Source: Kiritimatiellia bacterium
Lineage (GTDB): Bacteria; Verrucomicrobiota; Kiritimatiellia; RFP12; JAAYLN01
Direction of reading: 5' to 3'
Length of the DNA stretch: 48,636 nt
Assembly (NCBI GenBank): GCA_017458965.1
Contig: JAFSZJ010000048.1
Coordinates: forward strand, 1 to 48,636
The position numbers were made by a program, and so were the translations under genes. Under the pieces are notes generated by a model. It saw nothing but the letters and a program-made list of their open reading frames with translations, was not told the DNA's origin and did no database searches. Positions 1-48,636 of the stretch are shown piece after piece (the first letter of the stretch is position 1; each line of letters begins with the position of its first letter).

Positions 1-678
1 CTTGCGCCAGAGGCGATGGCCCATCCGATACCATCCCATCGCGGACGTCTGGACCGCGACCGCTTCCTGACATGGCTATACTCCATGCGCCCGTTCGATG
101 TGATCGCGGTCGGCCCCGGCCTTGGACAGAGCGACGGAACCGCTGGCGTTGTCCGTTCGCTTCTTGAGATCGAGAAGCGCCGCATTGTCCTTGACGCCGA
201 CGCCCTGAACATCCTAGCGGCCAGCGAGGATGGACTTGAAGCCGTAGCACGTGATGTCGGCGGTGGCCGCATACTCACTCCGCATCCAGGCGAGGCGGCC
301 AGGCTGCTGAAGGTTGATGTGGCAGACATCCAGCGCGACAGGTTGTCGGCCGCGAAACGCCTGGCCGAGCTCTCGAAGGCGGTTGTCGTCCTCAAGGGAC
401 ATCGGACGCTTGTTTGCGTAGAGGGCGCTGAACCGCTTGTATGCGAAGCCGGCAATCCGGGCATGGCCACTGGCGGAAGCGGAGATGTCCTTACCGGCAT
501 CATCGCGGCGCTTTGGGGCCAAGGCATGGCCGCGCGCGACGCCGCGGCCTTCGGCGTATGGCTTCACGCTGAGGCCGGCGACATGGCCGCAGCGGAGGTT
601 GGCGAGGAATCCTTGATAGCGAGGGACATCATCTCGCACCTTGGGCAGGCCTTCCGCGTCGCAAGGGGAGGCGTCTGA
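1..678 (+). CDS. nnr: NAD(P)H-hydrate dehydratase (YjeF C-terminal carbohydrate-kinase domain), 5'-truncated by the window edge
   Basis: Frame is open from base 1. Motifs GPGLG, LDADALN, LTPHPGEAARLL, VVLKGHRT and GNPGMATGGSGDVLTGII are typical of NAD(P)HX dehydratase. The N-terminal part of the domain is missing. Confidence 0.85.
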   Translation, partial: LAPEAMAHPIPSHRGRLDRDRFLTWLYSMRPFDVIAVGPGLGQSDGTAGVVRSLLEIEKRRIVLDADALNILAASEDGLEAVARDVGGGRILTPHPGEAARLLKVDVADIQRDRLSAAKRLAELSKAVVVLKGHRTLVCVEGAEPLVCEAGNPGMATGGSGDVLTGIIAALWGQGMAARDAAAFGVWLHAEAGDMAAAEVGEESLIARDIISHLGQAFRVARGGV

Positions 679-705
679 AGACAGCGCCATCCAACGCGCT
701 GGCCT

Positions 706-2277
706 TCAGCCGACGATAATGTGCCACGAGGCTGTGAACGGCAGCGCCGTACGCGCTGAGATCGCCTCGCAACGTGCTTGCACAAGGTGCCCGAATCCTT
801 CCGTGACCTGACATTCCGAACGCGACTGTTCGCATTGGGCGGATGACGAGTCGATTTGCACGACGGCGTCACTCACCTCCGCCGGGATGTGGAAGCGTAT
901 GGAAACATCGTGCGGCCTTGCGTCGCATTTGCCGCCGATCTCGTCCTTGCCGACAAGCCCACCGTCCGTAAGCGTCAGAGTTCGACGTGCACTGACACCG
1001 TTTACGTATTCGCATATGGCGATGACGGAGGAAGCATCGCGCCGCTCGATAAACGTGCGCGCACGGCGAGCGACGCGATGGCTCGCCCAAACCTCGCTCG
1101 AATTGGCGCCATCGACGACGGGGACGTTGTGCGCCGCGCTGGAGCGCTGCCTTGCCCGCTCCTCGCAGATGACATACCTGTCGCATCCGGTGTCCGTGAC
1201 GATCTTGCGGGTCCCGTGCCATAGCTCGAAGGTCAGCGAATCTGCGTGGGCGTGTCCGGGCTGGTACGATGGGCCGATATCGCCGCATTTGGCGATCATC
1301 GTCCAATCGCCGCGCTCAATGCGCACATAGCCTGATGTCTCGCCATCGGCAACGGCATGGTCTGGCACGATGCCCAGCGTTGATGCGTATTCGCGGAGCA
1401 TTGCAGGAGGGAGGGCGATGCCGTGCGCAGCGTCGTTGAAGAGGACAATGCGGCCGTCAGGCGCGGTGAGGGTCCCGAGTCCGGAGAGCATGCGTGTGGC
1501 AAAGCCGCGGATGAAATCGTCGTCTGTTATCGCGACGAGATCAAGCATGTCCTCGAGGATGATGGAGTGGTACATCGCGCTTCGCTCGAAATGGATACCG
1601 TCCGCGAGTACCTGCCGCAGTAGCTCGCGCCTAAGGATGCGCATGCCTGCGCGTAACCAGCGGCCGGCCTCGCCTTCGCCGCTTCCGCCGCCGAAGAACC
1701 AGCCTGCGAAAACGAGCGCCTTGGCGTTTGCGAGGAGGTGGTTTGCGAGGAGATGGTATTCCAAGGACTTCGCAAGCCATCGCGCCTGCTCGCAGAGCGA
1801 GCGCTCCATCTCGCGGACATCCGCCTCGCGCACATCCGCCAGGTCTCTGCCTTCAGAGGCGAGGAACTTCACCCAGTTGACTATGCGCAGTGACAGCGGG
1901 TAAGGCTCCCATCCATCGCCAACGGGGCGCGGATTCGAATGTATCCAGTCGAGGACGAGGTCAAGCGCTTGGACTAGACCGACGCCGTCCTGACGGAGGC
2001 AGTCGAAGTAGTGGAGGTTGTAGATCCAGAGCTTCTTCAGGGCCTTGTCCCTCCACGAGCGCGGCATCTCATGCGTCTCGCCAATGAACGAGAAGGTGGC
2101 GTCGCCGTCCCAGACCTTGTAATAACGCGGGAACGGGGCGGATGGGTGAACACCTTCCCTTGGTTGCAGGCGGTCGGAGGATACCGGTAGTCGCGGACGG
2201 CGGTTCCACACTCGCGCCAGGATCTGGATAGGGCGCAGATGGACGATGGTCCTGAGGATAAGCGTCAATCGCCGCAC
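706..2277 (-). CDS. heparinase II/III family protein (no signal peptide, probably cytoplasmic polysaccharide-modifying enzyme)
   Basis: 523-aa ORF with motifs NLHYFDCL, WEPYPLSLRIVNW, YHLLANHLLANAKAL, GPSYQPGHAHADSLTFELW and AAHNVPVVDG. N-terminus HLRPIQI resembles family members found in glycan-biosynthesis loci. GTG (2277) or TTG (2268) start, overlapping the queA stop. Confidence 0.8.
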   Translation of the reverse strand: MRRLTLILRTIVHLRPIQILARVWNRRPRLPVSSDRLQPREGVHPSAPFPRYYKVWDGDATFSFIGETHEMPRSWRDKALKKLWIYNLHYFDCLRQDGVGLVQALDLVLDWIHSNPRPVGDGWEPYPLSLRIVNWVKFLASEGRDLADVREADVREMERSLCEQARWLAKSLEYHLLANHLLANAKALVFAGWFFGGGSGEGEAGRWLRAGMRILRRELLRQVLADGIHFERSAMYHSIILEDMLDLVAITDDDFIRGFATRMLSGLGTLTAPDGRIVLFNDAAHGIALPPAMLREYASTLGIVPDHAVADGETSGYVRIERGDWTMIAKCGDIGPSYQPGHAHADSLTFELWHGTRKIVTDTGCDRYVICEERARQRSSAAHNVPVVDGANSSEVWASHRVARRARTFIERRDASSVIAICEYVNGVSARRTLTLTDGGLVGKDEIGGKCDARPHDVSIRFHIPAEVSDAVVQIDSSSAQCEQSRSECQVTEGFGHLVQARCEAISARTALPFTASWHIIVG

Positions 2278-3341
2278 AGGCCGTCCCCTATGAGCATGCA
2301 GTCGCCGTAGCTGAAGAACATGTAGCGCTGATCGATGGCGTCGCGGTATGCCGCCAGGATGTTCTCGCGGCCTGCAAGAGCCGAGACCATCATGAGCAGC
2401 GTCGATTTCGGCAGATGGAAGTTGGTGATCATCATGTCCGTGAAGCGGAAGCGGAACGGCTCGCGGATGAAGAGCGAGCTGCGCCCTGAGCAGGCGACGG
2501 CCTCGCCATCGTGCTCAATGGCCATCGTCTCAAGCGTTCGCACAGTTGTGCTGCCAACGCATACGACGCGCCCACCCCTTGCACGGCATGCGCGAAGCGA
2601 CGCGGCAGCCGCCTCCGGCACCTCGTAGCGCTCTGAGTGCATAGGATGGTCGTCGGGGTTCTCAACCTGCACAGGGCGGAACGTTCCGGGTCCGACATGC
2701 AGCGTGATCTTGGCCACATCGATGCCTGACGCCCTTATCTCCTCCAGCATCTTCTTGTTGAAGTGAAGGCCGGCCGTTGGGGCCGCGACCGCGCCTACGC
2801 GCTCGGCGTAGACGGTCTGGTAGCGTTCGGCATCCTCCTTTGCGGTCGAGGCGTTGGGTATCTTGCGCGATATGTATGGCGGGAGCGGCGTCTCGCCGCA
2901 CTCGTCGAGTATGCCCTGCAACTCACCGTCGAACACCAGGCGTACGATGAACGCGCCGTCCGTCCTATCGGATCGTGAGATGAACTCCGCTTTGAGGCGT
3001 CCGTCTCCGAACACGGCGACGTTTCCGGCCCTGAATGGCCGTCCGCTTCCGGCGATCGCCTCCCACATCCCCGCCTCGGCGAGCGGTTCGAGCAGCAGCA
3101 GCTCGACGCGTCCGCCGGTATCATTCCAAGCCCCCTTGATGCGTGCGGGGAAGACACGGGTGTCGTTGAGGACGAGAAGGTCGCCCTTGCGAAGGTATTG
3201 CGGCAGATCGGTGAATATGCGGTGGTCGCGGTGCCCGTTGACGCGGTCGAGGACGAGCATCCTTGCCGCCTCGCGTTGCGCAGGGGGGTGCTGCGCGATC
3301 AGTTCGCGCGGCAGATCATAGTCGAAGTCGCTTGTGAGCAT
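2265..3341 (-). CDS. queA: S-adenosylmethionine:tRNA ribosyltransferase-isomerase
   Basis: 358 aa with hallmark QueA motifs MLTSDFDYDLPRELIAQHP, GAVAAPTAGLHF, FHLPKSTLLMMVSA and FFSYGDCMLI. Confidence 0.93.
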   Translation of the reverse strand: MLTSDFDYDLPRELIAQHPPAQREAARMLVLDRVNGHRDHRIFTDLPQYLRKGDLLVLNDTRVFPARIKGAWNDTGGRVELLLLEPLAEAGMWEAIAGSGRPFRAGNVAVFGDGRLKAEFISRSDRTDGAFIVRLVFDGELQGILDECGETPLPPYISRKIPNASTAKEDAERYQTVYAERVGAVAAPTAGLHFNKKMLEEIRASGIDVAKITLHVGPGTFRPVQVENPDDHPMHSERYEVPEAAAASLRACRARGGRVVCVGSTTVRTLETMAIEHDGEAVACSGRSSLFIREPFRFRFTDMMITNFHLPKSTLLMMVSALAGRENILAAYRDAIDQRYMFFSYGDCMLIGDGLCGD

Positions 3342-3369
3342 GGCGCGGCGCCGGCCGTCGGCAACGGGA

Positions 3370-4719
3370 TCAAGCGCGGATCATCGCGAGCAGGGCGTCG
3401 CGCCGCTCGGCCATCACATCCGCGGTCTTCGCTTCGAGGTTGAGGCGGACGAGGGGCTCGGTGTTCGAGCTGCGGACATTGCACCACCATCCTTCGCTCT
3501 CCCACTTGTCGACCGAGACGCCGTCAAGCTCGAAGACGCGGTCGGCCTTGCCCTCGAACTCGGCCTTGATACGTGAAAGCACGGACGCGGGATCGCCAGC
3601 TACGCGCGTGTTGATCTCACCGCTCTGCACATACTTGCGGAGAGGGGCGATCAGCTCGCTAAGCGGACGATTGGACGCCGACACGATGTTGGCGAGAGCG
3701 AAGACGGCCATCGACGACGACTCTGCCGTGTAGTTTGCCTTGAAGTAGTAGTGGCCGGAAAGCTCGCCGGCGAAGACGGCGTCGTTCTGGCGCATCTGGT
3801 CCTTGATGAACGAGTGGCCAACGCGGGACATCATCGGGCGTCCGCCGCACTCTGCGATCGTCTCCTCGACGACGCGGGAGCTGCGGAGGTCGTAGAAGCA
3901 AGCCGCGCCCGGGGTGGAGGCGAGCATGTCGCGCGCCACGAGGGCGGTGATGAAGTCCATCGGAATGATGTCGCCCTTTTCATCGACGAAGCCCACGCGG
4001 TCGGCGTCGCCGTCGAATGCCGCGCCGAAGGCGTACTTGCCCGGGTTTGCGCGGACGAGCGCCTGAAGGTCGCGGAGCGTCTCGGTCTTTAGCGGGTTGG
4101 CCTCGTGGTTGGGGAAGGAGCCATCGAACTCGCCATACAGCGAATCGAATGTAAGGGCCGTGCCATCGAAGCTCTTCGACTCGCAGATGCCCATGCCGTT
4201 CGCGAAGTCGCATGCGATATGAAGCGGACGGGCGAGCCGTGCGAACGAGCGGACATGGGCGGCATACGCAGGAAGGACATCGACCTTGGACACCGACCCC
4301 TTGGCGGTTGCCGCAGGGCCGAAGTCGTCTGACATCACCATGCGCTCGATATCCGCGATGCCGGTCGCGCCCGAAATCGGCACGGCCCCGCCGCGGCAGA
4401 GCTTGCACCCGTTCCACTCCTTGGTGTTGTGGGAGGCGGTGATCATGACGGAGCCGTCGGCGCCGAGGGAGCCGTTGGCGAAGTAGCTCATTGGCGTCGA
4501 GGCGTGGCCTATGTCTATCACGTCGGCGCCGGACTCTGTAAGCCCCTTGGCGAACGCCTCGAAGAGGGGATCGGAATGCGGACGGCAGTCGCGCGCCACA
4601 ACAACCTTGCGTACGCCGGTGAACTTCGCGTAAGCCCGCGCGATCTTCCCGAAGACCTCTTCCGTGACGTCCTTTCCGTACACGCCTCGGATGTCGTATG
4701 CCTTGAAAATACCTGCCAT
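3370..4719 (-). CDS. phosphomannomutase/phosphoglucomutase (alpha-D-phosphohexomutase)
   Basis: 449 aa. IFKAYDIRGVYG start, phosphoserine loop TASHNTKEWNG, Mg loop FDGDADR, sugar loop GELSGH. GGGAGG lies 12 nt upstream of the ATG. Confidence 0.9.
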   Translation of the reverse strand: MAGIFKAYDIRGVYGKDVTEEVFGKIARAYAKFTGVRKVVVARDCRPHSDPLFEAFAKGLTESGADVIDIGHASTPMSYFANGSLGADGSVMITASHNTKEWNGCKLCRGGAVPISGATGIADIERMVMSDDFGPAATAKGSVSKVDVLPAYAAHVRSFARLARPLHIACDFANGMGICESKSFDGTALTFDSLYGEFDGSFPNHEANPLKTETLRDLQALVRANPGKYAFGAAFDGDADRVGFVDEKGDIIPMDFITALVARDMLASTPGAACFYDLRSSRVVEETIAECGGRPMMSRVGHSFIKDQMRQNDAVFAGELSGHYYFKANYTAESSSMAVFALANIVSASNRPLSELIAPLRKYVQSGEINTRVAGDPASVLSRIKAEFEGKADRVFELDGVSVDKWESEGWWCNVRSSNTEPLVRLNLEAKTADVMAERRDALLAMIRA

Positions 4720-4756
4720 AGCCGTCTAAAACCTCCCGTTTCAAGAATGCGACATC

Positions 4757-4765
4757 ATTTTACCA
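4757..4765 (-). promoter_or_regulatory. candidate extended -10 promoter (TGgTAAAAT) for the phosphohexomutase-queA-heparinase-like operon
   Basis: Minus-strand sequence is TGGTAAAAT, about 38 nt upstream of ATG 4719. The same TGGTA-type element is seen upstream of capD-like, gspF and scpA. Confidence 0.35.
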
Positions 4766-4807
4766 TGATTATGGAGGCGCATGCCGCGTCATGTCATCGC
4801 GGTTTTG

Positions 4808-4823
4808 TGGTACGATTCGTGCT
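4808..4823 (+). promoter_or_regulatory. sigma54-type -24/-12 box (TGGTAC-N5-GTGCT); could alternatively be read as extended -10 TGgTACGAT
   Basis: GG-N10-GC spacing is kept. The box lies 37 nt upstream of ATG 4861 and aligns with three other boxes (17847, 28208 minus strand, 32055). Confidence 0.4.
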
Positions 4824-4860
4824 TGACCGTACGCCATTCCGGTCTTCAGGAACCACAAAC

Positions 4861-5598
4861 ATGGAAAAAGACGTAATCATCCGCACCGAAAACGTGAAGA
4901 AGCGCTATGTGACCGGCGAGGAGGTCCTATGGGCCCTCAAAGGCATCACGCTCGACATATATCGTGGCGAGTTCATCTCCATCATGGGGCCGTCCGGTTC
5001 CGGCAAATCGACATTCTTCAACCAGATCGGCGCGCTTGATTTCCCGACCGAGGGTCGCGTCCTTTTCGAGGGGCAGTCGATCTTCGACATGACCGAATCG
5101 CAGCAGGCGTGGTTCCGCTGCAACCGCATCGGCTACATCTTCCAGACGTTTAACCTCATACAGGTCATGAGCGCCCTCCAGAACGTCACGCTTCCGATGA
5201 CTTTCCAAGGCGTCTCACCCGAGGAGGCCGAGAAGAGAGGCATAGCCATTCTCGAGAAGGTCGGCTTAGGCCACCGCATCCACCACAAGCCTTTCGAACT
5301 CTCCGGCGGCCAGTGCCAGCGCGTCGCAGTGGCGCGTGCTCTTGCCAACACACCCTCCGTGATCCTGGCCGACGAGCCGACAGGCAACCTCGACACAAAG
5401 ACCGGAACCGAGATCATAGATCTCCTCAAGCAGCTTAACGTCGAGAGCGGCGTGACCGTCATCTGCTCGACGCACGACCCCAAGATGCTCCGTTCCTCGG
5501 ACCGTATCTGCTGGATGCTCGACGGCCAGCTCGACAAGATATCCACCGGCGCCGAGTTCAGCCTTGAGTCGATGAAGCAGGACACTCAGGGGCGGTAG
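4861..5598 (+). CDS. ABC transporter ATP-binding protein, MacB/LolD/FtsE-like, with no adjacent permease
   Basis: Walker A GPSGSGKST, signature LSGGQCQRV, Walker B ILADEPTGNLD, H-loop STHD. Clear paralog of the ATPase at 35446-36228. The upstream part of track ORF 4429-5598 is antisense to the phosphohexomutase gene and was discarded. Confidence 0.9.
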   Translation: MEKDVIIRTENVKKRYVTGEEVLWALKGITLDIYRGEFISIMGPSGSGKSTFFNQIGALDFPTEGRVLFEGQSIFDMTESQQAWFRCNRIGYIFQTFNLIQVMSALQNVTLPMTFQGVSPEEAEKRGIAILEKVGLGHRIHHKPFELSGGQCQRVAVARALANTPSVILADEPTGNLDTKTGTEIIDLLKQLNVESGVTVICSTHDPKMLRSSDRICWMLDGQLDKISTGAEFSLESMKQDTQGR

Positions 5599-5603
5599 AC
5601 CGG

Positions 5604-6107
5604 TTGAAGGGTGAAGGGTTGAAGGACCGTCTTTTCCTTTTGGTGACGTCCGGCTTCGGGCTTGGGCTTCTGCCAGGCGCCCCGGGCACATTCGGCGCCG
5701 TGGTCGGCCTCATCTGGCACCTTGCCGCATGGGCCGCCGGTTTCGGGGCGACGGCGATCCGCTTGTGGTGCCTCGCCGGCGTGATCCTTTTCCTGGTTCT
5801 TCACTACGCGCTGACGCCATGGGCGCAGAGATACTGGAACGAAAGCGACCCGAAGCACTACATCATAGACGAGATCCCCGGCTACCTGATGGTGCCCGTC
5901 CTGTCGCTGCCGGCGGTCCGGATAGAGCACATACTCCTTGGCTTCGTCATCGAACGCATCTGCGATATCATCAAGCTGCCGGTTGCGCGCTACTTCGACC
6001 GGAAGGTCCACAACGCCACAGGCGTCGTGATGGACGACATCATCGCCGGCATCTACGCGGCTGTCATTCTTTCGCTGGCAATTCGGTTCATACCGCCGCT
6101 TTTTTGA
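5604..6107 (+). CDS. pgpA: phosphatidylglycerophosphatase A
   Basis: 167 aa with PgpA motifs GFGLGLLPGAPGTFGAVVG, IIDEIPGY, DIIKLPVAR and DDIIAGIYAAV. TTG start (5604 or 5619), 5 nt after the ATPase stop. Confidence 0.85.
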   Translation: MKGEGLKDRLFLLVTSGFGLGLLPGAPGTFGAVVGLIWHLAAWAAGFGATAIRLWCLAGVILFLVLHYALTPWAQRYWNESDPKHYIIDEIPGYLMVPVLSLPAVRIEHILLGFVIERICDIIKLPVARYFDRKVHNATGVVMDDIIAGIYAAVILSLAIRFIPPLF

Positions 6108-9036
6108 CGGCGGCATCCTCTCCGAACTCGACGCCGCCCTCCTCGCCGACGCGGCGCTGCTCCGTTATCCAGCGGCATAACGCCACCTCAAGCAGGATGA
6201 GCGCAAGAAGCGGCACCGCGAAGCGGCGCCAAAGTTCGCGCCCGACGGCGCCACCGCCAAGTGCGCGCTGCATGGAGTCCTTTTCGTCCGCGACGGCGAA
6301 GTCGATGAAGCGCGACACATAGGCGACATCATCCTCGCCAAGAGCGTCCATGCGGCTTTCCCCGCCATCAGTGGCGACCGCGAACGATATGCGGGCGAAG
6401 CCGTTAGACAGCGGCCCTAGCGTAGCCAGGTCCGGGGCGAGCAGGGACGGGACAAGCGCCGTGTACACGCCGGGAGTCATGCGATGGCGGATGTCGAGGG
6501 ACAGCGCGTCCGCGGTGCGGCGCAGCGTGGCGTCAACGGGGGCCGCGCTGTCAGGGGCCGTCACGGATGCGGTGTATGTCTCCGACCAGTCCTTCTGCGT
6601 GTTCCTCACTGGCGAGAGGTACTTCCTGGGGATCGACTGATCGCCGATGCCATTGCCGTTCCAGCGCAGATCGATGTGCGAATCCCTGCTGTTGCGTCCT
6701 GAGTATGTGACCACGAAGTCATGCCGCCGCCCTTCCGCGAGATCTATCGACAGGCCTGATCGCCGCAGTCCGAAATGGCGCTTGTCGTCGGCGAAGGCTA
6801 TCGTCGCATTGCCGCCGGCGCGGGCATATATGTTGTATGTGCCTGTCTTCGGAACCATGAGCGACCCGCTCCATTCCACCGTCACCGGCGCATCGGACGG
6901 GAGGGCCTTGTCGATCGGGTTCTTTTGCCAGCCGAAGGTTATCGGGCCATCGACCGATATGCGTATGACACCGCCATCCGACGCCGAACGATATACGCCG
7001 CGCAGTCCGCCGTTCTCGTGCGTGGAATCCTCGATCGGGCTTTCCGAGAGGACTATGGAAAGCCCCTGCGAAGGCTGGACATTGAGTCCTGGCACCACAG
7101 GACGGGCTATGTGGCCGACCAGCGCGTGCGCAAGCGGCAAGAAACTCTGGCGCGAGATGAAGTTCCCCGAAGATGGGTCAAGACCTGCTGCGAACTGGAC
7201 TATGCGGCCACGCCCCGCCTTCCGCTCCGCCAGAAGCGCCGATCCGTCGAACAGGCGCGCCCCTATTTCGGATGTGACGCCTTCCTGCACGGCGGTTTTC
7301 CAGATACGCTCGAAGATGGTTCCTGCGAGGTCGCCCTTTTCAGCCATCGCGGCCAGTGAGGGATGGGTAAGCGTCCTTGGGTCAAGAGGCGTCCCAGTCG
7401 TCTGCATCGGCGAATCGCCAAGCAACATCAGCGGCATCACAGGGGCACCGTCATCATCGGTCCAGCCGTTGTAGAAGTCAGCGGATGACGCCGACGAGTT
7501 CACCACCATGAGTCCGCCGCCACGCTCCACGTAGTAGATTAGGCGCGAGGCGACATCCGGCGAGAGGCGCGGGACGTCTGCGAGGATAATGGCGCTGTAA
7601 GGCGACAGGTTCGTCATAGCGGACATCTCCTGAGCAAGCGCAAGGCGTGGACGGAAAAAGGTCCTCATGCGTGGCGCCGCCGCCACCGCGCCATTCTGCT
7701 TGGCAGCCGCTCCGGCGGCAGGCGCCAGGGCTTCCCTGTCGGCCAACGTGACCTCGCTAGGGGCGAGCGCCAGCGCGATGTAGGCACCTGCGCGCCCAGA
7801 CATCCGCCGCGACCGCGCACCCTCGACCACTAGTACGTCGAGAGCCGACCTGACCGCTGCGACGCGTACGAGCGCATCGTCGGCCGGAAGATCGTCGTCG
7901 ATATCCAGATAGGCCCGGACCTCATGCGTGCCAGGCTTTGAAAAACGGTGGTTGAACTGGATGACGCGGCTTTCGCCCGGCTGGAGCTGGCCTATGCCTG
8001 ACGATGTCAGGACGCGCCCCTCCGTCGCCAGCGAGAGCGACGCGGCCGATGCGGCCTCGTCCCCGTTGTTAGCCACGGTGACGTCGATTCTGACCTCTCT
8101 GTCAGTACCTATCACGTCGCGGGAGAAGGACATGGAGGAGACGGTGAGATTTCGGAGGCTTCCGGGAGCCGGGAGCCGTCGCAGCACGATGCGGGGTTGG
8201 CGAGGGAGAACGGCCAGTACATCCTTGGCGCATTCCCATGTGCCGTCCTCTCCTATGTCCCATCCGGTCTTCTGTCCGTCGCCAATGACAAGAATCTCCT
8301 TGTTCCCGCTAGTCCCCTGCATGAGGGAAGTCGTAGCCTCGGCAAGCGCATCCGGCATGTCCAACGTCCCCTGGAGCGGAACCGCCTCGTCCAGAAGGCG
8401 GAAGAGAAGGCGCCTGTCCGTGGTCGGCGCCGGCGTGATGGCGTGCGACACGGACCCTCCGAGGACGATGGTGAACGCCGTGTTGCGCCGCGATGCCTCA
8501 ATGTATTCCGAGGCGATCTTCCTGGCGGCGTCGAAATTGCGTGATCCGTCGTTCCGCAGCGTCATAGAGGACGAGGCGTCGATGATGATCGCGACGTCTT
8601 TTGCCCCGTCACGGCGCGATCTCGAGAAGTGAAGGCCCCATTCCGCCATGACGCACGCCGTCGCGAAGACGGCCAAGGCGCCTCCCGCTATCCATAGGCG
8701 CCGTCTTGCCGCATGATTGGACCAGAGGGCGGCGGACGCCCCGAGTATGGCGACTGCGCCGACCGCGGCCACGGCGATGACCAACCATGCGCCGCCCGAT
8801 GTCGCGAAAGGCCTCGCGAATGCGAACCCCGCCAATGCCACGATCAGGCATCGCGTCAGCATCAGGAGAATCTCTTCGACCAGCACGCGTCGGCGCCTCT
8901 CCGCCAGCGATGCGACGAGAAACATCATCGCGCCCCAGTCACGTCGTCTCGACTTGCGCCTGTTGAGAAGGTGCAGCAGCAATGGGACCGACACCCCGGC
9001 AAGCCCCAGAAGCATCCATGGATTTAGAAAAAGCAT
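6088..9036 (-). CDS. BatA-domain / von Willebrand A / PA14 multidomain membrane protein
   Basis: Start reassigned to ATG 9036 because MLFLNPWMLLGLAGVSVPLLLHLLNRR is the BatA N-terminal double-TM motif. vWA MIDAS DVAIIIDASSSM. PA14-like block GLRGVY...VEWSGSLMVPKTGTYNIYARAGG...IDLRWNG. C-terminal TM helix. The 3' end overlaps the pgpA 3' end by 20 nt (convergent). Confidence 0.85.
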   Translation of the reverse strand: MLFLNPWMLLGLAGVSVPLLLHLLNRRKSRRRDWGAMMFLVASLAERRRRVLVEEILLMLTRCLIVALAGFAFARPFATSGGAWLVIAVAAVGAVAILGASAALWSNHAARRRLWIAGGALAVFATACVMAEWGLHFSRSRRDGAKDVAIIIDASSSMTLRNDGSRNFDAARKIASEYIEASRRNTAFTIVLGGSVSHAITPAPTTDRRLLFRLLDEAVPLQGTLDMPDALAEATTSLMQGTSGNKEILVIGDGQKTGWDIGEDGTWECAKDVLAVLPRQPRIVLRRLPAPGSLRNLTVSSMSFSRDVIGTDREVRIDVTVANNGDEAASAASLSLATEGRVLTSSGIGQLQPGESRVIQFNHRFSKPGTHEVRAYLDIDDDLPADDALVRVAAVRSALDVLVVEGARSRRMSGRAGAYIALALAPSEVTLADREALAPAAGAAAKQNGAVAAAPRMRTFFRPRLALAQEMSAMTNLSPYSAIILADVPRLSPDVASRLIYYVERGGGLMVVNSSASSADFYNGWTDDDGAPVMPLMLLGDSPMQTTGTPLDPRTLTHPSLAAMAEKGDLAGTIFERIWKTAVQEGVTSEIGARLFDGSALLAERKAGRGRIVQFAAGLDPSSGNFISRQSFLPLAHALVGHIARPVVPGLNVQPSQGLSIVLSESPIEDSTHENGGLRGVYRSASDGGVIRISVDGPITFGWQKNPIDKALPSDAPVTVEWSGSLMVPKTGTYNIYARAGGNATIAFADDKRHFGLRRSGLSIDLAEGRRHDFVVTYSGRNSRDSHIDLRWNGNGIGDQSIPRKYLSPVRNTQKDWSETYTASVTAPDSAAPVDATLRRTADALSLDIRHRMTPGVYTALVPSLLAPDLATLGPLSNGFARISFAVATDGGESRMDALGEDDVAYVSRFIDFAVADEKDSMQRALGGGAVGRELWRRFAVPLLALILLEVALCRWITEQRRVGEEGGVEFGEDAAVKKAAV

Positions 9037-9107
9037 CGTATAGGAAAAAGCATAACCCATGCCATGCCAGATGAAAACCCTCGCCGCGCCATATACACCC
9101 GGCGTTG

Positions 9108-9116
9108 TGGTACAAT
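9108..9116 (+). promoter_or_regulatory. candidate extended -10 promoter (TGgTACAAT) for the EPS operon
   Basis: TACAAT at 9111-9116 is preceded by TG at 9108-9109. Only 10 nt separate it from ATG 9127 and no SD is present, implying a leaderless or near-leaderless transcript. Confidence 0.4.
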
Positions 9117-9126
9117 TCACTGAACA

Positions 9127-10989
9127 ATGGTTGACAATGGGCATAGCACCACGCCGCGGCGACGAATGTCGGCGGACATTTCGCCGTGGGCCGTCGTCGC
9201 GTTGGCGATTGACGCCACCTTGCTTGCATCAGCGATGATTGCGGCCTATGCGCTTCGCTTCAACTTCGCCATACCGACGAACCATGTGCATCGTCTTGCC
9301 CTCATATTGCCCGCCTCGGTCCTGATTGAGCTTGCGTCGCTTTGGATATGCGGATGCCGGCGCGTAGTATGGCGCTACTTCTCCATTGCCGACGTGCCTC
9401 GTTTCACCATCGCAACCGCCATGTCGCTTGCGGCGTTCCTCCTGATGCGCATCCCGGGCAGGCCTTCGATACCATATCCCCCGATAAGCGTGGCATTCAT
9501 CAACGCCGTGCTGTCGCTCGCCCTTCTCGTAGCCGTTCGCGTCCTGCGCCGCGCCGTCACCGAGAAGCCGGCAGGGGCTGCCCTTCACTCCAAACGGGTC
9601 GTCATCGTCGGCGCGGGGGAAGCCGGGAACTCGCTCCTCTGGGCCTTGCGACATGACAGGTCCTCCGATCGCGAGGTGGTCGGCTTCCTCGAGGACTCAC
9701 CCAGCCGAGCAGGGGCACGGATCCAGGGCGTCGACGTCCTTGGGCCGGTCGCCGACGCGGAGGGGATTTTCGCCCGCGTGCGGCCCGACGAGGTGATAGT
9801 CACTACGCCGCACCTCGCACGCGATCTTGTCCAGCGCCTTTTCGAGCTTTCGGCCAAGGCCGGCGCAAGACTTCTGTTCGCCCCCGACTACACACGCATA
9901 CTCGACGGCATCGCCCATCCAGGCCGCATGCGCGAGGCGGAGATATCCGACATCCTCCGGCGCCCCGAGACAACCCTCAGCGGCGAGGCGGAGAAAATGG
10001 CGTTGCTGTCCGGCAGGCGGGTGATGGTGACGGGCGCAGGCGGATCGATCGGAAGCGAGATCGCCCGTCAGGTCCTTGCGACCGGCCCCGCATCGCTTAT
10101 CCTCGTCGAGCGGTGCGAAAACGCCCTCTTCAACGTCTGCCGGGCCATAGGGGCCGATTCGCAGGGCGGCAAGGTCGTGCCTTGCGTGGCATCCATAACG
10201 GACGAGACCCGGATGCGGCACATCCTCTCCGCCCATCGCCCGGAGATCGTCATCCATGCGGCCGCCCACAAGCATGTCCCGATGATGGAGGAGAATGTCT
10301 GCGAGGCGATATCCAACAATGTCCTGGGGACCGCCCTGCTTTGCCGGCTATCGGAGGAGGCCGGCGTCAAGCGCTTCGTCCTGCTCTCCACCGACAAGGC
10401 CGTCAGACCGTCGTCCGTGATGGGCGCTACCAAGCGGATGTGCGAGTTCACCATCGCGTCACGTTCCAGCGCAACGGTTTTCTGCGCGGTCCGCTTCGGC
10501 AACGTGCTCGGCGCTTCGGGTTCTGTCGTTCCGATATTCCGCGAGCAGATCGCGGCCGGAGGTCCAGTAACCGTCACGCATCCTGACATGACGCGCTACT
10601 TCATGACGATCCAGGAAGCGGTCCATCTCACCCTTGAGGCGGCCTCGTACGCCAAGGGCGGCGAGGTCTTCATCCTCGACATGGGCGAGCCTGTCCGCAT
10701 CGTGAATCTCGCGGAGGACATGATACGCCTTTCGGGGCATGTCCCTGGCGCCGACATCGCCATCGCCTTCTCTGGTGTCCGCAAAGGCGAGAAGATGTCC
10801 GAGGAGTTGTCTCTGGCGAGCGAGAACGTCTCCCCGACCCGCCACCCGCAGATATCCTGCGGACGCCTTGCGTCCCTTGACGCTGGGAAGCTCGCCGGCC
10901 ATCTGGAGACACTCGCCTCGACTGCCGCCGCCGGCGATGACGACGCCGCACGCTCGCTTCTAATGCGTATCGTCAAGGAGGACGCATAG
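9127..10989 (+). CDS. membrane-bound nucleotide-sugar 4,6-dehydratase/epimerase (CapD/PglF/WbpM family)
   Basis: 620 aa with 4 N-terminal TM helices, Rossmann motifs VVIVGAGEAGN and VMVTGAGGSIGSE, and catalytic region STDKAVRPSSVMGATKR. An alternative in-frame ATG lies at 9166. Confidence 0.9.
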   Translation: MVDNGHSTTPRRRMSADISPWAVVALAIDATLLASAMIAAYALRFNFAIPTNHVHRLALILPASVLIELASLWICGCRRVVWRYFSIADVPRFTIATAMSLAAFLLMRIPGRPSIPYPPISVAFINAVLSLALLVAVRVLRRAVTEKPAGAALHSKRVVIVGAGEAGNSLLWALRHDRSSDREVVGFLEDSPSRAGARIQGVDVLGPVADAEGIFARVRPDEVIVTTPHLARDLVQRLFELSAKAGARLLFAPDYTRILDGIAHPGRMREAEISDILRRPETTLSGEAEKMALLSGRRVMVTGAGGSIGSEIARQVLATGPASLILVERCENALFNVCRAIGADSQGGKVVPCVASITDETRMRHILSAHRPEIVIHAAAHKHVPMMEENVCEAISNNVLGTALLCRLSEEAGVKRFVLLSTDKAVRPSSVMGATKRMCEFTIASRSSATVFCAVRFGNVLGASGSVVPIFREQIAAGGPVTVTHPDMTRYFMTIQEAVHLTLEAASYAKGGEVFILDMGEPVRIVNLAEDMIRLSGHVPGADIAIAFSGVRKGEKMSEELSLASENVSPTRHPQISCGRLASLDAGKLAGHLETLASTAAAGDDDAARSLLMRIVKEDA

Positions 10990-10992
10990 GCC

Positions 10993-12699
10993 ATGGCCGC
11001 GACCACGGACAGCAGGTTCGGCATGACCAGGGCTGGCTGGATTCGGGTCGCGCAGATCGCGGTTTTCGCCATCTCCTTCGCCATCCTCCTGCATCTTTCG
11101 CGCGAGGTCCTGTCATGGATGGCCTACACCTTCCGCGAGCCGCGCGAGGACATGGCCCACGGCTTTCTTATACCGTTCTTCTCGCTTTGGCTCCTACTGC
11201 GACGGCGCAGGGAACTTGCCGCCTCCGTGGGGAAGCCCTCCATCATCGGGATGCTTTGCGTGGCGGTGGGACTCATCCTCTTCTGGACGGGTGTGCGCGG
11301 CGACCAGATCCGCGTGACGCATCTGGCCTCGATATGGACTCTTTGGAGCCTCTCATACGCCATATTCGGGCGTGCCACAGCCCGCCTAGCCGCATTCCCC
11401 TGCGTGTATCTTCTTTTCACGGTCCCGCTCTCGTTCCTGGATCTCTTCACGGTGAAGCTGCGCTTCGTCGCCTCCGTGGCCGCATCATCGTTGCTCAACG
11501 GCGTTGGCATCCCGGTCGAGCGCGTCGGGACAGGTCTTCACTGCCTATCCGGCGAGGGATTCAACCTGGACATCGCGGATCCCTGCAGCGGACTTCGCTC
11601 CATATTCGCCATAACGGCGCTCGCCGCCGCCTATGCCTATGTCACGCAACGCACGCTGCTCCGGAAATGGGCGCTTTTCCTTTGCTCCGTACCTATAGCC
11701 GTGATTGGCAACATCGCGCGCATTTTCTCGATAGCCTTCGTCGCGCGCTTCTTCGGGCAACAGGCGGCCACTGGCTTCTACCATGATTACTCAGGCTATG
11801 TGATCTTCCTCTTCGGCATTCTTCTCCTCGAACGCGCCGGCACACTCATAAACCGCCTCGGCACAAAATCCACTCCCCCACTCCCCACCTCCGCCACCCC
11901 TTCCCTCCCCCACTCCTCCACTCCTCCACTCCCCAACTCCTCCACTCCTCATCTCCTCCACTCCCTTCTCCTCGCCGTCCCGGTGATCATGCTTCTCGCT
12001 GCGGACAACGCCATACGGAAGATGCCGCCGCTTAAACCTGAGGGTATTGGCTTCATCGCCGCGAGCCTGCCTCCGCTTCCGGACTACCGTCCCAGATATC
12101 CTTGGTATTGCCAGAACGAGCAATGCGGCGCAATAGTGGAGTCGGATTCGCCGATGGAAGGCCCACGGACATGCCCTAAATGCGGAACGGCCATGGACGC
12201 GGTGTCCGTGGCCGAACGAACCGTGCTTCCGCCGGACACCTCGTTCCGCAAGTGCAACTACTATGACGCCATGGGGGATGTCTTCCGCGTAACCGTCGTC
12301 ATCAACGGCAATTCCCGCCAGAGCATCCATCGTCCGGAGATATGCCTGCCGGCACAGGGCTTCTCGATGGAGAACAGCCGCGTGGAGCATTTCCAGCTCG
12401 CGGACGGAGGATCGCTGCCGATGCATTGCGTCGATCTGAGGCGACGCGACTCCACTTCCGCCAACCGCATGGGACAGGGGTATTTCTTCGCAAGCGCGCG
12501 CAACCGGGTCGGCACCCATTACGCGCGCATGTTCCTCAACATCCGGGACCGGGCGCTGCTTGGCGTGGTGACGCGCTGGGCAATGGTCACCGTCTTCTGC
12601 GAGGAGCCTCTTGCATCGCCCCCGGAGCGCCGTGCGGCGACAGAACGCTTCGTCTCCCAGCTTGAACAGGCCCTTTTCCACCAGGAGGAAACACGATGA
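10993..12699 (+). CDS. exosortase fused to an EpsI-family domain, with an inserted Cys4 ribbon
   Basis: 568 aa. Polytopic core with catalytic Cys in DPCSGLRS, Arg in GNIARI and His in FYHDYSG. This is followed by an S/T/P linker, an extra TM helix, YCQNEQCG-X-CPKCG (12109-12183), and the EpsI block SIHRPEICLPAQGF. There is a 3-nt gap after the upstream stop and an ATGA overlap with the next gene. Confidence 0.85.
   Translation: MAATTDSRFGMTRAGWIRVAQIAVFAISFAILLHLSREVLSWMAYTFREPREDMAHGFLIPFFSLWLLLRRRRELAASVGKPSIIGMLCVAVGLILFWTGVRGDQIRVTHLASIWTLWSLSYAIFGRATARLAAFPCVYLLFTVPLSFLDLFTVKLRFVASVAASSLLNGVGIPVERVGTGLHCLSGEGFNLDIADPCSGLRSIFAITALAAAYAYVTQRTLLRKWALFLCSVPIAVIGNIARIFSIAFVARFFGQQAATGFYHDYSGYVIFLFGILLLERAGTLINRLGTKSTPPLPTSATPSLPHSSTPPLPNSSTPHLLHSLLLAVPVIMLLAADNAIRKMPPLKPEGIGFIAASLPPLPDYRPRYPWYCQNEQCGAIVESDSPMEGPRTCPKCGTAMDAVSVAERTVLPPDTSFRKCNYYDAMGDVFRVTVVINGNSRQSIHRPEICLPAQGFSMENSRVEHFQLADGGSLPMHCVDLRRRDSTSANRMGQGYFFASARNRVGTHYARMFLNIRDRALLGVVTRWAMVTVFCEEPLASPPERRAATERFVSQLEQALFHQEETR
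11869..11973 (+). repeat. G-depleted C/T-rich low-complexity tract (one G in about 105 nt) with reiterated cactcc(t/c)cc units
   Basis: Read directly from the sequence. It encodes the linker STPPLPTSATPSLPHSSTPPLPNSSTPHLLHS between the exosortase and EpsI modules. Confidence 0.8.
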
Positions 12700-14618
12700 G
12701 CTTTTCCTCGCCATGGTTGCTATTGCTTCTTTTCGCCACGTCTGCGCTCGCGGTCCTGATCCTCGTGCCGCCCCTTCGCGCCATGCTCGTGAAACTGGGC
12801 ATTGTCGACCAGCCAAGCGCACGGCGGATAAACAGGAAGCCTATTCCGCGCGGTGGCGGTCTTTCGATATTCGTGGCGTTCCTCGCGGCCGCAGCCGCAT
12901 GGCATGCGGCGACCGGGCTCTACTCCCCGTGGCTCTCGGCGGCGCAGTATGGCATGTTCGTAAAGGCGGCGTGCGTGATCGTGGTCGTGGGAGTGCTCGA
13001 TGACGCGCTTGATCTTAAGCCTCTACTGAAGCTCGCTGGGCAGATAGTCGCCGCACTCATGCTCTACGAGGCCGGCATGTCTATAGAGAACGCCATCTGG
13101 CTCGACGTCCCGCCGATTGTTGACCTTGGGCTGACGCTCGCCTGGTACATCATCATCATAAACGCCTTCAACCTGATCGACGGTATGGACGGCCTCGCAT
13201 CCGGTCTCGCCCTAATTGGCTCGTTCGGCCTGTCGCTTTGCCTTGTGGGGCGCGGTCTTGCAGCCAAGGCTGTCCCGCTCGCCATTCTCGGCGGGGCGTG
13301 TCTTGGCTTTCTCAGGTACAACTTCAACCCCGCCTCGGTCTTCCTTGGAGACTGCGGCTCGATGTTCATTGGCCTGGTTATGGCCACAGTCCCGCTGCTC
13401 ACCGGCGGCAAGACGGCCTTCGTCGCATCCATCCTCTCGCCACTCCTGATCATGGGGGTCCCGCTATTCGACACCGTGCTCGCCATCTGGCGGCGCTCCA
13501 TGCGCGCCGCGATCGCGAACGAGGAAGGAAAGTACGACATCTCTCGCGTGATACGCCCCGACATGGACCATCTCCACCACCGGTTCCTGTCCACCGGCCT
13601 AACGCAGAGACGCGCCGCATGGGCCCTGTACTTCGTCAGCCTCGTAATGGTCGCGGTGGCCGTCGGTGTGTCGCTTTTCTCCGATCGCACCATGGGAATC
13701 GTGCTTGTCGGCGCCCTCATCGTGGTGGCTATCATGGTGCGCCATCTCTCCCGCGTGGAGCTTTGGGATACCGGCCAGGCGTTCCTCTCCATGTACCGGA
13801 CGCCGCGCTTCGCGAAGATGCTCATGCCTATGTACCTTGCGCTCGATCTCGTGTTCATGGTCGCCGCATGGATATTCAGCTTCAGGTTGGCGTTTCCCTC
13901 CGGCGGCGCTATCCGCCTCGTATCCGTGTTCCCGCTTTTCCTTATGTTCACGATGGCGGCGATGCTGGCCACCGGCATATACCGGCGGGTGTGGGGCAAG
14001 GGCGATGCCCGTGATTTCGCCGTTCTCGCGATTTCCCTTTTCGCCGGGTGGCTTGCGGCCGTGTCGTTCGCGATCATCCTCGACATGCGCTATCCCGGAT
14101 TCAACAGGCAAGCCCTGATCTTCCTGTTCCTATCCTCCGTCCCTATCATGACGATGCGCGGCATCCGCATCCTCGTGGCGCACTTCCTCGAGGCGTCGGA
14201 AACGATCAGGCTGTCATCGTCACCGACCGCGATCCGCTATGTCGCATACGGGGCCGGAGACAACTTCGCGGCATACGACGCCGCGATGCGCGGCACGATC
14301 ATCGGTCGGCGCGACGGCTTCGTCGCGGCCCTCATCGACGACGATCCAATGCTGCGAGGACGCCTCATGCACGGCCATCGCGTCGTCGGCTCGCTTGACG
14401 ACATCGACCATGTGGTCGCATCATCTGGCGCCACCTGCCTTCTCATCGTCTGCGCCCTCCGCCCGGAGAACCGCGAGCGGGCAATGGCCGCCGCCGCCCG
14501 TCTCGGACTATCCGTTCGCGAATGGCGGTGCTACATCGAGGATGTCCTCTTGCCCGGACAATCAGCCGAAAAATCGAAAACGCCTGCCCAAAGGCGAAGG
14601 AGTCCAACCCGAAAATGA
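12696..14618 (+). CDS. polyprenyl-phosphate HexNAc-1-phosphate transferase (WecA/MraY GT4 family) fused to an extra TM + Rossmann-like C-terminal module
   Basis: 640 aa. The first ~330 aa carry IPRGGGLSIF, VLDDALDLKP, NAFNLIDGMDGLASG, FLGDCGSMFIG and DHLHHR. These are followed by several further TM helices and IRYVAYGAGDNF...VVGSLDDIDHVV...LLIVCAL, which resembles the N-terminal module of WbpM/CapD-type proteins. Confidence 0.85.
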   Translation: MSFSSPWLLLLLFATSALAVLILVPPLRAMLVKLGIVDQPSARRINRKPIPRGGGLSIFVAFLAAAAAWHAATGLYSPWLSAAQYGMFVKAACVIVVVGVLDDALDLKPLLKLAGQIVAALMLYEAGMSIENAIWLDVPPIVDLGLTLAWYIIIINAFNLIDGMDGLASGLALIGSFGLSLCLVGRGLAAKAVPLAILGGACLGFLRYNFNPASVFLGDCGSMFIGLVMATVPLLTGGKTAFVASILSPLLIMGVPLFDTVLAIWRRSMRAAIANEEGKYDISRVIRPDMDHLHHRFLSTGLTQRRAAWALYFVSLVMVAVAVGVSLFSDRTMGIVLVGALIVVAIMVRHLSRVELWDTGQAFLSMYRTPRFAKMLMPMYLALDLVFMVAAWIFSFRLAFPSGGAIRLVSVFPLFLMFTMAAMLATGIYRRVWGKGDARDFAVLAISLFAGWLAAVSFAIILDMRYPGFNRQALIFLFLSSVPIMTMRGIRILVAHFLEASETIRLSSSPTAIRYVAYGAGDNFAAYDAAMRGTIIGRRDGFVAALIDDDPMLRGRLMHGHRVVGSLDDIDHVVASSGATCLLIVCALRPENRERAMAAAARLGLSVREWRCYIEDVLLPGQSAEKSKTPAQRRRSPTRK

Positions 14619-16609
14619 ACCACACCTTAGCAGTTTCCGCACTTCTTGCTACGGCAATGGCGTCATACGCCATTGCCGATGCCGGGATATCCATTGCCCC
14701 TATGTTCTCCACCGGCGCCGTCATCCAGCGCGATGTCGCCGCCCCGGTGTGGGGCTGGGCCGCGCCGGACTCCGCCGTCGAGGTGTGCCTGTCTAGGGAC
14801 GGTGCCGACAAGCCCATCGAAACCGTCAAGGCAACGGCCGACGCCTCCGGGCGCTGGCAGGTCTCCCTCCCCGCCCAACCCGCCGGCGGTCCATACCGGC
14901 TCGACGTGTCCGACCAGTCATCCTCGCTCTGCGCCACGAACATCCTCTTCGGCGATGTCTGGCTCTGCTCCGGCCAGTCCAATATGGATATGAACTACGG
15001 CTGGGGGCTCACCCGCGGCAAAGGCGACATCGAGACGAATTCCTATCCGACCATGCGTCTCTTCGATGACGCCAACGCCATATCGTCAAAGCCCCTCGAC
15101 GCCTTGACGCGGACTGCGAAGTGGACCGCAAGCGACTTCGCCCATTCCCGCTCCTTCTCGGCGTGCGGGTGGTTCTTCGGTCAGGCGCTCGTAAAGGCCA
15201 TGCCGGACATCCCCATCGGCCTGATCGAGGCGAGCTGGAGCGGAACACCGATCAAGACATGGCTTTCCGGCGAGGCGTACTGCGCCGCCGATCCAGAGTG
15301 CAAGAGGCAATACGACACCACGTACTCCGCGATACGAAATTACGAGGAGGAAGGCGGCAAGGAGGACTATGAAAAGCGCTTCGCTTTCTGGACCGCCGAA
15401 AGCAACGCCCGTGGCGACATACAGGCTGAAGGCCCTGACTACGACGATTCGGAATGGAAGACAGTCTCCGTCCCCGTCACCTTCGAGAAGCAGCTTGGCA
15501 AGGATTTCGACGGATGCGTCTGGTACCGCCGCTCGTTCGACCTGACGGCGGAACAGGCCTCGGCGACCAACGCCACGCTCCACCTCGGCGCCATAGATGA
15601 CAAGGACCTCACATACGTCAACGGCGTTTTCGTCGGGTCCAACACCGTCTGGAACGCGAAGCGCGAGTACAAGCTCCCAGCAAGAGTTCTCCGCGAGGGG
15701 CGCAATGTTATTGCCGTCCGCGCGATCGATTTCGGCGGTGGCGGCGGCTTCACGGACAAGGCTGACGAAATACTCATTGCGGCACCAGGCTGGAGCGTCC
15801 CGCTCGCTGGCGAGTGGCGCTCCACCGGATTCGCCTTCGACCCGCGTCCGGTCTCTGGCGCCATTTCGGCATGGACGCCATCCGCATGCTACAACGCCAT
15901 GATCCACCCGCTCTTCCCGATGGCGCTCAAAGGCGCGATCTGGTACCAGGGTTGCTCAGATGTAGGCAACGAGTTTATATACGACAAGGTCTTCCGCGCC
16001 ATGGCCACGGACTGGCGCTCGCACTTCACCCATCCCGACGGGATGCCCATCTATCTCGTCCAACTTGCCGCGTTCCTGCAGACGCATGATGAGCCGGTCG
16101 AGTCGGCGTGGGCCGCCATGCGCTGGACTCAGATGAGGCTCGGTCTGTCGCTGCCAAAGTCCGGGACGGCCGTCGCCATCGACATAGGCCACCATACCGA
16201 CATCCACCCGAAGGACAAGAAGACCGTCGGCGAACGCCTCGCGCGTTTGGCCCTTGTGCGCACTTACGGCGTGAAGGATCTCGTCGAGGCCGGCCCGACG
16301 CCGCGGAACGCGACCTTCGCGGACGGCAAAATAGTCGTCCACTTCAACAACGCCACCGGTCTCAAGACCTCGGACGGCGGGTCTCTCAAGGGCTTCCAGC
16401 TCAAGGTCAAGGACGCCGACTACGCCTGGTGCGATGCCGCCATCGAGGGCGAGACCGTCGTCATCGCCGTCCCTGAAGGCGCCGAGCCCGAAATTGTCCG
16501 CTACGCATGGGACGACTATCCCGTGTGCAACCTCGTCAACGGGGACGACCTCCCGTCCGGTCCCTTCTCCATGAGCCTGCTTGATTTCGATTTCCAGCTG
16601 CGCAAATAA
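14615..16609 (+). CDS. secreted SASA-family carbohydrate O-acetylesterase (sialate O-acetylesterase-like)
   Basis: Start reassigned to ATG 14615 (ATGA overlap with the upstream stop). Signal peptide MNHTLAVSALLATAMASYAIADA. Motifs LFGDVWLCSGQSNMD and IWYQGCSD, plus a galactose-binding-like insert. The substrate cannot be inferred. Confidence 0.85.
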   Translation: MNHTLAVSALLATAMASYAIADAGISIAPMFSTGAVIQRDVAAPVWGWAAPDSAVEVCLSRDGADKPIETVKATADASGRWQVSLPAQPAGGPYRLDVSDQSSSLCATNILFGDVWLCSGQSNMDMNYGWGLTRGKGDIETNSYPTMRLFDDANAISSKPLDALTRTAKWTASDFAHSRSFSACGWFFGQALVKAMPDIPIGLIEASWSGTPIKTWLSGEAYCAADPECKRQYDTTYSAIRNYEEEGGKEDYEKRFAFWTAESNARGDIQAEGPDYDDSEWKTVSVPVTFEKQLGKDFDGCVWYRRSFDLTAEQASATNATLHLGAIDDKDLTYVNGVFVGSNTVWNAKREYKLPARVLREGRNVIAVRAIDFGGGGGFTDKADEILIAAPGWSVPLAGEWRSTGFAFDPRPVSGAISAWTPSACYNAMIHPLFPMALKGAIWYQGCSDVGNEFIYDKVFRAMATDWRSHFTHPDGMPIYLVQLAAFLQTHDEPVESAWAAMRWTQMRLGLSLPKSGTAVAIDIGHHTDIHPKDKKTVGERLARLALVRTYGVKDLVEAGPTPRNATFADGKIVVHFNNATGLKTSDGGSLKGFQLKVKDADYAWCDAAIEGETVVIAVPEGAEPEIVRYAWDDYPVCNLVNGDDLPSGPFSMSLLDFDFQLRK

Positions 16610-16634
16610 GCATCGCCGCATGACGGAGGATAGC

Positions 16635-17843
16635 ATGAAGCGGCTCGTAATCCTTGGATCAACCGGCTCCATCGGCCAGACAACGCTCCGGCTCCTTTCG
16701 TCGAAGTCGGACGAGTGGGAGGTCGTCGGTCTTGCCGCGCGGCGCGACGCCGATGCGCTGTTGCGCGACGCCCAGCGCCTAGGCGTCCGTCACATCGCCC
16801 TCTCCGACGACGAGGCCGCCGCCGCCCTGCGCAAGCGCCTGCCTGACGGCATCACGCTCCACCAAGGCGAGCAGGGCCTCCTTGAACTGGTCTCCCTCGA
16901 TGCCGACGTGGTCGTCTGCGCCACGGTCGGCATGTCGGGTCTAGCACCCGTAATGCGGGCGTTGGAGACCGGCAAAGACATCGCCCTCGCCACCAAGGAG
17001 GTGCTTGTCGCGGCAGGCGAGATCGTCATGCGCGAGCGCGAACGCCTCGGGCGCGTCATAACGCCGATCGACAGCGAGCATAGCGCCATCTTCCAGTGCC
17101 TCCAGTCGGCATCCCGCACGCCGTTCTGTGTCCGGCGCGGCGATGCGGCCGCTTCCGAGGACTCGATCCGCCGCCTGATCCTCACCGCATCTGGTGGTCC
17201 GTTCTTCTTCCGTCCGGAACTTGACTTCGACAAGGTTAAGGTGGAGGACGCCCTTAACCACCCTAAGTGGCGCATGGGGCGCAAGATCACAATCGACTCC
17301 GCCTCGATGATGAACAAGGGCCTCGAGATGATCGAGGCAAGATGGCTTTTCAACGTCCCGCCCGAGCGCATCGACGTCCTGGTCCACCCGGAGAGCATCG
17401 TCCATTCGCTCGTGGAGTTCGTGGACGGCACCCAGCTCGCCGAGCTTTCGCACCCGGACATGACCTACGCGATCAGCTACGCGCTTTCATGGCCGGAGAG
17501 GGAGAGCCGCGACACCTTCGGCTTCAAACCGCCTTTGCTCGACCTTGCCACGGCCGGGACACTCCACTTCCATTCGCCTGACCCCGTTCGTTTCCCCGCG
17601 CTGCGTCTCGCCCGCGAGGCGATCGCCGCCGGCGGTACGGCCACCACCACGCTCAATGGCGCTAACGAGGTGGCCGTCCAGGCCTTCCTTGACGGACGGA
17701 TACGCTTCAGCGACATCTGGCGCATCGTGGAGGATGCGCTTGCCAACTGCTCCTCGACGGCGTCCGCGTCCGATCTCGGCTCGGTGTTCGAGGCCGACAA
17801 GTGTGCCCGCTCCTTTGCCGCGGGACGCATAGCATCCGCTTAG
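16635..17843 (+). CDS. dxr: 1-deoxy-D-xylulose 5-phosphate reductoisomerase
   Basis: ATG 16635 with GGAGGA 4 nt upstream. Motifs LVILGSTGSIGQTTL, DSEHSAIFQC, LTASGGPF and NKGLEMIEA. Confidence 0.93.
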   Translation: MKRLVILGSTGSIGQTTLRLLSSKSDEWEVVGLAARRDADALLRDAQRLGVRHIALSDDEAAAALRKRLPDGITLHQGEQGLLELVSLDADVVVCATVGMSGLAPVMRALETGKDIALATKEVLVAAGEIVMRERERLGRVITPIDSEHSAIFQCLQSASRTPFCVRRGDAAASEDSIRRLILTASGGPFFFRPELDFDKVKVEDALNHPKWRMGRKITIDSASMMNKGLEMIEARWLFNVPPERIDVLVHPESIVHSLVEFVDGTQLAELSHPDMTYAISYALSWPERESRDTFGFKPPLLDLATAGTLHFHSPDPVRFPALRLAREAIAAGGTATTTLNGANEVAVQAFLDGRIRFSDIWRIVEDALANCSSTASASDLGSVFEADKCARSFAAGRIASA

Positions 17844-17846
17844 TTG

Positions 17847-17862
17847 TGGCATGGATTCTGCT
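17847..17862 (+). promoter_or_regulatory. sigma54-type -24/-12 box (TGGCAT-N5-CTGCT) upstream of moxR-DUF58
   Basis: GG-N10-GC spacing is kept. It starts 4 nt after the dxr stop and lies 35 nt upstream of ATG 17898. Flanks (TTGTGG...) resemble the 4808 box. Confidence 0.45.
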
Positions 17863-17897
17863 CATCCCGCCCTTATCAGCAAAGGCAGGATGAAAGA

Positions 17898-18908
<1,011 letters not shown>

Positions 18909-18920
18909 ACGGCTTCGGCG

Positions 18921-19847
18921 ATGCCCGACCTCGACTACATGCGCCTTCTGCCAGGCGAGACACTCAAGGCGATAGGTCGCCTTGAGCTGCTTGCCCGTAC
19001 ACCTAAGGAGGGATTCGTCACAGGGCACCACCGCAGCCCGAACAAAGGCTTTTCCGTAGAGTTCGCGGAGCATCGGCAATATGTGGCCGGTGACGACCTC
19101 CGCAAACTTGACTGGCGCGTCCTTGGCCGCACGGACAGGCTCTATGTGAAGGAGTTCGTCGAGGAGACGAACATGAGGGTGACTATCCTCGTGGACGCCT
19201 CCGGTTCGATGGGCTACGCAGGCGAGTCCGCCGCACGGCGCGACGACCGTCCGCTTTCAAAGTTCGAGTACGCTCGATACCTCGCGGCATCGCTTTCCTA
19301 CCTCCTTATTGGTCAGCAGGACGCCGTGGGCACCGTGCTTTTCGATTCGGGGATCCGTTCCTACATACCGGCGCGCGCACGCCCCAGCCAGCTGCGCATA
19401 CTTCTTGAGAATCTAGTCGCGGCCTCGCCCGGGGCAGACACCAACCTCGCGGATGTCTTCCATGACATCGCCGAACGCATCCCGCGGCGCGGCATGGTCA
19501 TCGTAATCAGCGACCTCTTCGACGACCCGGCCCGTCTTGCCAGCGCGCTGCACCACTTCCGCCACCGCCGCCATGAGGTGATCGTGATGCATGTGATGGC
19601 CGAGGAGGAGCTTACGCTTCCATTCGAGGACTTCTCCGAGTTCCGGGATCTTGAGGTCGCGGACAACCTCGTCCCGCTTGATCCGCGGACCATACGCGCC
19701 GCTTATCGCGACCAGGTTCGCGCCTTTCTCAAAGCCATCTCTACCGAATGCGGCCGGCTTTCAATCGACTATGTGCCGATGAACACGCGCCGTCCATACG
19801 AAACCGCAATCGCGGAATACCTACGCTCGCGCCACTCGCCCCGTTAG
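18921..19847 (+). CDS. DUF58 (vWA-like) protein, canonical MoxR partner
   Basis: 308 aa with the DDLRKLDWRVLGRTDRLYVKEF signature and VTILVDASGSM. Starts 12 nt after the moxR stop. Confidence 0.88.
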   Translation: MPDLDYMRLLPGETLKAIGRLELLARTPKEGFVTGHHRSPNKGFSVEFAEHRQYVAGDDLRKLDWRVLGRTDRLYVKEFVEETNMRVTILVDASGSMGYAGESAARRDDRPLSKFEYARYLAASLSYLLIGQQDAVGTVLFDSGIRSYIPARARPSQLRILLENLVAASPGADTNLADVFHDIAERIPRRGMVIVISDLFDDPARLASALHHFRHRRHEVIVMHVMAEEELTLPFEDFSEFRDLEVADNLVPLDPRTIRAAYRDQVRAFLKAISTECGRLSIDYVPMNTRRPYETAIAEYLRSRHSPR

Positions 19848-19856
19848 CGTGCTCGG

Positions 19857-20660
19857 CTATGCTGGCGATGCCAAGGCTTTCCGGGTGGCGCCGACATCAT
19901 GGACTCTGATGATAGACGCGCCCTTTGCGACCGCGATGGCCGCCAGATGCGCGCTGGCGTCATCGCGTTGTTTAACACCCATTACGCCGGATACGGCACC
20001 CACGAAGCGCTTTCGCGACAGCCCGACCAGCACCGGATGGCCAAGCGCGACTACCTCGTCCAGATGATCAAGGAGCGCCATGTTCTCCCAGACCTCCTTG
20101 CCGAAACCGAAGCCGGGATCAAGTATTATCCGTTCCCGGTCGATCCCTGCCGCCATGGCCGACTCGGCCATGGCCTTTAGGGAGTCAAGCACATCGCGCA
20201 TGAACCTGTCCACTGCGTCGGGCCCGTCTTCCGGCGACCCGGAGCCTCCACCAGCCATATGCGCGTCATAGCCATGCATGAGGACGCATTCGGCACCGTG
20301 ATCGCGGACGACGGCTGCCATTCGGGCGTCTGATCCGAAACCGGACACGTCGTTGATGATGGACACGCCGCCAATGGAAAGGCAGGCGTCCGCGACGGAG
20401 GCATGGCGAGTGTCGATTGAAATGGGTATGAGAACGCCGGCATCGCGAATCGCCCGCACCGCAGGGACTACGCGGCGCATCTCCTCGTCCTCATCCACCG
20501 GCAACGAGCCTGGGCGCGTCGATTCCCCGCCTATGTCGAGGATGTCCGCCCCTTCGGCCTCCAGCGCAAGCGCCCTCTTTGCCGCATCGGTTGCTGATGC
20601 GATGCCATCGCCGGAGAACGAGTCCGGCGTGACGTTGAGTATGGCCATGATGAGCGCCAT
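19857..20660 (-). CDS. folP: dihydropteroate synthase
   Basis: ATG 20660, 4 nt after the gspF stop (the track start at 20678 is TTG). Motifs ILNVTPDSFSGDG, ADILDIGGESTRPG, ISIDT, IINDVSG, LVGLSRKRF and IIRVHDV. Confidence 0.92.
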   Translation of the reverse strand: MALIMAILNVTPDSFSGDGIASATDAAKRALALEAEGADILDIGGESTRPGSLPVDEDEEMRRVVPAVRAIRDAGVLIPISIDTRHASVADACLSIGGVSIINDVSGFGSDARMAAVVRDHGAECVLMHGYDAHMAGGGSGSPEDGPDAVDRFMRDVLDSLKAMAESAMAAGIDRERIILDPGFGFGKEVWENMALLDHLDEVVALGHPVLVGLSRKRFVGAVSGVMGVKQRDDASAHLAAIAVAKGASIIRVHDVGATRKALASPA

Positions 20661-20664
20661 GGCG

Positions 20665-21909
20665 TCAAGCGGCCCCAAGTCCGCTTGTCACCTTGAAGAC
20701 GGCGGAAAGGATCGATATGGCTATGAAGCCGACGACGCCGGCCACCAGGAAGATGAGCATCGGCTCCAGCGCCGCCGTCAGTATCTTGATGTGCCGATCC
20801 ATCTCGCTCTCGTAGCGTCTTCCTATGTGGCCAAGGGCGGATGGCATGTCGCCGGTCTGCTCGCCGATCGCCAGAAGGTCCGTCATCATCTTCGGGAACA
20901 CCCCGCTTGCGGCGAGCGGTCCGGAGATCGTGGTACCGTCCGTAACCCGTTCCCTTGCGTGGCGCAGTTCCTCCGCGATGATCGCGTTTCCAACGGTCTC
21001 CTCCGTTATCTTCAAGGCGTTAACCACCGTGACGCCGTTCGCCAGAAGAGTCTGGAGCGTACGCGCGAAGGACGCGAACACGCCGTTGGCGACCACGCCC
21101 TTTATTATCGGGGTCCTGAGCTTGAGCAGATCGAACATGCGACGTCCGCCAGGTGTCTTCACCGCTCGTGATAGCACCACTGCCAGTAGAGCCACCGCAA
21201 TTATTATGACGAGTATGTACTTCTGCGTGAAGGAGCTGATGTCCACAAGCAGCTGGGTGGTTGGCGGCAGCGCCACGCGCATGTTCGTGAAGACCGTCAT
21301 GAACTGCGGGATGATCTTGATCATCGCGAAGACTACGGTCACGACGCCCAGAAGAAGGACGATGGCCGGGTATGTCAGAGCCTGGACTATCTTGGAGCGC
21401 ATGGATGACATGCGCTCGTAGTGCTCTATAAGTCGATGGAGGACATCGGGCAAAGCGCCGCTCGCCTCGCCTGCGCGGATCATGTTGCCGTAGAGCGGCG
21501 GGAAGGATTCCGGATGGGCGCGAACTGCGTCGGAGAGGGCCTCGCCGCGTATGATGCGGTCTCGGAGGTCTGCGGCTACACGGCCCGACGGAGTTGAGGC
21601 ATCCTGTGAAAGCGAATTGAGCGCGTTGCCAAGCGTCATGCCCGCCGATAGGAGATCGCTCAGCTCCTCGGTGAAGAGCATCACGTCGCGCTGCGACATC
21701 TTCGTCGAGGTGCTTGCGGCGAGCTGCCACCACTTCGCGCCGGCTCCGGCGGAGGAGGATGCCTTTGCGGCACCGCCCTCCTTGATGGATATCGGAATCC
21801 TGCCGGATCGCTCGAGAAGCGTCTGCGCACCGCGTTTGTCGGTCGCGTCTATCGTGCCCTCGGTTCGCTTTCCGGATCTATCTATCGCCGTATAGACGAA
21901 TGTCGCCAT
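20665..21909 (-). CDS. gspF: type II secretion / type IV pilus platform protein (GspF/PilC family)
   Basis: Start reassigned to ATG 21909 because MATFVYTAIDRSGKRTEG is a typical family N-terminus. Two T2SSF repeats and three TM segments are present. The 63 upstream codons of the track ORF are Gly/Arg-rich junk. Confidence 0.88.
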   Translation of the reverse strand: MATFVYTAIDRSGKRTEGTIDATDKRGAQTLLERSGRIPISIKEGGAAKASSSAGAGAKWWQLAASTSTKMSQRDVMLFTEELSDLLSAGMTLGNALNSLSQDASTPSGRVAADLRDRIIRGEALSDAVRAHPESFPPLYGNMIRAGEASGALPDVLHRLIEHYERMSSMRSKIVQALTYPAIVLLLGVVTVVFAMIKIIPQFMTVFTNMRVALPPTTQLLVDISSFTQKYILVIIIAVALLAVVLSRAVKTPGGRRMFDLLKLRTPIIKGVVANGVFASFARTLQTLLANGVTVVNALKITEETVGNAIIAEELRHARERVTDGTTISGPLAASGVFPKMMTDLLAIGEQTGDMPSALGHIGRRYESEMDRHIKILTAALEPMLIFLVAGVVGFIAISILSAVFKVTSGLGAA

Positions 21910-21915
21910 GCCCCA

Positions 21916-21924
21916 ATCATACCA
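21916..21924 (-). promoter_or_regulatory. candidate extended -10 promoter (TGgTATGAT) placed 6 nt from the gspF ATG (leaderless mRNA predicted)
   Basis: Minus-strand sequence reads ATGGTATGATTGGGGCATGGCG. The -10 hexamer is at 21921-21916 and the ATG at 21909. Confidence 0.4.
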
Positions 21925-21971
21925 TGTTTTTCCGTCCGCGCCTATCTCTCCGCACCGTATTCTGATTTCTC

Positions 21972-22001
21972 TTGCATCCCTCCCCCTCCCCCGCCTATAA
22001 T
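21972..22001 (+). promoter_or_regulatory. sigma70-type promoter TTGCAT-N18-TATAAT
   Basis: TTGCAT at 21972-21977 and TATAAT at 21996-22001. Only 10 nt (ccccaccgtc, no SD) precede ATG 22012. Confidence 0.5.
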
Positions 22002-22011
22002 CCCCACCGTC

Positions 22012-23130
22012 ATGAAAAAGCCGACCTCCCCCAAGCCCCCGCGCCCCACCTCCTCCTCTCGCAACCGCCGTACCGCCGACAGACGCTCCGGCTCTCAACT
22101 GCCGGACATCTCCGATGTCTCGGCCGGAACATCCCGGCTGACATTCGGTGATGTCGTGGACGCCTGTCTATTGCCCGCTCTTCTGCCGCTCTTCGTGGGG
22201 CAGAAGGTACGGGGCATATTCCATGAATTGGATAAGAGCGGATACTTCATGGCAGAGGCGGTCATGGAGTTCCTGTTGTCGGTGTCCCTTGCCGTCGCCG
22301 GCGTAGGCGTGGGCGCTGTGACTTGGGGTGTTCTGAAGGCATTGTCGGTGGTCGCGGCGAAGCTAAACCGTCGGAAGTACCTGCCGAGGGAGCGCGAGAG
22401 GCGTCGCGCCCTGGCGCGCGAACGCCGCCGCATCAGGCGGCGCACCACCCTGAATCCCGCGCCGACCACAGAGGGGCTACTGGAGGCGTGGGCACATGCC
22501 AGGGAGTCGCCGTCGAGCATGATCCGCTTCGGGTCTATGCTCTGCGACCTCGAGGCGTATGTGGACAACTCCCTGATACACGACGAGAACGGCGAGATAT
22601 GCGGTCGACGCCCAGGCATTCGCGGATGGCTGCGCGACAACTGCCCGGAGCTAGCCGCGAAGTACAAGACCGTGATGGGCTACAAGGCGATGGCCAACAA
22701 GTTCCGCCAGGCGATGGGCATGTCCGACCCTTATCCCGCATCTATGGCCCTTGACCTCGTGGAGGCGGATGATGCGGCCCTCAAGGCAGACAACAAGGCA
22801 GAGGACGATTGCCAGAACATGGTGCGGAGTAATGATGGCAAAGGTAAGACGCGGAAGGCGGAAGAGGAGGAGGTCGCGCGAGAGGCGGAAGTGTACCGAG
22901 TAGCGAAGACGGTAGGCGGATGGGGGGAGGAGGAGCGTCAGAATACGGTGCGGAGGATGAGGGCGTTTCTTGCGGATTGCGGGAGGACGGCGAGGAGCGT
23001 GGCGGCGGCAATAGATGTCAGGGTGCATCCTGACGCGGTACCGCGCATCGTCGAGATCGCGGAGAGGCGGGAGCAGGGCCTGCCATCAAGGAACGGACCG
23101 ATGGCACAACTCGCAAGGATGATGGCGTAG
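22012..23130 (+). CDS. hypothetical membrane protein (basic N-terminus, long hydrophobic segment, Arg-rich stretch, unknown C-terminal domain)
   Basis: 372-aa ORF. High GC3 in this frame through the central part, and the opposite-strand ORFs look like shadow ORFs. Features seen: LLSVSLAVAGVGVGAVTWGVLKALSVVAA, RERERRRALARERRRIRRR, and RPGIRGWLRDNCPELAAKYKTVMGYKAMANKFRQA. I recognise no family. Confidence 0.6.
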   Translation: MKKPTSPKPPRPTSSSRNRRTADRRSGSQLPDISDVSAGTSRLTFGDVVDACLLPALLPLFVGQKVRGIFHELDKSGYFMAEAVMEFLLSVSLAVAGVGVGAVTWGVLKALSVVAAKLNRRKYLPRERERRRALARERRRIRRRTTLNPAPTTEGLLEAWAHARESPSSMIRFGSMLCDLEAYVDNSLIHDENGEICGRRPGIRGWLRDNCPELAAKYKTVMGYKAMANKFRQAMGMSDPYPASMALDLVEADDAALKADNKAEDDCQNMVRSNDGKGKTRKAEEEEVAREAEVYRVAKTVGGWGEEERQNTVRRMRAFLADCGRTARSVAAAIDVRVHPDAVPRIVEIAERREQGLPSRNGPMAQLARMMA

Positions 23131-23141
23131 ACTATGAAGGT

Positions 23142-24371
23142 ATGCGCGAACCATGCATGGGGATGCGGTGCACCATGAAAACGACATTGAGAAGATGCAG
23201 CATCATGGGAAAGCCCTTGGAAGGAAAAGCGGTCTCTTTCACGCGAATGCTGGTTACGGCCATTGTGTTTCTGGGAGCATCTGCAGCAATGGCAATTGAT
23301 GCCCCGGCGCCAATCACCTGCAAAATGGCACGCGGCGCGGAGGGGGAGAGACCCGCCATTCGGGATTTCGTCACGACCATCCAGCGCGACCTGCATTCGT
23401 CGCTATCGCTCCCCTACCCCGCCGAAGGCGCTTGCGAAATCGTGGTCGAAATCGGCTTCGCGGCACCTTCGTCCCGCGAGGTGGGCCATAGGCTTCTTCG
23501 CATGCCACCAGGAACAATAAGAGCGGTCGTCGCCGTTCCGAAGGATGACGCCGCATACGCTGATGAAATCCGGTTCTCCGTCGCAGCAGCCGTTTTCAGA
23601 TCTCTCCTCCATTCGCGCGTCGCCGAAGGCCAGAAGGCGACCGAACCACCTGAATGGTTCGTGCGAGGCATGGCCGCGCTAACAGACAGGCCCCGTCGCG
23701 CCGCACTCTTCGAGGAGACCTATAGCGCCTGGTCCCATGCCTCGCTGGATGAGGCGAGCGTTCTTCTGGAACGCCCTCCGCCACGAGGTTGCAGCGCAGC
23801 GGTCGCATCACAGATAGTGGCATGGTGCATCGACCGGCCAGATGCTAGGCAACGCTGGTCGAAACTTCTGGACGCCCTCGCCTCAGGCGAGAAGTGGTCA
23901 TCGTCGCTCCTCGAGGGAATCTTTCTCGATCTTGACGGCTTCGATGCGGACGAAGTCGCAAACGCATCATTCGACCAATGGATGGCGAACCAGACCAATC
24001 ACATACTCTCCCCAGGCACCACGCATCCCGGCGTTCTCTCGCGCATCGGAATGCTGCTGGAGGTCTTCCCGGATGAGATAAAGGCGGGTTTTGACGGGGA
24101 GGCGTCCCTTCCGCTATCATTCTTCGCGCACCACCCCGAGATGGACGGCGCACAGGCGCTTCTGCTTAAGCGTGCCGCGCGTTTCCGGGCGGTTGCAATA
24201 GGCCGTGATGACCTCTTCCGCCATCTCTGTCTCCTATATGCCCGGGCCTTGGAGACCTCGGCCATGAAGGGATGGTTCCATGCCTCGGCCTTGTGGCTGG
24301 CGGCCGAGGACATGCGGGCGGAGCTAGGGGCGCGGACTGCGGCCGGAGAGATACTGGGACTGGGGAAATGA
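23142..24371 (+). CDS. hypothetical secreted protein
   Basis: 409-aa ORF with several in-frame ATGs (23142, 23175, 23205). Signal-peptide-like RMLVTAIVFLGASAAMA-IDAP. I recognise no family; EPPEWFVRGMAALTD is faintly reminiscent of MA-clan peptidase-like domains, but there is no HExxH. The stop overlaps the argH ATG (ATGA). Confidence 0.6.
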   Translation: MREPCMGMRCTMKTTLRRCSIMGKPLEGKAVSFTRMLVTAIVFLGASAAMAIDAPAPITCKMARGAEGERPAIRDFVTTIQRDLHSSLSLPYPAEGACEIVVEIGFAAPSSREVGHRLLRMPPGTIRAVVAVPKDDAAYADEIRFSVAAAVFRSLLHSRVAEGQKATEPPEWFVRGMAALTDRPRRAALFEETYSAWSHASLDEASVLLERPPPRGCSAAVASQIVAWCIDRPDARQRWSKLLDALASGEKWSSSLLEGIFLDLDGFDADEVANASFDQWMANQTNHILSPGTTHPGVLSRIGMLLEVFPDEIKAGFDGEASLPLSFFAHHPEMDGAQALLLKRAARFRAVAIGRDDLFRHLCLLYARALETSAMKGWFHASALWLAAEDMRAELGARTAAGEILGLGK

Positions 24372-25801
24372 AAGCCAAAAAGGAATCAATCTTCGAATCG
24401 AGCAAGGGCGAGAAGACGCTCATAGGAGCGATTGACGCCGACGTGTTGAAGTACACCGTAGGCGATGACCCTGTGCTCGACCTGCGAATCGCGGAGTATG
24501 ACGCGGTAGGTTCCGCGGCCCACGCCACCATGCTGGCGCGTATGCGCGTGAACCCGGCCATCCTGACAAAGGACGAACTCAAAGGCGTCATCGCCGCGCT
24601 CGCGGACGTTGTCCGCGACGTCCGGGCCGGAACCTTCACGATAACGGCGGAGGACCAGGACTGCCATCTCGCCATCGAACGCTTTCTGACCTCACGGCTG
24701 GGAGATACCGGCAAGCGCATCCATACCTGCCGTAGCCGAAACGACCAGTCGGCGACCGCCCTGCGTCTTTACATGCGCTCAGAACTCCTCGCCGCCGCCG
24801 ATGAGATCGCAGGCCTCGCCAAGGCGCTTGTCGCCTTCGGGAAGCGCAACCGCGCCTTGCCGATGGTAGGCCGGACGCACCTGCAGCCGGCGATGCCGAG
24901 CTCCGTTGGGGTGTGGGCGACGGCATACGCGGAGGAATACCTCGACACACTAGCGGACATCGTTCGCGGCGCAATAGACTACGTCAACAGATGTCCCCTC
25001 GGCTCCGCCGCAAGCTACGGTGTACCGCTGCCAATCGACCGCGAACTGGTATCAAGGCTTCTCGGCTTCGCATCGCCGATACACAACGTCCTTGCCGCCG
25101 GCAACAGCCGCGGGAAGACGGAGAGCGTAGTCATAGCGGCGCTCGCGCAGGCGATGATAACCTCAAGCCGCCTCGCCCAGGATCTAATACTCTTCTCAAT
25201 GCCGGAGTTCGGGTACTTCTCCCTTCCAAGGGAGTTCTGCACAGGCTCCTCCATAATGCCGCAGAAGTACAACCCGGATGTATGCGAGCTCATCCGCTCC
25301 AAAGCCGCCCGTGTCGCTGCCCTTTCATCCGCGGCGACGACGATAATGGTCGGAATGCCAGGAGGCTACAACCGCGACCTGCAGGACACGAAGTCCCTCG
25401 TGGTGGAGGCCTTTGACACCACGCGCTCTACGCTCCGCATCCTCGCCCGCCTCATAGGAGGGCTCGAAGCGCATCCAGACCGCCTCCGCGCCGCCTTCGC
25501 CGACCCCGGGGTCTTCGCAACGGATCGCGCACTTGAACTTGTCGCAGGTGGCATGCCGTTCCGCGACGCCTACCACTCCGTCCGCGAGAACCTCGAATCG
25601 CTGCGCGGGATGGATCCTGACGAAGCCATTTCCCGCAAGACGCACCTCGGCGCGCCATTCGGGCTGGACTTCGATCTATACGGCCAGATGATAGCCAACG
25701 CGCGCCGCGACATCGCAGCACGGACACGGCGTATCAACGCGGCGTTCTCACGGCTGCTCGGCATGCCATTCGGCGCACGGACACAATCCGGAGCGGTCTA
25801 A
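24368..25801 (+). CDS. argH: argininosuccinate lyase
   Basis: ATG 24368. Motifs SRNDQSATALRLY, HLQPAMP and the fumarate-lyase signature GSSIMPQKYNPDVCE. Confidence 0.9.
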   Translation: MKAKKESIFESSKGEKTLIGAIDADVLKYTVGDDPVLDLRIAEYDAVGSAAHATMLARMRVNPAILTKDELKGVIAALADVVRDVRAGTFTITAEDQDCHLAIERFLTSRLGDTGKRIHTCRSRNDQSATALRLYMRSELLAAADEIAGLAKALVAFGKRNRALPMVGRTHLQPAMPSSVGVWATAYAEEYLDTLADIVRGAIDYVNRCPLGSAASYGVPLPIDRELVSRLLGFASPIHNVLAAGNSRGKTESVVIAALAQAMITSSRLAQDLILFSMPEFGYFSLPREFCTGSSIMPQKYNPDVCELIRSKAARVAALSSAATTIMVGMPGGYNRDLQDTKSLVVEAFDTTRSTLRILARLIGGLEAHPDRLRAAFADPGVFATDRALELVAGGMPFRDAYHSVRENLESLRGMDPDEAISRKTHLGAPFGLDFDLYGQMIANARRDIAARTRRINAAFSRLLGMPFGARTQSGAV

Positions 25802-25941
25802 TCGGGAGGATGGCCAAGCGCTCTGACACAGGCACCTGATTTCAGATTTCAAATCTCATATCTCAGATGTTGTTGTCAGATGTCAGGTCTAAACTGGCAC
25901 AGGGTGCGCGAGGCCAAGCCTTTTCCAACAAGACCCTGTGA

Positions 25942-28146
25942 TCAATCGTTCGAGAGGCGGCGGAGGAACTGCTGTCCCTGCGCAGCGGCCTGTCCGCCGG
26001 GATACTCCTCGACGAGGCGTTGGAACTTCTCCACGGCAAGCGCCCTGTTGCCCTGGCGGTAGAGGACGACGCCCCACTTGAGGAGCATCTCGTCGAGCCA
26101 CGGGGCGTCCGGGTAGTCCTGGAAGACGCGTTCAAGCGTTTCGACGCAGCGCGAGTAGTCGCGTGTCGAGATGTAATAGTCGATGACCTTCTTGAAGGCA
26201 TCGCCGGCGTAGGCCGATTCCGGATAGGCGTCCGCGCAACGCTTGTAGGCCACCATCGCACCGGAGTAATCGACCTTTGCGCCGGGGTTCTCGGCCTCGC
26301 GCAGCTTGACCTGGCGCTCGATGGCCTCGCCGATGCGGTACTGCGCCTCGGCCTTCAGCGGAGAGTTGGGGAGGGAGAGGACGGCATTGAAGACCTGTAT
26401 CGCGGACGCAAGCGACTTCGGGTCCTTGTTGTCCTCCATGCGTGCCTTGCCTATCTGCATGAAGGCGCGATCGGCTAGCGTGGAGTCCGGGTAGAGACGG
26501 ACGAGCTGGCGGCATGTGTTGATGGCTCCGCTCAGGTTGCCCTGGACAAGCTGGAGATCCCATTTGACCGCGAAGGTGTCCTCGATTATCGCGCGGTCGA
26601 GGCTGAAGCGCGACGCGAGCGACATCAGCTCCTCGACCTTCAGGAGGCCTTCCTCCGCCTTCTCGGACGCATGGGAGTTAAGACCGACGTCCTTGAATAT
26701 GTTGCCCCACTTGTGGAGGAGCTGGGCCTCCAGGAGGAGCTTCTTCGCCTGGACGGTCGCGTCGGAGGCGTTCGCTATGATGCTCTGCGGCTCGGCGCTG
26801 CCGCCAACAAGGACGGCGGCATCCGCGATGCGCGTCACGGTGTTCGTTCCGCCAAGGTGCGACACATCCTCATATGAGACCTCGACCCTGTCATCGGGGG
26901 TAACGCCGATCTCTCCGGGGCCGATGATGGTCGGCGGGAGGTTGGTGTCGGTGTTGAGGATCTTCGCGGTGATGCGGCCGGTGAAGACGCCGGAGCGCGC
27001 CTCGGTCTCGGAGAGCTTGACCTCGGCGGTGGAGCGCACGATCCAGGGGGCGTCCGGATCAGGCGGCGGGGGAACAACGCCTTCCGGGACCTCCGGTTTC
27101 TCGCGATACTTAGCGGAGACCGTGACGACGACCGAGTCCGGATTCGGCGAGGTGTCGCAGTCAAGGTCGCGAAGACGGATGAAGGCGGGCTGGTCGGCGA
27201 AGATGCCGCGGACACGCTGGCGCATCGCGCCGTCCATGAAGGTGATAGACGCGGATGAGACCACGTTCGCCTTGGCGGCGCGCTGGACATTGACGGATCC
27301 ATCCTCCGAGTTGCGGTCCACATAGACCACGGAGATGTCATCGGCGCCTTGAACGGTGAGGCGGCCGTCGTAGGGCTGCGTCGGGTCGGTTGTGGTGATG
27401 ACGGAGGCGAGGAAGTCGCCATCTCCGCGGCCGAACGCGACCAGCTCCGCGCGCTCCTTGTCGCCGGACTTCGATTCCAGCTCGACCTTGGAGTTCTCAC
27501 CAAGCGCGGCTAGGACGGCCAGGTCCTTGTCGCTCACATGGACGTAGATGCGCTGCCCGGCCTCGGCGAGGACGGTTTCGTTCGTCGCGCCATCATCCGG
27601 AACGGCGGTTCCGACCATCTTGAACGCCTCGGATGCGCGCGCCCAGCGGCCGGCGTCGAAATGGATCTGGCCGATGAGGTAGAAGGCGTCGTTGGCGAAA
27701 AGGCTTGTCGGGTAGTCCTGGGTGACGCGGCGGAAGATCATGGCGGCGTCGCCGGAGTTGCCGCGCGAAAGCTCGCACTGCCCCTGGAGGAGAAGCGCCT
27801 CGGCCTGGAGTTCGCGGTCCTGCGACCCGAGGGCCTTGCGAAGGTTGGCGAAGGCCTGATCGTACTGCCGCTTGTCGATAAGGTGGCGACCAAGCTCAAG
27901 GTATGCGTTGAAGCGCGAAGGCGCGTCAGGGAACATCTTGGGCACCGCTTCGAGCATGCCGACGGCGCGATCGTCCTCGTTGTTCTCTATGAGCTCCTTG
28001 GCGTTGCGGACCATTCGCTTGGCACGCGCCTCGATCTGCTCGGGCGAACCGGAGTTGTCCTTGTCGGCAGGCGCCTGGCCCTGGGCCATTGCCGCGGAAG
28101 CGGCCACGAACGCCGCAAGGAAAACGATTGGCAATCTATTCATCAT
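25942..28146 (-). CDS. secreted TPR-repeat protein with a beta-rich central region
   Basis: Start reassigned to ATG 28146 (GGAG 4 nt upstream). Signal peptide MMNRLPIVFLAAFVAASAAMAQG. YbgF/TPR-like repeats at both ends flank about 300 aa of non-TPR sequence. Confidence 0.85.
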   Translation of the reverse strand: MMNRLPIVFLAAFVAASAAMAQGQAPADKDNSGSPEQIEARAKRMVRNAKELIENNEDDRAVGMLEAVPKMFPDAPSRFNAYLELGRHLIDKRQYDQAFANLRKALGSQDRELQAEALLLQGQCELSRGNSGDAAMIFRRVTQDYPTSLFANDAFYLIGQIHFDAGRWARASEAFKMVGTAVPDDGATNETVLAEAGQRIYVHVSDKDLAVLAALGENSKVELESKSGDKERAELVAFGRGDGDFLASVITTTDPTQPYDGRLTVQGADDISVVYVDRNSEDGSVNVQRAAKANVVSSASITFMDGAMRQRVRGIFADQPAFIRLRDLDCDTSPNPDSVVVTVSAKYREKPEVPEGVVPPPPDPDAPWIVRSTAEVKLSETEARSGVFTGRITAKILNTDTNLPPTIIGPGEIGVTPDDRVEVSYEDVSHLGGTNTVTRIADAAVLVGGSAEPQSIIANASDATVQAKKLLLEAQLLHKWGNIFKDVGLNSHASEKAEEGLLKVEELMSLASRFSLDRAIIEDTFAVKWDLQLVQGNLSGAINTCRQLVRLYPDSTLADRAFMQIGKARMEDNKDPKSLASAIQVFNAVLSLPNSPLKAEAQYRIGEAIERQVKLREAENPGAKVDYSGAMVAYKRCADAYPESAYAGDAFKKVIDYYISTRDYSRCVETLERVFQDYPDAPWLDEMLLKWGVVLYRQGNRALAVEKFQRLVEEYPGGQAAAQGQQFLRRLSND

Positions 28147-28192
28147 CAGTCTCCACTGTATCCGGTTAGGTCGGATAGAGCATGTCCATCCA

Positions 28193-28208
28193 AGCAGGAA
28201 GCATACCA
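28193..28208 (-). promoter_or_regulatory. sigma54-type -24/-12 box (TGGTAT-N5-CTGCT) upstream of the TPR gene
   Basis: Minus-strand sequence reads TTTGGTATGCTTCCTGCTTGGA. GG-N10-GC spacing is kept. It lies 46 nt upstream of ATG 28146, within the 155-nt gap after the PqqD-like gene. Confidence 0.45.
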
Positions 28209-28300
28209 AAGATTCTGAAATCATGCGCGTGAAGCGCGATATGCCGAGGCGGGGATTGGAGATCGGTTGCCGGAGGCCTGTGGCCCGAGGCGGTTTTCCG

Positions 28301-28792
28301 TCATCCGCGCCGCTCCGGCGTCGCACGCGGCGCGAGTGTTACGGCGTTGCGGCGTGCGAGCTGAGATATGAACGCTATCACGGCGTCCTCCATGGCGGAT
28401 ACGGCGCATCCGACTTGCCCGGCCAGAGCCGCGGAGATATCCGCCACGGTACGCGAGCCGTCGATGAGCTCCACCGTCCTGCGTCCCATGTCGTCAAGGA
28501 CAAGCTTGTGGCGACGGGGACGCGATGGGTTCAGGAACACCTTCGGGATGCGACGCGCGCTCCGAGGCGGCGCCATCTGCTCTGGCGTCAGATCCCATTG
28601 GAGAGTACACCCATACCGTTTCTCGGCGACGCGTTCCACGCTCGGATGCAGCGCAGGAACAGACGACAGGATGGTCGCCCTGTCGATGGCGCGGTAGCCG
28701 TCGGGAACGGTCTTCTGCGGCTGTTCGCCACCAATACCCAGGAATTTTCCAAGCCAACGGAACATCTTCCTCAATCTCCTCCAGCCCGTCAT
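28301..28792 (-). CDS. PqqD-family (RRE-like) protein, orphan
   Basis: ATG at 28792 (or 28765). The C-terminal ~70 aa, LVLDDMGRRTVELIDGSRTVADISAALAGQVGCAVSAMEDAVIAFISQLARRNAV, fit the PqqD winged-helix pattern. No radical-SAM or precursor gene is nearby. Confidence 0.6.
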   Translation of the reverse strand: MTGWRRLRKMFRWLGKFLGIGGEQPQKTVPDGYRAIDRATILSSVPALHPSVERVAEKRYGCTLQWDLTPEQMAPPRSARRIPKVFLNPSRPRRHKLVLDDMGRRTVELIDGSRTVADISAALAGQVGCAVSAMEDAVIAFISQLARRNAVTLAPRATPERRG

Positions 28793-28804
28793 CACCCGCC
28801 GGCA

Positions 28805-29890
28805 TCACCTGCGATCGGCGAGAAGGGCTACGGCAGCCTTGTACGTGCCGTGAGGCCCATAATACTCCCTTGGCACGGACATCGCCTCGTCAAGTGACGC
28901 AAACGCGCTTTCGGCCGTGGCTCGCAGCTCCGGGTGCATGACGGCTTCCTGGCGCAACCTCGACGCCGCCATGGCGGTAAGGGCAGCGTTGCCCTCGCGT
29001 GGCGCGTACCTGTCGTCCATCATGCCGCGGTAGTCGAACATCCCGCGACGACCTTCGCGGCGAAGCCATGCCATGCCGCGCCGGAGATGTCCGCCGCCAT
29101 CCGTCCATCCGGCATCTCGCGCCTTGAGGAGGATCGCCACCTGCCACAGCGTCATGGAGGCGTCCCCGCCACCCCACGACCCGGTGTTGTCCTGGCTGGC
29201 GAGCGAGAAGCCGATCGCCTTGCGGATCTCGTCCGAAATCCCAGCGCCATTTGAGGCGGCATGGCCGAGCAGCGCGAATGTCGCGAACGAATGGTTGTAG
29301 AGCGCGACGCGCGTAGAGCTACCGAACGCTCCGTCGTCCGACTGCATACTTAGCAGCGCCTGCTCGGCGCGGCATATGGACTTCTGGTGGCGAAGATGCG
29401 AATGCCGTTCAAGAGCCATCAGAGCAAGCGCCGTAAGGGCCGGTCTGTACACCTCGCGCCCGCCGGTGGCGGACGGAGACCAGGAACCGTCCGCGTCCTG
29501 CAGTTCCACGAGCCTGTCGGCGGCGACATCGGCCGCGCCATGGGGTGCGTTCCGGCCGCCAAGGGGCAAAGGCGGGGCCAACAGCGCGACAAGGCATGCG
29601 GCGACCCCGCATGCGACAGCCGCGACGCGGACGATGCGCCAGCGTCTTTCGACCGCTTCCCGACGGCGCTCCTCCCTGACGGCCGCCATGACGCGCCCGG
29701 CGAGTCCAGGGGAAGCCTCGCGCCATGTCTCCATGGCGGACAGGCGCTCCCGCATCGCCTCGATCCCGACGGCCTCCATCACTTCGTTCGTAAGCCCCGG
29801 AGACGGGGACACGGCACCGGCGGCGGCAAGGCGGCGGACCGCATTGGCCGTCACTTCGGGGAAATCATCGTCATTTGTCGATCCGCTCAT
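28805..29890 (-). CDS. single-pass membrane protein with prenyltransferase/squalene-cyclase-like repeats; putative anti-sigma factor by position
   Basis: ATG 29890 (TTG 29896), overlapping the sigma-factor stop by 20 nt. TM helix IVRVAAVACGVAACLVALLAPP. Repeats DADGSWSP, MQSDDGAFGS and QDNTGSWGGG. The N-terminal domain has no zf-HC2 motif, so the anti-sigma role is inferred only from gene order. Confidence 0.6.
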   Translation of the reverse strand: MSGSTNDDDFPEVTANAVRRLAAAGAVSPSPGLTNEVMEAVGIEAMRERLSAMETWREASPGLAGRVMAAVREERRREAVERRWRIVRVAAVACGVAACLVALLAPPLPLGGRNAPHGAADVAADRLVELQDADGSWSPSATGGREVYRPALTALALMALERHSHLRHQKSICRAEQALLSMQSDDGAFGSSTRVALYNHSFATFALLGHAASNGAGISDEIRKAIGFSLASQDNTGSWGGGDASMTLWQVAILLKARDAGWTDGGGHLRRGMAWLRREGRRGMFDYRGMMDDRYAPREGNAALTAMAASRLRQEAVMHPELRATAESAFASLDEAMSVPREYYGPHGTYKAAVALLADRR

Positions 29891-30437
29891 CGCCAAGTAT
29901 CCGTCTCAGGGCCTTCAGGGCATGGAACATCCGGGACTTAACAGTGCCGACGGGCACCCCCGTGATCTCCGCCACCTCCGCGTACGGAAGTTCCTGGAGC
30001 ACCCCCAGCACAACGACCTCCCTGTGGGCGTTGGAAAGCTTGCAAAGCGCGGCCTGCAAGTCGTCCGCCAGCCCGTCGTAGGGCGCCTCCGTGGACACCG
30101 GCTCTTCAACGCCTTCATCCGCCATTAGCCGCTCTCGCAGCACTTTGGCGCGGATGCGTTTCCGCACCTCGTCCACCCTGACCTGCCGCGCCAGAAGGTA
30201 TAGGAAGGTCGTGAACTTCGCCCTTGGCGAATACCTCTCGCGATAGCGGTAGAGCCTGACAAAGGTCTGCTGAACCAGATCCTCGGCATCGGTGTAAACG
30301 CCGGATCTCCTGAAAAAGTTCAAAAGGGGTGTCTGATGACGGACGACCAGCGCCTCGAACGACCTCATGTCGCCTTTCGCCGCCGCCATCATGAGCGCGG
30401 CATCGTCATCAGCAGGATCGTCGGATCGTTCAATCAT
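29871..30437 (-). CDS. ECF-type RNA polymerase sigma-70 family factor
   Basis: Region 2 is FEALVVRHQTPLLNFFRR...LVQQTFVRLYRYRERY. Region 4 is LPYAEVAEITGVPVGTVKSRMFHALKALR. ATG 30437 overlaps the scpB stop by 8 nt (the track start at 30449 is TTG). Confidence 0.88.
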   Translation of the reverse strand: MIERSDDPADDDAALMMAAAKGDMRSFEALVVRHQTPLLNFFRRSGVYTDAEDLVQQTFVRLYRYRERYSPRAKFTTFLYLLARQVRVDEVRKRIRAKVLRERLMADEGVEEPVSTEAPYDGLADDLQAALCKLSNAHREVVVLGVLQELPYAEVAEITGVPVGTVKSRMFHALKALRRILGDERIDK

Positions 30438-30461
30438 CGGATCGTTCAATCATCGGATCGT
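30421..30461. repeat. 16-bp tandem duplication (tcggatcgttcaatca x2, plus a 9-nt partial third copy) spanning the scpB stop and the sigma-factor start
   Basis: Copies at 30421-30436 and 30437-30452 are identical, and 30453-30461 repeats the first 9 nt. Both proteins therefore encode PMIERSDD. Confidence 0.9.
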
Positions 30462-31170
30462 CAGACTTCGTCTCTTCGACTTTCGGATCTTCGACCTTGG
30501 GTCCCTCGACTTCAGCCTCTGGCACCGCATCGGACGATGCCCCGGACGATGCCAGCGGCAGCTCCGGAGGCTTGGACTCCCTGCGGCCGAGCGTCGGGTC
30601 GATCTCCTTCAACTCGGCAAGGTCCTTCAGGCCGAAATGCTCGAGGAAAAGGGGTGTGGTCCCATAGAGGAACGGGCGCCCTGGGAGATCGCTCCTACCG
30701 ACGATGCGCACAAGATGCAGTTCCATCAGCTGGCGGACGGAGTGATCCACGGCGACGCCGCGTATGCCCTCTATCTCGGAACGGGCCACGGGCTGGCGGT
30801 AGGCGATGATGGCAAGCGTCTCGAGAGACGGACGTGAGAGGAGGGCCGGCTTATCCTTCTTGAGAAGCGCACGCACCCAGCGTCCGCAACCTGCCTGCGT
30901 CTGGAAGCGGTAGCCGCCGGCGACCTCCTCCAGCGCGACGCCCAGACCCAGCCGTTCGAGGTCCTGCTGGATGTCCAGTATCGCAGATTGCACCTCGCGC
31001 ACGGACACGCCGCGGAATGGCGGCTTGGTCCCGTCCTCCGCGTCCGGCATGTCCTTAAGGCACTTGCGTATCGCGTCGGCGTCTATCGGCACGGGGCTGG
31101 AGAATATCAGCGCCCCGACCACCTGCGTCAAGCTCGACGCGACAGGTTGCATTGGATCCGATTCAGGCAT
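30430..31170 (-). CDS. scpB: segregation and condensation protein B
   Basis: Motifs LETLAIIAYRQPVARSEIEGIRGV and VRQLMELHLVRIVGR. Acidic repetitive tail EVEGPKVEDPKVEE. The start overlaps the scpA stop by 8 nt. Confidence 0.9.
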   Translation of the reverse strand: MPESDPMQPVASSLTQVVGALIFSSPVPIDADAIRKCLKDMPDAEDGTKPPFRGVSVREVQSAILDIQQDLERLGLGVALEEVAGGYRFQTQAGCGRWVRALLKKDKPALLSRPSLETLAIIAYRQPVARSEIEGIRGVAVDHSVRQLMELHLVRIVGRSDLPGRPFLYGTTPLFLEHFGLKDLAELKEIDPTLGRRESKPPELPLASSGASSDAVPEAEVEGPKVEDPKVEETKSDDPMIERSDD

Positions 31171-31975
31171 CGCTCACCTCGTAATCGTCGCCGCCCTCGA
31201 TCACGGTGCCTGGCGGCGGTTGGCACACGAGTATCTCCGCGAATGGCTCGTTCTGGCGCACCGCCACGCGGTGGCGTTTCAGAAGTTCGAGAAGCGCGAG
31301 GAACGAGACGATCACCTCCCCGCGCGGGGAATCGGGCGCGAAGAGCCTGGAGAACGGCATTCCGCCCGGGTGTTCGGGGAGCGCCTCCTCGATGAGGTGC
31401 ATCTTCTCGGGGACGCTCCAGATTATCGGCTTGAGCTGCCCGAGCGGCATGACCGGCGCGCGCTTCAGCGCCTCCTGGAATGCGCCGAGGAGATCGAAGA
31501 GCCCGATGTCGGCAAGGCGGGGTGCCGTCTGGTCGGCATCGGAGAGGGCCACCTCGCCGCCGAAGAGATAGCGGTCGGACTGGGCGAACTCCTTCGCGCC
31601 AAGCGACATCGAAGCGTCCTTGAACTTCTTGTACTCGACGAGCTGGCGGACGAGCTCCATCCTCGGATCGTCCTCCTCCTCGTCCTCCTCCTCGCCCGGT
31701 CGGCTCTCGACCGGCAGAAGCGTCCTGCTCTTTATCAGCATCAGCGAGGAGGCCATCACAATGAACTCGCCCGCCACGTCGAGGTCGAGCATGCGCATCA
31801 TCTCCAGATACTCCATGTACTGGGAGGTTATGCGCTCGATGCTGATGTCGCAGATGTCCACCTCGTCCTTGCGCACGAGGTACAGCAAAAGATCAAGCGG
31901 CCCCTCGAACACATCGAGGTCCACCTTGTACTCCGCCTTTTCCGGCGCCTTTGTATCATTCGCCTCTTCGGACAT
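31163..31975 (-). CDS. scpA: segregation and condensation protein A
   Basis: 270 aa. FEGPLDLLLYLVRKDEVDICDISI near the N-terminus and EVIVSFLALLELLK near the C-terminus. Confidence 0.9.
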   Translation of the reverse strand: MSEEANDTKAPEKAEYKVDLDVFEGPLDLLLYLVRKDEVDICDISIERITSQYMEYLEMMRMLDLDVAGEFIVMASSLMLIKSRTLLPVESRPGEEEDEEEDDPRMELVRQLVEYKKFKDASMSLGAKEFAQSDRYLFGGEVALSDADQTAPRLADIGLFDLLGAFQEALKRAPVMPLGQLKPIIWSVPEKMHLIEEALPEHPGGMPFSRLFAPDSPRGEVIVSFLALLELLKRHRVAVRQNEPFAEILVCQPPPGTVIEGGDDYEVSDA

Positions 31976-31987
31976 GCGCTTTCAAGT

Positions 31988-31996
31988 AGGATACCA
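31988..31996 (-). promoter_or_regulatory. candidate extended -10 promoter (TGgTATCCT) for scpA
   Basis: Minus-strand sequence reads AATTGGTATCCT followed by 12 nt and then ATG 31975. Confidence 0.3.
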
Positions 31997-32054
31997 ATTC
32001 CCCGCCCTGTCGGACAAGCGCGGAATGAAAGCGGGCGTCGCAATCCTTGATTTC

Positions 32055-32070
32055 TGGCACACAATCTGCT
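32055..32070 (+). promoter_or_regulatory. sigma54-type -24/-12 box (TGGCAC-N5-CTGCT) upstream of the OPT-like/FtsX/ABC operon
   Basis: Best match in the window to TGGCAC-N5-TTGCW, with GG-N10-GC kept. It lies 41 nt upstream of ATG 32112. A TATACT hexamer at 32075-32080 allows an alternative sigma70 reading. Confidence 0.45.
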
Positions 32071-32111
32071 TGAATATACTGGAATGCGTTGCCAGTCCAA
32101 AGGCGGCGCCC

Positions 32112-34346
32112 ATGTCAGGATTTACCCGGAGCCAAGAGATGGCAAGAGCCAAAGCAGACAAGGAACTCGAGCAATACCGCAACCTGCTCGACACGCCAAG
32201 CAAGTTCGAGGACGGATTCGGCTGGACGACGATAGCCGGCATCCTGTTCTGCGGCCTCATCATGACGCCTGGCGCGATCTACCTCGGCCTCATGACCGGT
32301 GGCAACATCGCGTCCGCCGCGACTTGGGTGACGGTCATCCTATTCAGCGAGATCACCCGCCGCGCCCTCAAGACGATGACGAAGGGCAACCTCATCGTCC
32401 TGCTCTACGCGGCCGGCATCATCATGGGCTACGCCGCCATGGGGCCGGCCGGTTCGCTCGTCAACCGCGCGTACCTCGTCACCTCCGACGCCGCGCGCGA
32501 CATGGGCATGCGCGACTACTTCCCGACATGGTGGTGCCCGAAGCCCGACAGCCCCGCCATCACCGAGCGCAACCTCTTCCACCACGACTGGCTCATACCC
32601 GCCCTCATCATCGCCTTCTCGTACGTGACCAGCGTGATCAACCGCTACACGATCGGCTACTTCTTCTTCCGCCTCTGCTCCGACGTCGAGCGGCTCCCCT
32701 TCCCCATGGCGCCGATTTCCGCGCAGGGATCGCTCGCCCTCGCCGAATCGACCATGAAGCCCGAGGACCTCGAGAAGCAGGAGGCCGAACTCGATGAGGA
32801 GGGTCACAAGCCTCTCCCAAAGTGGCGCATCTTCTCGCTCGGCGCACTGATCGGCATAGCCTTCGGCTTCGTCCAGGTCGGCGTCCCGGCGATCACCGGC
32901 CTCTTCCTCGACCAGCCGATCTTCCTCATCCCGCAGCCGTACCTCGACACGACGACGATGACCGAGGCCATCCTCCCCGCCACACCGACAGGCGTCATCA
33001 TCGACCCGGGCATCATCATCACCGGCATGGTCCTGCCATTCTGGGCGATCATGGGTTCCTTTGCAGCGATCCTCGTTACGCTGATCGTCAACCCGATCCT
33101 CCACGCCTCGGAGATCCTCGTCCAGTGGCAGCCAGGCATGAACACCGTCAACGCCACGTTCGTCAACTCCATCGACTTCTGGATGTCCTTCGGCTTCGGC
33201 ACCTCGGCCGCAATCGCCGTCATTTCGGTCTTCTCGACCGTCCGCGACGTCATCCGCCGCGGCATCGAGGCGCGGAAACAGGCAGGCACGGCGATGTCGG
33301 CGCTCAGCGAGCGCGACCGCGCCGTCGGCTCCCTCTGGAAGACTCCTGACGTCGGGCGCGGCGACTGGCCGATCTGGCTTTGCATAGTCGGCTACGTCAT
33401 ATCGTCGACGGCCATGGTCTGGCTCTGCAACCACCTCATCCCGGGCATCCTCGGCTTCCTTATCTTCTTCGTCTGCTTCTACAACCCCTTCATCTCCTAT
33501 GTCAACGCCCGTCTAACGGGCCTCACCGGCCAGGCGGTCGCCATCCCGTTCGTCCGTGAAGGCTGCTTCATCCTCTCCGGCTACAACAAGCTCGACATCT
33601 GGCTCGCGCCGGTGCCCATCACCGACTACGGCGGAATGGCGCAGGGCCTCCGCATCAACGAGCTCACCGGCGTCAAGTTCCGCTCCATGGTCTTCGCCGA
33701 CCTCGTGGCCGTCCCGACCGCCTTCATCCTCTCCTTCTTCTTCTGGGGCTTCATCTGGAAGGCCAACGCCATCCCGTCCGACATCTACCCGGCGGCCCAG
33801 CTCAACTGGGAGCTCGCGGCCAAATCGACGACCCTCCTCTACTCGGCCACATTCCACCCGGAGAGCGAGAACGGGCAGGATGTGCAGGATGTCCAGGATG
33901 TCCAGAATGTCCAGAATGTCCAAGACGCCCAGGGTGCCCAGGCCGTTCATGAGGAGGCGGCCAGGGATGATGGCAGGGCGAGCATGACGGAGTCGATGAA
34001 CCGCTTCGCGGACACGGAGTTCGCCAAGGCGCTCCATCCCAAGGTCATCGGCGTAGCCGCGGCGCTCACGACGATCCTGTTCATAGTCTTTTCGTCCTTC
34101 GGTCTTCCGACGCTATTCATCTACGGCATGATCCGAGGCTTCGGCGCCCTGCCACACGGCATGGTGCTTGAGATAATCGGCGCCTTCCTCGGCCGCTGGT
34201 ACTTCCAGAAGAAGTTCGGCAAGAAGAACTTCCTCCGCAGCGCACCGGCAGTCGCCGCCGGCTATGCCACGGGCGTAGGCCTCATCGGCATGCTCACGAT
34301 CGCGATGACGCTCATCAAGAACGCCGTCTCAAGCGCTCCATTCTGA
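32112..34346 (+). CDS. large polytopic membrane protein, OPT-superfamily-like, family not recognised
   Basis: About 740 aa with many hydrophobic helices. The N-terminal helix pair GWTTIAGILFCGLIMTPGAIYLGLMTGGNIASAATWVTVILFSEI recalls OPT transporters. ATG 32112, or ATG 32139 with GGAG 7 nt upstream. The 31620-32111 part of the track ORF is antisense to scpA and was discarded. Confidence 0.8.
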   Translation: MSGFTRSQEMARAKADKELEQYRNLLDTPSKFEDGFGWTTIAGILFCGLIMTPGAIYLGLMTGGNIASAATWVTVILFSEITRRALKTMTKGNLIVLLYAAGIIMGYAAMGPAGSLVNRAYLVTSDAARDMGMRDYFPTWWCPKPDSPAITERNLFHHDWLIPALIIAFSYVTSVINRYTIGYFFFRLCSDVERLPFPMAPISAQGSLALAESTMKPEDLEKQEAELDEEGHKPLPKWRIFSLGALIGIAFGFVQVGVPAITGLFLDQPIFLIPQPYLDTTTMTEAILPATPTGVIIDPGIIITGMVLPFWAIMGSFAAILVTLIVNPILHASEILVQWQPGMNTVNATFVNSIDFWMSFGFGTSAAIAVISVFSTVRDVIRRGIEARKQAGTAMSALSERDRAVGSLWKTPDVGRGDWPIWLCIVGYVISSTAMVWLCNHLIPGILGFLIFFVCFYNPFISYVNARLTGLTGQAVAIPFVREGCFILSGYNKLDIWLAPVPITDYGGMAQGLRINELTGVKFRSMVFADLVAVPTAFILSFFFWGFIWKANAIPSDIYPAAQLNWELAAKSTTLLYSATFHPESENGQDVQDVQDVQNVQNVQDAQGAQAVHEEAARDDGRASMTESMNRFADTEFAKALHPKVIGVAAALTTILFIVFSSFGLPTLFIYGMIRGFGALPHGMVLEIIGAFLGRWYFQKKFGKKNFLRSAPAVAAGYATGVGLIGMLTIAMTLIKNAVSSAPF
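33876..33947 (+). repeat. in-frame 9-nt tandem repeat (caggatgtc and variants, about 8 units) encoding QDV/QNV/QDA repeats
   Basis: Sequence reads caggatgtg caggatgtc caggatgtc cagaatgtc cagaatgtc caagacgcc cagggtgcc caggccgtt, within a hydrophilic loop of the OPT-like protein. Confidence 0.9.
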
Positions 34347-34360
34347 TCCGGACACACATC

Positions 34361-35431
34361 ATGAACCAGCAATCCGACAGAACCAGGATCCCAGACCAGG
34401 TCCGACTTCCATTGTCCGTCGCCTTCGGCGTCGTCATCCAGGGTCTCCGCATACGAATCGGCCGTTCGGTCGTCACCATCACCGGCGTGACGTGCGGCAT
34501 CGCGTTCCTCATGTCGATCCTCACTGGCCAACTCGTGAAGATGGGCGTCACGGACGAGGATGCCACGCGCGCCGAGGTGGGGCGCGTCATCTCCTTCGTC
34601 CGCTCCGACCTCCCCAAGCTCCAGGACAAGTCGATCTCCGTCGTGGGGTCCGGGACGCTCAGCGAGGTCGAGACGCGTGTCCTCGAGACGATATCACGCG
34701 ACTTCGGCATAGCCTCGCTCTCATTCGAGCAGGGCAAGTCCCCAGCCCTCCCGCGCAAGGCGTCGGCCGCTGTGTCCGCCGCCGCTTCCGCGCCATCGGC
34801 CTCGGTGGCCAATGCCGACGTTGTGTTCCTCATGGGTGGCTCGGACATCCCGCGGCAAGACTGGAAACCATTCCTCGACGGCGACCTCAACCGCGTCATA
34901 GCATCTACGATCCTCGAGGCCGACGCGTCGACCGTCGGAATCGCGGAGGAGCGCTTCGCCAAGCTGGCCCGAGTCCTTACCGAGGAGGAGCTGGCGAAGA
35001 TTGAGAAGAACAAGCGCAAGGAGCGCTTCCGCGCCATATGGATCGGGGTCATCTCGCTTCTCGTCACCGTCATCGGCATCACGAACGCGATGCTCATGTC
35101 CGTGACGGAGCGCTTCCGCGAGATCGGCACGATGAAGTGCCTCGGCGCCCTCTCCTCCTTCGTGACGCGCATGTTCGTCATGGAGGCGTCGCTGATGGGC
35201 CTTGTCGGCGGCATCGCCGGCGCGATCTTCGGCGCTCTCTTCGCCATAATCATCTACACCTTCACCTACGGCGCGAACCTGGTATTCAGCTCGCTGCCAA
35301 TGGTGTCAGTGCTCATATTCGGGCTGCTGTCGGTCGCGGCGGGCGTGGTGCTCTCCGTCGTCGCCGCCCTCTACCCGGCCCGCGTCGCGGCCTCCATGGT
35401 CCCGGCCACGGCTCTCCGTTCAACGATCTAG
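34361..35431 (+). CDS. FtsX/MacB-type ABC permease (4 TM, ~170-aa loop between TM1 and TM2)
   Basis: 356 aa. TM1 VVTITGVTCGIAFLMSIL. FtsX domain ITNAMLMSVTERFREIGTMKCLGA...LYPARVAASMVPATALR. Starts 14 nt after the upstream stop. Confidence 0.88.
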   Translation: MNQQSDRTRIPDQVRLPLSVAFGVVIQGLRIRIGRSVVTITGVTCGIAFLMSILTGQLVKMGVTDEDATRAEVGRVISFVRSDLPKLQDKSISVVGSGTLSEVETRVLETISRDFGIASLSFEQGKSPALPRKASAAVSAAASAPSASVANADVVFLMGGSDIPRQDWKPFLDGDLNRVIASTILEADASTVGIAEERFAKLARVLTEEELAKIEKNKRKERFRAIWIGVISLLVTVIGITNAMLMSVTERFREIGTMKCLGALSSFVTRMFVMEASLMGLVGGIAGAIFGALFAIIIYTFTYGANLVFSSLPMVSVLIFGLLSVAAGVVLSVVAALYPARVAASMVPATALRSTI

Positions 35432-35445
35432 ACGAGGTTACCGCA

Positions 35446-36228
35446 GTGCAGAACCTGGACAGGAAGAAGTTCGACGCCCTCTTCGAGAAGCCGGCCGGCG
35501 ACGAGAAGTCCGTCATCATCCGCGGCGTGGACATCCACAAGGTCTACAAGATGGGCAAGCAGGAGACGCACGCCCTGCGCGGAGCCACGCTCGACGTCTA
35601 TCGCGGCGAGTACCTCTCAATCATGGGTCCGTCGGGCTCCGGCAAATCGACGCTCTTCAACGCCATCGGCGCCCTCCAGAAGCCGACGAGCGGACGCGTG
35701 TACATCGACCAGGTCGATATCGCGCAGCTCGATACCGAGGAGCTCGCCTGGCTGCGCTGCCGCAAGATCGGCTACGTATTCCAGAGCTACAACCTCATCC
35801 AGGTGATGACCTGCCTTGAGAACGTCACGCTCCCGATGTCGTTCGCCGGCCTGTCCTCCGAGGAGGCGCGCGAGAAGGGCATCAAGATCCTCAAGATGGT
35901 CGGTCTCGGCCACCGCATCCTCCACAAGCCGGCCGAACTCTCCGGCGGACAGCAGCAGCGCGTGGCCGTCGCCCGCGCCCTCGCCAACTCGCCCGACATC
36001 ATCCTCGCGGACGAGCCGACGGCCAACCTCGACCAGCACACCGGCCAGGAGATCATCGAGCTCTTCCAGCAGCTCCAGCGCGACCTCGGCGTGACGATCA
36101 TCTCCGCCACGCATGATACAAAGATGCTCAAGGCGTCCGACCGCATCCTCTGGATCGAGGACGGCCGCATCGTCAAGTGCGCCCGCCCGGAGGAGATCGA
36201 CTTCACATCCAGCGAGTTCGGCCACTAG
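35446..36228 (+). CDS. ABC transporter ATP-binding protein (MacB/LolD/FtsE-like)
   Basis: GTG 35446 (GAGG 8 nt upstream); no in-frame ATG precedes the conserved domain. Walker A GPSGSGKST, signature LSGGQQQRV, Walker B ILADEPTANLD, H-loop ATHD. Confidence 0.9.
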   Translation: MQNLDRKKFDALFEKPAGDEKSVIIRGVDIHKVYKMGKQETHALRGATLDVYRGEYLSIMGPSGSGKSTLFNAIGALQKPTSGRVYIDQVDIAQLDTEELAWLRCRKIGYVFQSYNLIQVMTCLENVTLPMSFAGLSSEEAREKGIKILKMVGLGHRILHKPAELSGGQQQRVAVARALANSPDIILADEPTANLDQHTGQEIIELFQQLQRDLGVTIISATHDTKMLKASDRILWIEDGRIVKCARPEEIDFTSSEFGH

Positions 36229-36324
36229 TCCGCTGAACGGGTTGCCGAGCGCAAGGCCAATCCTGGCGCCTCCTAGGCGCAGCCACCATGGGATATCAGG
36301 TGGTTTCCTGCAAGGAATACGCGC

Positions 36325-36353
36325 TTGCAACTCGTTCAATGAAATGCTATCAT
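36325..36353 (+). promoter_or_regulatory. sigma70-type promoter TTGCAA-N17-TATCAT upstream of hisG
   Basis: TTGCAA at 36325-36330 and TATCAT at 36348-36353, in a locally AT-rich stretch 26 nt upstream of ATG 36380. Confidence 0.45.
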
Positions 36354-36379
36354 CATCAAACATTACGCTTGGAAAAGAT

Positions 36380-37252
36380 ATGGCGTCACTCGTTCTAGGT
36401 CTGCCGAAGGGCAGTTTGCAGGAAGCCACCTTCGCAATGATGCGCAAGGCTGGGTTCAACCTTTCCGTGTCTTCGCGCAGCTACATCCCGACGTGCGACG
36501 ACGAGGATCTCAAATGCCGTCTCCTCCGTCCGCAGGAGATACCGCGATATGTGGAATTGGGGCTTCTCGATTCCGGAATCACCGGCTACGACTGGATCTA
36601 CGAGAACAACGCCGACGTCGTTGAGGTGTGCGAGCTCTGCTACTCCAAGGCCACCTCGCGCCCAGTCCGCTGGGTCATCGCCGTCCCCAACGACTCCCCC
36701 ATCCAGTCCGTCAAGGACCTGGAAGGCAAGCGCATATCCTCGGAGGCCGTCGGTCTCACGCGGCGCTACCTCGAGGCCAACGGCGTCAATGCCGACGTCG
36801 AGTTCTCCTGGGGCGCGACCGAGGTCAAGGCCCCCGAGCTCGTGGACGCCATCGTCGATCTTACGGAGACCGGCTCATCCCTCCGCGCCAACAACCTGCG
36901 GATCCTCGCCACGATCCTCACGTCCACCACGCGTCTCATAGCCAACAAGACCGCATGGGAGGACGCCGACAAGCGCGCCAAGCTCGAGCAGATCGCCATG
37001 CTCATGACGGGCGCCCTCCAGGCGGAGTCGCGCGTCCTGCTCAAGATGAACGTCGGTTCCGCCAACCTTGGCAAGGTCATCGAGATCCTGCCTGCTCTTC
37101 ACACACCTACGGTCAACGCGCTTGACGCGGATGGCTGGCATGCGGTGGAGTCCGTCGTGGAGGAGTCCAAGGTCAGGGAGCTGGTCCCGCGCCTCAAGGC
37201 GGCGGGGGCCGAAGGGCTGATTGAACTTCCGCTCAACAAGATCATTTTCTGA
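36380..37252 (+). CDS. hisG: ATP phosphoribosyltransferase (long form)
   Basis: Start reassigned to ATG 36380. Motifs MASLVLGLPKGSLQEATFAMMRKAGF, RPQEIPRYVELGLLDSGITGYDW and LTETGSSLRANNL. About 290 aa including a C-terminal regulatory domain. Confidence 0.9.
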   Translation: MASLVLGLPKGSLQEATFAMMRKAGFNLSVSSRSYIPTCDDEDLKCRLLRPQEIPRYVELGLLDSGITGYDWIYENNADVVEVCELCYSKATSRPVRWVIAVPNDSPIQSVKDLEGKRISSEAVGLTRRYLEANGVNADVEFSWGATEVKAPELVDAIVDLTETGSSLRANNLRILATILTSTTRLIANKTAWEDADKRAKLEQIAMLMTGALQAESRVLLKMNVGSANLGKVIEILPALHTPTVNALDADGWHAVESVVEESKVRELVPRLKAAGAEGLIELPLNKIIF

Positions 37253-37297
37253 CGACCCCGCAAGGGGCGCAACTGTCAATCCATCAAGGAGAAAAAA

Positions 37298-37384
37298 GTG
37301 GGTTCCATCAAGAAGAAAAGGCGCGCGAAAATGTCGAAGCACAAGCACGACAAGCGTCTGAAGGCCAACAGGCACAAGAAGTAG
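37298..37384 (+). CDS. small basic protein resembling ribosomal protein bS22 (AURKAIP1/COX24-like); not in the ORF track
   Basis: GTG 37298 with AAGGAG at 37286-37291, and TAG at 37382-37384. It encodes (M)GSIKKKRRAKMSKHKHDKRLKANRHKK. The GS-IKKRR-x-M-x-K-x-KH-x-K-x-L pattern matches actinobacterial bS22 as I remember it. Confidence 0.65.
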   Translation: MGSIKKKRRAKMSKHKHDKRLKANRHKK

Positions 37385-37430
37385 CGCACCCCACCCTTCA
37401 CATGGGATCCGTGAGGGGGCGGAGCGGTCG

Positions 37431-38507
37431 ATGAGGGCCATTCACCAGATCACGGCGGGTTTCAGGCGTGGCGATGCCATAAGCAATGCCGCGCTTTTGG
37501 TGCGTGGCGTCTTCCGTTCCTGGGGATGCCGCTCCGATATCCTCTCGCGGTCGAGATCGATCGCGCCGGACATGAGGCGCGAGGCTTGCGACATCGACGA
37601 AGCCGTACGCGAAATCAATCCCGACGACATCGCCGTCCTCCATCTATCCATCGGCAACCCGGTGAACCTTGCGTTCCGCGACCTTCGCTGCCGCAAGGCG
37701 ATCATCTACCACAACATAACGCCCTCCAGATACTTCCGCCTTCTCGACCCGCGCACGGCGGCCGATCTCGACCTTGGCAGGGAACAGCTCCGGATGCTTG
37801 CGGGAGTGGCCGATCTCAACATGGCGGTCAGCGCCTACAACGCCAACGAGCTCCGTGAGGCCGGGTATGCCGACGTCAAGGTGCTTCCCCTCCCCGTGGA
37901 CGTCGATTCGTTCGTCAAGGGCGGCATCGACGAGCACACTATGAGGCTTCTTGGAGGCGGACAGCGCAACGTCCTCTTCGTAGGGCGTTGCGCACCGAAC
38001 AAGAAGTTGGAGGACTGCCTGCTCGTGGCCTACCACCTCGCCCACATCATGCCAGGCACGCGCTTCATCCGCGTCGGCTCGCAAAGCGGCGCCGAAGCGT
38101 ACTTCGGACTGGTCCAGGCCTTCGGCAAGGCGCTCGGGCTGACAAACTACATAGATCTAAAAGGCGTGTCGCAGCAGGTGCTCAATGCATGCTATGCGTC
38201 TGCCGACGCATTCCTATGCGTCAGCGAGCATGAAGGCTTCTGCGCCCCCCTTGTCGAGGCCATGCTCCATCGGGTGCCGGTCTTCGCCTTGGCGACATCC
38301 GCCATACCCGAGACGCTTGGCGGGGCCGGGATGCTCTTCGAGCAACCATTCGACGCCCCGCTGATCGCCGAGACGATGGCTGAGGTGTTCCAGAACCCAG
38401 ACCTGCGCGAGGCTATACTCAAGCGGCAGGACGAACGCATCGCGGCGTTCCGCAACCGGGACCTGGACGGCGAGATGCGCGCGCTCTTCGCTCCGCTCCT
38501 GGCATAG
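37431..38507 (+). CDS. glycosyltransferase, GT-B fold (GT4 / Glycos_transf_1 family)
   Basis: 358 aa. GGAG 6 nt upstream of the ATG. EHEGFCAPLVEAMLHRVPVFA is the E-x7-E region, and VLFVGRCAPNKK is also present. Confidence 0.85.
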   Translation: MRAIHQITAGFRRGDAISNAALLVRGVFRSWGCRSDILSRSRSIAPDMRREACDIDEAVREINPDDIAVLHLSIGNPVNLAFRDLRCRKAIIYHNITPSRYFRLLDPRTAADLDLGREQLRMLAGVADLNMAVSAYNANELREAGYADVKVLPLPVDVDSFVKGGIDEHTMRLLGGGQRNVLFVGRCAPNKKLEDCLLVAYHLAHIMPGTRFIRVGSQSGAEAYFGLVQAFGKALGLTNYIDLKGVSQQVLNACYASADAFLCVSEHEGFCAPLVEAMLHRVPVFALATSAIPETLGGAGMLFEQPFDAPLIAETMAEVFQNPDLREAILKRQDERIAAFRNRDLDGEMRALFAPLLA

Positions 38508-38511
38508 GCGC

Positions 38512-39204
38512 ATGAAGGCTGATGCGATGCGGACCGGGCTGATCGTCGCGATGGACAAGGAGTACGACAGGTTCGTGCGCCTTCTCGCGGACGCCGCGCC
38601 GCTTGAGGCCGGGGCCTTCAAGTGCATCGCGGGCCACATCGGCGGCCTCGACGTCGCGCTGATGCGCTCCGGCATCGGCAAGGTTCATGCGGCGCTTGGC
38701 GCCAACGCGCTCGTCGGGCTCTTCCGTCCGGACATCGTCATCAGCTCCGGCGTCGCCGGCGGACTTGACGCCACACTGCATCCAGGCGACGTGGTCGCCG
38801 CGACTGAGATCGCCTATCATGACGTCTGGTGCGGCGAAGGCAATGTCCTAGGGCAGGTGCAGGGGCTGCCGCCGCGATTCGCATGCGCTGCTGACGCGGT
38901 CGAGGCGGCAAGACGCGGCGGCGCCCGTACGGGACTGGTCGTCAGCGGCGACAGGTTCGTCCAGGCATCGGGCGAGCTGTCCGCAATAAAGGCCGCCTTC
39001 CCAGAGGCGCTGGCCGTCGACATGGAGTCTGGCGCGATCGCACAGACATGCCACATCCTCGGGGTTCCGTTCTTAGCCATTCGTGCCATAAGCGATGTCG
39101 TAGGCGACTCATCCCAAGCGTCTCAATACAAGGGCTTCTGGGACACGCTCGCGGAACGCTCGTTCGACACCACGCGACTGATCGTGTCGTCGCTCGCGTC
39201 CTGA
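38512..39204 (+). CDS. mtnN: 5'-methylthioadenosine/S-adenosylhomocysteine nucleosidase
   Basis: Collinear with E. coli MTAN as remembered: SGIGKVHAALGA, SSGVAGGL, VVSGDRFV, AVDMESGAIAQTCH and AIRAISDV. A futalosine-hydrolase role cannot be excluded. Confidence 0.85.
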   Translation: MKADAMRTGLIVAMDKEYDRFVRLLADAAPLEAGAFKCIAGHIGGLDVALMRSGIGKVHAALGANALVGLFRPDIVISSGVAGGLDATLHPGDVVAATEIAYHDVWCGEGNVLGQVQGLPPRFACAADAVEAARRGGARTGLVVSGDRFVQASGELSAIKAAFPEALAVDMESGAIAQTCHILGVPFLAIRAISDVVGDSSQASQYKGFWDTLAERSFDTTRLIVSSLAS

Positions 39205-41516
39205 TGGATGGCAAGGTGACATCTGAACTGCTATCGCCCGCAGGCTCGTTCGAGGCGGCCCTTGCGGCCTTCCAGTTCGGGGCAGACGCGATATACCTTG
39301 GTCTTGGCTCGCTTTCGGCCCGCGCCGAAGCGGTTAACTTCTCGGCCGACGACCTCGCCCGCATCTGCGCCTACGCACATTCCCTTTCGCCACGTCGCTC
39401 GGTCTATGCGGCGATCAACACGCTCGTCCGCGACGACGAGATCGACGAGGCCGTCCTGGCGCTCGACGCGACGGCCTCCGCAGGAGTCGACGCCGTCATA
39501 GTTCAGGATTTCGCGGTCTTCGACCTGATCCGACGCCACTTCCCGTCACTGAAGGCCCACGCCAGCACGCAGATGGCGATCCACAACCTCGAAGGAGCCG
39601 TCGCCCTCCGCGATCTTGGCTTCTCGCGGGTCGTCCTGGCACGCGAGCTGTCCTTCGACGAGATACGCCGCATCACCGCCGAGGCCGGAGTGGAGACGGA
39701 GGTCTTCGTGCACGGCGCGCTCTGCTACGGCTACAGCGGTCTATGCCTATTCTCCGCGTTCCGCACCGGACGGAGCGGCAACCGTGGACGTTGCGCCTAT
39801 TGCTGCCGAGGAGAGTTCCATGCCCCGGGGGATGCGCATGGTTCGTACCCATTCTCCATGCGCGACCTCTTCCTCCTCGACCATGTCCGCGACCTCCGAG
39901 ACGCCGGGGTCGCGAGCCTGAAGATCGAAGGCCGCATGAAGTCCCCCCTGTACGTCGCGTCCGTGACGGACCTGTACCGACGTGAACTGGATGGCGCCTT
40001 CGCCGATGCACGGGAGCGGAACGAGGCCATTTCGGATGTCCGCACCGTGTTCTCGCGTCCGGCCACATCGCTCTACTTCGATGGTGCGTCATCGCCAGAC
40101 CGCATAATCGATCCATGCGCCGTCGGCCATCGTGGCGCACTAGTCGGCCAAGTGCGGTCCGTGCGCCGCGACGAGCGCGGCGCGCGCTGGCTGCGCTTCG
40201 CGCCGCAGCGTCCGCTCGAAGTCCACGACGGGCTTCAGGTCGAATTCCCGGACATGGAGGGCGGCCGCCCGTTCGGTTTCGCAATCGACCGCATGCGACT
40301 GGCCGGAGAACGCCGCGATCGTTTCGAAGTCCCGTCCGAATCCCGTGTCGAGGTGCTGCTGCCACGCGACGCACCCGTAATCCCCGACGGGGCGCAGGTC
40401 TTCTGCGCGTCCTCCCAAGCGGTCAAACGCCGCTTCGCCGTTCGCACACCGCGTGACGCCGAACTTCGCGCCGCGTTGCCCGTGGCGTTCAAGGTGACCC
40501 TTGAACCCGGGGGCATCTCCTGCGAGGCTGACGCCGGGGGTGTCGCCGTCCGCCGTTCCATCCCGACCACACTCGGTCCGGCCCGAAACCCGGATATGAC
40601 CGCAGACGCCGTCCGCAAGGCATTCTCCCGGCTTGGCGACACGCGATGGTCCGCGACCTCGGTGGATGTTGAAGACCCACTCTCGCTCTATGCTCCAGCC
40701 TCCGTACTGAACGAGGCCCGCCGCGCCATCGTCGCCGACCTAGACGCCGAACGCGCCGCTGCCCACGACAAGGCCATCGCCGATGTCCGCGCAGCAATAG
40801 CCGTCGCGTCCGCGACGCCCATATCCCCTACCCTGCCACAGCCTCCGCGACGCTCGGTGAAGGTGCGGATTGAAGCCAATATGCCACGCTGCGACGGATT
40901 CGACGAGACCGTCGTCGCGCTGTCGTGCGAGGCATGCCGCGATGTCGCGGCATTGGCGAGGCGAATCGCCGAGTGGAAGACCGCATGCGGGCGCTTGCGG
41001 CTCTCGCTCCCCATTGTCATGAGGCATGGCGAGTCCGATATCTGCGCCGCTGCGGTCTCCGCCTTGGCCGACGCCGGATTCAAGGATTGGGAATGCTGCG
41101 ATGTTTCCGGGCTCGCGATCCTGCGGCGGCTTTCCGACGGACGCTTCTCCATCACGGCGGACGGGTCGCTCTACTCATTCAATGGGCTCTCGGCCCGTTT
41201 CCTGCGCTCGATGGGCGTGGCAGCAGCCGTCGCCCCATTCGAGATGGACGACGAACAGCTGCTGGACGCCGTCGGCTACGGGGCGTCATGGTTCATGGTG
41301 CCGGTGCGTTTCCGCCCGAATCTCTTCATATCCGAGACGCGCCCCATGGATGGCTCGTCCTCCAACGCCATCGCGCTCGAGGACCGTTCCGGGCGGCGAT
41401 TCGAGACCGCAGTCCGCGACGGACGCTGGATCACACGCGATGCCGCGCCCATCGTCCGCGACGAGGCCCGATTCGCCGCCGCCGGCTTCACCATGTTCCG
41501 CCACGACCTTACGTGA
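39204..41516 (+). CDS. peptidase U32 family protein, long form (RlhA/YdcP-like with C-terminal extension)
   Basis: ATG 39204 overlaps the mtnN stop (TGATG). Motifs ELLSPAGSFEAALAAFQFGADAIYLG, ASTQMAIHN, VFVHGALCYGYSGLCLFS, GRSGNRGRCAYCCR and LKIEGRMKS. Confidence 0.85.
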   Translation: MDGKVTSELLSPAGSFEAALAAFQFGADAIYLGLGSLSARAEAVNFSADDLARICAYAHSLSPRRSVYAAINTLVRDDEIDEAVLALDATASAGVDAVIVQDFAVFDLIRRHFPSLKAHASTQMAIHNLEGAVALRDLGFSRVVLARELSFDEIRRITAEAGVETEVFVHGALCYGYSGLCLFSAFRTGRSGNRGRCAYCCRGEFHAPGDAHGSYPFSMRDLFLLDHVRDLRDAGVASLKIEGRMKSPLYVASVTDLYRRELDGAFADARERNEAISDVRTVFSRPATSLYFDGASSPDRIIDPCAVGHRGALVGQVRSVRRDERGARWLRFAPQRPLEVHDGLQVEFPDMEGGRPFGFAIDRMRLAGERRDRFEVPSESRVEVLLPRDAPVIPDGAQVFCASSQAVKRRFAVRTPRDAELRAALPVAFKVTLEPGGISCEADAGGVAVRRSIPTTLGPARNPDMTADAVRKAFSRLGDTRWSATSVDVEDPLSLYAPASVLNEARRAIVADLDAERAAAHDKAIADVRAAIAVASATPISPTLPQPPRRSVKVRIEANMPRCDGFDETVVALSCEACRDVAALARRIAEWKTACGRLRLSLPIVMRHGESDICAAAVSALADAGFKDWECCDVSGLAILRRLSDGRFSITADGSLYSFNGLSARFLRSMGVAAAVAPFEMDDEQLLDAVGYGASWFMVPVRFRPNLFISETRPMDGSSSNAIALEDRSGRRFETAVRDGRWITRDAAPIVRDEARFAAAGFTMFRHDLT

Positions 41517-41559
41517 GGTCGCGCCAGGAGCGCAGCTGGGTGAAGTGCAGCCGTGCATG

Positions 41560-41589
41560 CGTAGGCGTTGCGCCGCTGCGCAACGCCTA
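41560..41589. terminator. perfect 13-bp stem / 4-nt loop hairpin between convergent genes (no U-tract)
   Basis: gtaggcgttgcgc-cgct-gcgcaacgcctac. The 3' arm contains the stop codon of the minus-strand 1446-aa gene, and the hairpin begins 44 nt after the U32 stop. Confidence 0.5.
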
Positions 41590-44500
41590 CTTCACTATGA
41601 ACATTGTCGGCTGGATGACGTCGTCGCTGCGGACCGTGAGCACGCCGGATCCGGTGAAGAGGTCGTCGCGGACGAACTCTGCGCTCGATTCCGACGAGCC
41701 ATACGTGCCGCGCACGAGGCTCTGCCACTCGGGCGTTTCCGGGTAGTCGCGGACGTAGAGCTTCTTGCACGAAGCCGTCACGCCGGACGGCAGCTCGACC
41801 TTTCCAAACCAGCCCGCTGCGCCGTCGAGCTTCAGGACATTTCCCGTCGTCGAGTCCCCGTTGGGGAGGCTGAGCGTCGCGTTCGCGAAGACGCGGATCG
41901 GCAGGTTCTTCGCGAGCGAACAGGCGTGGGTCGCGTCGCCAAGCGCCAGCGTGCCGGCGTTGACGGCGATTTCGTCCGCGATGTTCGTCTGGCTCCCGCC
42001 GAGCGTCAGGTAGCCCGTGTAGGCCGCGACGAAGCCGCCGGGCGCCGTGACGTCCGCCCAGATCTGGTTCGGAGTCGAGGCGCTGCCGGACTTGGCGAAG
42101 ACGTAGCCGGGATGCGTCGCGTCGCCAAGGACGAGCGAGCCGTTGTCCGTGCGACCGGGCTGGCCGATGGAGGACTTGCTGTTGTGCAGGAGGAGCCCGC
42201 CGGACGTGAGCGTGAGCGTACGCCCTTCGCCGAGCCACTTGTTCTTGTTCTCGTTGTAGAGATAGAGCGAGTTGAGCGTGACGTCATCGCCGATCTGAAT
42301 CGTCTTGTCCCACACGTAGGCGTTGGACTTATCGCTCGCCGCGGCGTCGAGCGCCGTGTTGTTGTAAACAGGGCGGATCAGGCGGTCGTCTGCGTCGAAG
42401 CAGGCGAAGAGCGGATAGCGGTTCCAGTCGTCGTCCCATGCCGTGATGGGCGCGACCATCCACGGGACGATCGGGTAAACGTCGGACTGCTCCGGATCTC
42501 CCTCGGCGCCGACGAGGTAGGCGGAGACGCCGTGCAGGATCGTGACCTCGTTGGTCAACGTCGCGGTGGAGGCGAGGCTCGAGCGCGACTGGTCAACGAT
42601 GCGGATCGTCGCCTTGTCGCCGTGGACGAGCTTGTCCACCTCGAGCCAGTTGATCGCGTTGTCGCCGCCATGGCCGACAATGTTGTTCAGGCCGCCCTCG
42701 ACCGTGAGGCGCTTCGTGTGTCGCAGGTCTTTGACACCGCCGGCGGCGCCGGCGCCCCACGCGCCGTTCTGGTTCGGATGGCGAACCACGGTGCCGCCGT
42801 GGAGCAGGACGGCGCGGGGGAACCAGTTCGTCCCGGGGTGCTTGGGTTCCGAGCCGTAGCCGTGGTTCCAGCCGACCTTCAGGGCGCCGGCAGTGTCCCA
42901 GCCCCAGTCCGTGCGGGGCGCCCCGCCGTTCCGGGAGACCTGTCCTACCACCTCGACCGCGAGGTTCGTGCAGGTTTCGGTGCGGAAGTAGATCGGGCCG
43001 CTGCGGTCGTTGCTGTCGTTCGAGTAGCCGCCGGAGTCGCGGATCGTGCCGGTGAAGTTCTCCAGACTGCTGTCCCAGCGCATCGTGCCGCTGGAGCGGT
43101 TCCAGAAGACGCCGTTGCCCTCCAGCCGTCCGGGCCACATCGTGGCGCCCATGCTGTTGCCCGTCCGGTCGAAGTTCACGACGGAGACCGTCACGTTCGT
43201 CGGGATGATGTGCGTATTGGCGTTCACCGAGAAGCGGCCGCGGCAGTTCGTGTTGGCCGAGCCGTCCCAGCCGGCGTCCAGCACCGTGTCCGAGCGGTAT
43301 TCGGTGTGGTGCTCGTAGCCGCCGAACGTGAGCTCGTTCTGGCGGCTCTCGGTCGTGTTCGCGCAGACCCGGACGACGACCGGCTCGCCGTCCGTGCGCT
43401 CGAAGAACACCGTCTTCAGGGTGGAGTTCTTGTGCCGCTCGAGGACGAGCTTGTCGTTCGTCGTGTCGAGGAACTGGCCGTAGTAGAGTCCGCCGACCGT
43501 GACGTCCTCCGTGAGCCGGAGGTATTTGCCGCCGGTGTATTGGTAGAACGGGATCACCGCGATGTCGTCCGCGTTCTTCGGCCAGGAGTCGTTCGACTCG
43601 GAACCGACCTTCTCCCACGCGGCGGCGCTCGTCCAGATGCGGTCGCCCGTGGCGACCGTCTCCTGGTAGATATAGATTGAGCCGTCGCCGATCGCCTCGG
43701 GGAGGACGATCACCGCGAGCGTGTTCTGCGCTCCGGCGGTGTCGATGCACTTCACGCCGACGATGCCGGGCTCGAGCGCGGTAAGGACGTTGCCGTCGAG
43801 CGAGAGGAAGCGCCCGTTCATCACCGTGTAGGAGGCGGTGCCGGCCAGTTCGGGGAGCGTCGCCACGTCGCCCACGTGCAGCCGCAGGGCGGTGGCGGAG
43901 GAGACGTGGTCGGAAACGGACGAAACGGACACGGCGGCGGAACCGGGCGTGACGGGTATCGTCCACGTCTTCGTGTAGGTCGCGCCGCCCGCGTCGGCCG
44001 TCACGGTCACGGTCGCCGTCGCCGCGCCGGACGCGGCGGCGACGCCGGTCCAGGAAAGAGTTTGGGCGGACGTGAAGTTCTTCGCGTCGAGCGTCCGGCC
44101 GTCGTAGACGAGCGTCGCGCTGCACGAGGCGCCGTCGAAAACCTCCGTGACGCCGAAGGTCAGGTCGACGGTCGAATTGTCGGCCGCGAACGAATAGCCG
44201 ATGCCCGTTGCGGCGATTGGCACGTCGCGCGTTTGGTAGGAGCCGTCGAGCGGAACGTAGGTAACAAGCCCCCACTCGTTCACGATGCGCAGACGCAGAT
44301 AGTATGACGTGTCAGGCGTAAGGCCAGGGACGGTGTAGTTCGCGGGCGTGTCAAGCATGGCGGCGGCTTCGGACGACGCGGCGGCGAGCGTCGCGAAATA
44401 GGACGACGTCGAAGCCTCGACTCGCGCCGTGGCGGACTCGGATCCCGTGCCGAAGTCGGAAACGGTCGCGGACGCCGTGAGCGTCGTGAAGCCGCGCGAA

Positions 44501-45927
44501 TGGAACAGGATCGAACCGGCCGGGGGCTGGGGATCGCGCGTAGTGAAGGCGGCAACGCCAGACTCGCCGGCCACGCCGAACGAATTCGTCACCTGGAGCT
44601 GCGCGTAGTAGGTCGTGTTCGTCGCGAGCGGAACGACCGGGACGGAAATCGTCGCGGGGGCCGCCAAGACACGGGAGAGCGGAAGGACGTAGAGGGGGGC
44701 GGAAAGGTCGGCGTTCGTGCTCACGACAAGGCGCGGATCGACCCAGCTCGCGTCCGTCACCATCAGATCGTCCATGCCGAGCGAGCCAATGGTCGCAGTG
44801 AGCGTCGCGTTCGTGTAGAGGACGGCGGACGACGGCGCGACGAGGCCCGCCTCGGGCGCGGCGGACGCCTCATACGCCTCGGCCGCGCCGGCCGTGAGGA
44901 ACGTCGGATCGCTCTGCGTCGCGTAGTCCGCGGCGATCCAGTCGGCGGAACGGACCGTGGGGGAGAGCCGGTATTCGTCGATGAGGCCGACGAAACCCTG
45001 GTCGTTGCCCCACTGGTTGCGGGCCAGCCACATTTCGATCGAGCCTGTCTTGTTATTGATCCCCCCCGTGTTCTGCTCCGTCTTGAGGACGCCGTCCATG
45101 TAGTGCTTGGCGCCGAGCGACGTGTTTGGGATGAACGAGAGGGCGAAGTAATGCCACTCGTTCGCGGTGGTGATGAAGTTGCCCACGTTGCCGTAGTCGG
45201 CAACGGCCGGCGTCGTGATCTTGACGGCATTCCCTTCCATGCGGTAGGAGATGAAGCCGCTCTTGCCGAAGAGCGCCTGGTTGCCGGACAAGGCCGCGAT
45301 GTTGACCCAGCCCTCGATCGTGTAGCCGTTCGCGGTGAGTTCGGATTCCTCCTGCGAGGAGCCGCACGAAACGTAGGAGGACTTGTTCGGATACGACAGG
45401 CCGGAGCCGACGACGCCTGTCGTGAGCGCGACGTTGCCGAATGCCGTGCCGTCGTTGCCGGAGCCGGAGGCGTCCGCAGGCGAGGTCGCGTTCATGTGCC
45501 AGACGCCCTTGTAGCCCGCGAAGGGGTTGTCGGCGCAGACGGTCTTGCCGCTCGTCGCGGAACCCCAGCACATGACGAACTGCGTCCCCTGCTCCATCGA
45601 GGGGAGCTTTACCCAGACGAACGACGTGCCCTCCGGGTTCCACGTGTCGATCTCGAACGGCAGGCCGTTGCCGGCGGTGTCGATGAAGCAGATGTCCGCG
45701 CCGTCGGAGGGCGACAGAAGCTGCGAGTAGGCGAAGCCGGACGGCGAGTCGTCCGCGATCCGCACGAGGATCGGGAAGTCAGCGAGCGCAGACTTGGACG
45801 AGTCATAGCCGGTGACTTCGAACTGCGCGCCACGAGCGAACGAGGCGGCGGTCGGCCGCGGCAGCGCGGATGAATGAAGTGCGCAAAGCGCACCAAGCGC
45901 CAATGCGGCAAGAACTGAGTTTCTCAT
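41587..45927 (-). CDS. giant secreted surface protein: DUF2341 + LamG-like + Ig-like repeats + autotransporter-associated beta-strand (PATR) repeats
   Basis: 1446 aa. Signal peptide MRNSVLAALALGALCALHSSA. DUF2341-like block FPILVRI...ICFIDTAGNGLPFEIDTWNPEGTSFVWVKLP. LamG-like block GNDGTAFGNV...GYTIEGWV. PATR-like blocks AYTGYLTLGGSQ and VNAGTLALGD. AAGGGGA lies upstream of the ATG. Confidence 0.85.
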   Translation of the reverse strand: MRNSVLAALALGALCALHSSALPRPTAASFARGAQFEVTGYDSSKSALADFPILVRIADDSPSGFAYSQLLSPSDGADICFIDTAGNGLPFEIDTWNPEGTSFVWVKLPSMEQGTQFVMCWGSATSGKTVCADNPFAGYKGVWHMNATSPADASGSGNDGTAFGNVALTTGVVGSGLSYPNKSSYVSCGSSQEESELTANGYTIEGWVNIAALSGNQALFGKSGFISYRMEGNAVKITTPAVADYGNVGNFITTANEWHYFALSFIPNTSLGAKHYMDGVLKTEQNTGGINNKTGSIEMWLARNQWGNDQGFVGLIDEYRLSPTVRSADWIAADYATQSDPTFLTAGAAEAYEASAAPEAGLVAPSSAVLYTNATLTATIGSLGMDDLMVTDASWVDPRLVVSTNADLSAPLYVLPLSRVLAAPATISVPVVPLATNTTYYAQLQVTNSFGVAGESGVAAFTTRDPQPPAGSILFHSRGFTTLTASATVSDFGTGSESATARVEASTSSYFATLAAASSEAAAMLDTPANYTVPGLTPDTSYYLRLRIVNEWGLVTYVPLDGSYQTRDVPIAATGIGYSFAADNSTVDLTFGVTEVFDGASCSATLVYDGRTLDAKNFTSAQTLSWTGVAAASGAATATVTVTADAGGATYTKTWTIPVTPGSAAVSVSSVSDHVSSATALRLHVGDVATLPELAGTASYTVMNGRFLSLDGNVLTALEPGIVGVKCIDTAGAQNTLAVIVLPEAIGDGSIYIYQETVATGDRIWTSAAAWEKVGSESNDSWPKNADDIAVIPFYQYTGGKYLRLTEDVTVGGLYYGQFLDTTNDKLVLERHKNSTLKTVFFERTDGEPVVVRVCANTTESRQNELTFGGYEHHTEYRSDTVLDAGWDGSANTNCRGRFSVNANTHIIPTNVTVSVVNFDRTGNSMGATMWPGRLEGNGVFWNRSSGTMRWDSSLENFTGTIRDSGGYSNDSNDRSGPIYFRTETCTNLAVEVVGQVSRNGGAPRTDWGWDTAGALKVGWNHGYGSEPKHPGTNWFPRAVLLHGGTVVRHPNQNGAWGAGAAGGVKDLRHTKRLTVEGGLNNIVGHGGDNAINWLEVDKLVHGDKATIRIVDQSRSSLASTATLTNEVTILHGVSAYLVGAEGDPEQSDVYPIVPWMVAPITAWDDDWNRYPLFACFDADDRLIRPVYNNTALDAAASDKSNAYVWDKTIQIGDDVTLNSLYLYNENKNKWLGEGRTLTLTSGGLLLHNSKSSIGQPGRTDNGSLVLGDATHPGYVFAKSGSASTPNQIWADVTAPGGFVAAYTGYLTLGGSQTNIADEIAVNAGTLALGDATHACSLAKNLPIRVFANATLSLPNGDSTTGNVLKLDGAAGWFGKVELPSGVTASCKKLYVRDYPETPEWQSLVRGTYGSSESSAEFVRDDLFTGSGVLTVRSDDVIQPTMFIVK

Positions 45928-45995
45928 GTTGATCCCCTTTGTATATGGAAGTCCGTGATCAATGTCTGATTATTCCGGGAAAACCCTGGAAGACC

Positions 45996-47048
45996 TCACC
46001 AGCCGCGCTTTTTAGCGAAGTCGATGTATTCCTTCCAGTCCTCGGGCGTCAGACCGTGTCCGCCGTGGCGGACGTGGTAGGTTGTGTTGTCGCCGGCGTT
46101 GAACTCCCAGTAGCGCTGGCGGGCGCACTCCCATGAGCAGAACTCCGCCGATGGGCAGGCCCACCAGTCCTGTTCGGCACTGCCGACGGCTAGGAGGCGC
46201 GGCGCCACGGACGCCAGAAGCCAGTGCTGGTCGAATGGCAGCTCCCAGTCCTTGCCGGCCCACTTGTCGCGGCACTGCGGCGCGAACCAGTGGGGGAACT
46301 TTGACGTGATCTGGTCGATCGTCTCGCCGCCGAGGTTGCGCGTCGCCATGCGCGCGCCGAAGAGCCCGGAGCAGGTCGGGCAGACCATCGCGAAGCGCGT
46401 GTCCGTCGCGCCCGCCCAGAGCGCAGTCTTGCCGAGTCGCGAGAGGCCGACGACGGCGAGGCGGCTTTTGTCCGCGAGGGGCTCCGTCTCCAGCCAGTCG
46501 GCCACGCGGCTCGTCGCGAGCGCCCACGTCGAGACCGCCCCCCAGGCGTCCGGCGCGCGCTCGATGCCGTCAAGGACATGCTCGTCGTCCTTCAGCACAT
46601 CGTTGTAGTTGAACGTCACGGTGCCGAAGCCATTCGAGAGGATGAGATCGACCGGCCAGCGCGAAACGGCGCCCTCGTGGGCCCTCGCAAATTCGCGGAC
46701 AGGGACATTGAAGCCCGGCATGACGAAGACGGGTACGCTCCCCTTCCCCTCCGGGAAGTAGGCGGTAGCGTTGAAGGTCACCTCGCCGAGCGGCGTCATC
46801 GTGTTGAGGGCGACCGTCTTGCGGACGGCACACGCCGCCTCAATGCGCTCCTCCTTCACGACCTCGGCCTTTGGGACGAAGCCATCGAACTTAGGCCTCA
46901 CGCCATAGACGTTCTCCTCGAAGACTTTGATAACCGCATCGCGGTCCTTGTTCAGAGGCAAGACGCCGTTCGACGGCGCGGCGTCCGCCGCGCCCGACTG
47001 CAGTAATGCGCACATGATGAAAATCGCCTTGGGAATGTTCCCGTTCAT
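45996..47048 (-). CDS. carbohydrate esterase family 15 (glucuronoyl esterase-like), secreted
   Basis: Start reassigned to ATG 47048, 4 nt after the upstream stop. Signal peptide MNGNIPKAIFIMCALLQSGAADA. Nucleophile motif VVGLSRLGKTALWAGATDTRFA and C-terminal HVRHGGHGLTPEDW. Confidence 0.8.
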   Translation of the reverse strand: MNGNIPKAIFIMCALLQSGAADAAPSNGVLPLNKDRDAVIKVFEENVYGVRPKFDGFVPKAEVVKEERIEAACAVRKTVALNTMTPLGEVTFNATAYFPEGKGSVPVFVMPGFNVPVREFARAHEGAVSRWPVDLILSNGFGTVTFNYNDVLKDDEHVLDGIERAPDAWGAVSTWALATSRVADWLETEPLADKSRLAVVGLSRLGKTALWAGATDTRFAMVCPTCSGLFGARMATRNLGGETIDQITSKFPHWFAPQCRDKWAGKDWELPFDQHWLLASVAPRLLAVGSAEQDWWACPSAEFCSWECARQRYWEFNAGDNTTYHVRHGGHGLTPEDWKEYIDFAKKRGW

Positions 47049-47052
47049 ATCG

Positions 47053-48585
47053 CTATCGGAGCAGGATCGACGTCGGGCGGAGGACGCTGAACCACTCGTA
47101 TGCGCCGATGTCGGGAAGGGCACCGACCACACGGGCTTTCCCTGCGAGGTCAAGCGCGGCGTCATCCATCCACGCAAGGGTTGCGCCCGCGTCGCGGCAC
47201 GGGCTCTTCTTCTGGAGCGTGTAGTCACAGTTTGCGGCATCCGTGAAGAGCGGGTCATAGTCGCCGACGAGACAACCTTTAACTCCGTCGGTGATGTGCG
47301 TCGCCGCCGGCCTTCCCCTGCCATTCACCGCGTTGAAATCCAACGTGCCGAAGTTGGATTCAAGGCAATTGGCAATCCGCCCGCAAGCCGCGGCGCTTGG
47401 CAGATAAACGTGCGCAAAGCGCCACGAGCCGTTGTCGCCATCCGTTAGGTTCGTCCTATTTTCGTGGAATACGCAATTCGTGACGCCGACCGACCCGCCA
47501 CCGACAACGAGTGCGCCTCCGATGTCCGACCCGGTGTTGCCAGATATGTCCGAGACGAAGTTCCCCGAAAACGTGCAATTCTCGATGGAAAGCGCCGTGG
47601 AGTTTCCGCTTGTGTAAACAGCGCCGCCGCCATACGAGCGGCTGTTTTTGCCGATTGCCGTCGCACAGGAGTTGGAGGCAAAAAGGCAGTTGCGTATGTG
47701 GCCAATGGCAGAAGAAATCACGGCCACCGCCCCGCCTCCGCACCCGTCGTTGCGGTTGTATGTCACAGTCTCGCTATTGCCGACGAAAGAACAATGATCA
47801 AGGGCAATCTCCCCGCCGTTCTGGAAAATCGCACCGCCGTACCAACCCGTAGTCCGGTTTTCCGTGAAGGCGCAGTTCTCGCACGATAGCTTTGACACAC
47901 CCGCAATCGCGCCACCGCCGTTGATGCTTGTGTCGGCGTTGACGTTGCCATGGAAAATGCAGTTCGTCGCGGCAAAGGCCTTGAGATTTCTGATGACGGC
48001 GTAACCCGACGAGTGGACATTGTTCGTGAAGAAAGAGTCATGGACCGCGACTTCTGCCGCCGTCGTGTTGCCGTATATGGCCGAACGATCCGCGATGCTG
48101 GAAAAAACGCAGTTGGAAACGATGTTCCCAGACGTCCGGAAATCCAGCGCCATTCCTGTGAATGTGATATTCGCAAATAAGTTTGACGCCGCCTCCATTT
48201 GGAAGAAGGATGTTGTCCCCTCGGTTCCGTATGTGAAAACAACCTTGGACTTGTCAGCGTCGGAACCGTCGGACTTGACACCGCGGAAAACGAGATATGG
48301 ATGTCTCTGAATCCACATGTACCGTGTGAAGACATACGGTTGTTCGCTTTCCTCGAACTCGAAGACATCGCCATCTCTGAAATATCCGGTCGAGTTGATG
48401 TTCCATGTCGTGGAGAATGTCGCGAAGTCGGCGTCGTCGGGCGTGAAGCGGTAAGTTCGCCCGCCGGTCACGGGATCGGTCGAGACGAGCGTCGCATGGG
48501 CACTTGCCGCAAAAAGCGACGCGGCGGCGAGGATACAGCCTAGACGCCGAATCCCAACTGTTTTCCGGATGTTGCGCATAGTCAT
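47053..48585 (-). CDS. secreted right-handed beta-helix protein with a 'choice-of-anchor Q'-like C-terminal region
   Basis: AAGGAG 8 nt upstream of ATG 48585. Signal peptide with AASLFAASAHA. Repeated N-x-F/GG-A-I beta-helix rungs. C-terminal CRDAG...LDLAGKARVVGALPDIGAYEW. Confidence 0.75.
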   Translation of the reverse strand: MTMRNIRKTVGIRRLGCILAAASLFAASAHATLVSTDPVTGGRTYRFTPDDADFATFSTTWNINSTGYFRDGDVFEFEESEQPYVFTRYMWIQRHPYLVFRGVKSDGSDADKSKVVFTYGTEGTTSFFQMEAASNLFANITFTGMALDFRTSGNIVSNCVFSSIADRSAIYGNTTAAEVAVHDSFFTNNVHSSGYAVIRNLKAFAATNCIFHGNVNADTSINGGGAIAGVSKLSCENCAFTENRTTGWYGGAIFQNGGEIALDHCSFVGNSETVTYNRNDGCGGGAVAVISSAIGHIRNCLFASNSCATAIGKNSRSYGGGAVYTSGNSTALSIENCTFSGNFVSDISGNTGSDIGGALVVGGGSVGVTNCVFHENRTNLTDGDNGSWRFAHVYLPSAAACGRIANCLESNFGTLDFNAVNGRGRPAATHITDGVKGCLVGDYDPLFTDAANCDYTLQKKSPCRDAGATLAWMDDAALDLAGKARVVGALPDIGAYEWFSVLRPTSILLR

Positions 48586-48636
48586 GGCTTGGTCTCCTTG
48601 CCGCGAAGGGGCGGGATGTTTGGTTAAAAAAGGGAA

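Follow-up and report, generated by a model that had tools for sequence, protein, structure and literature searches.

In the 48,636-nucleotide contig of a Kiritimatiellia bacterium analyzed here (JAFSZJ010000048.1 of assembly GCA_017458965.1, referred to below as the window), an open reading frame at 10993-12699 encodes a 568-residue fusion of an exosortase with EpsI, whose EpsI part is interrupted by a ribbon carrying four cysteines. We propose, with a probability of about 0.6, that the protein is a PEP-CTERM sorting exosortase fused to EpsI, in which a periplasmic metal-binding ribbon acts as a structural clasp. Because the insert is conserved across nearly the whole class and yet missing from curated exosortase and EpsI models, we regard the protein as a hitherto undescribed form of a sorting system already known and not as a new kind of machine. 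All features described below lie on the forward strand.

The N-terminal part of the protein comprises an exosortase catalytic core, predicted to have eight TM helices (aa 30-279; 11080-11829), with Cys198 in DPCSGLRS (11584-11586), Arg243 in GNIARI (11719-11721), and His264 in YHDYSG (11782-11784), a triad that is invariant in a 90-sequence alignment of the family. Generic exosortase profiles were matched above their cut-offs (PF09721, 167.3 bits against 25.7, E = 5e-49; TIGR02602, 146.4 bits against 105.55), as was the signature model TIGR04178 (73.9 bits against 23). Membership in a described exosortase subtype was rejected, since every Xrt, Crt, and Art model of NCBIfam scored below its cut-off and only the generic exosortase model passed. 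The closest cases were XrtD (TIGR04152, 168.3 bits against 400, matched in two stretches), XrtA (TIGR03109, 150.1 against 208), XrtW (NF038142, 140.7 against 425, covering only model positions 4-311 of 494), and XrtV (126 against 313). This was the classification by subtype models that a sequence-only reading of the window had recommended, and its proposal of a distinct exosortase subtype stands in the form of an uncatalogued exosortase/EpsI type that is recognized by TIGR02602 only. As the NCBIfam subtype models all miss the family, genes of this kind are annotated only as generic exosortases. No second exosortase was found in the source genome, which is 63% complete. Some relatives encode other exosortase paralogs, distantly XrtQ/XrtT-like ORFs of 486-580 aa without the ribbon, which are too distant to be usable as an outgroup.

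Downstream of the core, the layout proposed in the same reading, an S/T/P linker followed by an extra TM helix and an EpsI domain, was recovered in full from the ORF and its motifs. The low-complexity linker (aa 290-319; 11860-11949) is built of ~8-aa units, one more of which (SSTPPLPT) is present in a 98%-identical homolog, and falls below pLDDT 50 at aa 300-308 of an AF2 model of the full protein that is otherwise well defined (pLDDT 89.2, pTM 0.86). It is followed by a ninth hydrophobic TM helix (TM9, aa 320-342; 11950-12018) and, beyond the ribbon, by the EpsI core (aa 423-561; 12259-12675), to which both EpsI profile matches are limited (PF11984, DUF3485, 33.4 bits against a cut-off of 26.1, E = 4.7e-8; TIGR02914, 29.5 bits against 42.8). 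The EpsI signature H446-R-P-E449-I-C451 (12328-12345) lies within aa 444-457, SIHRPEICLPAQGF, where H446, E449, C451, P453, and G456 are invariant in the 90-sequence alignment; the HRPExC loop is modeled with lower pLDDT (74-82). The TM9 anchor, the HxPxxC signature, and the association with an exosortase, by fusion here and by adjacency in split forms, agree with EpsI. The function of EpsI is not known (Haft 2006, PMC1569441). Foldseek searches of the PDB with full-length and domain models returned no structure at E < 1e-3; the weak matches were to Mog1p/PsbP-like folds (3lyd, PsbP chains, and the EagT6/SciW chaperones, which bind TM helices) and are a hint only.

The ribbon (aa ~371-401; 12103-12195) reads directly as YCQNEQCG-x15-CPKCG, that is, C373-x4-C378-x15-C394-x2-C397, with C373 encoded at 12109-12111 and C397 at 12181-12183. 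It forms part of an insertion of 36-40 residues that separates LPxxVGxWxG, the first strand of EpsI, from a conserved ExxxLPxDT segment. The latter belongs to a post-ribbon stretch S-x2-E-x3-LPxDT (12196-12240) that is common to ribbon-less EpsI and in which E408, L412, P413, D415, and T416 are invariant. The Cys4 element at 12109-12183 had been flagged as an insertion unusual for EpsI, and alignment bears this out: MAFFT opens a clean gap at the ribbon in ribbon-less EpsI homologs, and the element is absent from the curated exosortase/EpsI models. With ribbon-bearing proteins, the EpsI_fam, EpsI_B, EpsI_V, and XrtD models align only past the ribbon, and with ribbon-less homologs the matches are unbroken (31-480 of 486 positions for XrtD, 65-491 of 494 for XrtW, and 3-171 of 174 for EpsI_fam). 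Since the XrtD model runs without a break through a ribbon-less fused homolog, it holds no ribbon columns, and profile collinearity of this kind indicates that XrtD and XrtW probably both lack the ribbon. A literature search found no paper that combines an exosortase with a zinc ribbon, zinc finger, or rubredoxin, and the sole paper that it found for exosortase together with Kiritimatiell* was unrelated.

Conservation of the ribbon is high. In the 90-sequence family alignment the four cysteines are invariant and the CPxCG knuckle nearly so; Cys4 is present in 119 of the 120 best homologs and in 82 of 83 readable genome loci, and in its strict form in 335 of 349 EpsI relatives overall. A chance or lineage-specific cysteine pattern was rejected on these counts. 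The earlier claim of novelty had been made to depend on two points, and on both the outcome is favorable: no described Xrt subtype fits the protein, and the cysteines are conserved in orthologs. The exceptions are informative. One lineage (G109) has kept the insertion and lost all four cysteines, which are thus not indispensable for the fold, and two independent replacements of a cysteine ligand by histidine, just two cases among ~340 sequences, were found as CQNPAH...CPEC (G051) and CQSPQC...CMNPAH (P0189).

An exosortase with ribbon-EpsI is encoded by 133 of 151 genomes of Kiritimatiellia and is almost universal in the class. The two parts are fused in the order to which the window belongs and are encoded by two adjacent genes elsewhere in the class. 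Judged from these sequences, the ribbon belongs to a class-wide EpsI module that exists mostly in the unfused, two-gene form, and it is not peculiar to the fusion. Homologs occur in at least 564 species genomes, and ribbon-EpsI amounts to 704 cluster representatives; the annotated names of the stand-alone ribbon-EpsI clusters go no further than "hypothetical protein."

The fusion gene (xrt) is embedded in a cluster of four. The first gene (capD, 9127-10989) encodes a CapD/WbpM-type membrane-anchored UDP-HexNAc 4,6-dehydratase (Pfam Polysacc_synt_2, 2e-107). Downstream of xrt lie wecA (12696-14618), which encodes a 640-residue polyprenyl-phosphate HexNAc-1-P transferase of the WecA/MraY family (PF00953, 4e-32; TIGR02380, 5.7e-31, below cut-off) with a C-terminal TM/Rossmann-like extension, and a gene for a secreted SASA-type carbohydrate esterase with a GH2-N-like sugar-binding domain (14615-16609; PF03629 and PF02837), whose start is the internal Met32 of a long ORF, followed by a signal peptide. 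The ORF ends reproduce the intergenic spacings reported earlier, +3 between the capD stop (10989) and the xrt ATG (10993) and -4, with ATGA coupling, both between the xrt stop (12699) and the wecA ATG (12696) and between the wecA stop (14618) and the esterase ATG (14615). All three downstream starts (xrt, wecA, and esterase) are preceded by AGGAGG-type Shine-Dalgarno sites, and a scan of the cluster for promoters and terminators gave signals no better than shuffles. Among 83 related loci, the xrt homolog directly follows capD in ~40 and is immediately followed by wecA (34-63% identity) in ~60; an esterase at the matching position is not conserved. An exosortase-EpsI fusion amid polysaccharide genes is, as such, already known (PMC1569441).

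The likely substrates are canonical. As had been noted from the letters, the window itself holds no PEP-CTERM protein, but a search of the source genome for C-terminal sorting signals, a check proposed at the time, found one classical PEP-CTERM protein (TIGR02595) on another contig (C1:18019-18552), and the notion that the genome lacks a substrate was rejected. Loose regular-expression and hydrophobic-tail scans of this 63%-complete genome yielded no second candidate. Substrate tails of the clade (n = 21) share the consensus PVPEPTTxALLALGLAAxGLKRKVA, and an altered sorting signal was likewise rejected, the tails being canonical PEP-CTERM. The claim of a distinct subtype with an altered recognition module therefore stood in its first half and not in its second: given a canonical signal, it is only partly supported, and EpsI as the recognition module is unproven. 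When presence of the exosortase was set against presence of TIGR02595 in a 2x2 table over the 151 Kiritimatiellia genomes, both were found in 124, the exosortase only in 9, PEP-CTERM only in 1, and neither in 17 (Fisher p = 4e-15). The 9 among 133 exosortase-positive genomes without a detectable PEP-CTERM protein include some that are >90% complete. Several genomes of the window's own family likewise have none, for instance G004 and G008, in which the triad and Cys4 are intact, and the enzyme may thus have a further substrate or role.

The linker is predicted to be cytoplasmic, and TM9 is predicted to carry the ribbon and EpsI into the periplasm, where the catalytic Cys also faces. A family-wide positive-inside pattern and the AF2 helices are consistent with an eight-TM core that is N-in/C-in and has the loops of Cys198 and His264 on the outside, so that one further TM helix would lead to the Cys-loop side (model in PMC1569441). 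In family-averaged charges, the flank before TM9 is basic and the flank after it net acidic. Split forms start with MKR and continue into a hydrophobic anchor, an N-terminal signal anchor equivalent to TM9; in 99 stand-alone ribbon-EpsI proteins the N-flank averages a net charge of +2.35 versus -0.47 for the C-flank and is the more positive in 91%, as in a classic N-in signal anchor. The charge statistics and the signal-anchored split forms thus support the periplasmic location assigned in the sequence-only reading, and they make it most improbable that the ribbon and EpsI are cytoplasmic and act there on a partner protein or on the substrates' basic tail, even though Cys4 zinc ribbons are common in the cytoplasm, zinc ribbons as a whole are overwhelmingly cytoplasmic, and R342, K343, and K347 lie just past TM9 in this one protein. 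The four cysteines of the ribbon probably coordinate a single metal ion in the manner of a zinc ribbon, with Zn2+ as the most likely metal. In the AF2 model they form two Cys-pair knuckles on two β-hairpins, and DSSP assigns strands at 366-373 and 381-384 around C373/C378 and a bridge at 393 and a strand at 400-402 around C394/C397, all at pLDDT 96-98. Zinc-ribbon profiles of Pfam match below their cut-offs (YdjO, 20.2 bits against 27; RUBY_RBDX, 19.1 against 26.5; Zn_ribbon_8, 16.6 against 34.4). Two structural disulfides that staple a β-hairpin, with no metal, would suit an extracytoplasmic location, where disulfides usually stabilize small inserts, and the joint loss of all four cysteines in G109 fits the loss of a paired system; to our knowledge, extracytoplasmic Cys4 zinc ribbons are uncommon. 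We nonetheless regard disulfides as unlikely. Neither DsbB nor VKOR is present in any of the 32 Kiritimatiellia genomes examined, with control genomes positive, and the homolog-bearing MAGs appear to come from gut, rumen, digester, and sediment and are taken as anaerobes. CxxC disulfides are strained and normally redox-active rather than structural. A single Cys-to-His change at ligand 2 or 4 would preserve a metal site and leave an unpaired cysteine in a disulfide system, and the CPxCG knuckle and the sub-threshold zinc-ribbon/rubredoxin-like matches again point to metal. It is the knuckle, the Cys-to-His swaps, the missing DsbB/VKOR, and the two-hairpin model together that favor a structural metal (zinc) site over disulfides. 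Both CxxxxC and CxxxxH are among the recognized zinc-ribbon knuckles (PMC3592412).

A different question is whether the ribbon does more than stiffen. It could be a docking or regulatory surface, possibly metal- or redox-dependent, for the PEP-CTERM substrate, for an acceptor glycan or glycolipid, or for the WecA-like partner. Its first knuckle strongly conserves polar residues (C-[QH]-N-[ED]-Q-C) beyond the needs of metal ligation, and the fused clade keeps xrt and wecA side by side. In one genome (G014), a tandem paralog without the catalytic Cys and His still retains the ribbon and the EpsI core, pointing to a binding role of the module that does not require catalysis. However, the loop between the knuckles is hypervariable in sequence and in length (13 to ~50 aa), ribbon-less EpsI homologs serve lineages that apparently use the same kind of PEP-CTERM system, and wecA is not adjacent in split-type genomes, and we consider a docking surface a doubtful, if credible, alternative to the clasp. 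A more elaborate scheme, which we rate as a long shot, would make ribbon-EpsI the acceptor- or partner-docking module of a Kiritimatiellia-specific, sorting-coupled glycoconjugation, with the acyl-enzyme resolved onto an undecaprenyl-phosphate-linked glycan started by WecA. In that scheme the CapD-type enzyme could supply a 4-keto (and, after transamination, 4-amino) 6-deoxy-HexNAc, the positioning or gating of the transfer would fall to the periplasmic Cys4 metal site, and PEP-CTERM proteins would end up covalently joined to a glycolipid or envelope polysaccharide. If true, it would also account for the retention of the enzyme where PEP-CTERM proteins are scarce or undetected in the genome.

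Under the preferred reading, that of a sorting exosortase with a ribbon clasp, the enzyme would cleave the VPEP...TM...KRK tails of small secreted proteins through an acyl-Cys198 intermediate, with the PEP-CTERM protein at C1:18019-18552 as a candidate substrate, and the sorted protein would then be handed to a periplasmic acceptor. The zinc ribbon would serve as the clasp, stiffening EpsI near the membrane in organisms without an enzymatic disulfide-forming pathway. The tight coupling of xrt to capD and wecA points to a glycan begun by the CapD-type dehydratase and the WecA-type transferase as the acceptor or as the destination matrix. The finding leaves the overall picture of PEP-CTERM sorting unchanged. 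Exosortases are widespread but have hardly been studied biochemically, and for the role of EpsI a handle is now at hand in natural variants with Cys-to-His swaps, with Cys4 lost, without the ribbon, fused or split, or with a catalytically dead paralog. The ribbon cleanly marks these sequences for the building of a new exosortase/EpsI subtype model, and the conserved capD-xrt-wecA trio makes the old question of the exosortase transfer target testable. If the metal assignment is true, the ribbon would be a rare case of Sec exporting a Cys4 metal site in bacteria without DsbB/VKOR.

Among known systems, the best subtype model is that of the VPLPA-CTERM-specific XrtD (TIGR04152, 3.3e-49), with which the protein shares a predicted eight-TM core with the Cys/Arg/His triad, an extra TM helix, and a C-terminal EpsI domain. 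Unlike XrtD, it scores far under the model's cut-off (168 of 400 bits) in a match split in two, it carries a ribbon for which the model has no columns, and the tails found here, by a PEP-CTERM search alone, read VPEP... and not VPLPA. XrtW (NF038142) is likewise a fused exosortase-EpsI, and its N-terminal 310 residues align (4.7e-41), but in its C-terminal half the model fits ribbon-less relatives and does not match the window's protein across the ribbon. The XrtA/EpsH system, as in epsH-epsI of Methylobacillus sp. 12S (PMC1569441; TIGR03109, TIGR02914), shares the PEP-CTERM signal (TIGR02595), the fusion or adjacency of EpsH and EpsI, a neighborhood of polysaccharide genes that includes an initiating sugar transferase, and the proposed periplasmic Cys-transpeptidase mechanism (PMC1569441). 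It differs in that the XrtA and EpsI_fam scores here are below cut-off (150/208 and 29.5/42.8), EpsI here has the 36-40-aa Cys4 insertion, and the linked transferase, which has a C-terminal extension, belongs to the WecA/MraY (GT4) type rather than to Bac_transf. Finally, the insertion resembles zinc-ribbon and rubredoxin-like domains (Zn_ribbon_8 PF09723, RUBY_RBDX PF21349, YdjO PF14169) in its hairpin-tip Cys pairs and CPxCG second knuckle, and its first knuckle has counterparts in the CxxxxC/CxxxxH variants known from zinc ribbons (PMC3592412). In contrast to those domains, it matches at only 13-20 bits, below the gathering thresholds, and is a predicted extracytoplasmic insert rather than a cytoplasmic module.

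In our judgment the Cys4-bearing exosortase/EpsI protein of this window is a genuine and conserved variant, so far undescribed, within a known system. Its gene, xrt (10993 to 12699, + strand), encodes a 568-aa fusion whose translation carries the catalytic motifs DPCSGLRS (Cys198), GNIARI (Arg243), and YHDYSG (His264), an S/T/P-rich linker (aa 290 to 319; window 11860 to 11949), a hydrophobic helix, TM9 (aa 320 to 342), the Cys4 element YCQNEQCG-x15-CPKCG (Cys373, Cys378, Cys394, and Cys397; nt 12109 to 12183), and the EpsI-type stretch SIHRPEICLPAQGF. The sequence-only reading had described this ORF, its motifs, linker, helix, Cys4 element, EpsI stretch, and gene spacing correctly in every detail. 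It had also proposed a distinct exosortase subtype, and scoring against the subtype HMMs agrees: the protein exceeds the cut-offs of the generic models TIGR02602 (146 bits; cut-off, 105.55) and PF09721 (167 bits; cut-off, 25.7) and misses that of every NCBIfam subtype (XrtD, 168/400; XrtA, 150/208; XrtW, 141/425; XrtV, 126/313; XrtB, 112/275). Its EpsI part passes Pfam DUF3485 (33.4 bits; cut-off, 26.1) and falls below TIGR02914 (29.5 bits; cut-off, 42.8), both aligning only to aa 423 to 561, 3' of the Cys4 element. Repeat units, each about 8 aa (24 nt) long, make up the linker, which overlaps a C/T-rich tract (11869 to 11973); in P0001, a homolog with 98% identity, nearly the sole difference is a single added SSTPPLPT unit, pointing to repeat copy-number polymorphism in this putatively cytoplasmic segment.

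Variation of the cysteines among orthologs would have counted against the sequence-only reading, and we found them conserved. A word-indexed search returned 499 homologs, and C-x4-C...C-x2-C stands in the same position in 119 of the best 120, down to 38% identity. In a 90-sequence alignment, Cys198, Arg243, His264, all four ribbon cysteines, the post-ribbon residues E408, L412, P413, D415, and T416, and the EpsI signature (H446, E449, C451, P453, G456) are invariant, and P395 and G398 of CPxCG nearly so. When one genome per species was scanned, a relative turned up in at least 564 genomes, the best 80 of which are metagenome-assembled genomes (MAGs) labeled mostly Kiritimatiellia or Kiritimatiellae, others Lentisphaerae/Lentisphaerales, Akkermansia, or Verrucomicrobia; four cysteines occur in 82 of 83 readable loci, with an inter-knuckle loop of 13 to about 50 residues. 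An exhaustive search that used only the C-terminal domain yielded 704 cluster representatives, 360 of them at E ≤ 1e-10. Among the top 150, stand-alone proteins about 250 aa in length predominate, and the Cys4 is present in 114 of 117 of these, about 30 residues past an N-terminal anchor. The two stand-alone proteins placed on contigs each lie directly 3' of, and overlap, a 314-aa exosortase gene, and neither partner attains an NCBIfam subtype cut-off.

In a sample of 151 genomes from the GTDB class of the window, 133 have the family. Within the window's order it is matched as one full-length ORF, with split forms in genomes G015 and G017; most other orders have two adjacent matches, an exosortase of about 320 aa and then an EpsI of about 250 aa, with scattered fused cases. 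The fusion is therefore a clade-level rearrangement, and the ribbon is a trait of the EpsI module class-wide. Almost all the genomes that lack the exosortase family fall in one taxonomic family, f12 (e.g., G023, G180, G188, G193, and G200), which has neither the exosortase/EpsI pair nor PEP-CTERM proteins, in what looks like a clean joint loss. Paralogs also occur. On contig C27 of genome G014 (L106), a tandem ORF starting at locus position 435, directly upstream of an intact homolog at 1760, has DITEPHIW for DVADPCSG (Cys) and FYEVSSG for FYHDYSG (His) with its ribbon (CQGGTC...CPAC) and HRPELC core intact, and looks like a pseudo-enzyme that keeps its EpsI module. A second, very different paralog in G011, G014, G016, and G020 (L107 to L110; 486 to 580 aa; VDAPCSG motif) is distantly XrtQ/XrtT-like, under all cut-offs, and ends in its own domain with RPTHRVH..DC and no Cys4.

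Charge distribution bears on where the ribbon lies. When charge is averaged over 90 sequences, clusters of K+R appear ahead of TM1, after TM2 (RRRR), and at 121 to 135, 218 to 225, and 281 to 300; acidic loops fall at 41 to 60, 181 to 200 (just before Cys198), and 251 to 266 (His264), and the flank after TM9 is net acidic. This pattern fits an 8-TM N-in/C-in core that would hold the catalytic residues outside and the linker in the cytoplasm. At the N-terminus of stand-alone ribbon-EpsI proteins, a short basic stretch precedes a hydrophobic helix, and among 99 such proteins the N-flank has a net charge of +2.35 and the C-flank of −0.47, with the N-flank more positive in 91%. Together these charges suggest that the ribbon and EpsI are periplasmic, supporting the orientation first proposed from topology and in agreement with the model that Haft et al. 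put forward in 2006 (PMC1569441).

We consider a structural zinc site the probable role of the four cysteines (a probability of roughly 0.6 to 0.65), on the strength of motif, model, variants, and redox context. The knuckles read CxxxxC and CPxCG, and PMC3592412 lists both CxxxxC and CxxxxH as zinc-ribbon knuckles; the 66-aa ribbon segment has sub-threshold matches only, all to rubredoxin-like or zinc-ribbon families. AF2 models (full-length pLDDT, 89.2, and pTM, 0.86; domain alone, 93.3 and 0.90) place both Cys pairs at β-hairpin turns with pLDDT of 96 to 98. Disulfides at the same positions appear unlikely: such hairpin pairing and the zinc-type motif speak against them, and single Cys-to-His swaps at ligand 2 in G051 (L136; CQNPAH...CPEC) and at ligand 4 in P0189 (CQSPQC...CMNPAH, within the CMNPAH knuckle) would keep a metal site and break a pair. 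DsbB and VKOR are both missing from 21 of 21 close relatives and 11 of 11 further class genomes, 32 in all, with control genomes positive; VKOR turns up only among ribbon-less genomes of other classes, in 4 of 15. Other departures are a CX8C second knuckle in P0258 and, in G109 (L137), a retained insertion with all four cysteines gone (THDRDN...DPETGE).

As for what such a zinc site would do, the AF2 models are rigid at the ribbon and, among ordered parts, least confident at the catalytic loop (aa 191 to 200; pLDDT 62) and the EpsI HRPExC loop (pLDDT 74 to 82); in our reading the ribbon may serve as a structural clasp at the end of EpsI nearest the membrane. A docking role is kept alive by conserved polar residues in knuckle 1 (Q/H-N-E/D-Q) and by the G014 tandem paralog, which lacks the catalytic Cys and His yet keeps ribbon and EpsI core. 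Foldseek gave no solved relative of EpsI; its best matches, with E near 0.03, are to Mog1p/PsbP-like folds, among them the TM-helix-binding Eag chaperones, a resemblance that may be a hint at best.

Searches of the window's own genome (63% complete, 122 contigs) found a single exosortase and, outside the window, one classical PEP-CTERM protein (contig C1:18019-18552; about 177 aa, with a signal peptide and C-terminus ...GGGDPVPEPTSVALLALGLAALGLKRKVA). Another 20 tails, taken from relatives, share the consensus PVPEPTTxALLALGLAAxGLKRKVA; the proteins that bear them are small (about 180 to 250 aa), secreted, and often clustered (groups of 2 to 4, e.g., G005:C142, G009:C137/C207, and G007:C146). 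The family as a whole (about 175 to 250 aa), in C1:18019-18552 and relatives' loci L084 to L103, has a (T/S)VxW motif after the signal peptide. TIGR02595 matches occur in 125 of the 151 class genomes, and the two traits coincide (both, 124; exosortase only, 9; PEP-CTERM only, 1; neither, 17; Fisher p = 4e-15). Such a phylogenetic profile is an argument for the ribbon family as cognate sortase for canonical PEP-CTERM proteins and not for a new signal. The proposal of a subtype with an altered recognition module is supported as to the subtype, the protein reaching no subtype cut-off, and is not supported as to a changed signal, the tails being canonical. Exosortase-positive genomes without a PEP-CTERM match number 9 of 133 class-wide. 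In the window's own family, too, several genomes (G004 and G008 among them) lack any match at a completeness of >90% and with triad and Cys4 intact. In genus g5 of that family (G004, G008, G010, and G011), exosortase-EpsI is kept with no PEP-CTERM match by TIGR02595 or a clade-specific profile, the intact triad and Cys4 being verified in G004 and G008.

The spacing first read for the EPS operon holds: capD stops at 10989 and the xrt ATG is at 10993, ATGA overlaps join xrt to wecA (12696 to 12699) and wecA to the esterase gene (14615 to 14618), and an AGGAGG-like site precedes each downstream start. These neighbors encode a CapD/WbpM-type dehydratase, a 640-aa WecA/MraY-family transferase, and a secreted SASA esterase. 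Among 83 loci, about 60 have a WecA-like gene immediately 3' of the xrt homolog and about 40 have capD upstream, with products 34 to 63% identical to the window's proteins; the esterase is not conserved at these 83 loci. On split-type contigs wecA is not adjacent to the pair, and one has a Bac_transf gene beside it. Exosortases among polysaccharide genes are a known rule (PMC1569441), and the capD-xrt-wecA trio is a clade feature that prompts a bold reading in which a glycan begun by these enzymes would be the sorting acceptor. The transferase (12696 to 14618) is extended at its C-terminus by about 280 aa, with TM helices and a Rossmann-like block, and this extension matches the EPS_sugtrans N-terminal region (TIGR03025 positions 2 to 222), as does the CapD-like N-terminal part; this long form is kept beside xrt in the same 60 or so loci. 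On the − strand, a divergent gene (6088 to 9144) for a 1018-aa BatA-N/vWA/CARDB/PA14 protein shares 18 nt at its 5' end with the capD start region, and a homolog lies near xrt in two rumen MAG loci (L048 and L059).

There is precedent for the exosortase-EpsI fusion, for its EPS context, and for PEP-CTERM sorting; neither the models of NCBIfam 20.0 and Pfam nor the searchable literature contain the Cys4 insertion or the clade marked by it. That the Cys4 is an insertion in EpsI, as had been proposed, was borne out by alignment with ribbon-less EpsI homologs from other classes (a phylum-level sample drawn with the EpsI_fam model). In MAFFT alignments the two groups are collinear apart from a clean gap of 36 to 40 residues, which falls precisely at the junction of the LPxxVGxWxG strand with the S-x2-E-x3-LPxDT segment. 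Ribbon-less proteins are matched in one stretch by XrtD (31 to 480 of 486) and XrtW (65 to 491 of 494) and unbroken by EpsI_fam (3 to 171 of 174, above cut-off) and EpsI type B (6 to 211 of 221); in ribbon-bearing proteins, XrtD, XrtW, and EpsI matches always begin past the ribbon. This indicates, at the level of profiles, that the curated XrtD, XrtW, and EpsI models lack ribbon columns. The described XrtD and XrtW, compared here as models, differ from the window protein, whose EpsI domain bears the Cys4 insertion.

Follow-up and report, generated by a model that had tools for sequence, protein, structure and literature searches.

A predicted OPT-fold membrane protein and type VII ABC genes in a Kiritimatiellia genome belong to an envelope module retained across bacterial phyla

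The genes ORF1, ORF2 and ORF3, located on a 48,636-nucleotide stretch of DNA from a Kiritimatiellia bacterium (the window), are, as judged from homology and gene order, part of a five- to six-gene envelope module that is retained in at least six bacterial phyla. In the window the three genes probably constitute a single sigma-54-dependent operon, the local fragment of this conserved module. Comparative sequence analysis provides good support for a functional link between the genes for the OPT-like protein (ORF1) and the type VII ABC components, and the module is best read as a heteromeric ABC mechanotransducer of type VII whose function is coupled to that of OPT-fold permeases. A search for a curated family, a source name or a paper describing the arrangement returned none, in line with the original prediction, in which it was not recognized among described systems.

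ORF1, ORF2 and ORF3 are real genes. The order scpA (opposite strand), ORF1, ORF2, ORF3 and hisG was found in at least seven independent metagenome assemblies, which excludes an assembly artefact. The three co-directional genes are separated by gaps of 14 nt each, as initially described, with small coordinate corrections only (Table 1). Position 32055 of the window is the first base of a sigma-54-type box and not a gene start. The open frame of ORF1, which stops at 34346, contains candidate ATG codons at 32112 (744 aa) and 32139 (735 aa). The second is preferred on the basis of the N-terminal consensus of ORF1 homologues (MAxxKxDKELEQYRNLL), the GGAG located 8 nt 5' of this ATG, and the orthologue calls in independent assemblies, which are also 735 aa.

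Table 1. Features of the window discussed in the text.
Feature	Position	Strand	Description
Second ABC ATPase	4861-5598	+	245 aa; module paralogue clade 'b'
Tentative weak sigma-54-like box	4808-4823	+	TGGTACgattcGTGCT; upstream of the relocated ATPase; two consensus mismatches, read from the sequence
Sigma-54 (-24/-12) promoter box	32055-32070	+	TGGCACacaatCTGCT; 84 nt before the ORF1 start
ORF1	32139-34346	+	735-aa polytopic membrane protein, predicted divergent OPT/YSL-fold permease; no Pfam or NCBIfam model
9-nt tandem repeat, 7.4 copies	33876-33942	+	Codes for low-complexity (Q-D/N-V)n residues inserted in a loop of ORF1
ORF2	34361-35431	+	356-aa FtsX/MacB-type (type VII ABC) permease
ORF3	35446-36228	+	260-aa ABC ATPase, GTG start; module paralogue clade 'a'

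ORF1 displayed no match to a Pfam family at E≤1 and none to NCBIfam, so that its earlier placement outside named families stands. The protein has more than 1,424 homologues, and the family profile recovered 1,023 cluster representatives from 1.84 billion proteins. In a sequence search of PDB structures this profile matched the barley transporter YS1 (HvYS1; E 8.8e-6), and a Foldseek comparison of the ORF1 AlphaFold model (pLDDT 72) with the PDB identified HvYS1 only (7wst/7wsr; E 1.9e-10, TM 0.53-0.65, ∼750 aligned columns), the alignment extending over the whole length of the model. As YS1 is the sole fold match in the PDB, ORF1 is modelled as a divergent permease of the OPT/YSL fold (Pfam PF03169, TC 2.A.67), consistent with the polytopic, OPT-like protein originally proposed. 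Three distant members of the family (P0423, P0449 and P0343) pass PF03169 with 29-34 bits against a cut-off of 25.8, in alignments that span almost the full profile. By contrast, the ORF1 protein of the window lacks both a PF03169 match and the conserved OPT motifs NPG and KIPPR (Koh et al. 2002, as cited in PMC3061005); a string search for NPG, KIPPR and IPPR in ORF1 found none. Since the family profile reaches just the 1,023 representatives, canonical OPTs lie outside its reach. Unlike described OPTs, members of the ORF1 family are almost always encoded beside type VII ABC genes; a 2011 survey of the OPT family listed neither an ABC context nor members from the PVC group (PMC3061005). The tandem repeat within ORF1 (TRF score 78) encodes a loop modelled with a pLDDT below 50, and in an orthologue from another sample (L092, 732 aa) it is shorter by one unit. 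At this site, domains of the PDZ, WD40, Reg_prop or FGE-sulfatase-like type are found in other family members, and no gene fusions were evident among the best 150 family representatives.

ORF2, which is 100% identical to an NCBI entry named 'ABC transporter permease [Kiritimatiellae bacterium]', matches Pfam FtsX (E 3e-16), and its model (pLDDT 84) contains four TM helices, as expected for the FtsX-domain permease that was predicted. The modelled protein comprises, in order, an N-terminal amphipathic helix, TM1, a stalk, a ∼115-aa Rossmann-like periplasmic domain, a second stalk and TM2-TM4; the coupling-loop motif SVTERFREIGTMKCLGAL is invariant in the columns of alignment A2. The TM1-TM2 loop (167 aa, about residues 59-225) is modelled with a pLDDT of ∼85-93 as a beta-alpha-beta-alpha-beta-alpha-beta-alpha-beta domain (residues 91-201) atop two long stalk helices (residues 33-83 and 208-255). 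Foldseek aligned the membrane part with MacB, YtrF, LolCDE and FtsX, while the loop returned weak matches to Rossmann-like enzymes. PDB sequence matches (MacB, YtrF, LolF, LolE, LolC and FtsX) are confined to profile positions 207-346, and Pfam and PDB searches with the loop revealed no sequence match to the periplasmic domains of MacB, Lol or FtsX proteins and no MacB_PCD. The model and the sequence searches agree with the earlier description of the loop as alpha/beta and unlike MacB or FtsX ectodomains, and it is modelled as a Rossmann-like domain distinct from the MacB core (Porter/Sabre). Desulfobacterota-type orthologues of ORF2, which are 235-240 aa in length, have no loop domain; this rules out the loop as a core feature of the module and shows that it is not essential to a shared mechanism.

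The assignment of ORF3 as an ABC ATPase was borne out by a match to Pfam ABC_tran (E 8e-34) and by intact motifs read from the translation (Walker A GPSGSGKST, signature LSGGQQQR and Walker B IILADEPT). Its best NCBIfam matches, LolD (228.5 bits), MacB, DevA and FtsE, were all under their cut-offs, and sequence similarity places the enzyme in the LolD/MacB class. ORF3 shares 96% identity with its orthologue at locus L081 and 75% with that of the Myxococcota locus L086. A second ATPase gene, which in relatives lies directly 3' of the ORF3 counterpart, sits 27 kb from the triad in the window. Its product is 85.6% identical to the second ATPase of locus L003 (tblastn) and 93% identical to that of L081, compared with 60% to ORF3. 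The module ATPases fall into two ancient paralogue clades, 'a' and 'b'. ORF2, ORF3 and the second ATPase belong to one type VII (MacB/LolCDE/FtsEX-like) ABC system, displaying a four-TM permease with an FtsX domain, a TM1-TM2 domain carried on stalks, and ATPases of the LolD/MacB/FtsE class.

The genomic context of the triad was surveyed at 80 genome loci of ORF1 homologues by all-against-all clustering of the neighbouring genes. Two FtsX permeases, one small and one giant, recur as neighbours, together with one or two ATPases and a polytopic DUF6785/DUF6784 protein. At PVC-type loci an ORF2 orthologue directly follows the ORF1 homologue in 51 of 55 cases, and lies elsewhere in the locus in 2 more; at least one ATPase is encoded downstream at 45/47, and two ATPases follow ORF1-ORF2 at 37/42. 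Upstream, the giant permease is present at 37 of 42 PVC-type loci (missing there in 5/42) and DUF6785 at 32 of 39. No further family was conserved in more than 7 of the 80 loci, barring one cluster of reverse-strand ORFs that is taken for antisense frames overlapping ORF1 (for example, positions 5880-8543 of L002), and the clustering revealed no conserved membrane-fusion (MacA-like) or outer-membrane (TolC-like) partner nearby. The module occurs in Kiritimatiellia, Lentisphaerae, Verrucomicrobiota, Planctomycetota, Armatimonadota, Sumerlaeota, Myxococcota and Desulfobacterota. The linkage persists in the Myxococcota locus L086 and in the Desulfobacterota-type gene order of L087 and L088, with stop/start codon overlaps between module genes in L086 and L087; in the Phycisphaeraceae loci L048 and L050 the partner genes are on the opposite strand, and in L022 (Nitrospirales) the gene after ORF1 encodes another kind of ABC protein, which is type I-like. 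The linkage thus extends across at least six phyla and several gene orders. The original description of three genes with only one FtsX permease does not hold: two permeases of this type belong to the unit, along with one or two ATPases and another polytopic protein. The giant permease and the DUF6785 gene are absent from the window, where the system may be incomplete or work differently.

From this synteny we infer that ORF1 could be a physical partner or substrate-handling subunit of the ABC system. MacB-type pumps export peptides and siderophores, and this would also fit a scheme in which the two parts are co-regulated but independent, ORF1 importing peptides or metal chelates by proton-driven transport, as an ordinary OPT-type protein, and the ABC proteins forming a separate MacB-like exporter or extractor, the two being joined only by a common substrate cycle such as peptide or metallophore secretion and re-uptake. 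OPT/YSL proteins function without ABC partners (PMC3061005; HvYS1 structures), some members of the ORF1 family pass the Pfam OPT cut-off, and the gene for the second ATPase already lies apart from the operon in the window, indicating that tight co-translation is not required. Such a separation of functions is nevertheless unlikely, as the near-universal adjacency in at least six phyla and several gene orders exceeds that normally seen for transporters linked by co-regulation alone, the neighbourhood has no conserved genes for biosynthesis, membrane fusion or the outer membrane, and the stop/start overlaps in L086 and L087 suggest co-assembly.

The giant permease of related loci is a ∼1,700-aa protein of a second FtsX type with extra TM helices and ∼950 ectodomain residues; some members match MacB_PCD. 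The PA/M28 ectodomain is homologous to aminopeptidases, the transferrin receptor and nicastrin, and the loss of the zinc-ligand and catalytic glutamates predicts that it is catalytically dead. In this respect it resembles the ectodomains of nicastrin and the transferrin receptor, from which it differs in being fused to a bacterial MacB-type permease; a role as a receptor is suggested by analogy only. The homology of this dead domain to aminopeptidases and related proteins was counted as an indirect hint of a peptide-like ligand.

Within the preferred reading, the coupling of a type VII mechanotransducer to OPT-fold permeases, the two ATPases would bind and hydrolyse ATP, and the resulting motion would be relayed in the FtsX-type permeases from the invariant coupling loop between TM2 and TM3 to the long stalk helices and on to the periplasmic domains, much as in the mechanotransmission of MacB and LolCDE. 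The periplasmic domains would then bind a ligand or let it go, either within the periplasm or on the surface of the membrane, and the OPT-fold protein or proteins would provide the path through the cytoplasmic membrane. The ligand is probably peptide-like, the further hints being likewise indirect: a PDZ domain is inserted in one member of the ORF1 family, and the OPT superfamily transports peptides and metal chelates (PMC3061005). A more specific proposal, which we advance tentatively as a possibility, is a hybrid envelope machine of a new class, in which the heteromeric ABC mechanotransducer physically gates or energizes the OPT-fold permeases, with the nicastrin-like dead peptidase ectodomain as the ligand receptor; these permeases would possibly comprise ORF1 and the DUF6785/6784 protein, which may be related to it. 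Formally, this would resemble the logic of ECF transporters, in which two distinct ATPases and coupling subunits are combined with separate membrane proteins that confer substrate specificity, although the folds are unrelated.

The sigma-54-type box reported upstream of the triad exists, with -24 GG and -12 GC elements in the correct GG-N10-GC spacing before the first gene. Three matches with at most one mismatch were observed in the window against 1.14 expected and, as 11 of 100 shuffles also reached three, the box by itself is statistically insignificant. Of the three, it alone is both intergenic and 5' of a gene, and equivalent boxes are located 84-109 nt before the ORF1 orthologues of four relatives (L001, L081, L083 and L005). 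These Kiritimatiellal relatives also encode an activator with FHA, Sigma54_activat and HTH_8 domains directly upstream, and an NtrC-type sigma-54 regulator is upstream in one Desulfobacterota-type locus; no sigma-54 activator gene is present on the 48.6-kb contig of the window. The weak box preceding the second ATPase is a candidate sigma-54 element, offered as a lead only.

Type VII ABC systems can be pure signal transmitters, as exemplified by FtsEX and BceAB. Papers located on such systems include PMC7668044 and PMC11627006. Regulatory genes adjoin the module in some lineages, and both points would suit a BceAB-like sensor or regulator whose ABC part controls the OPT-fold permeases and handles no substrate itself. 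We consider this very improbable, given that no histidine kinase is consistently linked to the module, that the ∼950-residue ectodomain of the giant permease is beyond what a sensor would be expected to need, and that two dedicated ATPase paralogues have been kept.

Among described type VII systems, LolCDE shares with the module two different FtsX-type permeases and LolD-class ATPases, the membrane domains being similar in both sequence and fold. These likenesses, in which LolD is the nearest curated ATPase model, the permease resembles LolC, LolE and LolF, and the two unlike permeases recall the LolC/LolE heterodimer, could reflect an envelope-biogenesis or extraction machine, similar to LolCDE or YbbAP-TesA, that draws a lipid-anchored or hydrophobic component out of the inner membrane, with the OPT-fold proteins acting not in peptide transport but as a scaffold or in the manner of flippase subunits. 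The occurrence of the module in the Gram-negative phyla sampled is consistent with this role, and extraction of membrane compounds is known for type VII systems (PMC12646458). All Lol equivalog cut-offs in NCBIfam were nevertheless missed widely (lolCE 48.4 against 362 bits; LolD 228.5 against 307.75 bits), no LolA/LolB-like or hydrolase gene is conserved nearby, sigma-54 control and the activator genes imply conditional rather than housekeeping expression, and peptide or protein ligands are indicated by the inactive PA/M28 ectodomain as well as by the inserted PDZ domain, making an extraction machine quite improbable. The module further differs from LolCDE in its giant permease, with the dead ectodomain and extra TM helices, in the two distinct ATPase paralogues of many lineages, and in having OPT-fold partners in place of LolA and sigma-54-controlled expression.

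The similarity to MacAB-TolC and other MacB-type systems lies in the four-TM FtsX fold of ORF2, with its long stalks and periplasmic domain, and in the MacB-class ATPase. In contrast to MacB, the periplasmic domain of ORF2 is modelled as Rossmann-like rather than Porter/Sabre, the ATPase is a separate polypeptide, and no MacA-like adaptor or TolC-like gene is conserved near the module. FtsEX-EnvC and YbbAP-TesA likewise employ a type VII motor that acts through dedicated partners and is not a classical transporter, but those partners are soluble periplasmic activators or hydrolases, whereas the module appears to use polytopic OPT-fold proteins; the NCBIfam equivalog scores for FtsEX were also below their thresholds (FtsX_Gneg 27 against 255; FtsE 204 against 264.85).

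Type VII ABC systems are understood from a few examples, MacAB, LolCDE, FtsEX, BceAB and YbbAP, each of which makes a different use of cytoplasmic ATP for work outside the membrane. The module described here, which is widely distributed, brings together a type VII motor, membrane proteins of predicted OPT fold and a giant permease with a pseudo-peptidase ectodomain. If these components form one complex, they would represent a new class of partner for mechanotransmission and the first OPT-fold protein to work with an ABC motor. The presence of the ORF1 family in cultured strains, such as Halodesulfovibrio aestuarii DSM 17919 and Desulfacinum hydrothermale DSM 13146, makes this question open to experiment.

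The window is a complete contig of 48,636 nt from a Kiritimatiellae MAG. ORF1, ORF2 and ORF3 form a co-directional trio, arranged as an operon, on the forward strand (32139-36228), separated by intergenic gaps of 14 and 14 nt. Two ATG codons could initiate ORF1 (see the table); the downstream codon is the likely start because homologues begin with MAxxKxDKELEQYRNLL, a GGAG lies 8 nt 5' of position 32139, and independent assemblies call the 735-aa protein. The gene order scpA (opposite strand), ORF1, ORF2, ORF3, hisG was found in at least seven independent metagenome assemblies. A further fetched locus, L094 (L-numbers designate genome loci with ORF1 relatives or the same gene order), was left out, its first 1.2 kb showing no match to the window, indicative of a chimera or a variant. 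Scanning 31900-36500 for sigma-70 promoters and terminators returned none above chance level, and Rfam at gathering thresholds identified no RNA element anywhere in the window. Upstream of scpB and scpA, and divergent from ORF1, an ECF sigma factor gene overlaps the gene for a putative anti-sigma protein of 363 aa, which contains a weak squalene-hopene-cyclase-like repeat domain.

ORF1 had been described as a polytopic, OPT-like protein that could not be placed in a named family, a description that the searches support. The protein has zero matches in Pfam and NCBIfam, and a Desulfobacterota homologue likewise has none in NCBIfam. A word-indexed search recovered more than 1424 homologues. An exhaustive search with the family profile through 1.84 billion cluster representatives yielded 1023 matches and did not reach canonical OPTs. 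Cultured strains with a member of the family include Halodesulfovibrio aestuarii DSM 17919 and Desulfacinum hydrothermale DSM 13146. The family profile matched HvYS1, the barley iron-phytosiderophore transporter (E 8.8e-6), which is also the only real PDB match to the AlphaFold model of ORF1 (pLDDT 72), extending over the whole length (E 1.9e-10, TM 0.53-0.65), and more distant members of the family pass the gathering score of PF03169. These data tie the ORF1 family to the OPT/YSL superfamily. Although ORF1 shares the OPT fold, the window protein does not match PF03169 and contains neither the NPG nor the KIPPR motif, and it is an atypical OPT/YSL member. Near profile position 576, one loop is a hotspot for insertions, housing PDZ, WD40, Reg_prop propeller or FGE-sulfatase-like domains in other members and a (Q-D/N-V)n insert in the window protein. 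The latter is encoded by a 9-nt tandem repeat of 7.4 copies that varies by one unit between samples, the protein from L092 having one fewer (732 versus 735 aa). Hydropathy topology was too crude to assign a membrane side to this variable loop.

ORF2 contains an FtsX domain (Pfam), and its fold and sequence matches, to MacB, YtrF, LolF, LolE, LolC and FtsX, cover the membrane part only. In the structural model (pLDDT 84) TM1 runs on into a long stalk helix (residues 33-83), followed by a β-α-β-α-β-α-β-α-β domain (residues 91-201) and a second stalk into TM2 (residues 208-255), after which come TM3 and TM4. The loop between the first two helices had been described as α/β and unlike the periplasmic domains of MacB or FtsX; this is borne out by the model, by the lack of any MacB_PCD match in Pfam or sequence match in the PDB, and by fold matches that are weak and only Rossmann-like. 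ORF2 orthologues of the Desulfobacterota type (in L087 and L088) are just 235-240 aa, with a short loop and without the periplasmic α/β domain, which is a lineage-specific elaboration. They retain the coupling-loop motif TERFREIGTMKCLGAL, which is invariant. ORF3, as proposed, is an ATPase; it is of the LolD/MacB/FtsE class, has intact motifs and scores under every equivalog cut-off.

The conservation of the trio was explored by searching six-frame ORFs in 80 fetched genome loci with ORF1 relatives, comprising 58 PVC-type loci (Kiritimatiellia, Lentisphaerae, Verrucomicrobiota, Planctomycetota, Armatimonadota and Sumerlaeota) and 22 Desulfobacterota-type loci. Among the PVC-type loci with enough sequence for each comparison, the ORF2 orthologue lies directly downstream of the ORF1 homologue on the same strand in 51 of 55, and elsewhere in the locus in two more. 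At least one ATPase gene follows in 45/47 loci and two in 37/42, a protein of ∼1700 aa is encoded immediately upstream in 37/42, and a DUF6785/DUF6784-like polytopic protein further upstream in 32/39. The 22 Desulfobacterota-type loci display, upstream of the ORF1 homologue, the giant permease and then DUF6785/6784. In L087 and L088 the order is small FtsX, one ATPase, giant permease, DUF6785/6784 and ORF1-like gene, loci of this type having one ATPase rather than two. A Myxococcota contig (L086) carries all six module genes, whose start and stop codons overlap; in two loci from Phycisphaeraceae the partners are encoded on the opposite strand but remain adjacent. Across phyla, ORF1-3 are linked with an additional permease, an additional ATPase and DUF6785/6784. 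The synteny supports the functional partnership proposed for ORF1 and the ABC genes, and the linkage of ORF1, FtsX and ATPase holds across phyla; the original prediction of three genes with a single permease is, however, an incomplete picture, as relatives add the other three components. All-against-all clustering of the 80 loci revealed no further family in more than seven loci, apart from one reverse-strand ORF cluster (45 loci) taken for antisense frames over ORF1 (in L002, for example). On this basis the unit is self-contained. In the variant module of L085, the ORF1-like gene is separated from the small FtsX and ATPase genes by genes for a 320-aa, a PqqD-like and a 221-aa protein, and no DUF6785 gene is present upstream. 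PqqD-like genes are likewise found close to the module in L088 and to the window-type loci L089 and L090.

The giant permease, found beside ORF1 homologues in many phyla, begins with a signal anchor and a PA/M28-like ectodomain, continues with another long ectodomain and additional TM helices, and ends with a MacB-type permease and a C-terminal domain of ∼170 aa. Source annotations name it only 'FtsX-like permease family protein', 'M28 family peptidase' or 'hypothetical', NCBIfam yields generic FtsX matches only, and the permease part of some members matches MacB_PCD. The ectodomain profile matches PA-domain aminopeptidases (E 1e-19), the transferrin receptor (E 6e-9) and nicastrin (E 2e-7). 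An active peptidase was ruled out: 40 of 46 sequences have Tyr in place of the first zinc-ligand His, and the catalytic Glu-Glu pair is missing. The ectodomain is a conserved pseudo-peptidase, most plausibly a binding domain. The membrane region of the L003 giant (residues 996-1553) is matched by the PADLOC model 'CARF_m8--CARF_LolE_TM' (E 7e-30), suggesting a LolE-like architecture in common with a candidate CRISPR-associated effector family. A defence system was ruled out; PADLOC was empty for ORF1 and DUF6785 and gave only generic ABC/FtsX similarities elsewhere. The DUF6785/DUF6784 polytopic protein, a constant module member, has no NCBIfam or PDB match. A weak hhalign match of DUF6785 to the ORF1 family (probability 13%, E 0.002, 438 collinear columns) includes a common E-x-x-FP motif, and DUF6785 may be a remote OPT-like paralogue.

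Neither the giant permease nor DUF6785 was found when both were looked for in the contig. The second ATPase is retained as an orphan that has been relocated 27 kb away from the trio. Each compared with its L081 orthologue, it shows 93% identity and ORF3 shows 96%; the two window ATPases share only 60% identity, and both paralogue clades are recognizable in Myxococcota (75% and 65% identity). The equal conservation of the two ATPases suggests that the window system would still need both and hence that a second permease is probably encoded elsewhere in the genome. Close Kiritimatiellal relatives have the order activator, ORF1, FtsX, ATPase a, ATPase b, with the giant permease not nearby. A weak sigma-54-like box, TGGTACgattcGTGCT, lies ∼40 nt upstream of the second ATPase and has TGCTTGA in common with the ORF1 box. 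The adjacent gene at 3370-4719, considered as a sigma-54 activator, was rejected, being of the phosphoglucomutase family; the other neighbour encodes a BatA/VWA/CARDB/PA14 protein.

The sigma-54-type box upstream of ORF1, TGGCACacaatCTGCT, has the correct GG-N10-GC spacing, and its first base is where the original prediction had the module begin. Judged on window statistics alone the box is not significant: three matches with at most one mismatch occur against 1.14 expected, 11 of 100 shuffles reach three, and the remaining two matches are intragenic. Its location and its conservation among relatives are the sole grounds for accepting it, equivalent boxes being present upstream of the ORF1 orthologues in L001 (TGGCACaaatcTTGCT), L081 (TGGCACacatcTTGCT), and L083 and L005 (TGGCATgttttCTGCT); across 1.02 Mb of fetched loci there are only seven matches on the forward strand. 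Relatives with the box encode an FHA, Sigma54_activat and HTH_8 activator directly upstream, adjoined in L081 by a Ser/Thr kinase gene, and in a Desulfobacterota-type locus genes for a histidine kinase and an NtrC-type sigma-54 regulator precede the module. A search of the window for a sigma-54 activator gene found none.

Coordinates of module components and other features in the window and in fetched loci
Feature	Locus	Coordinates	Strand	Details
ORF1	window	32139 (or 32112) to 34346	+	735 aa (or 744 aa)
ORF1 tandem repeat	window	33876-33942		
ORF2	window	34361-35431	+	356 aa
ORF3	window	35446-36228	+	260 aa; GTG start
Sigma-54-type box, ORF1	window	32055 (first base)		
Second ATPase	window	4861-5598	+	
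Weak sigma-54-like box	window	4808-4823		
Phosphoglucomutase-family gene	window	3370-4719	-	
BatA-VWA-CARDB-PA14 protein	window	6088-9144	-	1018 aa
Polysaccharide-biosynthesis cluster	window	9127-14618	+	
Exosortase fusion in that cluster	window	10993-12699		
MoxR-type AAA_3 ATPase and DUF58/VWA genes	window	17844-19847	+	
ECF sigma/putative anti-sigma pair	window	28805-30449	-	
DUF2341/Laminin_G_3 protein	window	41587-45927	-	1446 aa
Giant permease	L003	1901-6988		∼1600-1770 aa (all four loci)
Giant permease	L054	1690-7002		
Giant permease	L062	3-4775		
Giant permease	L086	10001-15223		
DUF6785 + DUF6784 protein	L074	5009-6985		
DUF6785 + DUF6784 protein	L062	4691-6772		
DUF6785 + DUF6784 protein	L086	7426-9999		
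Short ORF2 orthologue	L087	8437-9159		
Short ORF2 orthologue	L088	8414-9121		
Variant gene order	L085	17014-20187		
Reverse-strand ORF	L002	5880-8543		overlaps ORF1 (5934-8045)

Elsewhere in the window, the polysaccharide cluster encodes a Polysacc_synt_2 dehydratase, a family 4 glycosyltransferase and an exosortase EpsH fused to a DUF3485 (EpsI-like) domain, and has a strongly negative AT skew (-0.16). L081 likewise has a MoxR gene close to its module, probably by coincidence. The large DUF2341/Laminin_G_3 protein is likely located at the surface or secreted.

The components suggest a mechanism in which the ATPase pair would drive a LolC/LolE-like heterodimer of the two FtsX-type permeases. 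Movement powered by ATP would pass through the coupling loop and the stalk helices to the periplasmic domains, which would handle the ligand, and the OPT-fold protein or proteins would carry it across the inner membrane. Sigma-54 control is a frequent companion of nitrogen scavenging. Together with this control, known OPT substrates, a PDZ insertion present in one member of the ORF1 family and the dead aminopeptidase/nicastrin-like ectodomain of the giant permease indirectly suggest a peptide-like ligand. The ABC core of the module would work like LolCDE or MacB, but on membership tests it falls outside both. Searches of the literature, together with a 2011 survey of the OPT family, turned up no account of an OPT-type protein linked to FtsX/MacB systems, or of DUF6785/DUF6784. 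The module is classed as a type VII ABC system whose set of partners is new.
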